Origin: a virus
Strand: one strand, 5' to 3'
Length of the DNA stretch: 64,000 bases
Virus record (IMG/VR): IMGVR_UViG_3300011113_000747
Span: 120,543 to 184,542 of that record
This document shows positions 1 through 64,000 of this stretch, piece after piece. Every line of letters begins with the position of its first letter. Position 1 is the first letter of the stretch. A program made the position numbers and the translations under genes. The notes under the pieces were generated by a model. That model was not told where the DNA came from. It made no database searches and worked only from the letters and a program-made list of their open reading frames with translations.

Positions 1-20
1 ACGATAAAGGTAATAATCAA

Positions 21-458
21 GTGTGCGTTGCACCTTCACCTACTAGTTCATTTATCACTCAAGAAGGTTATATACCAGGTAGTGTTAGAATCGATACCGA
101 TGGTATATCAAAACCACCATTTTATGATCCTGATTATCAGCCAAATACCTCCTATCTTAATGGGGTATTGGACGCTAACATAGATAACTATGTGGTTGTA
201 CCTATAGGTAGTGATATACCACTCGGAACAAGAGTAAAACTTACAAATACTATAACAAATAAAACTATTAATGCATTTGTGGGTGATAGAGGACCATCAC
301 AGAATGGATTAGGTGAAATGTCTCTTAATGCAGCTCGTGAATTGGGTGTGTGGCCGGTACCTGGAGCTAAAAATTTAAATTCTGCACTGCAAAATCAACC
401 TATTAAATGGGAGTTTGATCTTACATCTCCTAAAGTAATTAAAAAAGATATAAGATAA
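21..458 (+). CDS. GH75 (chitosanase-like) domain, probably the C-terminal part of a longer tail/baseplate protein that starts before the window
   Basis: Motifs IDTDG..DPDYQPNT..LDAN..YVVVP..LG..VGDRGP..GEMS..AARELG match the GH75 pattern; the frame stays open to the window edge. Confidence 0.55.
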   Translation: MCVAPSPTSSFITQEGYIPGSVRIDTDGISKPPFYDPDYQPNTSYLNGVLDANIDNYVVVPIGSDIPLGTRVKLTNTITNKTINAFVGDRGPSQNGLGEMSLNAARELGVWPVPGAKNLNSALQNQPIKWEFDLTSPKVIKKDIR

Positions 459-460
459 GA

Positions 461-925
461 TTAACCAATATCGGTAGGTGTTACATCTCTGATATTTTCA
501 CTATCTGCAATAAGCTGTTTCATTAAATCTTCTCTAGAAAGAAGTAGTCTAGTCTGATTATCTTGGATATTCATCTCTTTACGAGCTTTAATATCCATTT
601 CTTTAAGTTCAACAGAAGTCTTAATCTTCTCTTTAGATTGTAATAGCTTATTCAATGACTCTAGAGCTGCTGATGACGCTTTAACTACTTCAGCAAATGC
701 TAATATTTCTCTATCACTAGCACCAGCTTGAATATAATCTTTAAGATTTTCAACTGCCTCCATTGATTGTGTTACCAACGTAGCAGAGTTATCAAGTACA
801 AATTTTTCCAAGTTTTCAGCTGCTAACTCGGTTTTTGTAGATTGGGGTGGTTTGGTTGTTAGAGATGATTGTAATTGATCTAGTATTGAATCGCCTATTT
901 TCTCTAATTCGTCATCATTTTCCAT
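461..925 (-). CDS. Terminase small subunit-like (T4 gp16-like)
   Basis: Helical 154 aa; R-E-x-x-A/EVVK helix and C-terminal NQTRLLLSREDLMKQL resemble gp16 (NNxLFVGSTxELxKxL); late promoter TAAATA 6 nt upstream. Confidence 0.45.
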   Translation of the reverse strand: MENDDELEKIGDSILDQLQSSLTTKPPQSTKTELAAENLEKFVLDNSATLVTQSMEAVENLKDYIQAGASDREILAFAEVVKASSAALESLNKLLQSKEKIKTSVELKEMDIKARKEMNIQDNQTRLLLSREDLMKQLIADSENIRDVTPTDIG

Positions 926-976
926 TTAAATTATTTAGTTGGTTGATTTCAAAAACAACTATGGTATAATTAGTTT

Positions 977-1429
977 ATGAACGAAGAAAGTTATCAACCA
1001 CCGAATTATAAGTTAGTTTTTGAAAAGACACACCCTGATGCAAAGCTTCCAGTGAAGAATCATGATAATGATACAGGCTTTGATGTATTTTGTGTAGAAG
1101 ATAAATTAATCCCAGCTAGAGGTTCTGCAGTTGTTGATGTTGGTCTTAAATTTGCAAACATCCCTCATGGATATTGGGTAAAGGTTGAAGGTCGATCTGG
1201 TCTTGGATTTAAGCATGGTATTATTCCGCATCCTGGTATTATCGATAACGGTTACAGAGGTAATGCTGGTATTAAACTTTACAATCAAACTGATATTGAT
1301 TACAATGTAAAGGCTGGTGATCGTATTGCTCAGTTTGTTCTTTACCCGCTTGTCTCTTGTCATGTAGAGTTTGGTGAGGTGCAAGAAACATCTCGTGGTG
1401 AAAAAGGTTTTGGATCTTCAGGAAATTAA
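977..1429 (+). CDS. dut: Trimeric dUTPase
   Basis: Motifs TGFD, GRSGLG, GIIDNGYRG, RIAQ, RGEKGFGSSG. Confidence 0.97.
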   Translation: MNEESYQPPNYKLVFEKTHPDAKLPVKNHDNDTGFDVFCVEDKLIPARGSAVVDVGLKFANIPHGYWVKVEGRSGLGFKHGIIPHPGIIDNGYRGNAGIKLYNQTDIDYNVKAGDRIAQFVLYPLVSCHVEFGEVQETSRGEKGFGSSGN

Positions 1430-1438
1430 TTATACTAT

Positions 1439-1540
1439 ATGGGAAAGATACAAAAAGTTAAAGAGGTAATTCGTAAAGGATATAAAATTCGCAAAACAGT
1501 TACCATCACCAAAAAACGCGTCACTAAAAAGAAAAAATGA
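1439..1540 (+). CDS. 33-aa highly basic peptide (not in ORF track)
   Basis: MGKIQKVKEVIRKGYKIRKTVTITKKRVTKKKK; its TGA overlaps the ATG of the clamp loader (ATGA). Confidence 0.45.
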   Translation: MGKIQKVKEVIRKGYKIRKTVTITKKRVTKKKK

Positions 1541-2466
1541 ATTTAGATAAAATCTGGGTAGAAAAGTATAGACCGAAAACTATTGATGAACTCATTGTTG
1601 AAGAAGATATTAAGTCCATTGTTAGAGACTTTGGTAAAAATGAGCAGATCCCTAATCTGCTTTTTGTTGGTTCACCAGGCACAGGTAAGACTTCTCTTGC
1701 AAAGATTCTAGTTCATGATGTATTGAAATGCAATTATCTTTACATTAATGCATCTGATGAGAATGGTATTGATACTATTCGAAGCAAGGTGAGTAACTTT
1801 GCTCAAACTAGATCGTTTGATGGTAAAGTTAAGGTTGTTATTCTAGATGAGGCTGATGGTATTACTGCTCAAGGTCAGCAAGCTCTTCGTAACTTGATGG
1901 AGAGTTATAGTGGATATACACGTTTTATTCTTACTGCTAACTTCAAGCATAAGATTATTACACCATTGCAATCTCGCTGTCAGAGTCTTAGTCTTAAACC
2001 TTCTGTTGAACAAGCAGTCAAACGTTGTTTCTCTATTCTTAAACAAGAGAATATTGAACTAGAAGATGATCAGAAGAAGAGGTTTGTCGAGTTAGTTAAA
2101 AACTTCTTTCCGGATCTTCGCAAGACAATCAACGAACTTCAGAAGAGTGTTGTAGATGGTAAGCTTGTTATCAAGCATACACATATTGATAACGAAATTA
2201 TCAAGACTATTTGCAATTATGTTAATAGTAAACAAACTTTAGAAGCTCGTAAATACTATATTGCTAACGAAGATAAGTTTCAGAACGATTACCAAACGTT
2301 AATGAAGCAACTTCTTGAATATGTTTATACAGCAGATCTTGCTGAATACAAAAAGAAAGAGATGATTGCTATTATTGCAGAACATCTCTATCGTAGTGTG
2401 TTTGTTGTTGATGGTGAAATTAACTTCTTTGCATGTTTGATTACATGTGAGAAAGTTATACCATAA
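1537..2466 (+). CDS. gp44: Sliding-clamp loader AAA+ subunit (T4 gp44/RFC small subunit)
   Basis: WVEKYRP, Walker A GSPGTGKT, Walker B DEAD, LQSRC. Confidence 0.95.
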   Translation: MNLDKIWVEKYRPKTIDELIVEEDIKSIVRDFGKNEQIPNLLFVGSPGTGKTSLAKILVHDVLKCNYLYINASDENGIDTIRSKVSNFAQTRSFDGKVKVVILDEADGITAQGQQALRNLMESYSGYTRFILTANFKHKIITPLQSRCQSLSLKPSVEQAVKRCFSILKQENIELEDDQKKRFVELVKNFFPDLRKTINELQKSVVDGKLVIKHTHIDNEIIKTICNYVNSKQTLEARKYYIANEDKFQNDYQTLMKQLLEYVYTADLAEYKKKEMIAIIAEHLYRSVFVVDGEINFFACLITCEKVIP

Positions 2467-3159
2467 TTACATATCGTCTAAAGCTTTTTGTAAAAACTTT
2501 ATACCGTCAGCTCTTTGCGCTGGATTTGCCAATAACGCCATTATCTGAGTAAGAGATTTTTGATTACCATCTGTATCTTCTAATTTATAGGTAGAAGCGC
2601 TACCTGGTGGTTGTGTCCAATCACCAATTAAAGCTTTAAGTTTATTTTTCTGTGGTGCAGTAAGTGTGCCAACTGTTTTATATGTATTGATAATATTCTG
2701 CAATGCAACTTTATCACCTGAAGCACCACCACCGCTCATATCTCTCATAGCAAATGCAACTGTAATTGCTTCATTAATGTTTTTATCAGTTATAACAGGG
2801 GCAGCAAGATATGAACTAAGTGCTGGGTCATTTACATCAGCGCGTATTACATTTTTGATAAAATTAGTTACAAATTGTTTATCCGCACCAGTTTTATCAT
2901 TATATTTTACCCGTTTACTTTGTAAAAATAAAGTTTCAAATTGAGCTTTAGCTTTATTAATTTGTTGTTGAGATTCTTGATTTGACTCTATTCGTTCTTT
3001 TGCACCAGCAAAAGCATAACCAAGAATTGGAATATTAGATGCTTTATTAATTAAATTGCTTTTAAATCCCTGAAGCATTCTATCCCCCATACCTTGAGGT
3101 GCCTTTTCAAGCATCTTCACATAGGCTTCAGCGATTAAGTGTTGATCATATCTATTCAT
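2467..3159 (-). CDS. Hypothetical late protein, possible internal head protein
   Basis: 230-aa ORF in an operon behind a late promoter; N-terminus MNRYDQHLIAE. Confidence 0.6.
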   Translation of the reverse strand: MNRYDQHLIAEAYVKMLEKAPQGMGDRMLQGFKSNLINKASNIPILGYAFAGAKERIESNQESQQQINKAKAQFETLFLQSKRVKYNDKTGADKQFVTNFIKNVIRADVNDPALSSYLAAPVITDKNINEAITVAFAMRDMSGGGASGDKVALQNIINTYKTVGTLTAPQKNKLKALIGDWTQPPGSASTYKLEDTDGNQKSLTQIMALLANPAQRADGIKFLQKALDDM

Positions 3160-3743
3160 TTTTTTAACCCCTTTAAATATTCTTTAGTATAAGAATTTAC
3201 CTGCATTGATTTTGTAGCAGGCTTACTTGAAAGAGTAACATTAGTATTACGAAGTTTTCTATCACCAAAACCAAGCTTACCATTACCCTTTACATCAGAG
3301 TTATTAACGTAAGCTTCTTCATCTGATTCGAGCTCTTCTGGCTTGATATTAACCTTATGCTTAATTTCACGTTCAGGTGAAAGTGGGTTGAGATTTGGAT
3401 ATACATCATCTCTAACTAAAAGTGACGGGCAAATGGAAAGATAATCACTATAACGACCTCCAGCTTGGTCTAAGGCAATATCAACAACGAAATCAAATCC
3501 AGAGCTTTGTGGATTCGCTGGGTTAGCATTAGGTTTATAGGATTTAACATTAACAATACGCATGTTAAGACCTGAGCTAATCATGTTATCAATAATTGTT
3601 TTAATATCATCATTAAGCTCTTTATATGCTTCTTTAGACTTAAAGCCGTCGCTAAACTTCACGTAATCTCCAACGAGAAAACCACCATTACGCTGATATC
3701 TTTGATATACAGATTCAAAAAGCTTGATAAATTTCTTTTCCAT
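3156..3743 (-). CDS. Hypothetical late protein
   Basis: 195-aa ORF; TAAATA 8 nt upstream; N-terminus MEKKFIKLFE. Confidence 0.65.
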   Translation of the reverse strand: MEKKFIKLFESVYQRYQRNGGFLVGDYVKFSDGFKSKEAYKELNDDIKTIIDNMISSGLNMRIVNVKSYKPNANPANPQSSGFDFVVDIALDQAGGRYSDYLSICPSLLVRDDVYPNLNPLSPEREIKHKVNIKPEELESDEEAYVNNSDVKGNGKLGFGDRKLRNTNVTLSSKPATKSMQVNSYTKEYLKGLKK

Positions 3744-3778
3744 TATGATTATATTTATGGCTTTTCATAAATAATCAT

Positions 3779-5251
3779 ATGACATTTGCAGAATTAGCTC
3801 AGAAAATTATCGGTGAAGCAACTACTCCTGATCCAAGAGGTTTAAGAACATCACGCGTCGGCGCTAGTGATTTCAATCCAATTATTAGACCAGATAAAGA
3901 TAGAGGTCTTAAAGCAGGTAAGGATGCTCCAGGAGCAGGTGGTGTCGCTGCTAAAAAGCAACTTAGAAATGCTTTTAGGTTACTCCGAAATGATTCAGAT
4001 CTTTCTTCAGAAGTTAATGACATTCTTGCTGATTATGCAAGCAAAAGAATGAGTATTAGCCATGAAGATGAAGTGGTTATCAGAAACAATATTGCTAATA
4101 TTGACGATAACTCTGCAAAACTTAACAATTATGCTAAAGCTTTGCAGGATCACAATGAAGGTAAAGCTGTTCTCTCTGATCCAGATAATGTAAAATCAAA
4201 GATTCAAGGTCTTAAAGGTGAAATTGCTGATAAAAAAGCTGAACTCAAAGCAGTTCTTGATAAGGTTGAGTTTTATGCAGAAGATAATGAAGTATTAGAA
4301 CAAAATCTTCGTAAAAAACTTACAAGGGTTGTTAAGCAAGCAGCTCAAAAATTAATTGACAAACTTTCAACACCACAACAACAAGTTTCACAAGTCACAT
4401 CACTTGATCAACTTGATAAGTTAGTTGCAACTGATGAAGAATTACAGCAACAAGAAACAAAATTAGCTGTATTGAAGAGCTTAACAGATGAAAGTCCACA
4501 AAATAACATCTTGTTACGTTTCTTAGATTTATTTCTTAACAAATATGAAGATTACAAGAGTGGTTTATCAATGTCTGGTCCGCTTGCTACCATTGAACTT
4601 AACAAAGAGTTTAACAGATTACCACTTTCAGTGTTTGCTAACTTCTATAATTCATCTGTGAAGGATGCATCTGAAATTAAGTTACTTCCTGCATCTAAAG
4701 GAACACAAGCACTTTCAGGTGGCTTCAGAGGCTCACAAGCTGGTAAGAAAGCTGTTAGCCCTGTTGTTATGCAAGCTAAGAAATTACTTGATGGTAATTT
4801 TGGCTCTGGTCAACAAGGTGCTATGCTAAGTGCACTTAGCATGTTCAATAAGGGTGGTGCTGGTCCAAAAACAATGGAAAAGCTTCGTGCTATTGCTAAT
4901 GATATTATCAATGGTGTTGAAGGTTCACCTGCTAGACTTGCAAGTATTGTATATGGTAACGAAGGTCCAATCACTGAATCATTCAATGATCTTGTAGAAC
5001 ATTATCTTACAGAAGCTAAGAAAGGCGCTCGTTGCACTAAGGTTACAGGGCAGCAAGCTTCTTCACGCTCAGATAAGAAATATATGAGATGCGCGAGAGT
5101 TGATGGTAAGCTTAAGAGAATTCACTATGGTGATCCAAACTTAAGAATCAAGAAGTCCAATCCTAAGAAGCGTAAGTCTTTTAGAGCACGTCATAAGTGC
5201 TCATCTGCTAAACCAGGTACCGCTAAGTATTACTCTTGCAAGAATTGGTAA
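3779..5251 (+). CDS. Late coiled-coil protein with a C-terminal basic Cys/His module (RIHYGDPNLRIKKSNPKKRKSFRARHKC)
   Basis: 490 aa; TAAATA-N5-ATG; C-terminal motif recalled from T4-like cyanophage hypothetical proteins. Confidence 0.7.
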   Translation: MTFAELAQKIIGEATTPDPRGLRTSRVGASDFNPIIRPDKDRGLKAGKDAPGAGGVAAKKQLRNAFRLLRNDSDLSSEVNDILADYASKRMSISHEDEVVIRNNIANIDDNSAKLNNYAKALQDHNEGKAVLSDPDNVKSKIQGLKGEIADKKAELKAVLDKVEFYAEDNEVLEQNLRKKLTRVVKQAAQKLIDKLSTPQQQVSQVTSLDQLDKLVATDEELQQQETKLAVLKSLTDESPQNNILLRFLDLFLNKYEDYKSGLSMSGPLATIELNKEFNRLPLSVFANFYNSSVKDASEIKLLPASKGTQALSGGFRGSQAGKKAVSPVVMQAKKLLDGNFGSGQQGAMLSALSMFNKGGAGPKTMEKLRAIANDIINGVEGSPARLASIVYGNEGPITESFNDLVEHYLTEAKKGARCTKVTGQQASSRSDKKYMRCARVDGKLKRIHYGDPNLRIKKSNPKKRKSFRARHKCSSAKPGTAKYYSCKNW

Positions 5252-5278
5252 TAACACAACATTTAACTAAATAATAAT

Positions 5279-5917
5279 ATGCCAGCAAAATCAGAAAAAC
5301 AACGCAAATTCTTCGGCGCAGTAATGGGTGCTAAAAAGGGTAAAGGTAGTAAGGTAAAAGGTGCTGCTAAAAAGGTAGCTAAAGAAATGCCTGAAAAAGA
5401 GATTAAAAAGTTTCTTAAGAAAGAATCTTATGATGACCTCGTAAATGAATATCTTAAAACCTACCTTCTTGAGATGGACGTAAGACAAGATCCAAGAGAA
5501 GGTTTTGATGGTGATCCATTTGTTGACCCAACTGAAGATATGGGTGAAGGTAAAATGTCGGTTGAAGAAATGCGTGAAGTTGTAGCAAGAGAAGCTGGTG
5601 AAGAAGAAGCTGCTGCAATGTCAGATAACGAAATTCAACGATATTATTATGCTGTTGTTGGTGTACCAGAAGGTAATATTACACCACAAGAAATGTATGA
5701 TGTGGTAGCAGCAGAAGTTGGTGAACAAAAAGCATCAATGATGTCTGGTGAAGAAATTAAACAATATTACTATGATGTTGTTGGTTCTTACCCACCAGAT
5801 GAAGATTACGAAGAAGAGTGTGAAAGCGCTAAGCAGGGTTGTGATTGTGGTGGATGCCCTGCATGCAGCAAAAACGATGAAAATAAGATGCTTAAATTTT
5901 ACGGTTTCTCAAAATGA
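5279..5917 (+). CDS. Late protein: basic N-terminus (MPAKSEKQRKFFGAV), acidic internal repeat, CxCxxCxxC tail
   Basis: TAAATA-N5-ATG; duplicated segment EMxxVVAxExGExxAxxMSxxEIxxYYYxVVG. Confidence 0.7.
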   Translation: MPAKSEKQRKFFGAVMGAKKGKGSKVKGAAKKVAKEMPEKEIKKFLKKESYDDLVNEYLKTYLLEMDVRQDPREGFDGDPFVDPTEDMGEGKMSVEEMREVVAREAGEEEAAAMSDNEIQRYYYAVVGVPEGNITPQEMYDVVAAEVGEQKASMMSGEEIKQYYYDVVGSYPPDEDYEEECESAKQGCDCGGCPACSKNDENKMLKFYGFSK

Positions 5918-6291
5918 AAGATTATAACAATACATTCACTAAGTTAATGGAGCAATATGCTGGTGAGTCTCCATATACAAGAGAAGAGCTTGAAGGTCTT
6001 ATCGCCGATTTAAGTGCAATGGTGAACAACCCTGCAGTTAAACTAACAAAAGATCAAGTTGTTGCTAAACTTAAAGGTTATATTAATATGCTTAATGATA
6101 CACCTGAAAATAAGCTTGATATGGAATATCTAGCTAGAGGTACAGGTGAACCAGTAATGGAAGCAAAGCAAAAAAAAACTAAGAAAGACGCTTGCTACCA
6201 TAAAGCAAAAGCTAAGTATGATGTTTTTCCAAGTGCTTATGCTAGTGGGTATATCTCCAAATGCCGTAAGCGTAAAGGTAAAATAAAATGA
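5914..6291 (+). CDS. Late protein with a C-terminal KDACYHK...PSAYASG...KCRK module
   Basis: ATGA-coupled to the previous gene; motif recalled from T4-like phage hypothetical proteins. Confidence 0.7.
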   Translation: MKDYNNTFTKLMEQYAGESPYTREELEGLIADLSAMVNNPAVKLTKDQVVAKLKGYINMLNDTPENKLDMEYLARGTGEPVMEAKQKKTKKDACYHKAKAKYDVFPSAYASGYISKCRKRKGKIK

Positions 6292-6542
6292 TTACGTTTG
6301 CTGAATTTTTTACTGAGAATCTTCGCGATTGGTTCAAATCACATCGCGATCCTAAAACTGGTAAAAAATTCAAAGGGTGGATTAATTGTAAAACAGGAGG
6401 CCCTTGTGGTAGAAATAATACTAATAAAGGGTCTTACCCTGCATGTAGACCTACTAGACAGCAGTGTAAAAAAATAAAAGGTAAGATGTATAAGAAAAAA
6501 GGACCAAAACGTGTCCAATGGAAGAGTAAGAAGAAAGACTAG
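6288..6542 (+). CDS. Small basic Cys-rich late protein (LRDWF...GPCGR...YPACRP)
   Basis: 84 aa; N-terminus MITFAEFFTE resembles the T4 capsid-targeting sequence. Confidence 0.7.
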   Translation: MITFAEFFTENLRDWFKSHRDPKTGKKFKGWINCKTGGPCGRNNTNKGSYPACRPTRQQCKKIKGKMYKKKGPKRVQWKSKKKD

Positions 6543-6558
6543 TCATTAAATAATATAA

Positions 6559-7053
6559 ATGGCAGTCAAATTAGACTTTTTACAACCTAGTGATTTTTCG
6601 AGGAATCTCGCAGATAATACTTACCTGTTTAAAGATCTTGCTCTTGACCTTGAACTGGAATATGCTAATACAGTTGAGCTTTTATCTCAACCTACGTTTA
6701 ACGATGCAAAAGCAATATATGATACTGAATCAGTATTACAATCGTTACGTAATATTTTTAACACCCTACCAGGACAAAAAATTCTAAATCCAACTTTTGG
6801 TTTAGACTTAAGAAGTTTTTTATTTAACCAGGCAAACAATAGAACAGGGTATGTTTTAGCTTTAACTATAAGTAAGCAGTTACCTATATTGGAACCTAGA
6901 ATTTCAATCACTAGTGTGGATGTTGATGTGTTTCCTGATGATCTTACATATGAAGTAAACATTTTTTTCAGGATCCCAAGCTTAGAAACCACACCATCTA
7001 AGCCACTAAATATTAAGGTTCAATTTAACAAAAACGGATTTACAATTGTATGA
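6559..7053 (+). CDS. gp25: Baseplate wedge subunit (T4 gp25-like)
   Basis: SLRNIFNTLPGQKILNPTFGLDL..LEPRI pattern; directly upstream of gp6; late promoter. Confidence 0.88.
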   Translation: MAVKLDFLQPSDFSRNLADNTYLFKDLALDLELEYANTVELLSQPTFNDAKAIYDTESVLQSLRNIFNTLPGQKILNPTFGLDLRSFLFNQANNRTGYVLALTISKQLPILEPRISITSVDVDVFPDDLTYEVNIFFRIPSLETTPSKPLNIKVQFNKNGFTIV

Positions 7054-8876
7054 GTACCAATTTTACAGATTATTCTTTACCAAAAACAGCTTATGCTGCA
7101 TTTGATGCAACAAGCTTGAGACAGCTTATTATCGATAGGCTTAATGAAAATAGCATTTTTAAAGATCAAAATTTTGAAGGAAGTAATATTAGCGCTGTCA
7201 TTGATTTGGTAGCATATATGTATCATGTCCTATTGTTTTATCTCAACCAGACATCTGCAGAAACTCTTTTTTCTCAAACTACATTGTTTGAAAATATGAA
7301 CAAAATTGTAAGTTTGCTAAACTACAAACCTATAGGTGATCAAACAAGTATAGTAAGTTTCAATACAACCTGTAAACCAGAAATACCAACTGGTCAATAT
7401 ACAATTCCAAAATTTAGTTATCTTAATACTGGTGGTAAAAGTTTTGCATTACTTGATGATCTTATTTTTGAAAAAACAAATTCAGATACCGAGATTGTAA
7501 CAACAAGTACAAGTGTTCTATATCAAGGTAAAATTACAGAAAATCCTCCATATATTGCAACTGGTGAGGATTTTGAAACAGTATTCATTACATTTGTAAA
7601 TCGTGTATCTGAAACAACAGAAACACAAAATGAAAAATTCATTTCAGATAATTCATTTAGAGTATTTGTTAGGGAAGTTGACACTGGAATATGGCATGAA
7701 TATGAAGAAACATCATCTTTATATCTCATTAACAATGTTGGTCGCTTTTATGAAAAGAGATTAAATGATCAAAATCAGTATGAATTTAAATTTGGTAATG
7801 ATGTCAATGGTCGTAAGCTAGTAGAAGGTGATGTAGTTGGTATTTACTATATTATATCTGATGGACCTTCAGGTGAAATAACACCAAATTCTTTAACAGG
7901 TATTATCACCTATTTTCAATCTGTACAATTCAACTCAATTAAAGAGTACATTTACGCAAATGAAAATTTATTACCTCAAAACTTACTTAGTTTTGTTGAA
8001 TTTAATAATGAGTTTGAATCAATTAAAGTCAAAGAACGTGAATCTGTAGATGAAATCAGAAACAACGTACCGAAACTATTTTCATCACAAAATAGAGCAG
8101 TTACCTTAAACGACTACACACAATACGTGGATAAAAATTACTCTGATATTATTGCTTCAGCAAAATCTATTAACAATAATACATACGTCAATAATTATCT
8201 GAGATATTATTATAGTTTGGGTTTATCATCTCCGAATAGAGATCCAAGCGTATTGCTAAATCAGGTAAACTTCATGACATCCACAAACTTCAACAACATT
8301 TATATGTTTGTGGTTCCTAAGTTTGGTATTACAAGAAATGAGCAATTCCCAACATCTCTTAGTGCTGGCCAGAAATTATTAATTGTAAACGAGCTTAATA
8401 AAATTAAATCAGCCACTCATCAAATAGTACCGATGGATCCGATTTATAAAGCATTTGCATTTGGTGTATTGTTACAAAGTGAATTACCATTTTATCAGAT
8501 AAAGGATACATCATATCTTGTTTTAAAAAGATCAGTTCTTTCTAATCTCAACAAAGAAAAGATTAAGTCACTAGCAACAGCTGTTGTGCAAGATTTTTTT
8601 GATATTAGTAATAATTCGTTAGGGATGTCTATTGATTTGAGTGTTCTCACTAATTCTCTTTTATCTATTGAAGGTGTTACTGGTGTTTTAACCCGTAGGG
8701 TATCAAATGGTCAGACCCGCGAAGTGCCATATATTAGTATGGTTGTATGGAACCCAAATTACCCTACTGCTGATGTACAACTTATATCTCAAAGTTTAGT
8801 TTTACAGGATTTTGAATTCCCATTTTTACAACAACAATCCTTAATTTCTACACACATTATAGTAGAAGATGAATAA
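7050..8876 (+). CDS. gp6: Baseplate wedge subunit (T4 gp6-like)
   Basis: FKDQNFEGSNISAVIDLVAY, YEFKFGNDVNG, ESVDEIRNNVP, QNRAVTLNDY. Confidence 0.88.
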   Translation: MSTNFTDYSLPKTAYAAFDATSLRQLIIDRLNENSIFKDQNFEGSNISAVIDLVAYMYHVLLFYLNQTSAETLFSQTTLFENMNKIVSLLNYKPIGDQTSIVSFNTTCKPEIPTGQYTIPKFSYLNTGGKSFALLDDLIFEKTNSDTEIVTTSTSVLYQGKITENPPYIATGEDFETVFITFVNRVSETTETQNEKFISDNSFRVFVREVDTGIWHEYEETSSLYLINNVGRFYEKRLNDQNQYEFKFGNDVNGRKLVEGDVVGIYYIISDGPSGEITPNSLTGIITYFQSVQFNSIKEYIYANENLLPQNLLSFVEFNNEFESIKVKERESVDEIRNNVPKLFSSQNRAVTLNDYTQYVDKNYSDIIASAKSINNNTYVNNYLRYYYSLGLSSPNRDPSVLLNQVNFMTSTNFNNIYMFVVPKFGITRNEQFPTSLSAGQKLLIVNELNKIKSATHQIVPMDPIYKAFAFGVLLQSELPFYQIKDTSYLVLKRSVLSNLNKEKIKSLATAVVQDFFDISNNSLGMSIDLSVLTNSLLSIEGVTGVLTRRVSNGQTREVPYISMVVWNPNYPTADVQLISQSLVLQDFEFPFLQQQSLISTHIIVEDE

Positions 8877-11133
8877 TATTACTGTTGAAATTTTTACAAA
8901 AGACTACAAGAACACAGTAGGTGTTCTTTCTGGTTATACATTGCCTATTACCCCATTTTATTTTGAGGCTAATTACCAAGTAGCTGTTATACCAGGTCAA
9001 GGTGGGTTTAGTTATATTACAACTGAAGAAACACCAACTGAGTATATAATTACAGAAACATTAGATACGTTAATAACAGAAATTGTTAATGCTGGTATTG
9101 TTTCAAATAAAAGAGTTGTGTGGGATTTTGGTGATGGTACATACTCAGCTGAATTAACTGGAATACATTATTACAAAAATCCAGGTGTATATACAGTTAA
9201 CTCCTATTTCTTTGACGCGACAGGTGGTGTGTATAAAAACACAACAACACCAACAATTACCTGTTTCAATTTTATACAAGATACTTTCAATGTCGACATT
9301 TCTAGCAGCTATATTTCATCATCTAAATATACACTTTCAGCAGCTAAAATTACCAATCCATTTTCTATAACATCACAGAGTTCTTGGCAAGATGTTATTT
9401 CAAGTAATAATTATGCTACGACATTTGGTCTTAATCTCTTAAGTGGTACAACAAACTATTTTACTCAGAAATTAGATACAAATAAATACGGACATCTCTA
9501 CCCTTATTCATCTTTTTATGATATTGATGATGATGGATTATATTATCAAATACAGGATATTACAATTGAAAGAACACCTATATATTGTGCTCTTTCTGGA
9601 GATTTGTTGTACATAACCACTAGCGAAAACCCAGTAAGTATTTTTTGTGGTGTAAGTGGTGTTAAAAATGTTTATGTTAAAGATGATAAACCTGGTGATA
9701 GACAAATAGTTGTTTATAGTAAAAATATTACGGAAAATAACACCCCTCCAATCATATTTAACGCTCAATTTTTACCAGCTACTGTAGCTGAATTAGCTTT
9801 TTCAAGTAATGGTATTACAGGTGAAGGTGCACCGAATACAGCATTTGATATTGATAGTATAAAATATGTTGGACAAAAAATTAACTTTGTTGTAACACTT
9901 AAAGACCCTGACTATTTTACAGTTAAAAATTTCTCTAACTTATACATGGGTAGTCTCACCGGACTACCAGGTATTAATATATTACCCACAAGAAGTGATG
10001 GTGTTATAGATACAACACTTGGTACCATTTCAAGTAATTTTACCTACCTATCATCTATAACAGGTGGTTATTTTAGAGGTATTTTTGTGCCAGCAGTTAC
10101 AGCTGAAAACATATATCTTCAAGCAATAACAGTTTCAACATCTGGTCAATATTTAGCGTTAGATGATACAATTACATTTTTAACGTTAGATTACCCACTC
10201 ACATTACTCACATTAGATGATTATTCAACAACAGATGTTGTATCGGGTAGAAGTAATTCCTTTTCTGTTTACCCTTCTGGTGGTAAATATAATATTGCAA
10301 AAATTAATGAAGATTTTGATTTTGGTGGTACATTTAATAAGCTAAGATATCAAGAATTTTTATTCGATAGCCCTGTATTGTTTAATGAGTTTTTTGGTAC
10401 CGTTTATGGTGGGGCATCTGCAGAGCCAACTGCACCAGGTAAAACCATTTATGAAAAAATAGCTAACTTTACATCTAACCAAGCAGATGTTTACAGAAGT
10501 AACTTACAATCATTACTTTCTATAAATGCAATGTTAGATGGAAAAGCTAACACCTATGAAACTACAAATTTTTCATCACCAAGTAAAATTAAAAGATTGG
10601 TAGATATTTTCAGTATAAACCACTCAAGATTGTGGGGATCTACAAATACATTCAATGAAAACTTTGATAGTTTATTCAATATTGATACATCAATATACGG
10701 TACTAACTTAGGTGATAAATTAGATTTTTATACCACTGTTTTAACATCTGGGTATGACAATTGGATAGTAGCATTAGAAAGATTTAGCAACACATATATA
10801 AAATGCAATACATTTATATCTCTTCTTTCTACCACAACAATTGATGCTGGTCTCTCAACTTATGCATTAAGTTCATATAATGATACATGGGGATGGAACT
10901 TAGTATTAGGTGCAGGCTTAACAGGTGCAGATATTACTAAATATTACGATTTCTACCAATTTATTAATACACCAGAAGGTACACATTACAATAACGTTAT
11001 TAACTTTAGCGATCCATACACTACTATTTCATATTCCAATTCTTCTTATAAAGATTGGTCTAAAAATGGAGGTATTATAGATGAAATGCTAATGCATACT
11101 CTATATACTGGTACTAATGTACTATCCTCATAA
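8869..11133 (+). CDS. Baseplate/tail structural protein with a PKD domain
   Basis: PKD signature WDFGDGT..HYYKNPGVYTV; position after gp6. Confidence 0.7.
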   Translation: MNNITVEIFTKDYKNTVGVLSGYTLPITPFYFEANYQVAVIPGQGGFSYITTEETPTEYIITETLDTLITEIVNAGIVSNKRVVWDFGDGTYSAELTGIHYYKNPGVYTVNSYFFDATGGVYKNTTTPTITCFNFIQDTFNVDISSSYISSSKYTLSAAKITNPFSITSQSSWQDVISSNNYATTFGLNLLSGTTNYFTQKLDTNKYGHLYPYSSFYDIDDDGLYYQIQDITIERTPIYCALSGDLLYITTSENPVSIFCGVSGVKNVYVKDDKPGDRQIVVYSKNITENNTPPIIFNAQFLPATVAELAFSSNGITGEGAPNTAFDIDSIKYVGQKINFVVTLKDPDYFTVKNFSNLYMGSLTGLPGINILPTRSDGVIDTTLGTISSNFTYLSSITGGYFRGIFVPAVTAENIYLQAITVSTSGQYLALDDTITFLTLDYPLTLLTLDDYSTTDVVSGRSNSFSVYPSGGKYNIAKINEDFDFGGTFNKLRYQEFLFDSPVLFNEFFGTVYGGASAEPTAPGKTIYEKIANFTSNQADVYRSNLQSLLSINAMLDGKANTYETTNFSSPSKIKRLVDIFSINHSRLWGSTNTFNENFDSLFNIDTSIYGTNLGDKLDFYTTVLTSGYDNWIVALERFSNTYIKCNTFISLLSTTTIDAGLSTYALSSYNDTWGWNLVLGAGLTGADITKYYDFYQFINTPEGTHYNNVINFSDPYTTISYSNSSYKDWSKNGGIIDEMLMHTLYTGTNVLSS

Positions 11134-11159
11134 GTAATTTCCATACTAAATATAGATAG

Positions 11160-13841
11160 ATGGAAAAGCTGTTAACATTCGAATTTGAAGAGGTTCAAAA
11201 CTCTATTGTAACTCCTGATAGTTTATCATATGGAGACTTACTGCAACCTTATTCGTTTTTAGAATTTCTTAAAAATACTAGTAATAACTACACACCTAAA
11301 GTATATAACGAATTTTATATTGAATATCTCAAAAGATGGGGCAATGTAAAAAATGACATTATTATCACAGATCAGCAGATTATTTCATCTCAATACACTG
11401 ATTTACTTAAAGACATTACTCTTAATTATTCAACTTTAGAAGAGCGTAGATTTCTTGCTAACATTGATTTTAGTGATCCTGAAGATCTTGAGATTGCAAT
11501 ACCTTTTTTTGTTCGCAAAATTAAAGATATTACATTACTTTACAAATCTTCGAGAGATCAGCTTACTTTTCAAATTGAAAAAAATAAGAGAAAAGGCACA
11601 CCTAATAGTATTGAAGTAGCTATACGACAGAATATTATTGAGTTTTTGTTTAATAATGAGAGATTTTCTTCACTTAACATACCACTATCTACAGTACAGT
11701 CAGAAATAAAGATTGAAATTGAAGATTTGGTAGATACCTTTCAATCTTACTTTAACCTAAAATCCACACCACCAGATTATGGAGGTACATTAAGACAAGA
11801 GTTTTATAGCGCTAACGTAAATGACGTTGACTATGCTAACTATATTGATCTTGAGGAGTTTTTAAAAACTAATGTATTTAATAATACATTTTTAACAGAA
11901 CTCGGAAAGAGCTTTACTATCAATGTTGATCTTACATATGATGCTGTTTGTGATCCACAAAACCCTATAGGAGATTTCTTAGAAGAACAAACTGTTGGTG
12001 GTGTCACCCCTCAAGATTATAATGCACTAAGAGGTGATTTAGTGAGACGTATTATTGGTGTTGATTATTATTTTATTACAAAAAATAACGACGGTGAAAT
12101 TGCAACAGGTATATTATTTGAAGCTTCCAATCCTGTAGGTAACCTACTTAACGTTGATACAGCATCAACTGCGTCTGTATTATCTGATGAATTAACTTCA
12201 CTTAAAAAAATCGGTCTCTATTTTGCACCTGAGAAACAAAGTATAATTAGACTCAATAAAACCGAAAATAAGTATGAGATTGATACAGATAATTTAGAAG
12301 AGGGTGTAACATATGTATATCCTGATCCTTCATTATATGGTAAGGGTTATGATTCCACATATCCTTTAATATTTTACTATAATAATTCATCAGTTTATAG
12401 AAATTCATCTAACGCGTTTGCTTTTGGTGATCCCAAACTATCACCAAGAGATCAAAACTATTATGCCTATTACTCACGTGAGCAAACATTTGAAACAGAA
12501 AATATAAACGAAAATAACTTCAATAATGCATTTTCACTGTTATATAACAGTGGTTATGTTCAAGATTGGAAACAAGACGTTTATGGTAATGAATATGGTC
12601 TTTTTAAAGATCAATATGGTGAATATTACAAAGGTAGGTATAGCTTTACTGAAATAGTAGATACTGGATCTGTAGTAAAATACTTACCTTTTAACGGTTG
12701 GTTATACAATGACCCTGTTAGTGGTTATTCCTTTAACTACAGTGAAAGTGGTAAATATATAGGTTTTGATGATGTGTACAAATCTGGTATTTCATTATCT
12801 GGGGGTAATTTTACCTCTAATGATGTTGATCAGTATTTGAATTTTAGATCCTTTACACCATACCAAGACATACCTCTTAAGTTCAATCTTTATCCAGAAT
12901 ATGGTTCAGCTGATCTATTAAGGTCTATACCTCTTGAATCATCCAAAACTCAGGTTAGTACTACATCAGGTGTTAGCGCAACAACTACAATAACTAGCAG
13001 GATGCTTAAACCTGGTACAATCTATGTTAAAGATGTTATAACAGGTAATATATCTCCTATATCTAGTGCGTTAACAACAACATTTAGTAAATATCCTTCT
13101 GCAGTTGAAAATGAGGTTTATACATCGTGCATAACATTAGATATGTTTTATGATACTATTATAGTAAGGACACCTTCATATCTAGTTTTTGATAAAATAA
13201 ACTATAATGAAACTGGATTTATAAATCCTAATACATTTAACATTTACTTAACTTCAAATCCATCTAGGTGTGGTAAATTTAGTAACTTGTTTTTTGAATC
13301 AAGTCTCAATTCTGTATTTTTCTTCAATACCACAACACTTGGTACGTTGAGTACTGATAATTACAAAATTATATATCCTGAAATTTACTATTTTGATATC
13401 GATAAACATCGACTTAAGAAAATTTTTCCAGAAGGTGTTTCAACTATTCAAGCTCTTTCTAGTAACTTTAGCTTATTTGGTGTTATAAGTGCAACTAACA
13501 TAGTGGAATTTTCTTGTGAAAAGATTTCATATAATAAATCCAACGATATGTTTGTAATAAACTACATTGGATATGATAGTAATAAATCACCATATCTATT
13601 CGATCATAAATTTAGGTATGATGGTGAAACTATTGAGTTTAAATATTCGAATGTTTATGCCACAGACTCATTTAAACAAACGTCTAATTTCCACACACTA
13701 ACATCAGATACAGAGTTTATAGGTGAGGTTTCAAATACTGGTGTTATTGCATACACCTCATTTTCATATAATTTCGACGTAAGTTCATCACAAATTTTAG
13801 GGCTCACGCTAAATAGAGAAGGGGGATATCTACAGTTTTAA
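11160..13841 (+). CDS. Large structural protein (baseplate module)
   Basis: 893 aa, S/T/N/Y-rich; TAAATA upstream. Confidence 0.6.
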   Translation: MEKLLTFEFEEVQNSIVTPDSLSYGDLLQPYSFLEFLKNTSNNYTPKVYNEFYIEYLKRWGNVKNDIIITDQQIISSQYTDLLKDITLNYSTLEERRFLANIDFSDPEDLEIAIPFFVRKIKDITLLYKSSRDQLTFQIEKNKRKGTPNSIEVAIRQNIIEFLFNNERFSSLNIPLSTVQSEIKIEIEDLVDTFQSYFNLKSTPPDYGGTLRQEFYSANVNDVDYANYIDLEEFLKTNVFNNTFLTELGKSFTINVDLTYDAVCDPQNPIGDFLEEQTVGGVTPQDYNALRGDLVRRIIGVDYYFITKNNDGEIATGILFEASNPVGNLLNVDTASTASVLSDELTSLKKIGLYFAPEKQSIIRLNKTENKYEIDTDNLEEGVTYVYPDPSLYGKGYDSTYPLIFYYNNSSVYRNSSNAFAFGDPKLSPRDQNYYAYYSREQTFETENINENNFNNAFSLLYNSGYVQDWKQDVYGNEYGLFKDQYGEYYKGRYSFTEIVDTGSVVKYLPFNGWLYNDPVSGYSFNYSESGKYIGFDDVYKSGISLSGGNFTSNDVDQYLNFRSFTPYQDIPLKFNLYPEYGSADLLRSIPLESSKTQVSTTSGVSATTTITSRMLKPGTIYVKDVITGNISPISSALTTTFSKYPSAVENEVYTSCITLDMFYDTIIVRTPSYLVFDKINYNETGFINPNTFNIYLTSNPSRCGKFSNLFFESSLNSVFFFNTTTLGTLSTDNYKIIYPEIYYFDIDKHRLKKIFPEGVSTIQALSSNFSLFGVISATNIVEFSCEKISYNKSNDMFVINYIGYDSNKSPYLFDHKFRYDGETIEFKYSNVYATDSFKQTSNFHTLTSDTEFIGEVSNTGVIAYTSFSYNFDVSSSQILGLTLNREGGYLQF

Positions 13842-14377
13842 TGACAACAATTACACAAACAATTTCAACCAACCCATATATTTCCGAAGGTGATTACTTT
13901 ATTTTATACGATGAAATTACCATCAAAGGTGGTACATCTATCAAATTAGATCTACTTAATGTGGATGAATCTATATTTAAGGTAAAATATCTCAATATTG
14001 ATTGGGGAGATGGTACTACAGAAAAACATAGATTTAATATTTTTCTAGATTATTACAATGAGTCTATCATACCAGAAGTTTTATACAATAAACAAGGATC
14101 AGTATGTTTAGAATATACACATAGTTTTAACTCAGATCAATCAGCATATTTTACTCTATATTATATTAGTGTCACTATGCTTTATTTTAACGGTACTGTA
14201 GGTAAAGTCACAATACCAGTAAAAGTTTCAAAACCATCGATGTATGATAGAGTTGGTGAGCTGAAATTAATTAATAATCAAATATTACCTCTTTCATCTT
14301 CAAATACACTTCTCAATATTCAAACCGAAAAAGAGTTTTTTGTGATACCAATGATCACCAACGCAACTAACAATTAA
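13841..14377 (+). CDS. Structural protein with a PKD-like motif
   Basis: IDWGDGT motif; coupled to the previous gene. Confidence 0.55.
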   Translation: MTTITQTISTNPYISEGDYFILYDEITIKGGTSIKLDLLNVDESIFKVKYLNIDWGDGTTEKHRFNIFLDYYNESIIPEVLYNKQGSVCLEYTHSFNSDQSAYFTLYYISVTMLYFNGTVGKVTIPVKVSKPSMYDRVGELKLINNQILPLSSSNTLLNIQTEKEFFVIPMITNATNN

Positions 14378-14385
14378 ATATTAAT

Positions 14386-16014
14386 ATGTCAGATATCAGA
14401 ATTTCAGAATTACCACCACTTAGCGTTTTAGCATCTGTAAATGATGCTGACGTGTACCCTGTTGTAAATAATAACGTTACACAAAAAATTCGTTTTGATA
14501 CACTATACACCAAAATTAGTAGTGTTATTCTTACTGAAGTGGTGTTTAACTCTAAGTTCAATACACTTCAAACTATTGTAAGTGCTAATAGTGGTAATTG
14601 GAATAGTACATATACTACAGTTCAAGGTAATTCTTCAACATGGGGTGCCACAACAGTTAATATTTTAACTGCATTATCACTCTTTAGAGAAATTTCTAGT
14701 TCTTCATCTCCTAATACCTCAAATTGGCCAGCACATGGCCTTTCTGCATTTTCGTTATCTGCATCGAATGTTGATTTTGTAATTAATCCAAAAGGTACAG
14801 GAGCTATTATTGCACAAATACCAACTGGTACATCAGCTGGTGGTGGTAAGCGTGGTGAATACGCTGTTGATTTACAACGTATTCGTAACAATTCATTACA
14901 AGTTGCTTCTGGTAATTATAGTGTTATAGTGGGTGGTGAAAATAATAGAGTTACTAATTTGTATTCATCAGTTGTAGGGGGTAATAGTAACGCAATTTAC
15001 AATACATACTCACATATCGGTGGTGGGTCAGGTAATGAAATTTTCAATTCATATTCAGCTATTGGTGGGGGTTTTGATAATGAAACAACAAATGATTACA
15101 CCACAATAGGTGGTGGGTATAGAAATCAAGCTGTAACAGATTTTGCTACAGTTGCTGGTGGTAGTTTAAATAAAGCCAGTGGTCAGTATTCTTTTGTTGG
15201 TGGTGGTCAATCACTTTCAGCTGCAGGTTCATTTAGTACAGCTGTAGGTGGTCATACCTTATCTGCTAGTGGTGATTATTCTGCTATAGTTGGTGGTTTA
15301 CAAAATAAAGCAAATAGTGACTATTCGTTTATTGGAGGTGGGGTTAGTAATATTGCAAGTGGTGGTTATTCTTCTATATTAGGTGGTCAGTCTAATAATA
15401 CAAACAATAAGGAGAACGCTCATATTATAGGCTCTAATATTACTGCACCTCTTTCAAATTATACATACGTTAATAATATTTCCACAACAGGTAATGTTGC
15501 AAGTAACACAGCTGTAATTACAAGCTTAACATCCACTAATACCAATCTAACTAATTTAACAGCAACTAATTCGATTGTAACAAGCTTAACAGCAACCAAT
15601 ACCAATCTAACTAATTTAACTGCTACAACCACAACAGCAACCACAATTTCTGCAGCAACATATCAAGGTGCTCAGGCTATCAAAGCATGGGTAAATTTTG
15701 ATGGTACTGGTAGTATTGGTAGTAACGCTACAATAAATGCATCTTACAATATAAATTTTGTAAGGAAAGTTAATGTTGGTCTTTATACTGTTGTATTTGC
15801 AAATTCCTCAATTTTTAATAATCAATATTATATTATGTCTGGATCTGGCTCCGGTAATTTATTATTAACACCAGTGCTCAGTGCTGATAGTAGAACATCT
15901 ACACCATCTTTAAAAACTTCACTTAGCTGTATGGTTGCTATTTTAACAGGATCTGCAGTAACTACAAATAGAGCAGACTCTAAAGAAGTAGGCTTAATGT
16001 TTATTGGTAGTTGA
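14386..16014 (+). CDS. Tail fibre/adhesin
   Basis: MSDIRISELP start; 14-aa S-x-I/V-G-G-G-x-x-N beta-helix repeats; C-terminal KAWVNFDG..G.YTV.F tip domain. Confidence 0.85.
   Translation: MSDIRISELPPLSVLASVNDADVYPVVNNNVTQKIRFDTLYTKISSVILTEVVFNSKFNTLQTIVSANSGNWNSTYTTVQGNSSTWGATTVNILTALSLFREISSSSSPNTSNWPAHGLSAFSLSASNVDFVINPKGTGAIIAQIPTGTSAGGGKRGEYAVDLQRIRNNSLQVASGNYSVIVGGENNRVTNLYSSVVGGNSNAIYNTYSHIGGGSGNEIFNSYSAIGGGFDNETTNDYTTIGGGYRNQAVTDFATVAGGSLNKASGQYSFVGGGQSLSAAGSFSTAVGGHTLSASGDYSAIVGGLQNKANSDYSFIGGGVSNIASGGYSSILGGQSNNTNNKENAHIIGSNITAPLSNYTYVNNISTTGNVASNTAVITSLTSTNTNLTNLTATNSIVTSLTATNTNLTNLTATTTTATTISAATYQGAQAIKAWVNFDGTGSIGSNATINASYNINFVRKVNVGLYTVVFANSSIFNNQYYIMSGSGSGNLLLTPVLSADSRTSTPSLKTSLSCMVAILTGSAVTTNRADSKEVGLMFIGS
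15520..15620 (+). repeat. 60-nt tandem duplication (TSLTxTNTNLTNLT)
   Basis: ACAAGCTTAAC..ACCAATCTAACTAATTTAAC at 15520 and 15580. Confidence 0.9.
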
Positions 16015-16043
16015 TTTGCAAAATTTGTCATTACAATTAGATA

Positions 16044-16739
16044 ATGACTGTAAAATTTGACGAAAAAACCCATACATACCGCAATTCGGAGACCGGAGAG
16101 CGTTATACGTCTGCTACACAACTCATTTCAAGATTTAAGAAGCCTTTTGATTCTAACTTTCACGCTGAACGTGTTGCAAAAAGAGAAGGTGTTTCGAAAG
16201 AGCTAGTGCTCGAAATGTGGGAAGCAGAGAAAGAAAAAAGTATTGTAAGGGGTAAGAACTATCATTCTCTCTTAGAGAATTACGTGAGATTTGGTGAGAC
16301 TAAAGAAGACTATACTTGGTTATATAAAGCTTTCGAAAAGCAGAGAGAAACACTCGTAGGTAATTGCAAAGCAGTACATGCTGAAAAGCTTCTATGGAAT
16401 CACGAATATAAGTTAGCAGGTACTTGCGACTTGCTTTATGAGCACGATTCAAGCTTTACCGTTCTTGATTATAAGACAAACAAGCAAATTACAGCATTTT
16501 CCAAATATAATGAATATTTGTTAGAACCTGTTGATTTCCTTTCATATTGTGAATATAATGTTTATGCACTTCAGCTATCCATTTATGCATACATGAATGA
16601 AATTTTAACAGGTAAAAAAACAAGGAACTTGCATATACTATATCTATATAACGACAAATTTATTTCATTTAATGTACCATACATGAAGTGTGAGGTGCAA
16701 GCAATGTTAGAGTATAATAAAGAAAAAAACGATAAATAA
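16044..16739 (+). CDS. PD-(D/E)XK (Cas4/lambda-exonuclease-like) nuclease
   Basis: RGKNYH..E, LAGTCDLL, VLDYKT, YALQLSIY. Confidence 0.85.
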   Translation: MTVKFDEKTHTYRNSETGERYTSATQLISRFKKPFDSNFHAERVAKREGVSKELVLEMWEAEKEKSIVRGKNYHSLLENYVRFGETKEDYTWLYKAFEKQRETLVGNCKAVHAEKLLWNHEYKLAGTCDLLYEHDSSFTVLDYKTNKQITAFSKYNEYLLEPVDFLSYCEYNVYALQLSIYAYMNEILTGKKTRNLHILYLYNDKFISFNVPYMKCEVQAMLEYNKEKNDK

Positions 16740-16748
16740 AAATAAAAG

Positions 16749-17156
16749 ATGAGTAGTAATCAACTTGATAAGTTGCATGAGTTTGATTTTTGGTCTATGA
16801 TTAAAAATCTTAAATGGGGTGATCAAACAACGCAGTGTGTCGCAGCAAAGCGTTATATTATGAAAAATTTTCCACCTTATAAAGTGAGTGCATTCAGACG
16901 AATTGCTGATGCGCATGCAACCAAATTGGTGCATAATTATGAATCTGTGGTAAAATCTATTTTTTCCTTTTCTGAGATTTATAATGGTGCAATGGAAATT
17001 GTTGGGTTTGGCAAGGTTGAGTTTGAGAGGTATATGAATGATCCAATTCTTCTTTCTGGTGTTATCGAATCGCTAGTTGAAAAAGATGAGGATAATAAGT
17101 TCGTTTATGCTCTACCTTTTGAAGATGATTATTTTGATGAAGAAACAATCGTATGA
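16749..17156 (+). CDS. Hypothetical protein (possibly DUF4240-like)
   Basis: N-terminal FWSMI helix; weak similarity by recall only. Confidence 0.35.
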   Translation: MSSNQLDKLHEFDFWSMIKNLKWGDQTTQCVAAKRYIMKNFPPYKVSAFRRIADAHATKLVHNYESVVKSIFSFSEIYNGAMEIVGFGKVEFERYMNDPILLSGVIESLVEKDEDNKFVYALPFEDDYFDEETIV

Positions 17157-17647
17157 TTCAAATTGAACTCAAACCGACTAGAAGAGCTAAGAAGCAATTT
17201 GATTTTGTTGATTTTGAGGTATTAGAGCAGTGTGCTAACATTTTAGTGAATAACTTTCATAAAGTAGAAGCATCAAAAAAGCTAGCTCTTAAATTTGATA
17301 TATCTACTTACCCATCAAAGGAAGAACCCTGGAATCACTATAAGTGGAAGCAAAATGTCATTTGCTTTCATTCGTATGATTCTTATAAACCTGAATATAG
17401 GTTTCGTAGATTCATGGATAGTTTTATTCATGAATTTAGACATTGGGCTCAAGATAAGCTGCTAAAAGTATCGTTCTTCAAAAACTATTCTGCTGATGGT
17501 AAAGAGTATTATAAATGCCCTATTGAGAAAGATACTAGAACATACACAAAACTTGTACTTAATCCTACTCTAAAACTTTACAAAAATCTTTTAGAAGTTA
17601 AACATAAAACTAGCGAGTTCTCGAAATTGAATATAAAGTTCAATTAG
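17153..17647 (+). CDS. HExxH-motif protein (putative zincin)
   Basis: FIHEFRHWAQ. Confidence 0.45.
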   Translation: MIQIELKPTRRAKKQFDFVDFEVLEQCANILVNNFHKVEASKKLALKFDISTYPSKEEPWNHYKWKQNVICFHSYDSYKPEYRFRRFMDSFIHEFRHWAQDKLLKVSFFKNYSADGKEYYKCPIEKDTRTYTKLVLNPTLKLYKNLLEVKHKTSEFSKLNIKFN

Positions 17648-17662
17648 AGACTAAATAGTTTT

Positions 17663-17863
17663 ATGGAACAGTTCATTTTTGATATCATTCAGCCATTTGC
17701 AAGCAACCCTTACTTCCACCTTGTTACTGCTGTTGTAACATTAGCATCAGCAATCTGCGCAGTAACACCAACACCAGCAGAAGGTACTTGGCAGAGTAAA
17801 GTTTATAAGGTAGTAGAGTTTCTTGCTATTAATATCGGCAAAGCAAAAGATAAAGGTAAGTAA
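17663..17863 (+). CDS. Putative holin
   Basis: 66 aa; hydrophobic segment, TPTP hinge, basic C-terminus; TAAATA-N5-ATG; directly before a spanin-like pair. Confidence 0.55.
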   Translation: MEQFIFDIIQPFASNPYFHLVTAVVTLASAICAVTPTPAEGTWQSKVYKVVEFLAINIGKAKDKGK

Positions 17864-18147
17864 TGTCAATTACTAACCTATTTACTTCTGTGTTTAAAGC
17901 TTTAGCTCTTTATTTAGAGCTAAAGAACAGGTCATTCTATAATGATCTCGTCGAGAAACACTATAAAAGAAAGAGGGAACTAATTAATGAAATTGAAGAA
18001 CTCCGTAATATTCCCAATAGTCGCAACACTAATGCTGCTGACGTCTTGTTGCTCGTGCTTGAGCAAGAAAACAAGCGATTTGACGATCTATCAACCTTCT
18101 ATAATAATTTTACAAAAAGAAGCGACGATTCAGACAAAAGAGGGTAA
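17863..18147 (+). CDS. Putative i-spanin (Rz-like)
   Basis: Weakly hydrophobic N-terminus plus coiled coil; overlapped out of frame by a lipoprotein ORF. Confidence 0.45.
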   Translation: MSITNLFTSVFKALALYLELKNRSFYNDLVEKHYKRKRELINEIEELRNIPNSRNTNAADVLLLVLEQENKRFDDLSTFYNNFTKRSDDSDKRG

Positions 18148-18226
18148 ATATACCCCACAGTTTGATGAGGTGTGGCATTCTGATAAACGCTATAGAGAAA
18201 TCGAGCGTAAGTTATTATACAAGTGA
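17987..18226 (+). CDS. Putative o-spanin lipoprotein (Rz1-like)
   Basis: Signal peptide with lipobox LTS-C; overlaps the 3' 161 nt of 17863..18147. Confidence 0.55.
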   Translation: MKLKNSVIFPIVATLMLLTSCCSCLSKKTSDLTIYQPSIIILQKEATIQTKEGKYTPQFDEVWHSDKRYREIERKLLYK

Positions 18227-18613
18227 TTTAGCTAGTATATCAGCTCGTCTTTGAGGTGTTATAATTTGTTCAGCAACTAGTAAATCTAGTCCTTGTTGAA
18301 CTCTTGGATCATCACTCCAAACCTCACCATTCCAAATAGTCAATTCTGCAAAGAAATATTTAACCATGTCATTGGTTGATGCAGCAATTGCTATTTTTTC
18401 TTGCACTGTAAATTCATTCCAGAATTCTACTCTGCTGTTCCAAACTTTGCGTGCTGCAAGAATTTGAACTATTTCATCATATGCAATTTGCAGTTCTTGA
18501 AGAGTGGGTTTATCTCCCGGACCTCTCCAATCTAGTGTATTGTAGTCATTAGCAGTTAATGCCCATTCTGCATTAGGATATTTTATTGAAAGTGTGAGAG
18601 GTATGTTAATCAT
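18215..18613 (-). CDS. Tail-fibre-associated protein (assembly/chaperone-like)
   Basis: YPNAEW..DYNTLDW..KPT pattern; coupled downstream of a fibre gene. Confidence 0.5.
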   Translation of the reverse strand: MINIPLTLSIKYPNAEWALTANDYNTLDWRGPGDKPTLQELQIAYDEIVQILAARKVWNSRVEFWNEFTVQEKIAIAASTNDMVKYFFAELTIWNGEVWSDDPRVQQGLDLLVAEQIITPQRRADILAKSLV

Positions 18614-19668
18614 GGTCTTATTTCTGTAATTGTCATAGATGATCTTTGTGTTCCTCCATAATAAGGGGTGTTTAAGTAGTCATTTAAGTAAACTGTTTGA
18701 GTTGTTCCCGCTGTTCTACCAAATCTAATTCTAAATGTTTGAGTAGATGTTGATCCGGCTGTTAAAAAATATCTTAAACGAACTTGTGCTGAATGACCAG
18801 TATTGATCAATTGTTGAGAAACAATTGCAGATATATTTGCATCACCATCTCTAACTAAACATGCGTTTACACCCATTGCAGCACTAACATAAATGGCTAA
18901 TTGAACTTCTATTAAAAGAGTGGAATTAGCATTGGTTGGTGTAATAGAAAGATCAAGTTGTGGATATGCAGTACCAACACCGCTTAATGGAATACTATCA
19001 TTTAACGCAATAGTAATTGCAGATGATACTTGTGTTGCATCTTGAACACTAACTACTTGAGCTATTCTTGAAAATCCCCATGTACTTGTTCCAGAGTTAG
19101 CTTGAACAGTAGAATATACAGAAAGGTTATTGGCACTTTGAGTACTAAATTGCGTATATGTATCTTGCCAATTACCTGTTAATGCTCTAACACCTGTATC
19201 AATTGTTCCACCTCCACCCCAAGATCCAGAACTAGTTTGAACTGTAGAATAAACATTGTTCCAATTTGCAGATGAGGTATTAACAGTTGAATATACAGCA
19301 GCATTAGCAGCACTTTGAGTATTAAAAGAGCTATAAACACTATCCCAATTCGCAGATTTACTGTTGGTGGTAGAGTACACTGAAGCATTGCTAGCACTTT
19401 GTGTATTAAATGAGCTATAAACACTATCCCAATTCGCAGATTTGCTGTTTGTTATTGTATAAGCAGCGTTCCAGTTTGCAGAAGTAGTATTAACTGACGA
19501 ATATACTGATGAATTATTACCAGATGTGGTATTGACATTAGAATATACACTATTCCATTGATCGCTTGTACCACCGTTTGCATATACAATACCTGTGGTT
19601 GACAATCTGTCAACAAATGTTTTGTTGCTTAAGCTTTGTGTTGTTGATGTTGTTACATGAATTGGCAT
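18610..19668 (-). CDS. Fibre protein with 14-aa S-x-N-W-x-S-V-Y-S repeats
   Basis: About 9 repeats; C-terminal beta domain ITPTNANSTLLIEV..SSMTITEI. Confidence 0.75.
   Translation of the reverse strand: MPIHVTTSTTQSLSNKTFVDRLSTTGIVYANGGTSDQWNSVYSNVNTTSGNNSSVYSSVNTTSANWNAAYTITNSKSANWDSVYSSFNTQSASNASVYSTTNSKSANWDSVYSSFNTQSAANAAVYSTVNTSSANWNNVYSTVQTSSGSWGGGGTIDTGVRALTGNWQDTYTQFSTQSANNLSVYSTVQANSGTSTWGFSRIAQVVSVQDATQVSSAITIALNDSIPLSGVGTAYPQLDLSITPTNANSTLLIEVQLAIYVSAAMGVNACLVRDGDANISAIVSQQLINTGHSAQVRLRYFLTAGSTSTQTFRIRFGRTAGTTQTVYLNDYLNTPYYGGTQRSSMTITEIRP
19309..19443. repeat. 84-nt-period direct repeat inside the fibre gene
   Basis: 51-nt units at 19309 and 19393 with 2 mismatches. Confidence 0.9.
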
Positions 19669-19669
19669 A

Positions 19670-22144
19670 TTATACTGATGTTGTTACGAGCTCTCCAGCA
19701 TCTGTTACTGTTACTCTATATTTAAATCCTCCAGAAGACTTTAGAATAATACCTTTTGTTGAATCGGTAATTTCAATATCTTGATTTGTTGAAACAGCTC
19801 CTGTTAACGTTCCACCAGAAAGAGGTAGATATGCTGTTTGCAGTGTGGTATTGACCCACAAAGATGACAATGCATTATATGTGAGAGTTTGCCCATCTGT
19901 TGGAGATATAATTCTTACATTATGCAACTCATCCAATTCATACCCGTTATCAATTTCAACATATATTTTACCATTGTTGGTGGAGTTGAGAGAAAAACCA
20001 ACTTTGACAACATGGTTAGGGGCTTGTGGTTTAACATCAGTAATACCACCTGATGCTGTTGGTGATAGGTAAAGAGTTGTACCTTCTGCAAATCCACTGG
20101 TATCAATGCCTTCAAGTTGACCAATGGCCATGATGTAGCCTTCTTGGTTAATTGCAGTTGCTTGCATTGTTATACCAATGGTATCTGCTGATCTATAATC
20201 ATTGGTAGCAATGGCAGGCCACATTTTGCCTCTGTTGCCTTGAGCGCCAGATAAATAAACTACTGTACCTTTAGGTATAATGGATCCAGTTTTGTTGACC
20301 CCAATAGTCCACAACATCTTGTTGATGGGGTAGTTTAATGTTGGATCACCATCCCAGAACACCAATGTTCGTTGTTCTTGATCATAGTAAAGTCGGCCAT
20401 CATGTGCTGGCACCCCCGTGAGTGGTGTAAAGTCAATGTAGTTAGTAGCCATCGTTGTGGATGACAACAGTCCACTGACGGTCACATTACCAGTAACAGT
20501 ACCACCAGACAACGGCAAATAAGCACCACTTGTACCACCACCCGCTAAGGATGAAAGTGAAACTGTATTACCAAAAGGTGTAATTGTAAGAGCTGCACTA
20601 CTTTCAGTAAAAGTGAGTGTTTGATAACCACCACCACCTCCTCCTGCAAAAATAGTAGCAAGGTCAACACCAGCAGAGAGAATCTGACCAGATGCTATGT
20701 TAAGGGTACCATTCATAGTACCTCCAGCTGCGAACTGTTGAGCTACTGATCCCCCACCACCATAACCAGCTACATATTTTTTAAGATTAGCTGATTCATT
20801 TTCAATTCTTGTTTCTAACTGCTTCTTTAAGCTATTAAGATCTTCTTTCTTAATTGCAACTAGATTGAAATCTTTGATTTTCTTTTCTACCGATTCAACA
20901 ATATTACCACCCAATTCCGACAACTCATTTGCGGTATTTGAAATAATCTTTTCAATCTCATTTTTCTTATCATCTAAGATAGCAGAGTGAGATCTAGCTT
21001 CGGTAAGAATGCTATTTAACCCTTGATTGATTTGTTCCTGTAAACTTGTCTCAGCTCTTTCAATCGCACCATTGATATCATTAATTCTATTATCAAAAAT
21101 AGATATTCTGTTTTCAACGAGTGTTGTAATATCATTAATCTTTTTATCAGCTGCTGATTGAAGACTATTAATCTTCTTAGCTACTAATGTTTCTGCTCTT
21201 TTAAGATTTTCTGTTACTACTTGCTTTGACTCATTACAAATATTTTCTACATCAGCTACGTTAGTTGTTTTTTGTTCCAGTAGCTGCTTTTTAGATTCAT
21301 CAATGAATGTCTGTATTGATTGAAATGCGCTATTTACTTGTGTTTCCTGATTAACTAATTCAGCTTGCAACTCTGCAATCTTTGTATTAATATCATACAC
21401 AACACTCTCTTTGAGATCTTGCAATTGATTGGTCTTTTCATCTACATTTGTAGTAACTATATTTGTATATAATTCAGCAGTTGCTTCAATACTTTCTCTA
21501 ATAGAGTTAGCTTCCGCAACAGCTCTATCAGATATAATTTCTACTTGATTGACCTTTTCATCAAATTTAGTTAATATATCAGATTTGAGGCTATCGATAT
21601 CAGTTACAGAAGAGCTCTTAAGCTCTGATAGACGTTTATCTATTAGATTCGTGAGGCTCTCAGAGAGCTGCTCGATTTTTTGCTTCTTATTGGAGAAGTT
21701 TTCATTGATAACTCTAATAGCATCAGCTTTATACTTTTCAATATTTACTGCTGCATTTTCAGAAACAATGTATGTTTCTTCTATAATAGGTTCTGGATCA
21801 GGTAAGCTTTCTTCTTCAGCAACTGATTCTAGAATCTCTTTTTCTTTAGCAAATACCTTTTTACCACCATCAAGTGATTTAATGTTGAGTATAACATTAT
21901 CATCCCCCTCTTTTAAAACATATAGTGAGTTATAAAGCTTACCATCATATTCAGTAGCAATTTTTAAAACAGGATCACCATTTAAACTATCTACCTTTTC
22001 AGCAATGATTTTATTACCACCGCAATTAATTTCAAATATATCAAAGAATACTTCTTTGAACTCTTTGCAAATAATATAATTCAACCCCTTATCTGCGGGT
22101 ATGAATGCAAAGTCTATATCTAAAATTTTAAGTGTATCACTCAC
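19670..22144 (-). CDS. Virion protein: long coiled coil, Gly linkers, LPLSGGT repeats, C-terminal decoration-like domain
   Basis: GTG start 5 nt after TAAATA; KGTVVYLSG..GTTLYLS..KP.AP.H.V..G..ELDELHNV. Confidence 0.65.
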   Translation of the reverse strand: MSDTLKILDIDFAFIPADKGLNYIICKEFKEVFFDIFEINCGGNKIIAEKVDSLNGDPVLKIATEYDGKLYNSLYVLKEGDDNVILNIKSLDGGKKVFAKEKEILESVAEEESLPDPEPIIEETYIVSENAAVNIEKYKADAIRVINENFSNKKQKIEQLSESLTNLIDKRLSELKSSSVTDIDSLKSDILTKFDEKVNQVEIISDRAVAEANSIRESIEATAELYTNIVTTNVDEKTNQLQDLKESVVYDINTKIAELQAELVNQETQVNSAFQSIQTFIDESKKQLLEQKTTNVADVENICNESKQVVTENLKRAETLVAKKINSLQSAADKKINDITTLVENRISIFDNRINDINGAIERAETSLQEQINQGLNSILTEARSHSAILDDKKNEIEKIISNTANELSELGGNIVESVEKKIKDFNLVAIKKEDLNSLKKQLETRIENESANLKKYVAGYGGGGSVAQQFAAGGTMNGTLNIASGQILSAGVDLATIFAGGGGGGYQTLTFTESSAALTITPFGNTVSLSSLAGGGTSGAYLPLSGGTVTGNVTVSGLLSSTTMATNYIDFTPLTGVPAHDGRLYYDQEQRTLVFWDGDPTLNYPINKMLWTIGVNKTGSIIPKGTVVYLSGAQGNRGKMWPAIATNDYRSADTIGITMQATAINQEGYIMAIGQLEGIDTSGFAEGTTLYLSPTASGGITDVKPQAPNHVVKVGFSLNSTNNGKIYVEIDNGYELDELHNVRIISPTDGQTLTYNALSSLWVNTTLQTAYLPLSGGTLTGAVSTNQDIEITDSTKGIILKSSGGFKYRVTVTDAGELVTTSV

Positions 22145-22172
22145 TAACTTATTTATTTTTCACACGCTGGTA

Positions 22173-22490
22173 TCAACCATATGAAACTGTTGAGTGAGAG
22201 TAATACTGAGCTCTACAATATACAAGACCAGATGTTGGTGATGCTGCAAACTTTGCACTTAAAAGATCACTTGATGTGATACCTCTTACAGGTACTGTAT
22301 CACCACTATTGATCGCAAAAGCACGTGCATCGGTTGTATTACCGTTATCGTAAATTAAAAGAAGCTGACCACTACCAGTTGGGTTAGTAATTAGCACTTC
22401 AGAACATGTAAAAGCAGAGAGCTTTGTAAGCCCAGTATGGTTAGCTGTAATAGAAAATGACGAACACTGATTAAGATTCTGAAAGGCCAT
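22173..22490 (-). CDS. Small late structural protein
   Basis: TAAATA-N6-ATG; beta-rich composition. Confidence 0.55.
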   Translation of the reverse strand: MAFQNLNQCSSFSITANHTGLTKLSAFTCSEVLITNPTGSGQLLLIYDNGNTTDARAFAINSGDTVPVRGITSSDLLSAKFAASPTSGLVYCRAQYYSHSTVSYG

Positions 22491-22495
22491 ATAAT

Positions 22496-23107
22496 TTATT
22501 TAGTCTCTAAAACTGTATTTATCGCATCCCAGTTTATACACTTGAAGAAGTTTTTGACATATTTCTTTTTGTCAGATTGATAATCTAGATAGAAAGAATG
22601 TTCCCACATATCCAATCCTAAAACTGGATCACCCATAGAGCGATGCATTAAAGGGTTATCTTGGTTAGGAGTTGTATGAAGTTCACCCTTTGTAGTAAGC
22701 CAACACCAACCAGAACCCATAATTGATAAAGCTTTTTCTTCAAATTCGTCTTTAAAATTCTCATAAGACTTAAATTTTGATTCTATTAACTCTTTTACGG
22801 AACCATTTAGCGAGGTATTTTTCTTTAGGATTCGGAACCATATAGAATGATTTAATGCTCCCCCTACATTGAATCTAACAATATCATCATATTTTTTAAT
22901 ATTTTCAGCCATTTCAACTAATGGTTTTGGACGTTTAATTAATTCATTGCATTTTTTAATGTATCCTTTATAGTGTTTATTATAGTGCTCATCCATAGTC
23001 TCTTTAGATGTAAAAGGCTGCAGAGAGCTAAACGAATAATCTACTTTGACTGGCTTATAATAACCAACCCCCTCTATTAATAAACTAACTCTTTCGTTGA
23101 AATCCAC
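22496..23107 (-). CDS. sod: Fe/Mn superoxide dismutase (Mn-type signature)
   Basis: HYNKH, GGALNHS, GSGW, NQDNP, LDMWEHSFYLDY. Confidence 0.95.
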   Translation of the reverse strand: MDFNERVSLLIEGVGYYKPVKVDYSFSSLQPFTSKETMDEHYNKHYKGYIKKCNELIKRPKPLVEMAENIKKYDDIVRFNVGGALNHSIWFRILKKNTSLNGSVKELIESKFKSYENFKDEFEEKALSIMGSGWCWLTTKGELHTTPNQDNPLMHRSMGDPVLGLDMWEHSFYLDYQSDKKKYVKNFFKCINWDAINTVLETK

Positions 23108-23139
23108 AAAAAATATTTATTCTTAAAATATATATTTGT

Positions 23140-23355
23140 ATGGATAACGCCAAATTTAAAAAATTCTTAGAAAAAGAACTTGAAAAGATTGCAGATATTG
23201 TTGATGAAATCTACGATAAATTAGAAGAAGTAGATGATATGGACATATTTGATTCAGCAGATGTGTGGTTAAGTGGAATAAAACAATTAATTAGTTATGA
23301 TGATGGTGATTTAGAAGTTGATTCTACAGCAGCTGATACCATAGATATACTATAA
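23140..23355 (+). CDS. Small acidic hypothetical protein
   Basis: 71 aa; coupled to rmlA. Confidence 0.55.
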   Translation: MDNAKFKKFLEKELEKIADIVDEIYDKLEEVDDMDIFDSADVWLSGIKQLISYDDGDLEVDSTAADTIDIL

Positions 23356-24107
23356 TGAAACGTATTGGCATTCTTCTGTGTGGTGGTGTGGGATCTCGAC
23401 TAGGTCAGATTACTAAAGCCATTCCTAAATCTCTAGTTCCAGTTTATGATAGACCACTAGTTGATTATCAGCTGCAGCTCTTTTACGACCTTGGTATTAG
23501 AGATGTAGTTATTATTACTAGACCTGACACTCGCGATCTATTTGTTAACTACATTCATCAATACTCCAATTGGGGTAATTTATTTAAATATATTGCAATT
23601 GAAACACAACCTAATCCAGGCGGCATTGCAGAAGCCTATCTTATTGCTGAAAAATTTATACCAGAAGGCTACAGTACGTTGCTCGGTCTTGGTGATAATA
23701 TCTTTCATTTTATTGATAACAAAGAAAAAGAAGATCTAAGACAGCTATGCATGCATGAAGATAATTTCATTACAACTGTAAAGGTAAAAGATCCAACTCA
23801 ATATGGTGTTGTAAAATATGATGAAAACGGCTTTATTGTTGATGTAGTTGAAAAGCCATCTAACCCACCTTCAAATGAAATTATTCCTGGATTATATTTC
23901 TTTGATAATACAGCGACAACAAAAGTAAGATCTCTTAAACCTTCTGCAAGAGGTGAACTTGAAATTACAGATCTCCAGCGTAAGTATTTGCAAGAAAATA
24001 CTCTTGGTGTTTATAAATTTGAAAATGTATTTTGGTATGATTGCGGCACCATTGAAGATCTTCAACATGCAAATAACTTCATGAAAATACTAGCAGATAG
24101 AAAGTAA
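23355..24107 (+). CDS. rmlA: Glucose-1-phosphate thymidylyltransferase
   Basis: GILLCGGVGSRL, K.L.PVYDRP, Q..P.GIAEA, KPSARGELEITD, WYDCGT. Confidence 0.93.
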   Translation: MKRIGILLCGGVGSRLGQITKAIPKSLVPVYDRPLVDYQLQLFYDLGIRDVVIITRPDTRDLFVNYIHQYSNWGNLFKYIAIETQPNPGGIAEAYLIAEKFIPEGYSTLLGLGDNIFHFIDNKEKEDLRQLCMHEDNFITTVKVKDPTQYGVVKYDENGFIVDVVEKPSNPPSNEIIPGLYFFDNTATTKVRSLKPSARGELEITDLQRKYLQENTLGVYKFENVFWYDCGTIEDLQHANNFMKILADRK

Positions 24108-24108
24108 T

Positions 24109-25176
24109 ATGGAATCCTTCACACTCGATCACAAAACAGTTGTAGTAACAGGTGGATATGGTTTTATCATGTCCAATCTTATCAACATTATAAACGAAAA
24201 TTACTACCATGTGCATATTATCAATGTTGATAAATGCGGTGCTGGTTCAAATAAATCTAATATTTTACCAGAAAGAAATTATAATCGCATTGTTAATCTT
24301 AAGATGAAGTGTGAGGATGCAAAGTTTAAAGATTTGCTTGCTAAACATAAGCCAGATATCATTATTCACGGTGCTGCAGAATCACATGTGGATCGTTCTA
24401 TTACCGATCCTCTTGGATTTGTTACATCAAATGTTGTTGGTACTGCAAATGTTATCAATAGTGTTGATTGGTACCAGAAAAATATCAACAAACATTGCAA
24501 ATGCGTTTTGGTAAGCACTGATGAAGTGTATGGTCACTTAGAAGTAAGTGATAAGCCATGGACCGAGGATAGCCCTATAGCTCCTAGATCTCCGTATGCA
24601 TCCTCAAAAGCCGCGGCAGATCTAATAGCTTTATCCTTCCATAATACTTTCAAAACTGACTTTTGTATTGTGAGAGGATGCAATAACTTTGGTCCAAGAC
24701 AAGATGAAGAGAAGCTGCTACCAAAATACATTACAGGGTTGTTTAGAGGTGATGTGATGCCTGTTTATGGTAATGGTAAAAATATCAGAGAGTGGGTTTA
24801 TGTTGAAGACTTCTGCTACTTCATTTTAGATAGAGCAGTTAATTACTATCCAGGTAAAGTTTTTAACTACGGAAAAGGTGTTTCTAGAACTAATTTAGAA
24901 ATTCTAGATGAAGTTTATGAAACTGTGAAGTTTTTCTGTCGTAAGAAAGATTGCGAACTTATTCATAAATACGCAAAATTTGAAGATACAATTAAGTTTG
25001 TTGAAGATCGCAAAGGACATGACTTTAAGTATGCTATGAGATCTAAGTACCCACATCCTAATCTACCAGGTAAGAGTTTCAAGAAACAACTCTTTAACAC
25101 GGTTGAATTCTACTATGAGAAAACTAAAGCAGAACAAAGAGCAGCTAACCGCTGGTACAGAAAGCTCTTCAAATAA
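24109..25176 (+). CDS. rmlB: dTDP-glucose 4,6-dehydratase
   Basis: TGGYGFI, HGAAESHVDRSI, STDEVYG, PYASSKA, NNFGPRQ, DRKGHD. Confidence 0.95.
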   Translation: MESFTLDHKTVVVTGGYGFIMSNLINIINENYYHVHIINVDKCGAGSNKSNILPERNYNRIVNLKMKCEDAKFKDLLAKHKPDIIIHGAAESHVDRSITDPLGFVTSNVVGTANVINSVDWYQKNINKHCKCVLVSTDEVYGHLEVSDKPWTEDSPIAPRSPYASSKAAADLIALSFHNTFKTDFCIVRGCNNFGPRQDEEKLLPKYITGLFRGDVMPVYGNGKNIREWVYVEDFCYFILDRAVNYYPGKVFNYGKGVSRTNLEILDEVYETVKFFCRKKDCELIHKYAKFEDTIKFVEDRKGHDFKYAMRSKYPHPNLPGKSFKKQLFNTVEFYYEKTKAEQRAANRWYRKLFK

Positions 25177-25318
25177 AGCTCTTCAAAACGCAATTGTACG
25201 TACAATTGAGGAGATGAAACTCATGTGGAGTGGTGTGCCTTATGATGTAAAGATAGCAATTGAAAAACATATTGATTTTTTGTATAGAGAATTAAAGGAA
25301 AGCGGTTATAATATATGA

Positions 25319-25543
25319 ATGACCGCAAAATTTAATGATCAAAACACATACCTTATTGCAAGGTGTGATGTTGAGATGTGGGCGAAAGCAGAGAACGCTC
25401 TCTTTAAGAGGGTGGAAGACCATGTAAAGCGTCTAGAAAAAAATAAAGAACCCTTTACTATTCATTGGCTTATTAACAAAAATGTAGTAGTCACTACAAA
25501 GAATTCTGTAAAAGAGTTTCACTATCTTGAACCTAAAGACTAA
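25319..25543 (+). CDS. Hypothetical protein
   Basis: AGGAAA-N5-TATAAT-N6-ATG upstream. Confidence 0.6.
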   Translation: MTAKFNDQNTYLIARCDVEMWAKAENALFKRVEDHVKRLEKNKEPFTIHWLINKNVVVTTKNSVKEFHYLEPKD

Positions 25544-25586
25544 AAGGAAAATCGATATAATAATAAGGTAACCAAACAACAACAAA

Positions 25587-26510
25587 ATGAAACTTAATCT
25601 ATCTAATAGTACCAAACTTCAAAAGGTTGGCGCCATTGACATTCCTGATCGATTCTTCAATCGTATGTCTACTGGTGTCAAAGAAATTGATAACCTTTTT
25701 GGTTCTGGTATCCTACCCGGCTCAACCTTTACCCTTACTGCAACTCCTGGTACTGGTAAGACTACTTTCTTTCTTCAGCTTCTTGATTCTATGCAGCTGA
25801 ATGGTTATGAGTGTGGCTTCGTTACTGGTGAAGAAGATGTAAGCCAGATTGCATTTACTTGTAAGCGTCTCGGTCTTCGCAACGTACCAGTTTGTAATGA
25901 GACGGACATCGACGAGATTCTTGCTCTTACTAAAGAGCTTGATGTTCTCATCATTGACTCGTTTCCATGCTTGACTACTAAGAAGAAGCTCAACTCTCGT
26001 GCTCGTGAGAAGTACTTCGTTGAACGTATCATTGATGCTGCAGCTGCTAACGATTGCGCTATTGGTGTTATTCTTCACATTACCAAAGGTGGTGATTACA
26101 AAGGTTCAACTTTGATTCCGCACGCTGTTAGCGCTAACTTTAAACTTGAACGCGATGAAGATAATGATGAACTTCGTATCTTCTCTGCTTCTAAAAATCG
26201 ATATGGTCGTTGCGAGACTCTGAATATCTATTTTGGTTCTCGTGGTTTCAATCTTACTGATATTACCGTTGGTGGTAACAATAAGAAAGAATCCAAGGCT
26301 GATCGTAAGCGTGAACAGCTTGACGCTATCATGGAGATGTCTGATGTTGGTGGTATCACCCAAAAGCAAGTCATCAAGAAGCTCAACATTGATGCTGGTA
26401 AAGCTTATCTTCTACTGAAGGATCTTACTAATACTGATAAACTTATCAAGTATGGTCGAGGCGAATCTGCAGTTTGGAAAAAAACTTCAACAAATACAGT
26501 TGAAGTCTAA
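25587..26510 (+). CDS. RadA/Sms-like ATPase with a C-terminal HTH-like domain
   Basis: R.STG..EIDNLFG.GI.PGS, Walker A ATPGTGKT, GEE..Q, IIDS, H.TK.G..KG, KNRYG. Confidence 0.85.
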   Translation: MKLNLSNSTKLQKVGAIDIPDRFFNRMSTGVKEIDNLFGSGILPGSTFTLTATPGTGKTTFFLQLLDSMQLNGYECGFVTGEEDVSQIAFTCKRLGLRNVPVCNETDIDEILALTKELDVLIIDSFPCLTTKKKLNSRAREKYFVERIIDAAAANDCAIGVILHITKGGDYKGSTLIPHAVSANFKLERDEDNDELRIFSASKNRYGRCETLNIYFGSRGFNLTDITVGGNNKKESKADRKREQLDAIMEMSDVGGITQKQVIKKLNIDAGKAYLLLKDLTNTDKLIKYGRGESAVWKKTSTNTVEV

Positions 26511-26534
26511 AGATAGGTTATTATAATGTATTAT

Positions 26535-26750
26535 ATGAAAAAGCTAGACATTAACCCAGAGTGGTATCAGAATAAGAACGTTCGTCCTAAGTCATTCCTT
26601 GTACGTATGGAACGTTCTCCAGATGGTGCATATCGTGTTGCTAAGGCATACGTCGAAAATAACGTCAATCAGTATGAGTCCGATCTTCAGCGAGTTGATG
26701 TTCGTGATCTTACTTCCGATCTCCGTCGTGGTACTATCTTCTCGTACTAA
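26535..26750 (+). CDS. Hypothetical protein
   Basis: Start placed 7 nt after TATAAT (26522-27); followed by a terminator. Confidence 0.6.
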   Translation: MKKLDINPEWYQNKNVRPKSFLVRMERSPDGAYRVAKAYVENNVNQYESDLQRVDVRDLTSDLRRGTIFSY

Positions 26751-26771
26751 TTAAACCTGTTGTTGTGGTTG

Positions 26772-26805
26772 AGGGAGCTGAGCGAAAGTTCAGCTCCCTT
26801 TTTTT
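26772..26805 (+). terminator. Intrinsic terminator
   Basis: AGGGAGCTGAGC-GAAA-GTTCAGCTCCCT followed by a T tract. Confidence 0.92.
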
Positions 26806-26819
26806 GTTTAAATACTAAT

Positions 26820-26996
26820 ATGGAACTATTAAAAATAATTTTAATTTACATTATTGCTGCATTAACTTGGATTGTGGGTGGTGTAGCGTTCATCGTGAGG
26901 GTGTTTGCATATGGTCTACTTGAAATGCATTTATTTTTAGAGTGGTGTATGTTTCAGCTCGTAAAAGCAGTTGAAACTATATATCCTGATGAATAA
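26820..26996 (+). CDS. Small late membrane protein
   Basis: TAAATA-N5-ATG; hydrophobic sequence. Confidence 0.55.
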   Translation: MELLKIILIYIIAALTWIVGGVAFIVRVFAYGLLEMHLFLEWCMFQLVKAVETIYPDE

Positions 26997-27004
26997 ATGT
27001 TTAT

Positions 27005-27904
27005 GTGAATTTACTATTAGGATCATCAGGATATGTCGGGCAGGCTTTCAAAAAATATTTTGAAGCAAATAAAATACCATATATAACACATAGTGTGAGA
27101 TTTCCTCTTGATGAAAGAGAGTTCACAAAAGTGTTATTAACAAACAAAGTTAAAGTGGTATACAACTGCGCAGGGTTTACAGGTAAACCAAACGTCGATA
27201 GTTGCGAGTTACCTGAAAATAAAGAGTTAGCTTTATTTGCAAATGCACTTTTACCTGCACAAATTTTAGATTTACTCACTAAGTTAAATGTTAGATTGGT
27301 GCAGGTATCATCAGGTTGCATTTATAATGATCCAACATGTGAGTATGGATTGGAACCATCAATTATTTACACTACTGATGATCTTCCTAATTTTACTTTC
27401 AATAACAAAAAGCGCTCATGGTATAGTGGTACAAAAGCTTTGGGAGAAGAATTACTTTTAAGTAAGAAGCATGCATCAGTAGCTATTTGTAGATTGAGAA
27501 TACCTTTCAATGGTGATGTAAATAGCAGAAACATCATTCATAAACTTATCAATTACAAAACACTTATTAATACTACAAATTCATTTTCTAATTTAGATGA
27601 GTTTGTTAATTCATGTTACATTATTGGTAATAACAGCTATGAAGAGGGTATATTTAACCTCACACAGCCGGGTTATATGACCACTAAAGAAATTGTTGCT
27701 TTACTACAAAAGTATAATCTAGTAGGTGAAAAAGAATATTTTGAAAATATTAATACATTTGAAGGTACAACTACTGCACCGAGATCAAACTGCGTGTTAG
27801 AACCTACTATGTTTTTGAATTATTCAAAAAACACAACTTTGAATACAACACCTATTGAAGTTTCTATGGAAGAAGCAATCAAACAATACGCTAGTAATCT
27901 ATGA
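27005..27904 (+). CDS. NRS/ER-type NDP-4-keto-6-deoxyglucose 3,5-epimerase/4-reductase (RmlD family)
   Basis: GSSGYVG, NCAGFTGKPNVDSCE, SSGCIY, PNF, YSGTKA, LRIP..RN, APRSN match plant NRS/ER motifs. Confidence 0.85.
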   Translation: MNLLLGSSGYVGQAFKKYFEANKIPYITHSVRFPLDEREFTKVLLTNKVKVVYNCAGFTGKPNVDSCELPENKELALFANALLPAQILDLLTKLNVRLVQVSSGCIYNDPTCEYGLEPSIIYTTDDLPNFTFNNKKRSWYSGTKALGEELLLSKKHASVAICRLRIPFNGDVNSRNIIHKLINYKTLINTTNSFSNLDEFVNSCYIIGNNSYEEGIFNLTQPGYMTTKEIVALLQKYNLVGEKEYFENINTFEGTTTAPRSNCVLEPTMFLNYSKNTTLNTTPIEVSMEEAIKQYASNL

Positions 27905-28047
27905 ATGGTGAAGCAGGAAAAGGAGATAAATTAAGACAAGGAGCTGACTTAAAGGCTTATTGGGAAAACTACGACAATATATTTCGTAAAGATAAACCAA
28001 AAAATGAAACAACCCAACAATTACCTACGTCCGCCTCAAGACCCTGA
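27901..28047 (+). CDS. 48-aa hypothetical protein (GKGDK..Y.ENYDNIF)
   Basis: ATGA overlap with the previous gene; motif recalled from small phage ORFs. Confidence 0.5.
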   Translation: MNGEAGKGDKLRQGADLKAYWENYDNIFRKDKPKNETTQQLPTSASRP

Positions 28048-28120
28048 ATCATCTTGTTTTATTCTGCTGATGGCGATTACATGGATTGCGATTTTAATTG
28101 CTTTTATATGTAAACACTAA
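28004..28120 (+). CDS. 38-aa single-pass membrane peptide
   Basis: MKQPNNYLRPPQDPESSCFILLMAITWIAILIAFICKH; its stop overlaps the endolysin promoter. Confidence 0.4.
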   Translation: MKQPNNYLRPPQDPESSCFILLMAITWIAILIAFICKH

Positions 28121-28128
28121 ATATTTAC

Positions 28129-28905
28129 ATGAGCTATGCGAATGTAGGAAGAGTTTGGACCACAACAAGTTTTGTAGATTATTTAAAGCAATTGCCACCA
28201 CCAGCTTGGTGTAAAGCAGTTTGTATTCACCACACAGCTTTTCCTGACCTTGCCATGAGGCCTAAAGGCCTTACTATTCAGCATATCGAAAATATGCGTT
28301 TTGGTTATATCAATGAAAGAAAATGGTCTGCAGGGCCTCATTTCTTTACAGACGAAGATCAAATCTTCGGTATGACACCACCAACAGAAAAAGGTGTGCA
28401 TGCTGCTTCTTTCAATTCACTTGCTGTGGGTATTGAAATGTTAGGTGATTTTGATGTAGCAGATGATCCAAAGTCTGGTAGAGGGTTGGATGTAGTTGAA
28501 ACAACAGCTGCAACAACAAAAGCTCTTTTGAATTGGCTTAATTTACCAGCAACAAAAGATACAATTCTCTTTCATAGAGACGACCCAAAAACAAAGAAGA
28601 CTTGCCCTGGTAAGAAAATCAATAAAGATTGGTTTGTTGATCTAGTCAATAGAACCCAAACACCAGGTGTCCGAGTTATACCATCACCAGTTGTTATTCC
28701 AAATAATGTCACGGGTGTGGTTGATTATGTTACTAAGCATAAAGGTTACACAATTGATGAAGCTACAAAACTGCTTCATAGAGATGGTAACATGTTCTTC
28801 TTCGGCAATGATTGGCTTGAAGGCGCTTATTACGCAACAAGTGCACAACGTACAGTAGCTCCTATCAAAGAATTGGAATTAATTATTCCAAAATCTAGTT
28901 GTTAA
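28129..28905 (+). CDS. N-acetylmuramoyl-L-alanine amidase (Amidase_2) endolysin
   Basis: IHHTA, PHFF, GVHAASFNS..VGIEMLG, FHRD..KTCPG; TAAATA-N5-ATG. Confidence 0.9.
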   Translation: MSYANVGRVWTTTSFVDYLKQLPPPAWCKAVCIHHTAFPDLAMRPKGLTIQHIENMRFGYINERKWSAGPHFFTDEDQIFGMTPPTEKGVHAASFNSLAVGIEMLGDFDVADDPKSGRGLDVVETTAATTKALLNWLNLPATKDTILFHRDDPKTKKTCPGKKINKDWFVDLVNRTQTPGVRVIPSPVVIPNNVTGVVDYVTKHKGYTIDEATKLLHRDGNMFFFGNDWLEGAYYATSAQRTVAPIKELELIIPKSSC

Positions 28906-28932
28906 AAAGAGGAAATACGCTATAATTAGCGT

Positions 28933-29823
28933 ATGAAGAAACAGAAAATTATTTTGACTCGTGGTCTGCCTGCGAGCGGCAAGAGTACTTGGGCTAAAGA
29001 GCAAGTTGCAAAAGGCAACGGCAAGGTGAAGCGCGTCAACAAAGATGACTTGCGCGACATGATTGATGCTGGCATCTGGTCCAAGACCAATGAGCAGATG
29101 ATTCTCAATGCTCGTGATGCACTTGTTGCTCTCTTTATCAGCAACAAAGAAGTGGAAACGGTGATCGTTGATGACACCAACTTTGAAGAGAAACACTTTA
29201 ATACCATGGTTGGGTATGCAGACTCTTATACCAAGCTTTGTAATAGAGACATCACTGTTGAATACAAGGACTTCTTGGATGTGTCTCTTGATGAGTGCTT
29301 GCATCGTGATTCTCTACGTGCTAAGCCTGTTGGTGAAAAGGTCATCAAGGGCATGCATCAGCGCTACATTCTTCCAACCATTAAAGATGCTCCTGTCGCA
29401 AATAAGAAAGGCAATTCCATCATTGTAGACATTGATGGTACTCTTGCGCATCGTTGTGATCGCAACTGGTTTGAGTACGAAAAAGTTGATCAAGACCACC
29501 TGGATGTTGTTGTATACGGCATTGTAGAAGCTTTCCAAAAGAAAGGTTATACCATTCTCATTGTATCTGGTCGCGAGGGTACTGAAGTCTGCCGTCAAAA
29601 GACTCTTGCATGGCTCGACAAGCACAAGGTTCCTTATTACGATCTTATGATGCGTAAAGAAGGTGACCATCGTCGTGACTCCATTGTCAAGAAGGAGATC
29701 TACGATACTCTCATTAAGGATAAATTCGATGTGGAATTTGTCCTGGACGACAGAAAATCTGTTTGCGATATGTGGCGCGAAATCGGCCTCAAATGTCTCC
29801 AGGTAGCCCCTGGAGACTTTTGA
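28933..29823 (+). CDS. pseT: Polynucleotide 5'-kinase/3'-phosphatase (T4 PseT)
   Basis: P-loop GLPASGKST, RVNKDDLR, HAD motif DIDGT, SGR, DDR. Confidence 0.95.
   Translation: MKKQKIILTRGLPASGKSTWAKEQVAKGNGKVKRVNKDDLRDMIDAGIWSKTNEQMILNARDALVALFISNKEVETVIVDDTNFEEKHFNTMVGYADSYTKLCNRDITVEYKDFLDVSLDECLHRDSLRAKPVGEKVIKGMHQRYILPTIKDAPVANKKGNSIIVDIDGTLAHRCDRNWFEYEKVDQDHLDVVVYGIVEAFQKKGYTILIVSGREGTEVCRQKTLAWLDKHKVPYYDLMMRKEGDHRRDSIVKKEIYDTLIKDKFDVEFVLDDRKSVCDMWREIGLKCLQVAPGDF
29789..29823. repeat. 35-bp palindrome spanning the pseT/endonuclease overlap
   Basis: TCAAA-T-GTCTCCAGG / TAGCC / CCTGGAGAC-T-TTTGA; 14 of 15 positions pair. Confidence 0.9.
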
Positions 29824-30589
29824 TCTCCTCTTCTGTTGCATACCTGATTTTGTACCCTCTATGGTGTGACTGTCTGCCTCTCAAAGTATCAGAAAGACAG
29901 TTTCTGTTAAGGTTATACTTCTCAACTATATTAAGAAGCCCACATTCAAATGTAGTTGAGAGGTCCGGGTGAGTGAGTAAAAACCATCTATAACTTTTAT
30001 TAAAAATTTTACCAGCTTTTGCAAGTTCCCTCATTTTAGCTAATCGTTCTTTTTGGCTTTCAGATAGCTTTTCAAGCATTTGTGCTGATTTAACTTTACC
30101 TGGATTATTTTGTTTAAACTGTATTCGTTTAAGTTCTAAATGCTTTTGACCCTCTTCTGACTGTAACCACTTTTTGCGTGTTGCTGCAGCTTTTGCTTTA
30201 GTTTCTTCTGTGTGGTGCTTGCCATACATATGATTAGCAGCACCACATCTACCGACTTTATGATATGCACCGGTATGACCACCTCTACCACCTTCATGCG
30301 TATTGTATCCTAATTCACGGCTGTTATATTCTTTTATGAGCTCACGCTCTCTTGCAAGCCCCATTTCTTTACTTTCTACAACTTCCAAAGTTTCAATGAT
30401 GAAACTTTCAGGTCCATATTTCTTAATTGCTCTAACAAATTTGTAATCATATTTGCCTGAGAAAGCATCCCTACAATGACGACGCCACCTTTGTTCAATT
30501 GTTTGACCTGTATAGCCAATATACATCTTGCTATTTTTTGTATTTGTAATTTTATAAACTGTGTGCATGCAATTATTTATTGAACTCAT
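29789..30589 (-). mobile_element. Free-standing GIY-YIG homing endonuclease with NUMOD3
   Basis: VYKITN..MYIGYT..RW..H; MYGKHHTEETKAK; opposite strand to its neighbours. Confidence 0.88.
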
Positions 30590-30620
30590 GTAGTAAATAT
30601 GTGGACATTTTGAATTTTAG

Positions 30621-32188
30621 TTGTATATTTTATTTGTGGATAATACTTCAACCGACAAAGACTTAATCAACCTACATGAGTGGAATGGCTTTGCTGAAAA
30701 GCGCATGACGTTGTTAGAAGCTCTAACCATCATCAACAATCGTTATAGAAGTGATGTAGGAGCTTTAGAAGATGAGTTGGAAAAATTTCGTGATGCAGTT
30801 AAAACTGCTCATGATGTTCTTTTAACTGTTGTGAATGAATGCAATCTTTATTACAAAGAAAGCGCAGACATTGACAATTATACACTTGATGATTGCTACA
30901 CAGCAATTGCTAAAATTAAACAATTAAAATATTAAATTATGAGCCTATTAGAATACGCAATGGATGAGTTGGATCGCATTGGCATGACTGCTGATGGTGA
31001 TGAATATAATGCAATGATGCGCAATCACATTCTACACATGGTTGAAGAATTTGCTAAAGAAGGTCATTCTGGCTTCTCTGCAAATTATGCAATTCAATGT
31101 TTGGAGAAGTTGTTGCGATTTGAGCCTCTGTCTCCATTGACTGGAGAAGATAGTGAGTGGCTTGATATCAGTGCTTATGGAGATAACCCTTGTTGGCAAA
31201 ACAAACGATGCTCAAGAGTATTCAAAGAGGCTGATGGAAAAGCATATGATATTGAAGGCTTTGTGTTTTGGTCATGGGCTACAGATGAAGAGGGTAATAA
31301 GTTCAAAAGCCACTATACCAATAAAAAGAGTCGTAGATATATTGAGTTTCCTTATACACCTAAAACTGAATACGTGGAGGATGTAGAGTGAGACACTTTC
31401 ATTGCATCGAATCAAATTGTGGCAAGCACAAGGGTTGGCGTTGTTGGATTTATCCCTTCGCCAACATCTTGAGCTCACACCATGACAGAGTTAATGTTGG
31501 CATTGAATTTTATCCTTGGACAGACGTAGACATGCCAGGCTTCAATGTATATGGCAAGGCTAATGATGAACACACCATTGGCTTCAGCGTCAATGTTCCG
31601 TTCCTCTTCTCTTTGTATGTTCATGCTGATTTAGCCAAATGGGGATACTCCAAAGTGTGGCGCAAAATTTTGCGGTTGGATGAAGATCGTAAATATGGCG
31701 GGCGAAGTTGGGGCATCAAATACATCAAAGATTCCGGCTGTATTGATGGAGGCTATTTCAACATTGAATTGGGTCGCTACGACAATTGCTGGAGTTCCAA
31801 AGATCCAAAATGGTTGAGTACAAGCATCTATCCTCGTGTTGTATTGTGCGGTAGAGCCACATACTCTGAGCAAGACAATGGAACTACACAACACACTGTA
31901 ACAATCAAAGGTAATAAAGAATATGCAGATAAAGAGTATGTTCTCGATTGCAGAGAATATATCTCCACCTGGACATGGAAGCGATTCAAAAAGCCTTATT
32001 CATTGAAGCGCTACGAAGTATCTACTCAAGACAAAGACGGTGTGCCTCACCCAGGCAAAGGCACTACATGCTACAATTGTGAAGAGAGTGCATTGCAGAG
32101 CCAAACCAGCCCAGCAAATAGCAGAGAAGAAGCCATTGCAAAGTTTGTGGAAAGCGTTGATTGGTATAGAAAGAATTATCCTCTATGA
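30621..32188 (+). other. Three hypothetical ORFs (30621-30935, 30939-31391, 31388-32188)
   Basis: Coupled ORFs; 30939 has the GHSGFSA..LLRFEPLSPLTGEDSEW pattern recalled from other phage proteins. Confidence 0.65.
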
Positions 32189-32889
32189 GTCTACTTGAAG
32201 AAATTGATTTAGATGCAATGATGGCACCTGTGCCGGTGAAGCGCAAGCCTGGTGAGTTTAAGCTCATCATGCCTGATGATGCAGAACTCATGAGTTTTGA
32301 AACATCAAAGCTCAAAGATTGGCGTTTATATGGCATTGAACCTATTGTTTGGCGGTTGCTAGAAACAAAGAAAGTATTTCTTGCTGGCGGTTCGCTGCGC
32401 ACTGTTATCGATGTAGATGATGAGGTGAATGACTACGACATTTTCTTTCACAATCTCGATGATGTAGAAGCAATTAAGAAAATGCTTTTAGATGCGGATT
32501 TTAATCTCTATTATGCATGTCCTGAGAATAAGCTATTCTCATACATCTATAGCGAGGACGAATCATCTAGCATTAAAGTTCAGCTCATTTGTGAGCAAGC
32601 ATATGTGAGTCCCATTGATTGCATCAGTCAGTTTGACTTTGGTGCCTGTGCTGCAGCACTGACTCACGAGAAGTTTTATTGCTACGATATGTTCATCAAC
32701 AATGTACGCAGCAAAACCATCACCATGCTGGCTCTACCATTTCCTCTTGCTAGCTTCAAGCGTGCAGCCAAGTATGCAGCTAAAGGATACAACATCGGAT
32801 ATTTCGCCGAACAATTCATTTGGGAAGTACGAATGATGCCAGCAAATTTGTTAGTTGAAGGCGGCGCAATGAGACGCTATATTGATTGA
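32185..32889 (+). CDS. Nucleotidyltransferase (CCA/poly(A)-polymerase-like head)
   Basis: FLAGGSLR..DYDIFF; VQLI; QFDF. Confidence 0.75.
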   Translation: MSLLEEIDLDAMMAPVPVKRKPGEFKLIMPDDAELMSFETSKLKDWRLYGIEPIVWRLLETKKVFLAGGSLRTVIDVDDEVNDYDIFFHNLDDVEAIKKMLLDADFNLYYACPENKLFSYIYSEDESSSIKVQLICEQAYVSPIDCISQFDFGACAAALTHEKFYCYDMFINNVRSKTITMLALPFPLASFKRAAKYAAKGYNIGYFAEQFIWEVRMMPANLLVEGGAMRRYID

Positions 32890-32919
32890 TTCTGACTTCT
32901 GGCCTAATGCATAAACTTT

Positions 32920-33704
32920 ATGACAACAGTAAAACTAATTAGAGACTCATATCCTTATCTCAAAGGAACAGAATTCATTGTAACAGGTGGTGATGATGGA
33001 TTTTGGAGTCGTTATGCATTCTATTCTGGAACGGTTGTTGCAAAAGGAAAAGAGCGTCACATCTCAGTTGAAAGATGCGATTGCGAATACATCTCCCCAA
33101 GAGAATACACTGGCAAAGTGCTTTTGCATGAAGAGTATTTGAATCCAAAGCCCATGTCGGATTCTGATTATTGGGAAGATTATCTCAATTCTCCCGGCTA
33201 AATCAGTTGACAGATAAAGGAAACTCTCTATAATAAGAGCATGATTCACACTGAAACAAAATTCGCATATCGTCACAAGCCAACAGGCAAATGGTGTAAC
33301 TTGGGACCATCATATAATTATGACGGTAATCTGCTGAAATTTAATAACATGGAGTTAAGATTAATAAATGAATTTCAAACCCATGAAGTTCTATATAGCG
33401 CCAGAAACATCATTGAAGAAGATTTGCTACGCAGTGTTATGAATGGTGAGCGTTATGCTGCAAAAAACTTTTTGGAATTTGAGCTTGTGGAAATTGAAAT
33501 AGAGTATAAATTAAAAGCATGATTAAATTTATTAAAGAACTTTTCCGTGAACGGGTGTGGAAAGAAATCTCTCGTGAATTCCTAAGAAAAGAGCATACAA
33601 TAACTGGTGATGTATGTGCATATTACTACGTTACATATAAAGATATGCTTAGTGGTGATATTAAAAGTAAGGAAGTTGAAGTACCACTTCAACAAATATA
33701 TTAG
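32920..33704 (+). other. Hypothetical ORFs 32920-33201, 33241-33522, 33519-33704
   Basis: Co-oriented; 33241 follows TTGACA..AGGAAA..TATAAT-N6-ATG. Confidence 0.6.
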
Positions 33705-33739
33705 ATAGAAAACAAAAGGAACAATCATATAATTAATAT

Positions 33740-34339
33740 ATGAACAAGAGACCAATTCTTAAACTCAATGCAAGCTTCTTTCCGCTTGCTGCATCTCAAT
33801 GGGAAGATGTCATCATTGACATCTTTTCTGGCGCTGTTTGCCCTCTTGATATCTGGTATACACAGAATGAAGATGGCTCTTATGATGCAACTTCTGTTGA
33901 AACATTCAATGTTATTCGCAGCTGGAATGAATGGAAGCAACTGCCTATTCGTAGTGTAGATGACTTTGTTCATACAACATCTGGTCCAGTTCGTCTGCCA
34001 AGCGTTGTTGTTGCTTCTCGTTTCAACAAAGTCATCTTCAAGACTGTGCAGTTCCCAACCAAGCAGAACATCTTCAAACGTGACAAATACACATGTGGAT
34101 ACACTGGCAAGAAATTGCAGAAGCACGAATTGAGTGTTGATCATATTTTGCCTGTGAGTCGTGGTGGTAAGAATACATGGGATAACTTGATCACATGTGA
34201 AAAGAGTGTCAACACTTTCAAAGACAATCGCCTGCCGCAGGAATGCGGTCTCAAGTTGCTTTGGAAGCCAGAAAAGCCAACCAATGGACTTGTGTTTGAT
34301 AATGCACGAGAAGATTGGAATATGTTCTTGAATTCTTAA
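33740..34339 (+). CDS. HNH endonuclease (McrA-like)
   Basis: RD.YTCGYTG, SVDHILPVSRGG..TWDNLITC...N. Confidence 0.9.
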   Translation: MNKRPILKLNASFFPLAASQWEDVIIDIFSGAVCPLDIWYTQNEDGSYDATSVETFNVIRSWNEWKQLPIRSVDDFVHTTSGPVRLPSVVVASRFNKVIFKTVQFPTKQNIFKRDKYTCGYTGKKLQKHELSVDHILPVSRGGKNTWDNLITCEKSVNTFKDNRLPQECGLKLLWKPEKPTNGLVFDNAREDWNMFLNS

Positions 34340-34366
34340 GGAAATAATGTATAATTATAGTACAAC

Positions 34367-34978
34367 ATGAGCAATAGACTTTACAGTGAGTGGGATAAAA
34401 AATCTCACCCTCAATACAAATTTGGATTTTGGTACATCGTTCCAGGCTCTCTCTGTTGGGAGGGCTGGGATGATTGGAGAGAATTAATGAAAACAAAACA
34501 CCCCATTCAATACTTTGTTCGTGAAACAATTTATGATATTGTGTGGAGTACAAAGCGTCTCTATCGAGATAGCAAGTATACTATCAAATGCTTTTTCAAG
34601 CCATATCATTCTGATATTCGCAAAGCAATCCCACGCAAGTGGGCTGATGTTAGCAGTCTTGTTGTTGATGTCAATTTTGCTATGATTCTTTCTTTCAAGA
34701 AAGAGGCTGATGAATACTGTGTTGATTGGGATTATGGTGATCATCGCAAGTTTAAAAATTGGCTTGATGCTTCAGCTAAATGGATTCAAGAAGATCGCCC
34801 TGCCATTGAAAAACAACGTGATAATGCTTATCCACCATACCCTCTTCCAGAGCACATGCGCGGTTGGAATTACGACCAGCTTTACGGTGAGGTAAATAAG
34901 TTGGAAAAAATTATTGACGAAACAGACTCAGCCATCATCAAGCAAATGGTTGACTATCGCTATTACATGTGGACATGA
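34367..34978 (+). CDS. Hypothetical protein
   Basis: 203-aa ORF behind AGGAAA..TATAAT. Confidence 0.6.
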   Translation: MSNRLYSEWDKKSHPQYKFGFWYIVPGSLCWEGWDDWRELMKTKHPIQYFVRETIYDIVWSTKRLYRDSKYTIKCFFKPYHSDIRKAIPRKWADVSSLVVDVNFAMILSFKKEADEYCVDWDYGDHRKFKNWLDASAKWIQEDRPAIEKQRDNAYPPYPLPEHMRGWNYDQLYGEVNKLEKIIDETDSAIIKQMVDYRYYMWT

Positions 34979-35125
34979 AAATTAACAAAGAAGAACTATA
35001 CAAACTTTACATGCAAGAAGTAGAGGCTATTTGTGAAGTTTGTGATTGGAAGACAAGCTTTTCAGCATCAGAATGCGTCAATATTGTAGCTTATCTTCTT
35101 GAATTGAATCCTGAATTAATTACAT

Positions 35126-35557
35126 ATGACAATTAATAACTACACTGACTTTGACAATGCCCAAAAATATGCCAAAGATTATGATGCTATCATATCTCTC
35201 GGGTATTTTATGCCAGAACAGTATCGCGAAGGCAAGAAGTATATGTTTCTTGACTTTGAAGATGAGACTTTTGATTCTATAAACATAAACCCCAACAATG
35301 TAAAATATGCTCCCAAAGAAGGACACATTCGTAAGCTGCTTGAATTTATTCGTAGTCTTGCTCCTCATGAACGTTTGCTGGTTCATTGCTTTGCCGGATA
35401 TAGTCGAAGTCCTGCAGCAGTTATCATCGCAAAATGCGAGCGTGATGGAAAAACTATCCATGATGCAAAACAAGAGCTCTACGATGCAAGGATTCCTGAC
35501 AAATTGATTCCTGATCCCAATGACATTATGTTGCACAATTATCTCATGATCAAATGA
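35126..35557 (+). CDS. Protein-tyrosine/dual-specificity phosphatase-like protein
   Basis: CX5R motif VHCFAGYSRS; preceding FEDE; PN..M. Confidence 0.85.
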   Translation: MTINNYTDFDNAQKYAKDYDAIISLGYFMPEQYREGKKYMFLDFEDETFDSININPNNVKYAPKEGHIRKLLEFIRSLAPHERLLVHCFAGYSRSPAAVIIAKCERDGKTIHDAKQELYDARIPDKLIPDPNDIMLHNYLMIK

Positions 35558-35795
35558 AACTTGGAACTCGCACATACACCGAACAAGAAATTGCAATCAT
35601 TGAGGTTTATAAAAGCCATATTCAGTTCTTGCAAAAAGAAATTGACGAACACTGGGATATGCTTGCCAAGCAGGTGCTTAAGACCCAACCTGATGATTGC
35701 TTGAACGACCACGACCACTTGTGGGATTATGTTATGAATGACTTTCATTCAGAAAAGTAGTTGATAAAATTTGAAAAAGACACTATAATACATAT

Positions 35796-36509
35796 GTGAA
35801 AGAAAAAGATAAAATCATCTTAGTTGGCGATATTCATGGCGAATATAACAAACTGCGCTATGATATTACTCGCTTTGGTTATGAAGATGCATACATCATT
35901 CAAGTGGGTGATTTTGGCGTTGGGTTTCATAAACCCAACTACTACAAAAATCAAGCCTTCCCAAGGCTGAATGAAGTATTAGCAAATAAAAATTGCCATC
36001 TGTATGCTATTCGTGGCAATCATGATGATCCAGAATACTTCAAGCAGACCAACAATCCATTTGACTTCTCCAACATTACTCTGCTGCAGGACTACTCTGA
36101 ACTGGAGCTGCTGGGCAAGAGCATCCTGCTTGTGGGTGGTGCAGTGAGCATTGATCGCAAGGGTCGTGAAGAGGGTAAGAGTTGGTGGAGTGATGAAAAG
36201 TTCAAGCTCAAACTTGAAGATGAGTTTCCATATAAAGATCGCCAATACGACCTGGTTGTAACACATACACGACCAGGTGTCTGTGGAGCATTCAAAGGTT
36301 TCAGTAAAATTGAAAAATTTTGTTGGGATGATGCTGATTTGAAAAATGATCTCATTGAAGAAAGTCAATTGGTTGATTATCTTTATGAGAAGACCAAACC
36401 TAAAGATTGGATTTATGGACATTTTCATGAGAGCAATTTGATTACACATGGAGGCACAGTTTTCAGGTGCCTTGATATCGACGAACACTACGCTTACTAT
36501 TATGCCTAA
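35796..36509 (+). CDS. Calcineurin-like metallophosphoesterase
   Basis: GDIHG, QVGDFG, RGNHD, VTH, GHFH. Confidence 0.92.
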   Translation: MKEKDKIILVGDIHGEYNKLRYDITRFGYEDAYIIQVGDFGVGFHKPNYYKNQAFPRLNEVLANKNCHLYAIRGNHDDPEYFKQTNNPFDFSNITLLQDYSELELLGKSILLVGGAVSIDRKGREEGKSWWSDEKFKLKLEDEFPYKDRQYDLVVTHTRPGVCGAFKGFSKIEKFCWDDADLKNDLIEESQLVDYLYEKTKPKDWIYGHFHESNLITHGGTVFRCLDIDEHYAYYYA

Positions 36510-36764
36510 ACAAAACACAAATTATATCAATGGGTGGGGATCTATCTTCACTCGCAAGCATCCATCTCTCAATTATGGGCAGACTGGCAAATACTGGACT
36601 GATGCAAGTTCGCCAAAAGGACATGCATGGTTTGCAGCATCTGTTGATGGTGGTTTTACAAAGCCAGCTGTTGCAGTAAAGTTGAGTTATATCTTCACAA
36701 AAGATAGTACTTACGTTGATGGAACAGAAGCTTGATTTTCCCACAAATTAGTATAAGTTATAAA

Positions 36765-37043
36765 ATGAGAAAACACATTACAACATTACTATTGGTTGCA
36801 ACTCTTGCTATTTGCACTCCCAGTTGTTCGACTGTTAAATCGACTTCCGACGCTGCCCTGGCACAAGCCAAGACTGGTGCATCAGTTGGGTTTGCAACTG
36901 AAAAAGTGGAGAAAGGTTATCAGGTGAGTGGTCATGCATCTACCAATGTCTTTGGCATTGAGCCATACAGCTCATTTGTTGCTGGTGTCAGATATGCTCC
37001 TAAGCGTCCTGCTGCACCAGCAGATGTTCAACCAGCTAAATAA
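36765..37043 (+). CDS. Putative lipoprotein
   Basis: MRKHITTLLLVATLAICTPS-C signal peptide. Confidence 0.55.
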   Translation: MRKHITTLLLVATLAICTPSCSTVKSTSDAALAQAKTGASVGFATEKVEKGYQVSGHASTNVFGIEPYSSFVAGVRYAPKRPAAPADVQPAK

Positions 37044-37062
37044 CAGCATTCAACCCAACAAG

Positions 37063-37090
37063 AGAGAAGTGGAAACACTTCTCTTTTTTT
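37063..37090 (+). terminator. Intrinsic terminator
   Basis: AGAGAAGTG-GAAA-CACTTCTCT followed by a T tract. Confidence 0.9.
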
Positions 37091-37124
37091 GTGGATTGAT
37101 TTAGGAAAGATATTATAATAAGGT

Positions 37125-39450
37125 ATGGATAATTTCGAACAACATTTGATGCAAAAGTACCCAGACTTGTTTTATAAAAATAAATCTGGAGAACTAGAAT
37201 GTCCTTGTGGCGCGTGGGTGCCAACTGGCTGGCACAAGATTGTTGATGGTTTGTGTGGTGCCATTATTCAATACACAAAATGCACTCAACGCTCTAGCAG
37301 CGAAATTACCAACAATGCTTATTACTTTTGGAAAGCATGCGCGTCATTTATTAATTGGTGCCATGTAAGGTTCATCAAAGTATTTCCAAAACTCAACAAA
37401 TTGGAATACAACAAGCCTGTATTTTCTCTTATTGAGAAGTTTCGCAAGCGTTACCGAAAATACATCAAATATGGCTGGGTAAATCCACCTGCTGTAAAAA
37501 TTGATCAAATCAAAGAGAAGTATGGTGAATTGCGCTTTTACTATTCTGGGGGCGATGAGCAAGTTGCTGGAATGGTTCGAATGGCAGAATATCTCTGCAA
37601 CCAAACATGCGAAGTAACAGGTAATCCTGGCGTTCTTTGCGTTCGTGGTGGTTGGTATAAGACCCTCTCACCTGAACTCTTAAAAGAAGGTGCATGTGAA
37701 GGATACAAACCAGTTAAACAATAATATGAGTGAAGATGTATTCATTGATATGTTAGAAGATGATGAAGAATCGCCTTATTGCGAAACTTGCGGCAGTTGT
37801 GGCGAAACTGGATGCTGCCCTCCAATCAAATGCCAAGCAGTCAAATGCAAGTATGGCGAAATCAATTTAAAAGATTATAAATGCTTCCAAAATCAGTGGG
37901 AGATTATGTTTAATGCTTTGAGAGATATTGCATCTAATTATAATTTAGATGATGGTAATATTTTGAGACAACATTTAGCGCAACTTGCACAAAATGCTTT
38001 AAAAGCAGTTGACAAAGAATGGGATAAACTCTATAGTAAAGAAAGCAATGACTGAAAAACACACAATTGAACGCACCTACTATTATGACATGGGTGAAAA
38101 TGGCATTTATCCAGATGATGAAAGCATGATTGCTTTTCTTTTGGATGAATGCATTTTGTTTGTAGGTAATGATTATGGCGATGGCACAGTCAACCTATAC
38201 ATTAACATCAACGATTATTTTGCGCCGGCGGCGGATGCTGAAAACTTACCAACAAAAGATATTGCAAAACTGTTTGAAATGTATCGCAAAGACGGCTACA
38301 ATGGTGTAGCGCAATATGTCGCCGACAAACGAGGCATTACTAACAAACGCTGGAGAGACGAATAAATTATGAACTACGAACAATTCGCAATATGGCTGCA
38401 TGGATTTCTTGAGATTTCCAATGCAGAAGAAATTAACAAAGAACAAACGCAAATCATCAAAGATCATTTGGCTCTTTTGTTTGAGAAGAAAACTCCTATT
38501 CGCAAAGAAAAGAAAGAAGATGATTCTTTAGAACATTTTAAAAAGTTAGCAGAAGAATGGGAAAAAAGACGCCCAAAAGATATAGACCATCCTAAATACC
38601 CTCCTTATGCTCCTATGCCCATGCCGACATATCCAGGATTTGATCCATACAAAATCACATGTAGTGATGGTACAGTATCACCACTTCCAGAGTTAGGAAC
38701 GTCTGTTTCGGACTTAAATCCTTGCCAAGAAATTTCTTTAGGTAAGCAATTTGTAGGCGTTGATATGCAGTTTGATGCAGAAGCACATAAAACCAAAACA
38801 TACTGCTGATGAACGACGAACAATTTTTTTCTCTTATTGAAAATAAAGACAGCAGGTGGCCTTGTAAAGGTCATAAAGTAAAATTCAAAGGTGCAGATGG
38901 TTGGTTCTATCCGCACTTTGTCAATGTTATCCAATTCGCCAAAGACAATTTAGAGGTTGGAAAAGTCTATACTGTTCGTAATTGTGAAGTTTATTCTTCA
39001 TGGTGTGCAGTGTGGTTGGAGGGTGAAGGATTGAGTGATGCTTTCTTTCATCTTTCTATGTTTGAATGGCCCGTTAAAGAATAAAATTATGCCATTGTTT
39101 TTATTACATATTGGTTTAAAAATTGCGGAAATTATTTCCGAATGGATAGATAAACAAAAAACAAAATTATGAAATTTGTCAAACTAACAGCAAAGCCTGA
39201 CACTTGGTTCAAAGAAGGAACAGAAGTTTATAGCTACGATTGCGATCCTCCAAATCAACTTTGGAGAGTTTCACTTGACGAATGGGAAAGCTGTGTTAAC
39301 TTTCCAGGTATGAAAGCAATATGCGTTCGCGGACTTCGCAATACACAACTCGAATATGAAATCGAAATATTTGGAAAAGGAGAGAGATGGGATGGCGAGT
39401 TTTGCGGGTGTGATGAATTTGAAGTAGAAATTGTAGATGAACCTTTTTGA
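37125..39450 (+). other. Hypothetical ORFs 37125-37724, 37726-38055, 38048-38365, 38369-38809, 38809-39084, 39169-39450
   Basis: Tightly packed and co-oriented; 37125 has the QIKEKYGELRFY..TCEVTG motif common in phage ORFs. Confidence 0.65.
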
Positions 39451-39453
39451 AAT

Positions 39454-39969
39454 ATGATCACAACAATCAACAAAGACATTCTGACGGTAGATAAAGGTGT
39501 AATCGTCCACTCTGTCAACTGCATTGGTGCAGTGGGCGGGCTAGCAGGCGCAATTGCACGCAAATGGCCCAAAAATGCAGAACAATATCGCGATCATGTA
39601 AAGCGTCAAACTCTTCCTATCATGCTGCTAGGCAGTGTGTTTGAAGTGAATGTAGCTCACAATGTTATTGTAGCCAATCTGTTTGGGCAGAACAATGTTG
39701 GCACTAGAGAAAGGCAAACAGAATACTCTGCTCTCATTGCAGGCTTTAAAAAAATTGCTAATACCTGTTTTGGAGGCAATGATAGATGTGAAGTGGATTA
39801 TGGTAATCCATTTGGGTCTATTTATGAAAAAATAGATTTGACTGACATTTATATTCCATATAAAATCGGCTGCGGTTTGGGTGGTGCCGATTGGAATATT
39901 GTAGAAGAAATTATCAACAAAACATTTGAGAAAAGCCATAACGACGTATATATTTGCAAACATGAATAG
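39454..39969 (+). CDS. Macrodomain (ADP-ribose binding/hydrolase)
   Basis: INKDIL, IVHSVNC.G..GGLA..I, NLFGQ, PYKIGCGLGGADW. Confidence 0.9.
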   Translation: MITTINKDILTVDKGVIVHSVNCIGAVGGLAGAIARKWPKNAEQYRDHVKRQTLPIMLLGSVFEVNVAHNVIVANLFGQNNVGTRERQTEYSALIAGFKKIANTCFGGNDRCEVDYGNPFGSIYEKIDLTDIYIPYKIGCGLGGADWNIVEEIINKTFEKSHNDVYICKHE

Positions 39970-40477
39970 AGAAATTAAATTTCGAATTTGGGACAAACAA
40001 AACAAAACTTGGGCTGAGAACAGTAGTTCCTTGCACTGTTTCAGCAATTGGAGCATTTGCCCATTCACAGGCAAGCTGACTGATTATGTTGGCTTAATTG
40101 ATGGTGATCATGGCGACAAATACACTGCATCACCTGCACCTGATTATTACATGCAGGGTGGAAAGATTGTAAAAGATTCTCGTTATGTTATCCAGCAATA
40201 CACTGGTAAGAAAGACAAAAACAACGTTGAAATCTACGAAGGTGATATTGTTAAATACAGCAGATGCCATGTAGTTTCTGTTGAAGAACGCAAAAATGTT
40301 TTCAGTTCAAAGCTCATCGAAGATGGTGATTTTGTTGGTGAAATTATTTTTCTTTTTCCAAGCTTTTGCTGGTCTTATGATCACAAGAGGTACGATGATA
40401 TTGAAAATATGACTGGTGCAACACATAGATATGAAGTCATCGGCAATATCTTTGAAACCCCCGAACTCCTAAAATGA
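39962..40477 (+). CDS. YopX family protein
   Basis: MNREIKFRIWDK, QYTG.KDKN..EIYEGDIV, EVIGNIFE.PELL. Confidence 0.9.
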   Translation: MNREIKFRIWDKQNKTWAENSSSLHCFSNWSICPFTGKLTDYVGLIDGDHGDKYTASPAPDYYMQGGKIVKDSRYVIQQYTGKKDKNNVEIYEGDIVKYSRCHVVSVEERKNVFSSKLIEDGDFVGEIIFLFPSFCWSYDHKRYDDIENMTGATHRYEVIGNIFETPELLK

Positions 40478-40746
40478 AAGAACAATACTTCAAATGCTCT
40501 TGCAGCAGCGAAATTCTTCGCGTTGCTTATGATGATGAACTCGAACAAACAGAGTTTTCCATTTGGGAGATGCAAAATGCTCACAAAGCAACATTGCGGC
40601 AAAGATTGCGCTGGTGTTGGAGAATTCTGTTTGAGGGTTCTCCATATGGTGATCAGGTAATTATGGAGAAAGAGCAAGTTGCAGATCTCGTAGAATATCT
40701 TGTAAAAATTCAAAACAACGATAAGGAAAATTAATATAATAAAGTT

Positions 40747-41013
40747 ATGATTCTATACACCACTGAATTCAAAAAGAAAAACGGAGAGCTTCGTGCTATG
40801 AAATTTGTTCGACCATTTGATGAGCAGGATGAAGCTTTTATTAATGCTAACGTCAAAGGAGTTAAAAAACAAACTCTTAGTGAAGGCTTCGAACGCGTTT
40901 GGGATGTTGAAGCTAAGGGCTTCCGAGTGATTAACCACAACGAGCTCATTAAGCCTGTTGAACCAATTGGTTATGCAATCTATATTCCAACTACTAACAC
41001 ATTTGTATACTAA
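40747..41013 (+). CDS. SH3/WYL-like beta-barrel protein
   Basis: F.KKNGELR.M ... VWDVEAKGFR. Confidence 0.55.
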   Translation: MILYTTEFKKKNGELRAMKFVRPFDEQDEAFINANVKGVKKQTLSEGFERVWDVEAKGFRVINHNELIKPVEPIGYAIYIPTTNTFVY

Positions 41014-41309
41014 TGATTGACCCTGACGATATCTCCAAGTCTGTACTAGAACTTGCGGAAGAAATTACATCTGCTGAACGTATTATTCAGTATGGTCACC
41101 CGTCTAAGAACTTTGCAGATATTGCTAAGATGTGGTCAGTTATCTTGAATGTAGAAGTTACACCACAGCAAGTCGGTCTTTGCAATATCGCAACCAAAAT
41201 TTGTAGAGAGATTAACTCACAGAAACGCGACAATCTAGTCGACATCTGTGGATATGCTAAGGCTATTGACCTTGTAAATAACGATTACTATGAAGACGAA
41301 GAAACCTAA
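41013..41309 (+). CDS. DUF6378-like (all-alpha dNTP pyrophosphatase-related)
   Basis: R..QYGHP..NF..IA.MWS, K..R..DN.VDI.GYA. Confidence 0.7.
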   Translation: MIDPDDISKSVLELAEEITSAERIIQYGHPSKNFADIAKMWSVILNVEVTPQQVGLCNIATKICREINSQKRDNLVDICGYAKAIDLVNNDYYEDEET

Positions 41310-41810
41310 ATCTAAGGTAAGACTTAAGAAGGTTAAATCTGTTAAAGAACCTAAAGTCAAAGTAAAAGAGCTTTATAAAAACAAAAAGAAACTAACTTCT
41401 AAATTAACTCCAGATAAACTTGGTGTTGAATATTTCTTTGAAGTTCTAAAATCTGACAAAGAAGGTAATCCAATTATTACCAGATCATCCAAATACAATA
41501 AAGGTAAATTGGTTAAGGAAATGGTATATAATTATTCTAAAGATGAAGCAGAATACAAAGTCAAAGAAATTTGATATAATTACAGCAAGTGAAGCTAGAG
41601 GTCGTTTGCTGATTGGTAATCAAATTGTTTTACGTAAAGTTGAAAAGGATATTATCAAGAGTGCTGAACGTGGTCATGATTGTGTTGTAGTCAACTACGT
41701 AATTGATAGTGACTCACTAAGCTATCTTCGTAGTCATGGATATAAAGCAGAAGTTTGTTATGATGAAACTTCTGATGTTAAATATGGAACTTTAATCTCT
41801 TGGAAATAAT

Positions 41811-42881
41811 ATGGGTGGTAATCTTCTCAAAACCTGGAATCTTCCAGAGAAACGTATTCCTACAGACGAATACAATCAGATCAAAGACGAGCTCTGCAAC
41901 AAGTTTCGTGCAGATGGCAAATGCAATCGCCCAGTGCCTAGTCCTTTTGTTAAAGTTGCTCCAAGCATTCGCGACAAAGAGACTCATGGTGATCTTGACA
42001 TCATCATAGGTCGTTTTACCGATGCTGATATTCACATGCTATGGAAAGGTGAAAGTGACTTTGGTAAATATCTTGAAAATGAATTTGGCTATAAGCCGTT
42101 CAAGAACAGCAATGTCTATTCCTTCCCGTATCAAGGCTTTCAAGTGGATGTAACCTTTCATCCTATGAATGATTTCTATATGGCTGTAGATTACTCTTCT
42201 TGGGGTGATCTTGGCAACATCATGGGTCGTGTGTTTCATAAAATGGGGCTGCATTTTGGTCATTCTGGCCTTTCCTTTTGGATTCGTCAAGGGTTGTTTG
42301 ATGCCAATGTTCAGTGGAGTGATTCTGATCACATTTATCACAAAACTGTGTTGACTACCAACATGAAAGACATTTGTGAGGTTGGCGGTTTTGATTATGC
42401 TCGTTGGAGCAAAGGCTTTGACACCGAGAAGGATGCTTTTGACTTTGTAATCGACTCAAAGTATTTCAACAAAGAGTTGTTTGCGTTGGAAAATCTAAAT
42501 CATACCAACCGCACTCGCAATCGCAAACGTGGCATGTATATGCGCTTCATTGAGTATGTTGCTGATTGTGATAAAGTGGGTGAACCATTTCGCAGCAAGC
42601 ATGAATACTCTTTGCTTATGCAGTGCAGGTATTCTCAACTGCAGCGTGACATCAACAATTTCAGACTTGTTTATGAAGTTGATAAAGTAGTTAAAGAAAA
42701 AGTTAATGGCAAGCTTGTTGCTGAGTGGTGCAACTTGTCTGAAAATGATGGACCGCTGATTGGTAAAATCATGAGCGAAGTTCGTGATGTTCCTAAGTAT
42801 ATTCTTCTTGAAATGACTCAAGAAGAAATTAAACAGTTTGTTGTTGATACACACTCAAAATACGTTAAAGTGAATGAATAA
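41811..42881 (+). CDS. Pol-beta-superfamily nucleotidyltransferase
   Basis: DKETHGDLDIII and FQVDV acidic triad. Confidence 0.6.
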   Translation: MGGNLLKTWNLPEKRIPTDEYNQIKDELCNKFRADGKCNRPVPSPFVKVAPSIRDKETHGDLDIIIGRFTDADIHMLWKGESDFGKYLENEFGYKPFKNSNVYSFPYQGFQVDVTFHPMNDFYMAVDYSSWGDLGNIMGRVFHKMGLHFGHSGLSFWIRQGLFDANVQWSDSDHIYHKTVLTTNMKDICEVGGFDYARWSKGFDTEKDAFDFVIDSKYFNKELFALENLNHTNRTRNRKRGMYMRFIEYVADCDKVGEPFRSKHEYSLLMQCRYSQLQRDINNFRLVYEVDKVVKEKVNGKLVAEWCNLSENDGPLIGKIMSEVRDVPKYILLEMTQEEIKQFVVDTHSKYVKVNE

Positions 42882-43584
42882 TATGAAATACTATAAACTT
42901 TTAACTCAAGAAATGACTTCTCGCAATGCTACAGAATGGAAGTTAAACGTTCCAATTACTGTTGAAAAAGAAGGAGTTGAAATGTGTACTGATCAAGTAT
43001 TACATTGTTATAACCATCCACTTCTTGCAGTGATTTTTAATTCATTCCATGTATTGATTGAAAATCCAAAGCTTTTTGAAATAAATGTAGATAAGATTGT
43101 AAACACTGATGGATTAAAGTTTGCAAGTAAAAGTCAGACTTTGATAGAAGAAATCCCTCTTCCAGAAATTAGCACAGAACAAAAAGTTGAATTTGCTATT
43201 AGAGTAGCAAAAACGGTTTATAAAGAAAAGAAATGGAATGAATGGGCTGATAAATGGTTAAATGGTGAGGATCGTAGCGAAGAAAGTGCTTATACTGCTG
43301 CTACTGCTGTTAGAGCTGCTAATTATGCTGCTAATGCTGCTGCTTCTGCTTCTGCTGCTGCTTGGGCTACTGCTTGGGCTACTGCTTGGGCTACTGCTTG
43401 GGCTACTGCTAGAGCTGCTAATTATGCTGCTACTAATGCTACTAATGCTGCTAATGCTAATGCTGATGCTAATGCTAATGCTGCTGCTTCTGCTGCTTAT
43501 GCTGCTAATGTTGTTGATGATAAAAATGAATTTAACAGAAAAATGATTGACATTATTGAAAGTATTGTTAAAATGAATGAATAA
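42874..43584 (+). CDS. Protein with an Ala-rich low-complexity C-terminal tract
   Basis: Globular N-terminus, WADKWLNGEDRS, then an A/W/T/N repeat tract. Confidence 0.7.
   Translation: MNNMKYYKLLTQEMTSRNATEWKLNVPITVEKEGVEMCTDQVLHCYNHPLLAVIFNSFHVLIENPKLFEINVDKIVNTDGLKFASKSQTLIEEIPLPEISTEQKVEFAIRVAKTVYKEKKWNEWADKWLNGEDRSEESAYTAATAVRAANYAANAAASASAAAWATAWATAWATAWATARAANYAATNATNAANANADANANAAASAAYAANVVDDKNEFNRKMIDIIESIVKMNE
43360..43407 (+). repeat. 4 x 12-nt perfect tandem repeat GCTTGGGCTACT (AWAT)
   Basis: Directly visible in the sequence. Confidence 0.95.
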
Positions 43585-44123
43585 TATGGAAGAATTCAAA
43601 CTCGAATACACTGAACCAGACAAGGTCTACGAAACAGTAGACACTAAACCACAAGAGCCTCAATATCGTTATTACGAAGTTGAAGTGAGTCGCCGGCAGA
43701 TTGCTTATGTAACTGTGCGTGTACCGCATGATAAAGTGCTTGATTTTCGTAATAGTCATGAAATTGCGGAAAGAGCTGTTGATGAGCTTGTTCAAAACTA
43801 TGAATGGGAAACTGAGTATCCTCAAGATATTGAAGTTGAAAGCATCAAAGAAATGACCGAAGATGAAGCAACTGCATACGACGTTTACGAAGCATAGTGA
43901 AGTTTGAAAAAATAGCACGCATTTGGTGGACACCAGATTTCGGCACTAATGATGTTTCATTTGGAATACACATTTGCTGGAAAGGAAGAGTTGATATCCA
44001 CTTCATGTGGGGTATGTTATCCATGGGCATTGTTCCCATCTACAAAACAAAAAACGAGAAATTAATTGCAGTTAGTAATTCATACCATTCAGATAAAACT
44101 AAGCCAACAAGAGCAAGCACACC

Positions 44124-44309
44124 ATGACACTACCAATACTCTACTCTCGCAACAGCAACATCAAAGGTTCTCGTGAGTATTGTGCACAACTGCTGCGCGA
44201 AAAAGATCAACTCATTGGCAAGCAAGCCACAGTCAAGTTCTTCAATTTGACTCCTGACAATGTACCGCGGTTTCCGTTTATGGTGGGAATCAGGGACTAT
44301 GAATGTTAG
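44124..44309 (+). pseudogene. Internally deleted ATP-dependent DNA ligase remnant
   Basis: N-terminal MTLPILYSR joined to the OB-fold end IGKQATVKFFNLTPDNVPRFP..IRDYE; no catalytic KxDG. Confidence 0.7.
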
Positions 44310-44343
44310 TTGAAAATATTAGGAAATATGTTATAATAAGTGT

Positions 44344-45519
44344 ATGAATTACCTAGCACAACATTTCTGGAATAACGATACTAACTGTATCGACGGTCTT
44401 GCTCTGTGGAATGCTCTTCAGCCTCATATTGAGAAAGGCGAACTTGTTGTCAATGAGGGCAAAGGTGATCGAGAAGGTCTCAAGCTTGTCACATATTCCA
44501 AGACCTATCAGTATGAGCACAATTCCATTGCATGGGATCCTCTGGTGCAACATTGCCGCGGCATCATCTTTGATGCTACTGATGATTACAAGATTGTAGC
44601 TCTTCCTTTCTCCAAGTTCTTCAACTATGGTGAAGGTGGCATTCATTATCCTTCTGCTGGTGCTGAAATCACCAAGGTATTCTACAAGGCTGATGGCTCA
44701 CTAGGAATCTGCTTCTATTGGCGCGGCAAATGGCATCTAACTACTAGAGGCTCACTCAATTCTGATATTGGTGAGGTAGGTCAGAAGCTACTCGATAATC
44801 ATGCATTGCAGGGTGAACATTACATGGGTGAATCTTGCATCCTCAACACATACAATACTTACCTATTCGAAATCATTGATGACATCTGTCGCATTGTCGT
44901 CAAATATGACGAGAGCCTTTTAATGCTTATTGGTTCTCGAAACAATCGTACTGGTGAATGCTTCTTTGGTGGTAATGCAATTCCTCCTTGGCCTCATTAT
45001 GTTAACAACTATCCTTTCAAAACCAAAGAAGAAATGCATGCATGGCTCAACAAGACCAAAGGCACAGAGTTTGAAGGCTTTGTGGTTCACTTCTCTGATG
45101 GCTCTATCTTCAAGTTCAAGTCTGAAGACTATATGCGACTGCATCGCATCATTGCTCAGTTCACGTTCAAGCGTGTGCTGGAAGCTGTGCAGCTGCATCA
45201 AGAAGAAGAAATCCGCAAGGCATTGCCAGAAGAGCTCATTCCTGAATTTGATCAATTCATTGATTTAATTAATGATAAGATCAAAACAATTGTTCGTAAG
45301 GTTGCGTTGGTTGTTGCAGATGCTCCAAAAGAGTCTCGCAAAGAGTTTGCACTTTATTTGCAGCAGTATTATAAAGGAACGGACGTCTTAAAATATGCGT
45401 TCAAATACGTTGATTTTAATTTAGATGCAACTAAACTCATGGAATACATTTTGCAAAGCTTGCGCCGCGATGACTTTGAAGTTACAGAAAACAAAAACAA
45501 AGACCATATTGATTCATGA
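44344..45519 (+). CDS. rnlA: RNA ligase, T4 Rnl1 family
   Basis: CRGIIFD, LPFSKFFN, motif I KADGS, FEII, EGFVV, KFKS..Y..LH. Confidence 0.9.
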   Translation: MNYLAQHFWNNDTNCIDGLALWNALQPHIEKGELVVNEGKGDREGLKLVTYSKTYQYEHNSIAWDPLVQHCRGIIFDATDDYKIVALPFSKFFNYGEGGIHYPSAGAEITKVFYKADGSLGICFYWRGKWHLTTRGSLNSDIGEVGQKLLDNHALQGEHYMGESCILNTYNTYLFEIIDDICRIVVKYDESLLMLIGSRNNRTGECFFGGNAIPPWPHYVNNYPFKTKEEMHAWLNKTKGTEFEGFVVHFSDGSIFKFKSEDYMRLHRIIAQFTFKRVLEAVQLHQEEEIRKALPEELIPEFDQFIDLINDKIKTIVRKVALVVADAPKESRKEFALYLQQYYKGTDVLKYAFKYVDFNLDATKLMEYILQSLRRDDFEVTENKNKDHIDS

Positions 45520-47865
45520 AAACTAAATTTTATACATTCAATCAAAACAACAGCGGTGGCAGCTTTCGTTATGATGCACAGCGAGGCATCACTCGCTATG
45601 TCATTGTGGAAGCAGTCGATCGGAACCATGCTATAAGCCGAGCAGAAAGCATTGGCTTGTACTTTGACGGTGTTGAAGAAGGGCGAGACTGTGAATGCTG
45701 CGGTGATCGTTGGTACAGGCCATATAGTGATGAAGGCAAAGATGAACCTTGTGTCTATGATACTCCAGTTGCATCACATAAGCGCAACGAGTGGGGCTTC
45801 TTCAAGGATGATCAAAAAGAAATTGCTGTTCATTATTTGGATGGCCGCATTGAATTGCTTTGCTAATCATGCTCGTCACAGACCAACAGAGAAACTCAAC
45901 AAAAGAAGAAAACAACAGGAACTGCAGTAGTAGTTGATTCGCACAAAACCTGATTTATAATATCTAAATGAAAAACAAAATCCTCACGTTTATTGCAATG
46001 GCTTGTCTTTTTACCAGCTGCACTGAAAATCAAATGGCTAAACAGTTTGGGGGTACCATGAAAGTGGATCTTCCCCCAAATACTGAATTTGTCAATGCTA
46101 CTTGGAAGAATGACCAATTGTGGTATATTTATCGACCACGTAAAGAAGGTGAGTCCATTGACGTGATCACTATGCAAGAAGATTCCAACTTTGGTCTTTT
46201 GGAAGGTAAGGTGCAATTCAACGAACATTGAAATACCCACATGCAATGCTTGCTAACGCATAAGCCTGTTGTATAATAATACAATAAGGAAAGTTGATAT
46301 AATAATTGTATGAGCAAGCCATTAATTCACGCACAATCGTCAGCACGCAAGTTTGGTGGAACTTGGGAAGATTATATCGACATCCACGAGCTAATGGATT
46401 CATCCAAAGCGGTGACTTCTCTTCCTACTCACAGAGCACTCACTCACAACACCTGGTTCGTTGCAAGCATATTGACTCGCATCTTCGGCGAAGTATTTCA
46501 TCGCAAGAGTGATGGTAAGCCTGTTTCGACTCGAGACATTGGTGAGCAGCACATTGCAGAAGATTATCGGGGATTCATTCCAAGTGCTTCTGACTTCATT
46601 GACTGCCTCAATGTGGAAGATTGGATGATGAATGGCAAGGGCAAGCCACCTTCTCATGCTCTCATCATCAAGCAACAGCAAAAGAATCTCAAAGAAAAAT
46701 CCGCAACCGTAGATTAAAACAAACTAAAACAAACACATGAAAATCGAACAACTCAAGAAACAAATTGAAGACCACACCAGCAAGATTGCTGCTCTCAAGA
46801 AACAAATGATGGAAGAACTGCGCAAGGACTTTCATGGAGCTCTTGTGGAGCTCTTTGATGCCTATCCATTTGTACATGCAGTTCACTTCACTGCATACAC
46901 TCCGTACTTCAATGATGGTGATGAATGCACCTTCAGCAGCCACCATGATGACTGCGGCTTCAATGGCTATGATGGTTATGGTGATGATAAAGACTCATGC
47001 GTAGAAAATGCTTTTGGTGACATCGAGGGCGAAAACATTTGCCACACTTCTCGTGAAACCATTTATGTTAAAGGAGAAAACGGCAAGTGGGGAGATGTTA
47101 TCAATCCTAACTTCAATGCTCTACATAAAAAAGCAGTTGATGACTTCCGCGATGCTCTCAATGCAGTGGGCGATGAAGAATGGAAGGAACTGGTGGGTGA
47201 TCATTGCATTGTGATGATTGACCGCGAAGGCATTCACGTCGAAGAATACAGTCACGATTGATATGAAATTTGAACGCAAAATCATTGAAACTGTAGATGT
47301 CACAATCCTAGACATCAGACTGCCAGTTCGCTATGAAGATGAGGATATTCCATATAATGCACCCATGAGAAAGGGTGAAGTGTGGCATGCTAAGATTAAC
47401 ATTGATGAAGGCAAGGTAATCAATTGGCCGCAAGGCAAAACACTTGACATGTACATGAAAGTAACTGACTCTGGAGTGTATACTCTTTATACAGATGAGT
47501 TGGAAGAAGTTGCTTCAAGGCATGACTATGTGCCGCATGGACTGGTGCCTGGTGAATATGGCGATTATGTGCATCTCAAAATTGATGATAACGGCAAGAT
47601 CACCAATTGGCCTGCAAAAATTAGTCTTGAAGACTTTGAAGAAGAAGATTAGGAAATAAGATATAATAATAGTATGAAAGATAATCTTAATAAGCTCGTT
47701 GGTTTTGCTGAAACCCTTTTTACTGGTAAGAATGTTGTTCATTCTACCGTTAAAAGCTCTACTAGTGTGGGTAAGTCGACTGAGAAGCGTTGCTTCTCTA
47801 TTGCTCTTGATCGTTTCAATAATGGTGGATATATTGTTAATCGTTCTAATCATATCTGGGGTTAA
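45516..47865 (+). other. Hypothetical ORFs 45516-45866, 45968-46231 (lipoprotein, FTS-C), 46310-46717 (DUF6915-like), 46737-47261, 47263-47652, 47674-47865
   Basis: Co-oriented; several have their own TATAAT-N6-ATG. Confidence 0.65.
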
Positions 47866-47867
47866 TT

Positions 47868-48143
47868 ATGAATGAAATTGTTTATTGTGGTTGTGGTTCT
47901 CAAGTAGAACCTGAACGTGTAAGTGTTCTCAATAGCCGCATTTGTTCTTCTTGCGCGCAAGTTACGCAGAAGAATTGGCAAAAGCCGAGGGGTGTTATGA
48001 TCTACGGGCATAAAACCGGTGCAGAGATTCAAGTACTTACCCCAGAGCAGTTTGCTAATCACCGTAAGTATAATCCATATGGTCGTCATACTGGTCGAGG
48101 CTCTGGCCTGCATCGTGTGACTAAGACTACTTCCTGCATGTAA
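47868..48143 (+). CDS. C4 zinc-finger protein, TraR/DksA-like
   Basis: CGCG.QV.PERV.VL..RICSSCA. Confidence 0.5.
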   Translation: MNEIVYCGCGSQVEPERVSVLNSRICSSCAQVTQKNWQKPRGVMIYGHKTGAEIQVLTPEQFANHRKYNPYGRHTGRGSGLHRVTKTTSCM

Positions 48144-48182
48144 CCAGTTGAACTAATCCAAAAAAAAACATTATAATACAAT

Positions 48183-48560
48183 ATGAACGAAACTATTGAA
48201 CCATACGTTAAGAAGCTACTGGATGGCGGCATGAAGACTGCCGAAGATGTAGCGAAGTTTATTGAAACTCAGACACCTGAACTGGGCAGGGAAATGATTG
48301 CATGGGGTACTGTATCTGAAATTGTAGCACCGCTCATTGGTCTCACCCTATTTCTTACCATGCTCATTTTGCATATCAGGTACAAAGACTACAAAAATTA
48401 CTACTGCGGCTCTGCGGAAAACCCACCCGGGTTTCCATTCATTGTAATTCCAGGCATGGTTGGTATGATTATTTTCATCGCACAAGTCATGGATGTCATC
48501 TACCCTCTAGTTGCACCACGACTTTATGTTTTGGAAAAGATTGCCAGCTTCATCAAGTAA
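48183..48560 (+). CDS. Membrane protein (paralog of 54518-54937)
   Basis: Q.PE...E...W, two TM segments, APRLYVLE. Confidence 0.6.
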   Translation: MNETIEPYVKKLLDGGMKTAEDVAKFIETQTPELGREMIAWGTVSEIVAPLIGLTLFLTMLILHIRYKDYKNYYCGSAENPPGFPFIVIPGMVGMIIFIAQVMDVIYPLVAPRLYVLEKIASFIK

Positions 48561-48784
48561 ATTATGATCAAAGACAAATATCGTCTGGCACATTACATCC
48601 TCAGCTATTTCAATCCAAAAAATGAAACTCTCCAACAAGAAGAAAAACAACCGCAAAACATCTGCGCTTAAAAAGCAAATAACATGTCCCAACTGCAAAC
48701 AAAACATCGCTGCAGGTGAAGGACACTTTGCACCACCTTCTTTTGGAGAAAAAGGATTCTTCATCTGTCAAAACTAATTTCAAA

Positions 48785-48976
48785 ATGACAACCACTGATT
48801 ACGTTGCTGTAGATGCTCTCAAACTACATATTCTCAACATGAGAGAATATTACAAAGAGTTACAATCGGACTGCAAAAAATGGCGAAATGAAACATCTTT
48901 TCACATTTATCAAGGTGTGCTCAAAGCATTGAACGAGCTTGAAGAACAAATTGATGAAATGAAAGTTTCACTATAA
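48785..48976 (+). CDS. 63-aa protein, tandem copy 1
   Basis: MTTTDYVAVDALK..IDEMKVSL. Confidence 0.7.
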   Translation: MTTTDYVAVDALKLHILNMREYYKELQSDCKKWRNETSFHIYQGVLKALNELEEQIDEMKVSL

Positions 48977-48978
48977 AA

Positions 48979-49170
48979 ATGACAACCACTGATTATGTTC
49001 CTGTAGATGCTCTCAAGAGCTACATTGAACACTTTGTTGAAGAGAGCGAAAAACAACAAGCTAGAGCAGTTGAAATGTTTAATCCTGATGATGCTTCATA
49101 TTATGATGGCGTGATTGACGCTCTCAAAGCTCTTAAAGAACGAATTGATGAAATGAAAGTTTCAATATAA
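48979..49170 (+). CDS. 63-aa protein, tandem copy 2
   Basis: MTTTDYVPVDALK..IDEMKVSI. Confidence 0.7.
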   Translation: MTTTDYVPVDALKSYIEHFVEESEKQQARAVEMFNPDDASYYDGVIDALKALKERIDEMKVSI

Positions 49171-49209
49171 ACCAGTTGACTGAATTAGGAAACACGCTAC
49201 AATAACATC

Positions 49210-50196
49210 ATGAAAAAAATCATTAATTTCTTCGCAAGCCTCAAGTTTGTCTTCATGCCTCATTATTGGGTCATGGATGATGGTTATAATGAAGAATGGG
49301 ATAAAAAGTTTTGCGAGCTTGTTAAAGCGCACGACTTCGAACCAGACTGCGACCTTGACCAAGAATTTGGCAATCAAACATACACTGCATTCCTTGGTGA
49401 GTATCGTATTTGGGTAAGTAATTATCCTTTTGCCTTTTTCAGTTTTTGCGGCAAGCGTGGTGGGGATTATAACACGTCTAGTATTCGTCCCAGCCGCCTC
49501 ACCATTGCCAAATACTACAAGAAGCTCAAAGCTGATCTTGCCAAACACAACTGCACACATCGCTAATTCATATGTTCTACCAAGACAAAACTCTCCAAAA
49601 CAAAATTCATGGTGCCAAGTTCCTTGGCTTCACTCGCAGGGATGAAAGCACCATTCTCATCACTACTGATCGTGGTAACATTAATGTGAGTGTTTCAGGT
49701 GACTGTTGCTCTCATTCCATCTTCTATGATGTGGTGGTGCCTGAAGAATGCTTTGGTGCTGAAATCACCGGCTTTGACACATGGGATCGTGAGAGTCCAG
49801 TGCCAACTGAAGAGCAGGTGAACGCAAAGGCCATTGCACTTTGTGGTGAGCATGGATGGTCTTCTGAATGTCTCAGCATTTGGGATGTCAAGCTTCAAAC
49901 CACCAATGGCACCATCTACCTGCGCCATGTCAACAGCTCCAATGGCTATTATGATGGTATTGTGATCATCAAATGTTATTACTAATATGGCTCTTACAGA
50001 TTGTCCCAAATGCTGGAATGCAGAAGAACAATGCACTTGCAGTGAAAAACAAATTGGTACATACAAAGAAGAATTTGAAAAACTTCGACACATTTGCTTG
50101 AAGATTTATTATGCTCGCATTGCAATGAGAGAAGATCTGGTCATCAAAGGTCTTGATGAGATTGATGCATACTTTCGTGAACCTAACATGAACTAA
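49210..50196 (+). other. Hypothetical ORFs 49210-49566, 49572-49985, 49987-50196
   Basis: Packed behind TTGACT..AGGAAA..TACAAT-N6-ATG. Confidence 0.6.
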
Positions 50197-50197
50197 C

Positions 50198-50608
50198 ATG
50201 GATAAACTTCAAAAGCTATTTGACATTGGATTTAGACAAATTGGTAAATGGAATTGTAATCCTAATCTTCAACTTGAAAGAAGCTTCAAAGGTACGCGTA
50301 AGAACGTCCTGTATGCCTTTGTTGTAGATGGTGAGCCTATGTATGTGGGTAAAGCAGGAGACTTTATGGGTGTTATGAACGCTTATAGGCATCCTGGTAA
50401 ACGCTCAACACGCATTCGAATCAAACAACATCTCATCGATCGAATTGAAGCTGGGTGTAATGTTATTGTTTTAATGTTCGAACAAACAGATGATATGTAC
50501 TTTCATGGGATTAAGCTCAATCTCTGCCATGCCCTTGAAGAAGAAATTATTAAAATTATGAACCTTGAATGGAATATAATTGGTAAGGTAAAAGGAACAA
50601 ACGTATAA
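50198..50608 (+). CDS. GIY-YIG nuclease, T4 endonuclease II (DenA)-like
   Basis: NVLYAFVVDGEPMYVGKA..LEEEIIK.MN.EWN parallels T4 EndoII. Confidence 0.6.
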   Translation: MDKLQKLFDIGFRQIGKWNCNPNLQLERSFKGTRKNVLYAFVVDGEPMYVGKAGDFMGVMNAYRHPGKRSTRIRIKQHLIDRIEAGCNVIVLMFEQTDDMYFHGIKLNLCHALEEEIIKIMNLEWNIIGKVKGTNV

Positions 50609-50615
50609 TAGATTT

Positions 50616-52244
50616 ATGGAAAGCAAAGAACCAAACATTACTGCTATCAAAGGTATTATCCGAGACCGGAATATCTGCGGTTACAATGATAAGCGCAAGA
50701 ATGGTCGTCGTATCAAGATCACCTCATGTATCTCTCATGCTGACCAAGATCTACTCGAACGTGTTTTGCCGCAATGTTACCCGCAGTATAAAGTAGCGGT
50801 TGGTAACTATATTACCAAACCTAGTTGGGGTAAGCCATATGTAGCTACCGCAATTCATTTTCGGAATAAGTAATTGATATGACTATTACCCTTCAAATTC
50901 CTGATCAAACATTGAGTAAATACTCAAACTTTATTGAAGCAGGTACTGGTGTCCCAGGACCTCAAACTGCAGAAGAGTGGTCACTATACATTACTGATAC
51001 AATAATCAATAATTATATGACAGAAAAATTCGGCACTGATAACAATAATGTTGAGTTTATCTAATGATTGTTGCAGATAAAAATAATAACATAATCAAAG
51101 TTGGATCTACTCTTTCAATAAGAGGGGTTGATCATAAAGTGATTGATATAATCTTACCATCAACCATAGAGGGTTACCTTATAGTAATGGACAACACAAA
51201 TGGCAATACTTATAAGGTATACCCAACTCTTTTTGGTGGGAAGTGGGATAGAGATAGAGAATACATTATAGGTAAAACTCCCACTAAAAAGAATTTGATT
51301 TCTAAGGGAAAGAAATTATAATTATAGGGTAAGAAAGATTAAATGCTCCAGTGGCGAAATTGGCTGAAACGCATGAGATTTAAAATCTCATACCCACGAG
51401 GTAAACACTGTCGGTTCGAATCCGACCTGGAGTACCATTTTCAAAAGGAAAGTCTATATAATTAAAACATGAAGTATGTCCCAAAAGTTCCTAGTGTTGT
51501 TGAAGCTAAGACTCTCCTCGGTCAAGGTAAGTTCCCTTATTACCATCCTTGTAGTGTTTGTGGTAAAGCTTGCTCTACTCCAACTAAAGTCTTCTGGCAG
51601 AAACGCCTCAATGAGTTTGGCTCTGTAGAAGAACTCTATAGTAAGTTTACTTGCCGTGATTGCCGCAAGAGCAAGAAGCAGCTCAAGAAAGAACGCGTAG
51701 CTGCTCTAGTTGGTAGTTCTAGTTCTGTATCTACTTTGTATCAGCGTAAGCCGGGTGATGCAATCAAAATTGCTCCAGGTCATATCGGCTTCTCTGTCTG
51801 GGAAGATGGTAAGTTTCTCGGCACCACTATGCATCGTTTGGTTGACAAACAAAAGAATTAAGGAACAAAGATATAATAGATTTATGAACAAATATAATAA
51901 AGGTAAAACCGAAAAGGTTATTGAAACTGAGTTCTACCATCGTAGGTGGAATGGTAGTGGTTTTCATTCACATCACAACAAGCTGACTGGTGCGTTTGGA
52001 ATCACCAAGAAGGAATGGTTCCGAATGGTTGAAGATCGTAATCGTAAAACTAAAGCTCTTCGTCAGAAAATCAAAAACGGAAAATAATATGAGTGATAAA
52101 GTAACTGTGAATGCAGGTGGTGGTGGCTGTTTTAGTCTTATTCTTACCATCATGGTTTTGTGGGCTCTTTGGTTTGGTCTGCCAACTCCATGGGGTGTAT
52201 TTGAGATTGATATCTTTCCTCCGGGATTGTTTATCAATAGGTGA
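50616..52244 (+). other. Hypothetical ORFs 50616-50873, 50879-51064, 51064-51321, 51469-51861 (CxxC..CxxC zinc ribbon), 51884-52087, 52089-52244
   Basis: Co-oriented, with starts adjacent to promoters. Confidence 0.6.
51345..51437 (+). tRNA. tRNA-Leu(TAA)
   Basis: GCTCCAG/CTGGAGT acceptor stem; TGAGA-TTTAAAA-TCTCA; variable arm TACC/GGTA; GTCGG-TTCGAAT-CCGAC; encoded CCA. Confidence 0.93.
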
Positions 52245-52251
52245 GTTTAAT

Positions 52252-52326
52252 GCGCTTGTAGCTTAAAGGTGAAGCGGGGGTCTCATAAACCCTAGAGTGT
52301 TGGTTCAAGTCCAACCGGGCGCACCA
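52252..52326 (+). tRNA. tRNA with CAT anticodon (elongator Met or Ile2)
   Basis: GCGCTTG/CGGGCGC; loop CTCATAA; T arm GTTGG-TTCAAGT-CCAAC; CCA; lacks initiator features. Confidence 0.9.
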
Positions 52327-52331
52327 ATTTC

Positions 52332-52440
52332 GACTCAGCAGCGTGGACAGTGACATGCATGGCATTATAACAAGGCAATACCTAGTCCGCTATGTAGTCT
52401 TGCAAGGGCGGAGCTGGTGCAATTCCAGCCTGAGTCACCA
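52332..52440 (+). ncRNA. tRNA-like RNA A (109 nt, no canonical anticodon arm)
   Basis: GACTCAG/CTGAGTC acceptor stem, A73 + CCA, D stem GCGT/ATGC, T arm GCTGG-TGCAATT-CCAGC, 54-nt middle. Confidence 0.75.
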
Positions 52441-52443
52441 AAT

Positions 52444-52535
52444 AGGAGGATAGTTTAACACGCGAAAACCAGAGTTGTATTGGCAACCGCCTTGAGTGGC
52501 ATCTGATGCAGGTTCAAGGTCTGCTCCTCCTTCCA
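52444..52535 (+). ncRNA. tRNA-like RNA B (92 nt, branched structure in place of the anticodon loop)
   Basis: AGGAGGA/TCCTCCT acceptor stem, U73 + CCA, D stem GTTT/AAAC, T arm GCAGG-TTCAAGG-TCTGC. Confidence 0.78.
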
Positions 52536-52775
52536 ATTTTTATGAAAGAAAATACTGAAATAGATGAATTGCAGAGAAGATTGCATGACGCTCATGAATC
52601 ATCTGCAATGCTGCGAGACAAAATTGATCATTTAAAAGCTGAGATAGAAGATGCAAAGAACATTCTTCGCAAAGAACTTGATAGAGATTATGATGCTCAA
52701 GACACGCTGCGTACTTTAGTTGTTGTAGCTACAAATGCACTCTTTTATGCAAGAGGAAATAAACTATAATTAGAT

Positions 52776-53378
52776 ATGTCAAAAATCTTCTTCACCTCCG
52801 ACACCCATTTCGGACACGCCAACATCATCAAGTATTGCGCCAGGCCTTTTGCTGATGCCAATGACATGAATGAAAAGCTCATTGCCAATTGGAACAATGT
52901 TGTCTCTCCTGATGATGTTGTTTACCATCTTGGTGACTTTGCATTTGGCAGCATCTCTGATGTCAATCGTGTGATGCATCGTCTCAACTTTGCTCACATG
53001 CACTTCATCAAAGGCAACCACGACAAGCCTTTTCTTAATTGGTACAATGATTATAAGTGCGGCAATGATGCACTTGCGCGCAAAGTGACCATCTATCCTC
53101 ACTTTCTGGAGACCAACATCAACAAGCAGAAGTTTGTGCTGTGTCACTACGCAATGAAGGTATGGAATGAAAGTCATCGTGGAGCACTGCACCTGTATGG
53201 ACATTCGCATGGTACTCTGCCAGATGATCCCAACTCCAAGAGCTTTGATGTTGGTGTGGATTGCCACAACTACCATCCCATCAGCTTGGAACAAGTGCTA
53301 GAGATCATGGACAAAAAGAAGGTGGAGAACAATTTTGAGAATCTACCTGGCGTCAAAGCAGGCATCATCAGAGAATAA
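52776..53378 (+). CDS. Calcineurin-like phosphoesterase
   Basis: FFTSDTHFGH, YHLGDF, GNHD, LCHYA, HLYGHSH, DVGVD. Confidence 0.92.
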   Translation: MSKIFFTSDTHFGHANIIKYCARPFADANDMNEKLIANWNNVVSPDDVVYHLGDFAFGSISDVNRVMHRLNFAHMHFIKGNHDKPFLNWYNDYKCGNDALARKVTIYPHFLETNINKQKFVLCHYAMKVWNESHRGALHLYGHSHGTLPDDPNSKSFDVGVDCHNYHPISLEQVLEIMDKKKVENNFENLPGVKAGIIRE

Positions 53379-53381
53379 CAG

Positions 53382-53418
53382 TTGACTAGATTAGGAAACT
53401 CGCTATAATAATTGTATG
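53382..53418 (+). promoter_or_regulatory. Example sigma70-type promoter: TTGACT-N5-AGGAAA-N5-TATAAT-N6-ATG
   Basis: Near-identical layout before 33241, 49210, 54518 and 55527. Confidence 0.8.
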
Positions 53419-54417
53419 AAATTAGCTTCTATTGAACTCATCTCTAACATTCAACCTCATCCCAATGCTGATAAATTGGACCTAGCTAAGGTGCTAGGCT
53501 ACACCTGCATCATTGAAAAGGGCAAATACAAAGTTGGTGATGCAGTTGTGCTCATTCAGCCTGATACTGTGCTGCCTGACAAACCATGGGCTGAAGTGTT
53601 CAAGAAGAAAGGCAATCGCACCAAAGCCATCAAGCTCCGCGGTGTGTGGTCTTTTGGTATTGTCATGAGTCCTTATGATGTTTGCGACTTGAGCGATCTC
53701 AAGGGCATGCTGCTGCCCAGCAACATTGGCAAAGACATCTCTGAACGCATTGGAGTTACCAAGTACGAAGCTCCTCAGCCTCAGCAGCTGGACGCCAAAG
53801 GTCACTTGCCATTTGGTCTGGGTAAGACTGATGAAGAACGCTATCAGAACATTCTTGATTTGCCATTCGGTGAAATTGTTGATGTGACTCTCAAGATTGA
53901 TGGTCAGAGCGCCACTTACTACTGCCGCAAGGATCGTGAGACTGGTGAGTGGCATACTGGCATCTGCTCTCGCTCTCTTGAAATGAAGCCAGAGTGCAGC
54001 AACAATTACACTCGCATCAATATCAAGTATGACATTCTCAGCAAGCTACTCAACTATTGCAGCTTTAATGACGTGAGTTTGGCTCTGCGTGGAGAGATTT
54101 TTGGAAACAACATTCAAGGTCATGGCAACAATCCTCATGCCAAGATGCCTCTGGACTTTGCTGCGTTTAGTGTTTACAACTTTGATACCTTTCAGTATGA
54201 AAACACTGATGATGCTCACAATTATGTGAATGTGTGTAATGCATTGCAACTCCCAACTGTGCCTATCATTGCCACCAACATCCTCACTCCAGAGCTCATC
54301 AAGCACTATGCTGAAGACATCTCTGAAATTGATGGCAAGCCTTTTGAAGGTGTGGTCATCAAGCACAGCAAAGGATCGTTTAAAATTATCAATTTGAGTT
54401 ACGATTCTGGAAAGTAA
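53416..54417 (+). CDS. RNA ligase, DRB0094/Rnl5-like (N-terminal OB domain)
   Basis: KLASI..I.PHPNADKL, KTDEER.QN, motif I KIDGQS, LRGEIFG, EGVVIK. Confidence 0.9.
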   Translation: MKLASIELISNIQPHPNADKLDLAKVLGYTCIIEKGKYKVGDAVVLIQPDTVLPDKPWAEVFKKKGNRTKAIKLRGVWSFGIVMSPYDVCDLSDLKGMLLPSNIGKDISERIGVTKYEAPQPQQLDAKGHLPFGLGKTDEERYQNILDLPFGEIVDVTLKIDGQSATYYCRKDRETGEWHTGICSRSLEMKPECSNNYTRINIKYDILSKLLNYCSFNDVSLALRGEIFGNNIQGHGNNPHAKMPLDFAAFSVYNFDTFQYENTDDAHNYVNVCNALQLPTVPIIATNILTPELIKHYAEDISEIDGKPFEGVVIKHSKGSFKIINLSYDSGK

Positions 54418-54517
54418 TTATGTTTGAAGTCTTGGCTGCAAACTACCAAGAAGTTGAAAAGGTATTCAAGTCACTAAAATCAGTTGTTTAAATTAGGAAA
54501 TTCGCTATAATAATTGT

Positions 54518-55760
54518 ATGAACGAAAATACACCTACCATTCAAAACACTCTCGAAAATGCCCTCATCACCTCCATCGAGGGTATCAAAAAGACCGGTAC
54601 AGAGCTTGTTGATGCTCTTTATCAGCAAGCCCCTGAAGTAATTGAGCAACTTTTATTGTGGCATGGTGTTGAATCATTTATTCTGTTCTTAGTATCGCTA
54701 GCAATGCTCAGTGTGCCGTTTATTTTTTATAAATTGGCTGCGGCTGCTTATACGAAGTTCAACGTCGCAAAAATGAGCGATGAATTTCCTTATTGGATGA
54801 TTACTATTGTATCTGGAATTGTTTCAATAACAGCCTCTACCGCAATGGCCATTGATCTAATGAACCTCAAATGGCTCAAAATCTGGCTGGCTCCAAAAGT
54901 TTACTTGCTGGAATATTTGACCACTTTGGTGAAATAAGTTGATTGTGACAAAACCTCTACCATAATATCAACATGAACAACAATAGCATCGTCGTTTATC
55001 GATCTGAAATGGAGCGTATGCAAGATGAATTTTGGATGGACTTTATGTCTTCCAATGCATCTTGGATGCAATACGTTATTATGGCATTCTTTGGCTTCCT
55101 CATTCTTTTCATTCTCGGTGTGTTCTGCACCGTCATTTACAACATGTTCAAGTTTCGCAAAACCTTCAAACGCTAATTCATTATGAATCCCCTTATTGCA
55201 TTTCTTCTTGACTATCTTGCTGGCGTCTTTGTTATGGCAATCATCACTCGTTATGAGAATGCCAAAGAAAAAAGCAAACAAACATGCTTGGACCCCAGCT
55301 TCAGCTTGCTGTCTTGGATTGGTGTTGCTATATACGTTATTTGCACTTTGGAAAAATCTTACAAAAATGGCTTCATTGCCAAGCTACTCAACTACACCGA
55401 CAAAGAGTAATGCTACCATACATCATCGTTGCCATTTGGTTGGTGCTGAGCATGTTGGCTTTGTGTTTGTTCAACACAAATGCAGATAACAGTTGATTTG
55501 ATTAGGAAAATCCACATAATATCAACATGAACAAAACCTCACAATACTCCACTGAAATTCAATACAAAGTTAGGGACAATGAAAACCAACAATTCATCCA
55601 AGTTGCTCCTGATGCAGCTGGATTTGGCTGCGTTGAAGTTGCTTACATAAAAGATGGCATTATTGATCGTACTGATCGTATCACCATGCCGCCTGAAATG
55701 GCTCTGCTGGTTGCAGAAGCTATTAAGAAGGTTGCAGAACATATTATTACTAATGAGTAA
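54518..55760 (+). other. Small, mostly membrane ORFs 54518-54937, 54973-55176, 55183-55410, 55527-55760
   Basis: Hydrophobic segments; three have (T/C)ATAAT-N6-ATG. Confidence 0.6.
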
Positions 55761-56854
55761 TGAACTTGATCTACACCCCATCTGCTACTATGACATGGCT
55801 GAAGATGAAATCAATCGCTTCAAACATCTAAGAGAAACGTTTATCTCTGATAAACAGGCAGATCTAAGTAAGGTTTCACAATCTGAAGTCAACGAAGAGA
55901 TTCAAAGGGATTCTAAGCGAGACCATCACGCTCCTATCTCTTTTAAGTATGTCTATCCATAATTAAGGAAAGTCGATATAATAATTGTATGAATAAAATT
56001 GATACTATTTCTGTTGGTGAGCTTATTGACATTCTCAAAGATTATGATGAGGGTATGCAAGTTGCTTTCTCTTGCAATTATGGAGATCGAGCTCGTACTC
56101 AGCAAGTGATCACCATCAGAGGTAATATTAATGAAGAAATTCTCTACAAGTCTGCCTATTCTGACTCTGGTTGGGCTGTTGATACCAATGGTTATAACGA
56201 AGATGAAGAAGGTACCACTTCGATGCTGATCATTAGGTAATAAGGAAACTTGATATAATAATTGTATGAAAGACAAATATACTCTCCGCGAGCAGCTTGA
56301 AGCTTTTGAAGCTGATAAGTTTCTTGATGATGACTGCTTCTATTTTTATGATTGGTTCTGCCGTGATAAGTCTCTTGAGCGTAAGGCTCGTAGTCTGATG
56401 GCAAAGGTCAAGAAGTTCGTCAAGGCTGCTAAGATTGATGTTGATAAGACTTATGTCTTCTTCAAGAACAATTGCCCGGTGTATGGAAGCCTATATGATG
56501 ATTTCCGGATCTGCGATGCAGAATCTGGTGATGTGATCTATACAGTCGCACCCAGCCTTGGTTACGACAGGAAAAAGGGCGAAGCTGAAGTTTGGGGTCG
56601 CGCCAATAACTTCAATGATGCCATGCATCATGCTCCTTCCTGGTCGCAGCTGCTTAAAACCTTTACTGCACCGGCTTAATGGAAAAGTCCGAGGAGCTTA
56701 CCATTGAAGAGGTAGATCTGATTATCAGATACTATGAAAAGCTTATGGTAAGCTTCCCAGATGCAATGAACCTGGATGATACTCTTAAGCATTGGCAAAA
56801 TCATAAGTCACAACTAATTAGAAAACAAAATACTAACAACATACACAAAAGCAT

Positions 56855-57331
56855 ATGGGACTCGACATGTACGTCTTCTACACCAATCGTACCAATCATA
56901 CTTCTGATGAGCTAGTAAAGATTAACAACATTAAACACCTCAACCCCGAGACACCTGAAGCTCAGCCATTTCTACCGCTTCGAGAATATACAGCCCTCAA
57001 AGGAGTGTTCACCATTTTCCACGAAGGTGCTTATTGGCGTAAAGCCAACGCCATTCATGGCTGGTTTGTCGATAATGTGCAAAAGGGTGTTGATGATTGC
57101 GGGTACTATGAATTGACCCGCGAACATCTTGAAACGCTTCGCATTGCTTGTGCTCAAGCCCGCAAGACAAAAAATGGCGGACCTCTTCAGCCGCGTGGTG
57201 GTTTCTTCTTTGGATCTCTTGACATTGATGATTGGTATTGGGCTGATGTGAAGCGCACCATTGAACAGATTGACAAGCTTCTGGCAATGGATTGGGATGC
57301 TCGCCGTTTCTTCTACCATTCTTCCTGGTAA
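56855..57331 (+). CDS. Phage hypothetical protein (MGLDMY..YWRKANAIHGWF)
   Basis: Motif recalled from many phage ORFs. Confidence 0.7.
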   Translation: MGLDMYVFYTNRTNHTSDELVKINNIKHLNPETPEAQPFLPLREYTALKGVFTIFHEGAYWRKANAIHGWFVDNVQKGVDDCGYYELTREHLETLRIACAQARKTKNGGPLQPRGGFFFGSLDIDDWYWADVKRTIEQIDKLLAMDWDARRFFYHSSW

Positions 57332-58416
57332 TAAATAAGGAAAGAGTATATAATAATTGTATGAATACGAATATGAGAATTGGTTGCATTTTGAGTATTA
57401 TCTCGATCTGCATTTTTATGGTAGTGGCTAGCATCAAGCCAGTTGACACCTCTGTTATCAATGATAACATTCACTTTATTGAGTTCTGCAAATCAATCTG
57501 CTAATTATGGATCCTAAGCATATCATAACAGCAAAGTGTGCTTTGCTACATCTTAAGCAGTTTTATGATGAACAGCACGCTATAGCTAAGCAATGTCTAG
57601 ACCGGTGGCCTGGAGATAATAGTCACTGGGAGGAAAGTTTGAAGTATTGGTCAGAAAGAAAAGTTGAAATCGAAGAATGCTTACAAGCTTTTCGTGATTA
57701 TAAATTCCAGTAAGGAAACCTAATATAATAATAGTATGAAATCTCAATTTAAATTGCTTGAAATTAAGCACGAAGATATGTTTCGTTGCGTTGTGGATAT
57801 GTTCCATGACTTTTGTTTCGTTGATAACGAGCCAGTTAAGGATCATATGTGGATGTTTGAGCCTCTGAAAAATCCGAATGAGTTCATCGATGCTGTTACA
57901 ACCGGTTCGATGGCATTTACTTATATGATCGGTCTTCATGAAGAACTTGAAGAGATGAATCGTAATAACGAAGATGGTGTGGTGATTGTTATGAAAGATA
58001 ACGAGCCTTGGACTTCTGTTATCGTCTCTAAACTCAGTTGGTAATATGATGGATAAGCTATCTTGGGTGGTGACCTACATTACAGAGTTTAAATCGTATG
58101 ATGAAAGACCTGGTGTAATTAGGCATCTAACAGAAATTGTTAAAGCTAATAACGCTGATGAAGCAATAGCAATGGTTGAGAAATATGCTAGTAACTCTGC
58201 TGGAAAGATGAGTTACGATTTCAAAGCAAGAGTTGCTACTTATGCTGATCTACTACATCATTACTCATAATGAAGTCATATAAAATTACCCAGCATGTAA
58301 TTGGCTCACCAAATATGTATTGGGCTTTGAAACTACTTCGCAATGGTGAGGTTGTTAATGTTCACACAAGTAAGAATAAAACTTGCGTCATGGCTATTGC
58401 AAAAAACTGGATGAAA

Positions 58417-58432
58417 TATAAATAATGGTATG
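58417..58432 (+). promoter_or_regulatory. T4-type late promoter TATAAATA-N5-ATG (second copy at 58781)
   Basis: Exact T4 late consensus; core TAAATA also precedes 925, 3779, 5279, 6559, 14386, 17663, 22144, 22490, 23107, 26820 and 28129. Confidence 0.85.
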
Positions 58433-58789
58433 AATCGCAAAGATCAAAAAGATATCGGTAAACTTTATATCGAAGCGGTGCAAGGCAATCTAAGACCTGT
58501 TACTGCTGATTATATTTACTTTGATGATGAGGGTGAGCTCTATCAGGTAGATCCATACAAGCTATTAGCTGGTGGTATTGAAGGTGATGTAGACCAAGGT
58601 GCAGCACTCTATAACAAGCTAAAGCAGAGAGGTGTGCGTTGGAAAGAAGCAAGAATTGCTGCGAGCGATGATGTTAGAGAGTTAATGCCTGGAGCTTATA
58701 ACCAAGTTTCATCAGAAGGGCGTTGGGTTCAAGTTGATAACTCTTTTCCTAGCGACCACTCATTTCTTGTTAAGTTAGGCTATAAATAA
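58430..58789 (+). CDS. Late protein, MNRKDQKDI family copy 1
   Basis: Own late promoter; shared 5' end with copy 2. Confidence 0.75.
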   Translation: MNRKDQKDIGKLYIEAVQGNLRPVTADYIYFDDEGELYQVDPYKLLAGGIEGDVDQGAALYNKLKQRGVRWKEARIAASDDVRELMPGAYNQVSSEGRWVQVDNSFPSDHSFLVKLGYK

Positions 58790-58793
58790 TGGT

Positions 58794-59186
58794 ATGAATC
58801 GCAAAGATCAAAAAGATATCAGCAAACTTTATAACGAAGCAGTAGGCCGTAATAAGAGAAAAGATCAGATCTTCCAAGCTGCTTACGCTCTTGGTAAGTA
58901 CTTAGATCAAAGGCCAAACGACTCTCATATTGGCAGCCTTAAGCAAGACTTCTCTAACGATCGCTTTACAGAAGAAAATGAAACTTTTGTTAATAGAGTG
59001 TTCCAAGCTGGTGAAGAAATTGGTTTGGATCTCGAAGCGATGAACTTAAGATGGAATGAGCTTCTTGCTCTTGTAAGCGATGCTATTGAAATTCCTCTCG
59101 AGACAGATGGTGAGTATGTTAATGTTGCTAACGATGATTCAGATTTGAAAGCAGCATTTGGTGGTACACCAGCTGGCTTCCACTAA
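58794..59186 (+). CDS. Late protein, MNRKDQKDI family copy 2
   Basis: Own late promoter; shared 5' end with copy 1. Confidence 0.75.
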   Translation: MNRKDQKDISKLYNEAVGRNKRKDQIFQAAYALGKYLDQRPNDSHIGSLKQDFSNDRFTEENETFVNRVFQAGEEIGLDLEAMNLRWNELLALVSDAIEIPLETDGEYVNVANDDSDLKAAFGGTPAGFH

Positions 59187-59207
59187 TAACAAAAATTAAT
59201 AAACCCT

Positions 59208-59245
59208 AAATGAGGTAGGTTTTGTGGCCTGCCTCATTTTTTTTT
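59208..59245 (+). terminator. Intrinsic terminator closing the late insert
   Basis: AAATGAGGTAGG/CCTGCCTCATTT stem followed by a T tract. Confidence 0.88.
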
Positions 59246-59274
59246 GTCTAAAGGAAAGTCCATATAATAATGAT

Positions 59275-62200
59275 ATGAAAGATTTCAAAGAAATTGAAGT
59301 GATTGCTAATGTTGATGGTGTTGAGCAAGTTGCCTATATCGTAGATGGTTCCGATCTTGGAGCTAATCTAGTATCTGCTGCCCTTGATTATGGTATTGGC
59401 TTTAGTGTGCCTTTTGATAGGTTTGTCCAGGCTGGTATCGAAAAAAAGGTTTGGACTAAGAAGGATGATAAGCTTCTTCTTAGCGAGCAGGCTGATTGGG
59501 ATGACTTTTACGAATATGTTAGCAAGCTTGAAGACGAATTTCTTAAAGCAAAGTAATTACAAACAAGGAAAGTTGATATAATAATAGTATGAAAGAAAAT
59601 AATACTAATAGTGCCGAAGCTCGTCTGCGAGTTATCCGTTTTGTAAATAGTGCTATTGATGATGCTTCATATGGGTATGCTGTTGGTAAGCTTGAAGGGT
59701 TGTTGATTAATCTCGTAACTAGTTGCCCTGAAGCGTGTGCATGGGTTAGCAAAAATCTCGAAGCCTATAAGAGTGAAGACAACAAATAAGGAAAATTAAT
59801 ATAATAATAGTATGTTCAATTCATATAATCAAACGTTTGGTGTACCTCAAGGTGAGCATAATGAAGACTATGCTGAAGTAGCAAGTGAGCTCTTTTCAGA
59901 ATTTGATTGGAATGCTAGCGTTGCTGACAATACTGATAAGTTTAAAGCTAAGCTTGATGAGCTGCTTGCTGATACTTGGGAGAATGATGAAGGTGAAGAG
60001 TATAAGCTGTTGATTGATAACAACGCTAAGGCTCATATTCTTCGAGCTAGCTTTCATAACGCTAACGAGAACTTCTACGAGCTCGAAGATGAAGGTGATA
60101 TTGAGGACCGTTTTGTTACGCAAGATGAGTTTCTCGAGGCAGTTGAAAACGCTCTCAAATTGGTATAGTATGACTCAAAACGATATCAACATCCTCCGCT
60201 CCAAGATCTATCAAGTTCATTTCGCAATCGAACGTTTGTTCGCTCATGTGAAAGACAACAAAGAAGTATGGGAATGGGCTATTGCGAACGATATCGAAAA
60301 TGGTCACGCTAGCGATCTTTGCGATATAGCGGGTGTGCTTCATGAATGGAGTTTGGAGTTCGAAGCTGAATTTTCTAACTATTTTCAGAATAAGGAAAAT
60401 TGATATAATAATAGTATGAGTGATAAAATCTCCGATATTCGAAAACAAATTGATTTAGTCAGCAAACTACTTCAGGAGCTTCAGGCTGATTTAGATAGTT
60501 TAAAGCGAAACAATACCGCAATCTTCGACAATTTTAGTGATAATAATAGTATTGAACAAATTGGTGATGCAGTAATGGACTTTACTAGTCAGGGTGCTGA
60601 GTTCGCAATTCGTTCTTCAGGTGAATATGCTTACAACGGCTTCTATCTAGGTGAAACAGCTGATGGTGAGTGCCCTTGGGAGATCATCGTAGATGATGAG
60701 AAAGCTTGGGTGCTTAAGCTCAAAGAAATCGAATAAGGAACTTTAATATAATATAGGTATGAAAATTGAAGATCAAAACATTCAGCTTGCGTTAGAAAGT
60801 GTCCGAGAGTTTGTCGATAAGCATGTGCACGCACCGGATGCTATCAATGGTTATGCTCGTGCTTGTGGAGCTCTGCGAGGTGTACTAGAAGGTATGATCA
60901 AGTATGTGCCAGAAGCTCGTGAGCATTTCATCAAGTATCATACACACTTTAATAAGGAAGGTTGATATAATAATAGTATGGGAGAAGTAACCTACAAACG
61001 CAGCAATTGGACGACCGAAGAGGTAATTGAACTGATTAAGGGTCAAAAAATCGTCAACTCAGACGGAGAAGAGGATGAATATTGCAAACAGCACAATTCG
61101 GTTGTTGATGATGTTGTTGATTACTTCTACGATTTCATTCGCCCGCTAACTGAATTTGGTGCGCTGGGTATGTGTAATGAAGATGGTAATGTCTATCATA
61201 TCGGCGGCATTCCTGAAGAATTCGTAGAAGAATGGAAAGCTAAAAGTATTAAGGAAAATTAATATAATAATAGTATGGAAGATCAAATTATTTATCTAGT
61301 TTACGCGGTAGAAACTGACTCTGACGATTTGAATAGTCATGATGTTTGGGCTGCAGCTGATAGTTATGATGTAGCTGATAAGATTGCTAAAGCTGATACA
61401 GCTGATGAGCAAATTCGTCCGAACTGGTTCATTCAGCAATTCAAACTCAATACCAAGTCAGATATTGAATAAGGAAAGTCGATATAATAATAGTATGAAA
61501 CGCTACCTTAATAAAGACACGCTAATTATTACCGCTGAAGATATCGCTAAGTTCCTCGAGGGTAAGAAAGCTCGAGTTGCTAAGAGTAAGAAGTACGAAT
61601 ATGGTGAGCGAGTTACTCCTTGCGATACTTATCGAAAGAAAGGCCGCCATGAGTACATCTTTGTAAGCTCTATGCGTTGGGTGCCTTTTGATGGATACCC
61701 TTCTATGAGTTATGGAGGTTACATTCTGTTTAATCCTCGCACGAATAAGCTGATTAGTGCAACGAACATTCTATCTTTGGAGCACGATGAGAAGAATGTG
61801 GGTTGGTATGGCACACGCGGTAAGATCTAATAAGGAACTTTGATATAATAATAGTATGAACACCACACTAAAAGCCTCTCTTCTTCGCTTTGTCCTTTGG
61901 TCAGGTATTGCCATTCTCACGCATAACAACCCTCCAGGACCTTCTCTTCCCGAGCTGGTATTCATGTTGGCAGCAGGCGAGGTAATCATTGCCTCCTGCC
62001 CTTTCCTTGAAACAAAAGGAGAATAAGGAAAATTGATATAATAATAGTATGAATCGATTTGATAAACTTGAATATCTGCTAGAAACTTGCTCAGAAGAAT
62101 TCATCAGTAGCTGTATTATGCTACGTGAGATGGTAGGGTGGATGAGTGAGAATGACTTTGATGAGTTCTATGATAAGTTGTGCAGTAATTGGAATATTCG

Positions 62201-62945
62201 ATAGTAGAGATGACAATTAAGAAATCAATTACTATTGAGGTCGAAATGACATCTAGTGCATCAGAAGCATGCTTGTCAGATCATATGAGTCACTTCATTG
62301 GTGAGATTAAAAGATATATCGACAATATGCGATATCAATCATGGCATAACACAATTAGCACATCATGGGATGAAAGCGAAAAGGTTGAAATTGATGTAAA
62401 AATTAGTTAAAACCTTATAAAAATCAGATAAAAACTCATAGAATATATAAAGTATTCTCTGAGAACGGGTTAGAGCTAAGGCGGCCTAATAGGATAGAGT
62501 AAGCCATTGCGATCGAACACTTTAAGTGAAATACACGCTAAGGAAGCAATAGACGGAAATGTCGAAATATAAGGAAATAAGATATAATAAGAGTATGACA
62601 AAAGACGAAATTAAGAAAGAAATTGAAAAGGCTCGAAAGAATTTGGAAGCGCTTGAAAAGAAGCTCGCGCAGAAGCATTCGCTGGGAGATGAGAGCGTTA
62701 AGAGTCGAATTAGCGACGCTGCGGATTACTTCCGAGCTGAGCTTGAAGCTGCGGGACTTAAAGACATCAGCATTTCGTTCGGTGAGGTGGCGAATGGAGG
62801 TGATTTCGCTGAGCGCTCTATATTTCTAAGCGGCGCGCATAAAAACAGTCTGAATGGCTGGAAATGGAAGTTAATTGATGAAACCAAACACGGGCAGCAA
62901 GTGCTTGTGCGCGTTGATATTGTGACTGGCAGGTGCATCGACTAA
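59275..62945 (+). other. Cassette ORFs 59275-59556, 59589-59789, 59812-60168, 60170-60403, 60416-60736, 60759-60965, 60978-61262, 61275-61472, 61495-61830, 61856-62026, 62049-62204, 62595-62945
   Basis: Most start exactly at a repeat ATG; mostly acidic, no recognisable family. Confidence 0.7.
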
Positions 62946-62956
62946 GAAGATTTTAT

Positions 62957-63034
62957 ATCCGGGCATGTTCCAAGGCAAGGCGACTTTGACTCCAAATCAG
63001 AGTGAGTAGAGTTCGATTCTCTATCCGGATGCCA
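62957..63034 (+). tRNA. tRNA-Trp(CCA), slightly non-canonical
   Basis: ATCCGGG/TCCGGAT; TTTGA-CTCCAAA-TCAGA; TAGAG-TTCGATT-CTCTA; G73 + CCA. Confidence 0.85.
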
Positions 63035-63068
63035 TTTATTGAATAAGGAAAGACGATATAATAATAGT

Positions 63069-63296
63069 ATGAATAACGAACTTACTACTTCGCTCGTCTG
63101 GGTCGTCACCACTCCTTCCGCTTACCGCCTCAGCCACCAGTGCTTCCTCGGATCTGGCCCCACCAAGACTGCAGCCCTGGAAGACGCCTTCGGGCCGAAG
63201 GATAGCTGGGGCAACAGCACCAAGAAGTCCATCCGCAACGCTGACGTCTACCAGGTGACCGAAGATGAATGCCGCGAGATGCAGATGCGCAGCTAA
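63069..63296 (+). CDS. GC-rich cassette ORF, hypothetical
   Basis: 39/60 and 36/60 G+C in lines 63121 and 63181; identical 30-bp flanks. Confidence 0.75.
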   Translation: MNNELTTSLVWVVTTPSAYRLSHQCFLGSGPTKTAALEDAFGPKDSWGNSTKKSIRNADVYQVTEDECREMQMRS

Positions 63297-63332
63297 ATAA
63301 ACCTTATTAAGGAAAGACGATATAATAATAGT

Positions 63333-63530
63333 ATGAAATATTCAACTGAAGACCGTATTGCTGATACCTTTATGGAAGCTCTCGATGACTTGAGCGATCA
63401 TAACCTTGAAGCGCTCCGTGAAGCGTTTGACTCTGGACCCATTACTGATCCTCGTAACCTTATTAAGATGCTGTTCCGGGAGGTGCTAGACCAGGTTCGT
63501 TATCGAGCGCAAGAAGGGGTTGATGCATAA
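63333..63530 (+). CDS. Cassette ORF, hypothetical
   Basis: Starts at a repeat ATG. Confidence 0.65.
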   Translation: MKYSTEDRIADTFMEALDDLSDHNLEALREAFDSGPITDPRNLIKMLFREVLDQVRYRAQEGVDA

Positions 63531-63584
63531 GGAAAGTTGTTATAATAAGAGAGTAATTTAACATCCAAAATCAAATTAGATATT

Positions 63585-63914
63585 ATGAAAGAAAAGTTTA
63601 CCGCAACGATGGTGTTCAACTCTGATAAGGAGCTTGTTCAGGGACTTCGAGATGGGTACGATCTTGGTGAGAAGGAGCTGATGGCTCTTGTTATCCAGAC
63701 CGCTCTCGATCACAAAGACACTCTGAGTACTCGAGTTGCTAACTATAAGGAAGCACTTGAAGCATCGAAGGCGGCAATTGCTAAGCAGAAGGCTGACGAA
63801 AAGGAACAGGCAAAGATTGAGCGTGCTGCTCTGCGTGAGGCTAAGAAAGCCGAGAAGGCCGCAGAGAAGGAGAAGGCTCTAGTTGCAGCAAAGAAAGGTA
63901 AGAAGAAGGCCTAA
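63585..63914 (+). CDS. Protein with a Lys/Ala-rich coiled-coil tail
   Basis: EAKKAEKAAEKEK...KKGKKKA. Confidence 0.65.
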   Translation: MKEKFTATMVFNSDKELVQGLRDGYDLGEKELMALVIQTALDHKDTLSTRVANYKEALEASKAAIAKQKADEKEQAKIERAALREAKKAEKAAEKEKALVAAKKGKKKA

Positions 63915-63941
63915 TAGGAAGCAATTGAAAGGATGTTAATA

Positions 63942-63976
63942 GAGGGGTGAGTGAATAGCTCACCCCTCCTCTCTTT
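63942..63976 (+). terminator. Probable terminator hairpin
   Basis: GAGGGGTGAG/CTCACCCCTC stem; weak pyrimidine tail. Confidence 0.7.
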
Positions 63977-64000
63977 ATAATAAGGAAAGTCGATATAATA

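Follow-up and report, generated by a model that had tools for sequence, protein, structure and literature searches.

A conserved tRNA-shaped RNA gene with a branched junction in place of the anticodon arm in a distant relative of phage T4

The last 64 kb of a complete 184,542-bp IMG/VR virus record (hereafter the window; coordinates refer to it unless stated otherwise) contain a tRNA-like RNA gene of 92 nt, here called B, at positions 52444..52535 of the + strand. B appears to derive from tRNA-Trp, has no anticodon loop and encodes its own U-CCA end. Taking the sequence comparisons together, we consider it probable that B is a selected, tRNA-Trp-derived and stable RNA without a decoding role, akin in kind to the small RNAs RNAC and RNAD of phage T4 and to a group of RNAs from other phages that we name B2. 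The phage that carries B is a distant relative of T4; its T4-type gp23 capsid protein is recognized at 301.6 bits and is only ~34% identical to that of any cultured phage.

The frame of B is that of a tRNA. The 5' strand of the acceptor stem, AGGAGGA (52444..52450; this and the following parts are on the + strand), forms 7/7 pairs with the 3' strand TCCTCCT at 52525-52531, which continues into a discriminator T and the encoded CCA (T-CCA at 52532-35, the entire 3' part being 52525..52535). A TA linker joins the acceptor stem to the D arm, GTTT-AACACGCGA-AAAC (52453..52469), whose 4-bp stem is formed by the strands 52453-56/52466-69. The T arm, GCAGG-TTCAAGG-TCTGC (52508..52524), has a 5-bp stem closed by a G53-U61 pair. 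Between D and T arms, in place of the anticodon arm, lies a three-way junction (52470..52505): a CAGA/TCTG helix (52470-73/52502-05) encloses, in this order, hairpin 1 (GTTGT-ATTG-GCAAC, 52474-87), a C, hairpin 2 (GCC-TTGAGT-GGC, 52489-500) and an A, and is followed by an AT linker to the T arm. The centre of B is in other words a 4-bp helix around 28 nt that make up two hairpins, with loops of 4 nt and 6 nt. Nucleotide 26 is missing, and a 7-nt anticodon loop (5-bp stem, U33, purine at 37) is not available in B. All 28 of the 28 base pairs are standard in both known copies. The earlier note on this DNA had described intact acceptor, D and T arms with a CCA end, and a branched junction closed by CAGA/TCTG where the anticodon loop should be; its coordinates and pairings are confirmed, and the description of B as a tRNA-shaped gene without a usable anticodon loop, its 4-bp helix branching into two hairpins, stands.

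Under constraint of the acceptor and T arms, ViennaRNA gives precisely the branched structure first described for B. For the unconstrained full-length sequence the minimum free energy structure is a different fold (z = -0.70), and the 36-nt centre taken alone does fold into the three-way junction, at -8.9 kcal/mol, a value not better than that of shuffled sequences (p = 0.23). The case for the branched junction is made by perfect pairing and conservation, not by energy or covariation. As for the tRNA frame itself, both strands of the 184.5-kb genome were scanned for a 7/7 acceptor stem, a 5/5 T stem and NCCA, and the matches with a TTCRA-type T loop all fall in tRNA clusters, either the main one (50-59 kb) or small arrays in the 64-kb window; a chance origin of the frame is thus excluded. 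All tRNA genes of this phage that were found in the scan encode NCCA.

Two of the tools that the earlier note had named as checks on its reading gave B neither a default tRNA call nor a family match. Run at default settings on the window, ARAGORN reported a tRNA-Leu, a tRNA-Met and a tRNA-Trp only, and Rfam yielded no RF00005 match to B, whether the gathering score or E up to 10 was applied. Other identities were considered and rejected: neither tmRNA (RF00023) nor YrlA (RF02553) matched B with E allowed up to 10, and a ribozyme, hammerhead or otherwise, is contradicted by the lack of an Rfam match and by the absence of A9 and GAA of the hammerhead core. Nor is B coding, given that its internal ATG (at 52506), in frame with the next ORF in the window, is out of frame in the sister phage introduced below, with a stop after 12 codons.

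The sole homolog of B that we found lies at 5056-5148 of L002, a locus in a 224,703-bp sister phage. The two copies are separated by 2 substitutions and 1 indel in 92-93 nt: A1 is replaced by G (A-U to G-U), the D loop carries a substitution at the position of G18, and an extra A is present in the same loop. No GG pair remains in the D loop, G18 being C in the window and T in the L002 copy. No difference falls in the 66 nt that run from junction to CCA, and the branched insert is thus 100% identical. By comparison, the genes shared around B are 73-91% identical at the DNA level between the two phages, and the adjacent phosphoesterase and the RNA ligase differ at 18.1% and 28.5% of their third codon positions, respectively. 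At the rate of 18.1%, the probability of at most 2 substitutions in 92 nt is 2.4e-6, and that of none in 66 nt is 1.9e-6. The conserved block (52412-52546) is flanked on both sides by unrelated or diverged DNA; the centre of the upstream RNA, mimic A, has been replaced between the window and L002, and the ORFs downstream of B are unrelated. The orthologous true tRNAs of both phages are 87-100% identical, a range that includes B, which therefore behaves like a working tRNA gene. On these alignments B is a real RNA gene under purifying selection, and the view of B as a selected gene is upheld by there being too few changes relative to the third codon positions of neighbouring genes. The high identity could partly reflect a recent exchange of a cassette between the two phages. 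The elbow of B is degenerate (G18 lost, G-U at 53-61), which fits a use away from the ribosome and also fits early decay. A pairing between mimic A and B was rejected, the complementary stretch in the centre of mimic A not being kept in L002.

Searches for further copies covered several collections. Pattern scans of IMG/VR with the T arm plus acceptor, with hairpin 1, with the loops only, with the 5' half plus T loop and with CAGAG...TCTGAT...T arm returned L002 and chance matches only; blastn of cultured phages with B gave nothing significant, and bacterial genomes, scanned for a 20-mer of B and separately for the 5' block of mimic A, yielded nothing. A covariance model of B, named R2, scores 116.5 and 120 bits, exclusively in the genomes of the window's phage (G000) and of the sister phage (G001). 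Over 41 viral records and 78 loci it recovers, beyond the two copies of B, ordinary tRNAs and B2 RNAs only. Relatives were also sought through the adjacent phosphoesterase in IMG/VR and metagenomes; besides the enzyme of the sister phage (95%), the closest are 73-78% identical in amino acid sequence and lack the RNA block.

The ancestry of B is still readable. Its first 26 nt match the tRNA-Trp(CCA) of the T4-like Cronobacter phage S13 (KC954775, record positions 122991-123066) at 23/26 positions, a similarity that spans the acceptor 5' strand, U8-A9 and a nearly identical D arm. The G6-C67 pair of B corresponds to C6-G67 in the S13 tRNA-Trp, a compensatory change, and pair 1-72 is A1-U72 in both the window copy and S13 and G1-U72 in L002. 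The T stem resembles that of another phage tRNA-Trp. When 325 distinct tRNAs were ranked for their likeness to the B frame, Trp(CCA) took the first three places, two of these three having been fetched for their resemblance to B, which biases the ranking toward similarity, not toward Trp. The identity elements of bacterial-type tRNA-Trp are the CCA anticodon and the discriminator G73. The CCA triplet is absent from the central 36 nt of B and the discriminator is U; compared with phage tRNA-Trp(CCA), B has thus lost the anticodon arm with its CCA, G73 (now U), G18, and C61 (now U, hence G53-U61). Two ordinary tRNA-Trp genes exist elsewhere in the phage genome. B would accordingly be a paralogue of a phage tRNA-Trp that retains acceptor stem, D and T arms and the encoded CCA. 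ARAGORN places a tRNA-Trp(CCA) at 62957-63034 of the window, below the Rfam gathering score.

B is the last member of a short array. A canonical tRNA-Met(CAT) (52252..52326, +; called by ARAGORN and at 66 bits by Rfam) is followed by mimic A (52332..52440, +; 109 nt), which ends 3 nt before B, the two spacers being 5 nt and 3 nt. The nearest upstream match to a sigma-70-like promoter, from a consensus scan only, is TTGATT-16-TATAAT at 51295..51322 (+), and the same scan shows no promoter or terminator match between that site and B. Past the CCA of B, a 75-aa coiled-coil ORF (52542..52769, +) starts after 6 nt; in L002 an unrelated ORF starts after 5 nt. Positions 52776-54417 hold a calcineurin-like metallophosphoesterase gene (PF12850, phrog_547) and then an RNA ligase gene (PF09414 plus a PHA02142 OB domain), 241 nt and 881 nt downstream of B, respectively. 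The two enzymes are a possible RNA end-healing and sealing pair beside RNA genes. Nevertheless, relatives exist that have the phosphoesterase without the RNA block, which makes its adjacency to B weak evidence. In one of these, the metagenome relative L161 (phosphoesterase 78% identical in amino acids; its positions 1-660 against window 51884-52776), the homolog of ORF 51884-52087 abuts the phosphoesterase gene, a layout which indicates that the 51-aa ORF, tRNA-Met, mimic A, B and the 75-aa ORF form an insertion/deletion cassette.

Mimic A belongs to a wider family, with copies in the window and L002 and in L279 (three copies), L290, L312, L317, L330 and L331, in phages of widely differing size and GC content. 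In its members a hypervariable centre separates a conserved block of 27 nt at the 5' end (GACTCAGCGGCGTGGAcAGtGACACGC) from a T arm (CTGGTGCAATTCCAGCC, then TGAGTCACCA), acceptor strand and ACCA that are conserved as well. Rfam gives no match on the family, which is apparently uncatalogued. Every copy is followed, after a spacer of 3-4 nt, by an RNA with a terminal helix and an NCCA-like tail. The family reaches into unrelated phages of ~50-65 kb, where similarly 'plugged' tRNA frames stand behind it. One such frame is B2, a 103-nt tRNA frame that occurs as follower or second follower of mimic A relatives at L290 865-967, L317 4319-4421 and L279 2892-2994. Its anticodon stem, UCAGA/UCUGA, contains the same CAGA/UCUG as B and is then followed by AU; its anticodon loop is a 23-nt hairpin, and a short variable arm is added. 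Rfam calls B2 a tRNA at 34.4 bits, above threshold, with the 23-nt insert exactly in the anticodon loop, and the only differences among the three copies lie in loops or turn A-U into G-U. We found no annotation of the B2 RNAs anywhere.

B2 resembles B in its place 3-4 nt after an A-family or similar CCA-tailed RNA, in its tRNA frame, in the CAGA/UCUG stem plus AU, in a GCAGG-TTCRA T arm and in having a structured anticodon loop. It differs in a 5-bp D stem with a tetraloop, in the single 23-nt hairpin and the extra variable arm, in a CCA that is not always encoded, and in passing the Rfam tRNA threshold, below which B remains. The R2 model scores B2 at 21-26 bits, the same as ordinary tRNAs. 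Homology of B and B2 is plausible on the grounds of position, the shared 4-bp stem and the T arm, without a significant score. Around the RNAs, the window and the mimic A/B2 loci (L290, L317, L279) have no proteins in common, which points to a partner in the host.

Three side observations touch these RNAs. The exact 17-mer CTGGTGCAATTCCAGCC is present in 74 IMG/VR viral contigs (L257-L329), many of which use it as the T arm, with UGCAAUU as T loop, of apparent tRNAs (Tyr GUA, Met/Ile CAU and others), so that T loops with G55 are seemingly common in phage tRNAs. The sister phage has another tRNA-like RNA with an inserted hairpin, of 104 nt and with an AUCA end (G001:C1:42893-42996; L256 394-497), which has no ortholog in G000. 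A further tRNA-like RNA with an inserted hairpin, of 114 nt and with a UGCAAGU T loop, is found in a 282.9-kb phage (G018:C1:22088-22201; L252).

Among known RNAs, the closest parallels in arrangement are RNAC (species 1) and RNAD (species 2) of T4, whose roles are unknown (PMC3014915, PMC9697503). There the order is tRNA-Arg, RNAD, RNAC, the small RNAs standing behind the last tRNA of a T4-type array at distances of a few nucleotides, and RNAC folds into a terminal helix and a T arm (TTCGAAT) without an anticodon arm, as B combines a terminal helix and a canonical T arm. The earlier note had likened B to the T4 small RNAs, and the placement of B indeed mirrors the T4 layout; its description of both T4 species as ending in CCA is only partly right, as rnaC has no encoded CCA end in the T4 record. 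There is no sequence relation, R2 matching only tRNA-Leu over the T4 tRNA region, and B is smaller (92 nt versus 139 and 119 nt) and, unlike the T4 RNAs, keeps a D arm, a perfect acceptor stem with encoded CCA and a readable tRNA-Trp ancestry. A distant relative of T4 thus keeps a T4-like arrangement in which a tRNA is followed by tRNA-shaped RNAs without anticodons. Beyond phages, tRNA-shaped RNAs that do not decode include mascRNA of MALAT1 and the vtRNAs of the gammaherpesvirus MHV68, which are matured by RNase P and RNase Z and receive a CCA. They belong to another domain of life, are unrelated to B in sequence, and have anticodon arms that are shortened, not branched.

We put forward the following scheme for B. 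It would share with tRNA-Met and mimic A a transcript begun at the promoter-like site at 51295, be excised by the tRNA-maturation enzymes of the host, with RNase P acting at the 5' end and trimming at the 3' end to the encoded CCA, and would accumulate as a stable 92-nt RNA unable to read codons. Each of the 20 amino acids is served by a canonical or non-canonical tRNA gene of the phage, and B is therefore not needed for decoding. Two of the genes in question are candidates with irregular frames, a tRNA-Tyr (CTGTAAA arm near G000 50432, ~50385-50475) and a tRNA-His (CTGTGAA arm near G000 55024, ~54985-55075), both uncalled by ARAGORN, Rfam and the scan for 7-bp acceptor and 5-bp T stems. As to what B does once made, the possibility that we favour is speculative, and we give it limited credence: acting in trans, the tRNA-shaped RNA would be a ligand or decoy of a host factor whose recognition depends on the acceptor/T-arm half or the CCA and not on the anticodon. 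Its target might be a toxin or a defence enzyme directed at the acceptor, or else a protein that processes or binds tRNA, and the conserved junction would either keep B off the ribosome or supply a second binding surface. A decoy for anticodon nucleases is unlikely, and the least likely of the functions first proposed, because the anticodon loop that these enzymes recognize is absent from B. Current work on tRNA-targeting defences and on phage tRNAs makes the question of non-decoding look-alikes timely, and B and mimic A offer a comparative handle on them, with compact constructs (~300 nt for tRNA-Met, A and B).

In an alternative scenario, B acts in cis as punctuation for RNA processing: its tRNA shape would recruit RNase P and 3' processing, the cut in the polycistronic transcript would free the downstream mRNA with a leader of 5-6 nt, and the excised RNA would have no role. 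In keeping with this, B lies within what appears to be an mRNA unit and has no promoter or terminator match close by, and the next ORF starts 6 nt (window) or 5 nt (L002) past the CCA, though the two ORFs are unrelated. Nevertheless, a minihelix of acceptor and T arm would suffice for such a purpose, which leaves the absence of substitutions across the 36-nt junction and the conservation of the D arm unexplained; for cutting, three tRNA-shaped elements side by side would be more than is needed; and downstream of the B2 relatives there is a promoter-like site or non-coding sequence, not an ORF. We regard punctuation as an unlikely explanation of B.

Decidedly unlikely, too, is the proposal that B is a decaying tRNA-Trp pseudogene or a recombination scar, conserved only through recent transfer of a cassette. 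The losses listed above (anticodon, G73, G18 and C61) are what such a history might leave, only two genomes carry B, the whole tRNA-Met/A/B block is missing from L161, and the region is a mosaic of cassettes. Against this, all 28 of 28 pairs are intact, 12 of them in the arm that has been replaced, and the change at 6-67 is compensatory. The block of identity is moreover short and flanked by diverged DNA, with the centre of mimic A replaced, and the same design recurs in unrelated phages.

A third proposal, that B is charged by a synthetase blind to the anticodon (of the Ser, Ala or Leu type, or a phage enzyme) and delivers its amino acid to a non-ribosomal acceptor, is very unlikely. It would make sense of the intact acceptor stem, CCA end and canonical TTCAA core of the T loop, and the D loop of B resembles those of the phage's own tRNA-Ser. 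But B has no G3-U70 pair and no long variable arm at the normal position, U73 is not the discriminator of Ser, Leu or Trp, and no synthetase or transferase gene lies nearby.

Least credible, to the point of being nearly dismissed, is a tRNA-Tyr(GUA) precursor from which an endonuclease would remove an insertion by the anticodon loop, leaving the RNA ligase and phosphoesterase encoded nearby to join the ends. The idea was suggested by the downstream genes of these two enzymes and the TTGTATT after the CAGA(G) strand, together with the outcome of ARAGORN when introns were allowed and the threshold lowered: B in both phages is then called tRNA-Tyr(gta) with an 8-nt intron. The modelled tRNA has a U37 and a mismatch in its rebuilt stem, and the same settings yield spurious calls both for mimic A and for the reverse strand, as well as differing anticodons among the B2 orthologs, so an intron-containing tRNA was judged probably not to be the identity of B. 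Furthermore, U73 is not the bacterial Tyr discriminator, the frame of B is Trp-like and not Tyr-like, the main cluster has a proper CTGTAAA arm in the candidate tRNA-Tyr noted above, and the phosphoesterase occurs in relatives without the RNA genes. If true, the splicing of B would be a case of protein-catalysed tRNA splicing in a bacterial virus.

The wider tRNA complement of the phage holds other genes of note, and standard tRNA finders miss many RNA genes in such phages. The main tRNA cluster (G000:C1:50267-56981, locus L076, outside the window) comprises 21 tRNAs called by ARAGORN and, in addition, ~14 cloverleaf genes with normal anticodon loops that ARAGORN missed and Rfam mostly missed (Phe, Ser x2, Pro, Lys, Leu, Thr x2, Met, Glu, Asp, Arg and Val). 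In most of these the T loop is not of the TTC type (AGCGTTA, TGCAAnn, GGCAGnA, CGCAAnT) and the D loop has no GG. Against the sister phage the ~14 genes show 87-100% conservation, and their differences include pair-preserving and compensatory ones. Within the same cluster region, a CCA-ended element of 99 nt at G000:C1:51929-52027 has two T-arm-like hairpins, no anticodon arm and a weak match to the tmRNA model (25.8 bits). A full-length tmRNA (RF00023, 105 bits) is encoded at G000:C1:58900-59343 (L076 8901-9344), directly after a 96-nt tRNA-Ile(TAT).

Follow-up and report, generated by a model that had tools for sequence, protein, structure and literature searches.

The end of a lake phage genome carries short, near-identical repeats between small genes, and the question is whether these repeats are promoters, sites at which genes are exchanged, or both. 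The source record comprises 184,542 bp and bears a terminal repeat of 127 bp; the window analysed here is its last 64 kb (64,000 nt). The phage is complete, uncultured, of freshwater (lake) origin and only distantly T4-like; its DNA polymerase shares at most ~30% identity with that of any cultured T4-type phage. A preliminary description of the window had proposed that 19 near-identical repeats in 55963-64000 each fuse the previous stop codon, a promoter and the next start codon, that the ORFs between them are unrelated, and that recombination between repeats adds, drops or reorders genes in an integrase-free cassette system. The array belongs to the phage's hyperplastic early-gene region, and the whole is best explained, with a probability of roughly 0.7, by a repeat that acts as a compact, -35-less early promoter of predicted leaderless mRNAs and as a recombination site like those of T4-type cassettes.

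The repeat has the pattern AAGGAAA-N4-ATATAAT-N6-ATG and forms a unit of ~27-30 bp. The 28-nt pattern of the preliminary description, with up to three mismatches allowed, matched 20 sites in the window, all on the + strand and 15 of them within 55963-64000, against no match in any of 100 shuffles that preserved dinucleotides. The looser core GGAA-N6-TAnAAT occurs exactly 19 times in that interval, as had been described; genome-wide it gave 74 copies on the + strand and 4 on the - strand (control pattern, 2/2). Nearly all copies lie on one strand and span both record ends. The array continues past the record end into genome positions 1-7,100 and is thus larger than first described. The features are listed in Table 1.

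Table 1. Repeat-bounded units of the array, repeat copies upstream of it and associated features (window coordinates unless marked as genome).
Feature	Coordinates	Strand	GGAA	Contents
Repeat copy before g166852	46285..46312	+		ORF at genome 166852-167259
Repeat copy	47649..47676	+		G0-G003 homology ends exactly at upstream stop codon
Repeat copy without ATG before tRNA-Leu	51305..51437	+	51307	tRNA-Leu 51345-51437
Upstream copy and RNA ligase 2	53391..54417	+		-35 present (TTGACT, 16-nt spacer); RNA ligase 2 at 53416-54417
Upstream copy	54493..54972	+		repeat 54493-54520; ORF 54518-54937 (139 aa)
Unit 1	55964..56240	+	55967	repeat 55964-55991, ATG 55989; ORF 55989-56240 (83 aa, no family)
Unit 2	56241..57335	+	56244	repeat 56241-56268; ORFs 56266-56679 (137 aa), 56679-56915 (78 aa), 56855-57331 (158 aa; phrog_7971, unknown function, sole widely conserved array gene)
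Unit 3	57336..57710	+	57339	repeat 57336-57363; ORFs 57361-57504 (47 aa), 57507-57713 (68 aa), the second starting 2 nt past the first one's stop
Unit 4	57711..59207	+	57714	repeat 57711-57738, its TAA = upstream stop; five ORFs
Unit 4 ORFs	57736-58044, 58046-58270, 58270-58425, 58430-58789, 58794-59186	+		gaps -1 to 4 nt
Terminator-like hairpin and T-run	59208..59239	+		fold -10.2 kcal/mol, z -3.1
Unit 5	59250..59563	+	59253	degenerate repeat 59250-59277; ORF 59275-59556 (93 aa)
Unit 6	59564..59786	+	59567	repeat 59564-59591; ORF 59589-59789 (66 aa), stop = next repeat's TAA
Unit 7	59787..60390	+	59790	repeat 59787-59814; ORFs 59812-60168 (118 aa), 60170-60403 (77 aa; runs into next repeat, ends at TGA there)
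Unit 8	60391..60733	+	60394	repeat 60391-60418; ORF 60416-60736 (106 aa)
Unit 9	60734..60952	+	60737	degenerate repeat 60734-60761; ORF 60759-60965 (68 aa), stop inside next repeat
Unit 10	60953..61249	+	60956	repeat 60953-60980; ORF 60978-61262 (94 aa)
Unit 11	61250..61469	+	61253	repeat 61250-61277; ORF 61275-61472 (65 aa)
Unit 12	61470..61830	+	61473	repeat 61470-61497; ORF 61495-61830 (111 aa)
Unit 13	61831..62023	+	61834	repeat 61831-61858; ORF 61856-62026 (56 aa)
Unit 14	62024..62569	+	62027	repeat 62024-62051; ORFs 62049-62204 (51 aa), 62210-62410 (66 aa); non-coding 62411-62569
Unit 15	62570..63043	+	62573	repeat 62570-62597; ORF 62595-62945 (116 aa); tRNA-Trp(CCA) 62957-63034, without own promoter
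Unit 16	63044..63307	+	63047	repeat 63044-63071; ORF 63069-63296 (75 aa)
Unit 17	63308..63527	+	63311	repeat 63308-63335; ORF 63333-63530 (65 aa), stop = next repeat's TAA
Unit 18	63528..63941	+	63531	repeat 63528-63555, no ATG at predicted start; leader ~33 nt; ORF 63585-63914 (109 aa)
Second terminator-like hairpin of array	63942..63968	+		
Unit 19	63981..64000	+	63984	repeat cut by window end, inside 127-bp terminal repeat; continues at genome 109-135, then ORF 133-411

In 49 aligned copies, information content is limited to a 30-nt unit in which GG and TATAAT never vary, 48 of 49 copies have T(-1) and the -35 position is unconserved. GGAA occupies -22 to -19, TATAAT occupies -12 to -7, and the T at -1 precedes the A of the ATG; a TG-type extended -10 is found in 7 of the 19 array copies. 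An ATG stands exactly 6 nt past the hexamer in 17 of the 19 (58 of 74 genome-wide) and opens an ORF of 47-137 aa each time, the exceptions being copy 18, with no ATG at that spacing, and copy 19, cut off by the window end. As for the proposed fusion with the upstream stop, six copies supply this stop with their TAA; in three it lies inside the repeat (read-through ending in KEN or KEG), and in four it falls at most 8 nt upstream. The stop-to-start distance is fixed at 22 nt in six units. Two of the three frames of this AT-rich unit contain stop codons, so it closes the preceding gene. The gaps between genes mostly measure 12-36 nt and are made up of repeat, and folding of the unit gave no hairpin or inverted-repeat structure. 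The array ORFs are mutually unrelated, as first described, save for 58430 and 58794, whose first 22 residues are common to both.

Some copies have no ATG and instead precede tRNA-Glu, tRNA-Asn and tRNA-Leu by 11-16 nt (16 nt from the predicted start of the window 51307 copy to tRNA-Leu), and the repeat is therefore a promoter and not a translation signal; host RNA polymerase would read it as a compact early promoter. The strand bias of the copies and the recurrence of the unit in phage contigs of otherwise dissimilar nucleotide sequence also favour a promoter. Since TATAAT ends exactly 6 nt before the ATG, the A of the start codon should be the first base transcribed and the mRNAs should be leaderless, a consequence of the geometry that was absent from the preliminary description and was added by the present analysis. 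Leaderless expression is known to be marked by a -10 element that adjoins the ORF (PMC12340547). SD-like words were absent upstream of all 188 ORFs of at least 120 aa, and in 26 of these a T4-type late box, TAAATA, ends exactly 5 nt before the ATG; TAAATA-N5-ATG occurs 45 times in the genome, versus 4 for the control. Promoterless genes start -1 to 5 nt from the preceding stop, which suggests termination-reinitiation coupling. Only two terminator-like hairpins were found for 19 units and 8 kb, and transcripts would probably read through as well. Contigs from the one RNA library that contains the region span repeats (e.g. 56199-56895), so read-through transcripts, or DNA, contain the repeat internally; these are assembled contigs that may include DNA and in which 5' ends are not visible.

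It is highly improbable that the repeat acts at the RNA level, as a distant SD (AAGGA) with an AU-rich standby site or as a reinitiation signal, and not as a promoter. AAGGA could pair with the usual anti-SD, the repeat would be present in read-through transcripts, and the fixed stop-to-start distance fits such a role, but AAGGA lies ~19 nt from the ATG, far beyond SD range and with no hairpin to shorten the spacing, SD words are unused anywhere in the genome, the same unit precedes tRNA genes, and its core matches the -10 hexamer perfectly and is followed by T(-1)/A(+1). Rather unlikely is a phage-controlled promoter of a middle or regulated class, in which GGAA would bind a factor that the phage encodes or injects, either an activator standing in for -35 recognition or a repressor turning the early genes off. 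Sigma-70 makes few base contacts in the spacer where GGAA lies, and this word is nevertheless invariant in the 49 copies, among which no -35 is conserved, and is retained even in copies with a -35, and the promoters of G003, the closest complete relative, mostly lack it and have AGTTGAC at -35 instead. Against this, the analysis turned up no candidate factor, tRNA genes as well as early ORFs are driven by the copies, a perfect TATAAT with TG (7/19) may suffice as an extended -10 promoter, and the different spacer word kept in another lineage suggests homogenisation and not a shared binding site.

The exchange of units was assessed in near-identical contigs from other, independent freshwater/lake metagenome samples (runs X2 and X4) and in relatives. 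Gain, loss and reordering with breakpoints in repeats were found; identical gene order with breakpoints unrelated to the repeat was not. In run X2, a 630-nt contig joins 61478 to 61840 in register inside repeats 61470 and 61831 (depth 107, the shorter arm spanning 212 nt), so that Unit 12 (361 bp; 61479-61839) is deleted. The longest exact stretch common to these repeats is 19 nt, shorter than the assembler's 31-mers, and the joint is therefore not a mis-join. The same run lacks a 464-bp cassette with ORF 54518-54937; both ends of the joint (54496 to 54961) lie in promoter units, and one promoter unit is left before ORF 54973. In run X4, repeat 60391-60418 is duplicated with ~145 extra nt between the copies, and this unit of ~178 bp is an extra cassette. 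One of four well-supported clean indels in the array is not repeat-bounded: in both runs 189 other letters stand in place of 62207-62419 (Unit 14).

Homologues of array genes in G002 and G003 occupy other slots in scrambled order; those of the Unit 10 ORF lie between homologues of g167805/g167279 and g168410. Homology between the lake phage (G0) and G003 ends at a stop codon or the first repeat bases (168191), or at the ATG (166852), and at the slot 47649..47676 the two carry different cassettes. At g166852, G003 DNA is 92% identical from the ATG on and has a different promoter, with a -35; among the relatives compared, orthologous genes bear the promoter type of their own genome. The repeat before RNA ligase 2 is conserved in G003 at the orthologous site. 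Natural variants and relatives show that repeat-to-repeat exchange deletes, inserts and relocates promoter-plus-gene units. The recombination proposed earlier is borne out by three repeat-bounded indels and the relocated homologues; a by-product of the phage's general short-homology recombination would account for it as well as a dedicated "system".

As hardly any intergenic DNA lies outside the repeat and its copies are near-identical, it is the preferred crossover site for homologous recombination, and the phage's own machinery, for which UvsX-like RecA and gp46-like SbcC genes are encoded, would cross over there. The least probable reading is that the repeats are integron-like attC/attI sites of an unrecognised site-specific enzyme. 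Single-gene units with one bounding repeat, in-register joints and cassette flux fit it, but a family search of the complete genome, in which controls matched, found no tyrosine or serine recombinase (integrase, resolvase) family, in keeping with the integrase-free character first proposed; moreover, the repeat forms neither a hairpin nor an inverted repeat, each cassette comes with a promoter of its own, and a crossover window in plain homology fits homologous recombination. It is also unlikely that the repeats are only promoters under selection for strong early expression, with recombination incidental and the breakpoints a matter of survivorship. With intergenic space almost entirely repeat, viable gene-level indels are biased to end there by selection alone, the replacement at 62207-62419 is not at a repeat, and functional constraint is suggested by the same consensus in phage contigs without other nucleotide similarity (G001, 15 copies). 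However, the 61478/61840 joint is more than intergenic, as it falls inside the repeats in exact register, and the spacer positions free to vary are genome-specific and locally clustered (neighbouring repeats show 5.9 differences vs 7.2 for random pairs; permutation p ~1e-4), which, together with the genome-typical promoters on orthologues, requires sequence exchange among repeats. G003 has two pattern matches at up to three mismatches and manages with promoters that are degenerate or have a -35, so near-identity of the copies is not required for promoter function in the lake phage; selection for strength, gene conversion and recent spread are its candidate causes.

Recombination at such repeats is the published PeSL idea, to which the preliminary description had pointed, and no new principle. 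PeSLs (promoter-early stem-loops) are mobile regulatory cassettes of the T4-type phages RB49/phi1, T4/PST and KVP40/nt-1 (Arbiol et al. 2010, PMC2839356; Comeau et al. 2014, PMC4122927). Like them, the lake-phage units are repeated early promoters between small ORFan genes in hyperplastic regions, contain the upstream stop in their AT-rich portion and finish with the start codon at their 3' end, show indels between relatives with crossovers inside the units, and lack an integrase, PeSL recombination being attributed to the phage short-homology recombination system. Unlike PeSLs, they measure ~27-30 bp vs ~100 bp, contain the conserved GGAA spacer word and have no -35, AT-rich UP region, stem-loop, SD sequence or predicted 5' leader; with two hairpins for 19 units they are not transcriptionally insulated. 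The array is thus a stem-loop-free, SD-free and predicted leaderless variant of the PeSL cassettes. With integron gene cassettes it shares single-gene, repeat-bounded, unrelated units of mostly unknown function that are gained, lost and reordered, but it lacks an integrase, attC hairpin and common Pc promoter, each unit having its own promoter and exchange proceeding by homology. As in known leaderless promoters, only a few bases separate the -10 hexamer from the start codon downstream, a ribosome-binding site is missing and the -35 is optional; in contrast to these, the geometry, with starts inferred from sequence, occurs in a low-GC, freshwater, T4-like phage, in both a sigma-70-type early and a T4-type late class (TAAATA-N5-ATG), and the early units are near-identical repeats that serve as recombination sites.

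Allowing up to 3 mismatches, the window contains 20 matches to the 28-nt pattern of the preliminary description, all on the plus strand, and 100 dinucleotide-preserving shuffles gave none; with the looser core GGAA-N6-TAnAAT, the 19 copies claimed for positions 55963-64000 were recovered exactly. The complete IMG/VR virus record (184,542 bp with a 127-bp terminal repeat, hereafter G0), of which the window is the final 64 kb, carries the array beyond the window end, from about 161,000 across the record ends to about 7,100 in genome coordinates. Genome-wide, 74 copies were counted on the plus strand and 4 on the minus strand, and the reversed control pattern gave 2 on each; two minus-strand copies are at genome 4916 and 5006. 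Subtypes of the repeat are grouped by region, with a ATATTATT/ATATTAGT variant at genome 1.3-4 kb (1300-4200) and a GGAAC-CTC/CACTG subtype, identical to the type found in the related phage contig G001, at genome 5.2-6.9 kb (5200-6900).

The consensus was derived from an alignment of 49 copies bearing an ATG, in which the information content is about 0 from -40 to 3 nt before the unit and is high inside the unit only. The unit consists, in order, of AAGGAA (GG invariant), 4 loosely constrained letters, A, an invariant TATAAT, A, 4 semi-conserved letters, T, and ATG; the T directly preceding the ATG is present in 48 of the 49 copies, and an A-rich codon often follows the ATG. With the A of ATG set as +1, GGAA occupies -22 to -19, TATAAT occupies -12 to -7, and T/A is found at -1/+1. 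No conserved -35 element was detected upstream of the GGAA word in this alignment, a -35 match of at least 5/6 was present in just 8 of 59 GGAA copies, and a scan for two-hexamer promoters gave no enrichment (40 vs 32.3 +/- 5.9). An extended -10 TG precedes the hexamer in 7 of the 19 array copies. Three units folded alone gave 0 to -0.6 kcal/mol, which was not better than shuffles, and the 19 units in 8 kb are accompanied by only two convincing terminator-like hairpins. The invariant GGAA may represent a spacer contact, the site of a phage factor, or merely a homogenised letter string.

Repeat copies lacking an ATG, with the genes that they precede, and terminator-like hairpins of the array
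Feature	Position	Following gene	Predicted start relative to gene
ATG-less copy	genome 52921	tRNA-Glu (genome 52958)	15 nt upstream
ATG-less copy	genome 53561	tRNA-Asn (genome 53594)	11 nt upstream
ATG-less copy	window 51307	tRNA-Leu (window 51345)	16 nt upstream
Terminator-like hairpin 1	window 59208-59239		
Terminator-like hairpin 2	window 63942-63968		

The proposal that each unit contains a promoter was supported by several features. At its core stands the bacterial -10 consensus, positions -1/+1 hold the customary pyrimidine/purine, the orientation of the unit is strictly that of the genes, and 15 copies of it occur in the G001 contig, which has no other nucleotide similarity to G0. Moreover, ATG-less copies precede three tRNA genes (see table) and, because their predicted starts are placed 11-16 nt before these genes, the tRNA clusters would also be under a promoter of the repeat type. 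Taken together, these features argue that the unit works on DNA, as a promoter. A purely translational signal was ruled out by the ATG-less copies in front of RNA genes, and AAGGA was rejected as a Shine-Dalgarno sequence since some 19 nt separate it from the ATG, no structure shortens this distance, and it is also found before tRNA genes.

The ATG of the repeat starts the next ORF, as had been described, in 17 of the 19 copies, exactly 6 nt after the hexamer, and the resulting ORFs encode 47-137 aa; in copy 18 a leader of some 33 nt is present instead, and copy 19 is truncated by the window end. Across the genome, 58 of the 74 copies have the A of their ATG 7 nt after the hexamer (GGAA-preceded TAnAAT-N6-ATG), and TAYAAT-N6-ATG occurs 76 times compared with 6 in the control. 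It follows from this spacing that early transcripts from the repeats would be leaderless and start at the A of ATG. The T4-type late box, TAAATA, shows a corresponding geometry: exactly 5 nt separate its end from the ATG in 26 of the 188 ORFs of at least 120 aa, a sharp peak, and TAAATA-N5-ATG is found 45 times genome-wide vs 4 in the control. Leaderless mRNAs are thus expected for the late genes as well. Examples of the late box are present upstream of window positions 3779, 5279, 11160, and 14386. Shine-Dalgarno-like words are absent, and none is enriched, upstream of the 188 ORFs of at least 120 aa. Both geometries, the early -10 and the late box, are also enriched in the related genomes or contigs G003, G002, and G001. 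A -10 box adjoining the ORF is an established sign of leaderless expression in Deinococcus-Thermus (PMC12340547), and the array shares with this class a fixed -10-to-start spacing and the lack of a ribosome-binding site. Parts of the array are present in the RNA library X17, as contigs that carry neither strand nor start sites and do not constitute proof of transcription.

G0 is T4-like only at a distance. Its T4-type genes encode a baseplate wedge protein, tail sheath, large terminase, Rnl1, Rnl2, and a family B polymerase (phrog_262), and a gp46-like SbcC, a UvsX-like RecA, and a gp55-like sigma fragment are also present; the polymerase has at best about 30% identity to that of any cultured phage. 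Megablast found no counterpart of the array among 50,697 phage records. The sole match of a motif scan over bacterial and archaeal genomes, a yak-rumen Abditibacteriota MAG, was taken as chance and not as a clue to the host.

Recombination at the repeats was assessed by comparing contigs from three DNA runs, belonging to different freshwater or drinking-water studies, and from one RNA library with window positions 50001-64000. Most short-sided joints and loose ends were discarded as mapping artefacts of the repeat, their letters matching other G0 repeat copies outside 50001-64000 (e.g., the joint of 56006 to 61473 and the loose ends at 56269, 59253, 61497, 61860, and 62573). The predicted gain and loss of cassettes with breakpoints inside the units was borne out by three of the four indels that are well supported by contigs of other lakes, one of them exactly in register. 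In the latter, a 630-nt contig of the DNA run X2 (depth 107) spans 61061-61478 and then 61840-62051 with no extra letters, and joins letter 9 of the repeat at 61470 to letter 10 of the repeat at 61831; therefore, unit 12 with its ORF (61495-61830) is missing exactly in register and one hybrid repeat is left. A repeat-induced mis-join can be ruled out for this contig because the longest identical stretch common to the two repeats is 19 letters, below the 31-mers of the assembler. An insertion was found in a 2,390-nt contig of another DNA run, X4, in which the repeat 60391-60418 is present twice with about 145 other letters between the copies; the length of this extra unit (about 178 bp) is compatible with an ORF of about 51 codons that opens at the first ATG and stays in frame up to the TAA of the second repeat. 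The third event is the absence from X2 of 54497-54960, including ORF 54518-54937, where the joint leads from inside the repeat at 54493 to a degenerate promoter before ORF 54973, so that one complete unit remains. In the fourth, 62207-62419 is replaced by 189 other letters in both X2 and X4, and the segment is not bounded by repeats. Outside the array, a tRNA-like gene at 52439-52538 is precisely absent, with a TAA in its place, from X2 (DNA) and X17 (RNA library).

The nearest complete genome was G003 (IMGVR_UViG_3300036770_007495, 224.7 kb; loci L066-L077), whose relationship to G0 is mosaic. Its core replication and structural genes share 30-55% protein identity with those of G0 (polymerase 51%, terminase 54%, sheath 40%), whereas 70-99% identity was observed in an early/accessory block at about 150-177 kb of the genome, in the tRNA region, and in the pair 86864-89895. 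This bimodal identity suggests that early genes were exchanged laterally and recently between distantly related phages. Gene order was found not to be conserved, in agreement with the shuffling that had been predicted: G003 homologues were found for just nine genes of the terminal array, in scrambled order, and homologues of four array genes (g181520, g1121, g3151, and g6258, named by genome position) are scattered in G002 within the conserved backbone between g167279 and rnl2. Homology between G0 and G003 stops at unit borders. At one slot, the alignment ends at a stop codon (168191) that coincides with the repeat's first base, and beyond it G0 has the repeat and g168216 while G003 has a homologue of g181520 preceded by a canonical promoter (-35, 17-nt spacer, -10, 6 nt, ATG). 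For g166852, nucleotide identity of 92% starts exactly at the ATG, with the repeat upstream in G0 and a -35-bearing promoter in G003. In the related contig L024 (JACCDG011169974.1), the orthologue of 56266-56679 is preceded by a stereotyped unit particular to that lineage, with another spacer word. At L024:700-6000, this unit comprises a -35 TTGA word, a conserved AAACCTGC-like spacer, -10, 6 nt, and ATG, and stands before most of the small genes. From these three comparisons it follows that promoter type tracks genome and neighbourhood rather than the gene.

Adjacent G0 repeats are also more alike than random pairs (5.9 vs 7.2 differences, permutation p ~1e-4). Tandem duplication could be invoked to explain alike neighbours and was rejected since neighbouring ORFs are unrelated; the alikeness of adjacent repeats and the tracking of promoter type with genome together need sequence exchange among repeats, by crossovers or gene conversion. 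The near-identity of the repeats themselves may stem from selection or from conversion. The assertion that no integrase is involved also held, as neither tyrosine (PF00589) nor serine (PF00239) recombinases were matched in the complete G0 genome, while control genomes were positive. An integron would have the tyrosine recombinase IntI (PF00589) near the array and attC sites that are hairpin-folding imperfect inverted repeats, neither of which is present; given the lack of a recombinase family in the complete genome and of a hairpin in the unstructured repeat, an integron-like mechanism is unlikely.

A closer parallel is offered by the promoter-early stem-loop (PeSL) cassettes of T4-type phages, which are units of about 100 bp composed of an AT-rich region, -35, -10, a stem-loop terminator, a Shine-Dalgarno sequence, and a start codon (PMC2839356, PMC4122927), and which give rise to indels and mini-circles in hyperplastic regions of these phages via homologous exchange (Arbiol et al. 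PMC2839356; Comeau et al. PMC4122927). The array resembles PeSLs in that it lies in a hyperplastic region of a T4-type genome, surrounded by small, non-essential ORFan genes, and in having crossovers of insertions, deletions, and replacements within units between close relatives. It differs in that the -10 is perfect but the -35 and AT-rich upstream region of the early promoter are absent, in that no stem-loop terminator or attenuator lies within the unit, and in that the ATG lies 6 nt past the -10 with no Shine-Dalgarno sequence at the 3' end. Thus, the array works in outline like PeSLs and, because it lacks -35, stem-loop, and Shine-Dalgarno sequence, is best regarded as a variant apart from PeSLs proper.

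Joining these observations gives a tentative reading, to which we assign a probability of roughly one in four. The near-identity of the units, with spacer letters homogenised in a genome-specific manner and genes adopting the promoter type of the genome that receives them, would exceed what a promoter needs, and the repeats would be kept as portable linkers for recombination. T4-like phages that share a host but are only distantly related would then swap ready-to-express, leaderless single-gene units, much as an integron does but with no integrase. The lineages so connected have core genes that are only 30-55% identical and shared early genes that are 70-99% identical, and the exchange would be coupled to lineage-wide transcription of early and late genes from the AUG.

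Promoter-mediated shuffling, proposed for coliphage-type relatives of T4, also operates in this very distant, uncultured freshwater branch, in a minimal form in which a single 27-bp unit is stop, promoter, start, and crossover site, and it is visible as it happens in wild populations of several lakes. The data also suggest a whole phage lineage with early and late genes expressed as leaderless mRNAs, which bears on gene calling (starts can be placed by promoter), on guessing hosts, and on the fusion of T4-type late promoters to start codons. The cassette products are 27 small proteins to which no function is assigned; their turnover is very high, a profile that is common among genes for host takeover and anti-defence.

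No Pfam family was matched among 30 ORFs compared, nor by any of the 27 array ORFs; in PHROGs, one ORF (56855-57331) was matched, to a PHROG of unknown function, and metagenome and viral scans with this ORF yielded no relative above 76% identity. For 20 of the 27 array ORFs, no homologue was found in any relative compared. At the upstream side of the unit, the repeat's TAA serves as the stop of the preceding ORF in 6 cases, the described ...KEN*/...KEG* ends arise where the upstream ORF stops inside the unit (3 cases), and in 4 cases the stop lies up to 8 nt before it; within the unit, two of the three reading frames are closed by stop codons. Where a gene lacks its own unit, its start lies -1 to 5 nt from the preceding stop, a spacing that looks like translational coupling. 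That the ORFs are mutually unrelated was true in general and failed for one pair, the tandem ORFs 58430-58789 and 58794-59186, whose first 22 residues are 77% identical and whose upstream letters are shared before the two diverge wholly; the pair may reflect a partial duplication or an N-terminal module swap. Rfam returned nothing credible for window 55900-64000. ARAGORN called a tRNA-Trp(CCA) at window 62957-63034, where Rfam gave no tRNA match at E up to 1, and this may be one of the phage's non-canonical tRNAs. Unit 14 includes a 160-nt non-coding gap (window 62411-62569) with no Rfam match and a modestly stable predicted fold (z -2.3), and its left edge falls in the segment that is replaced in X2 and X4.
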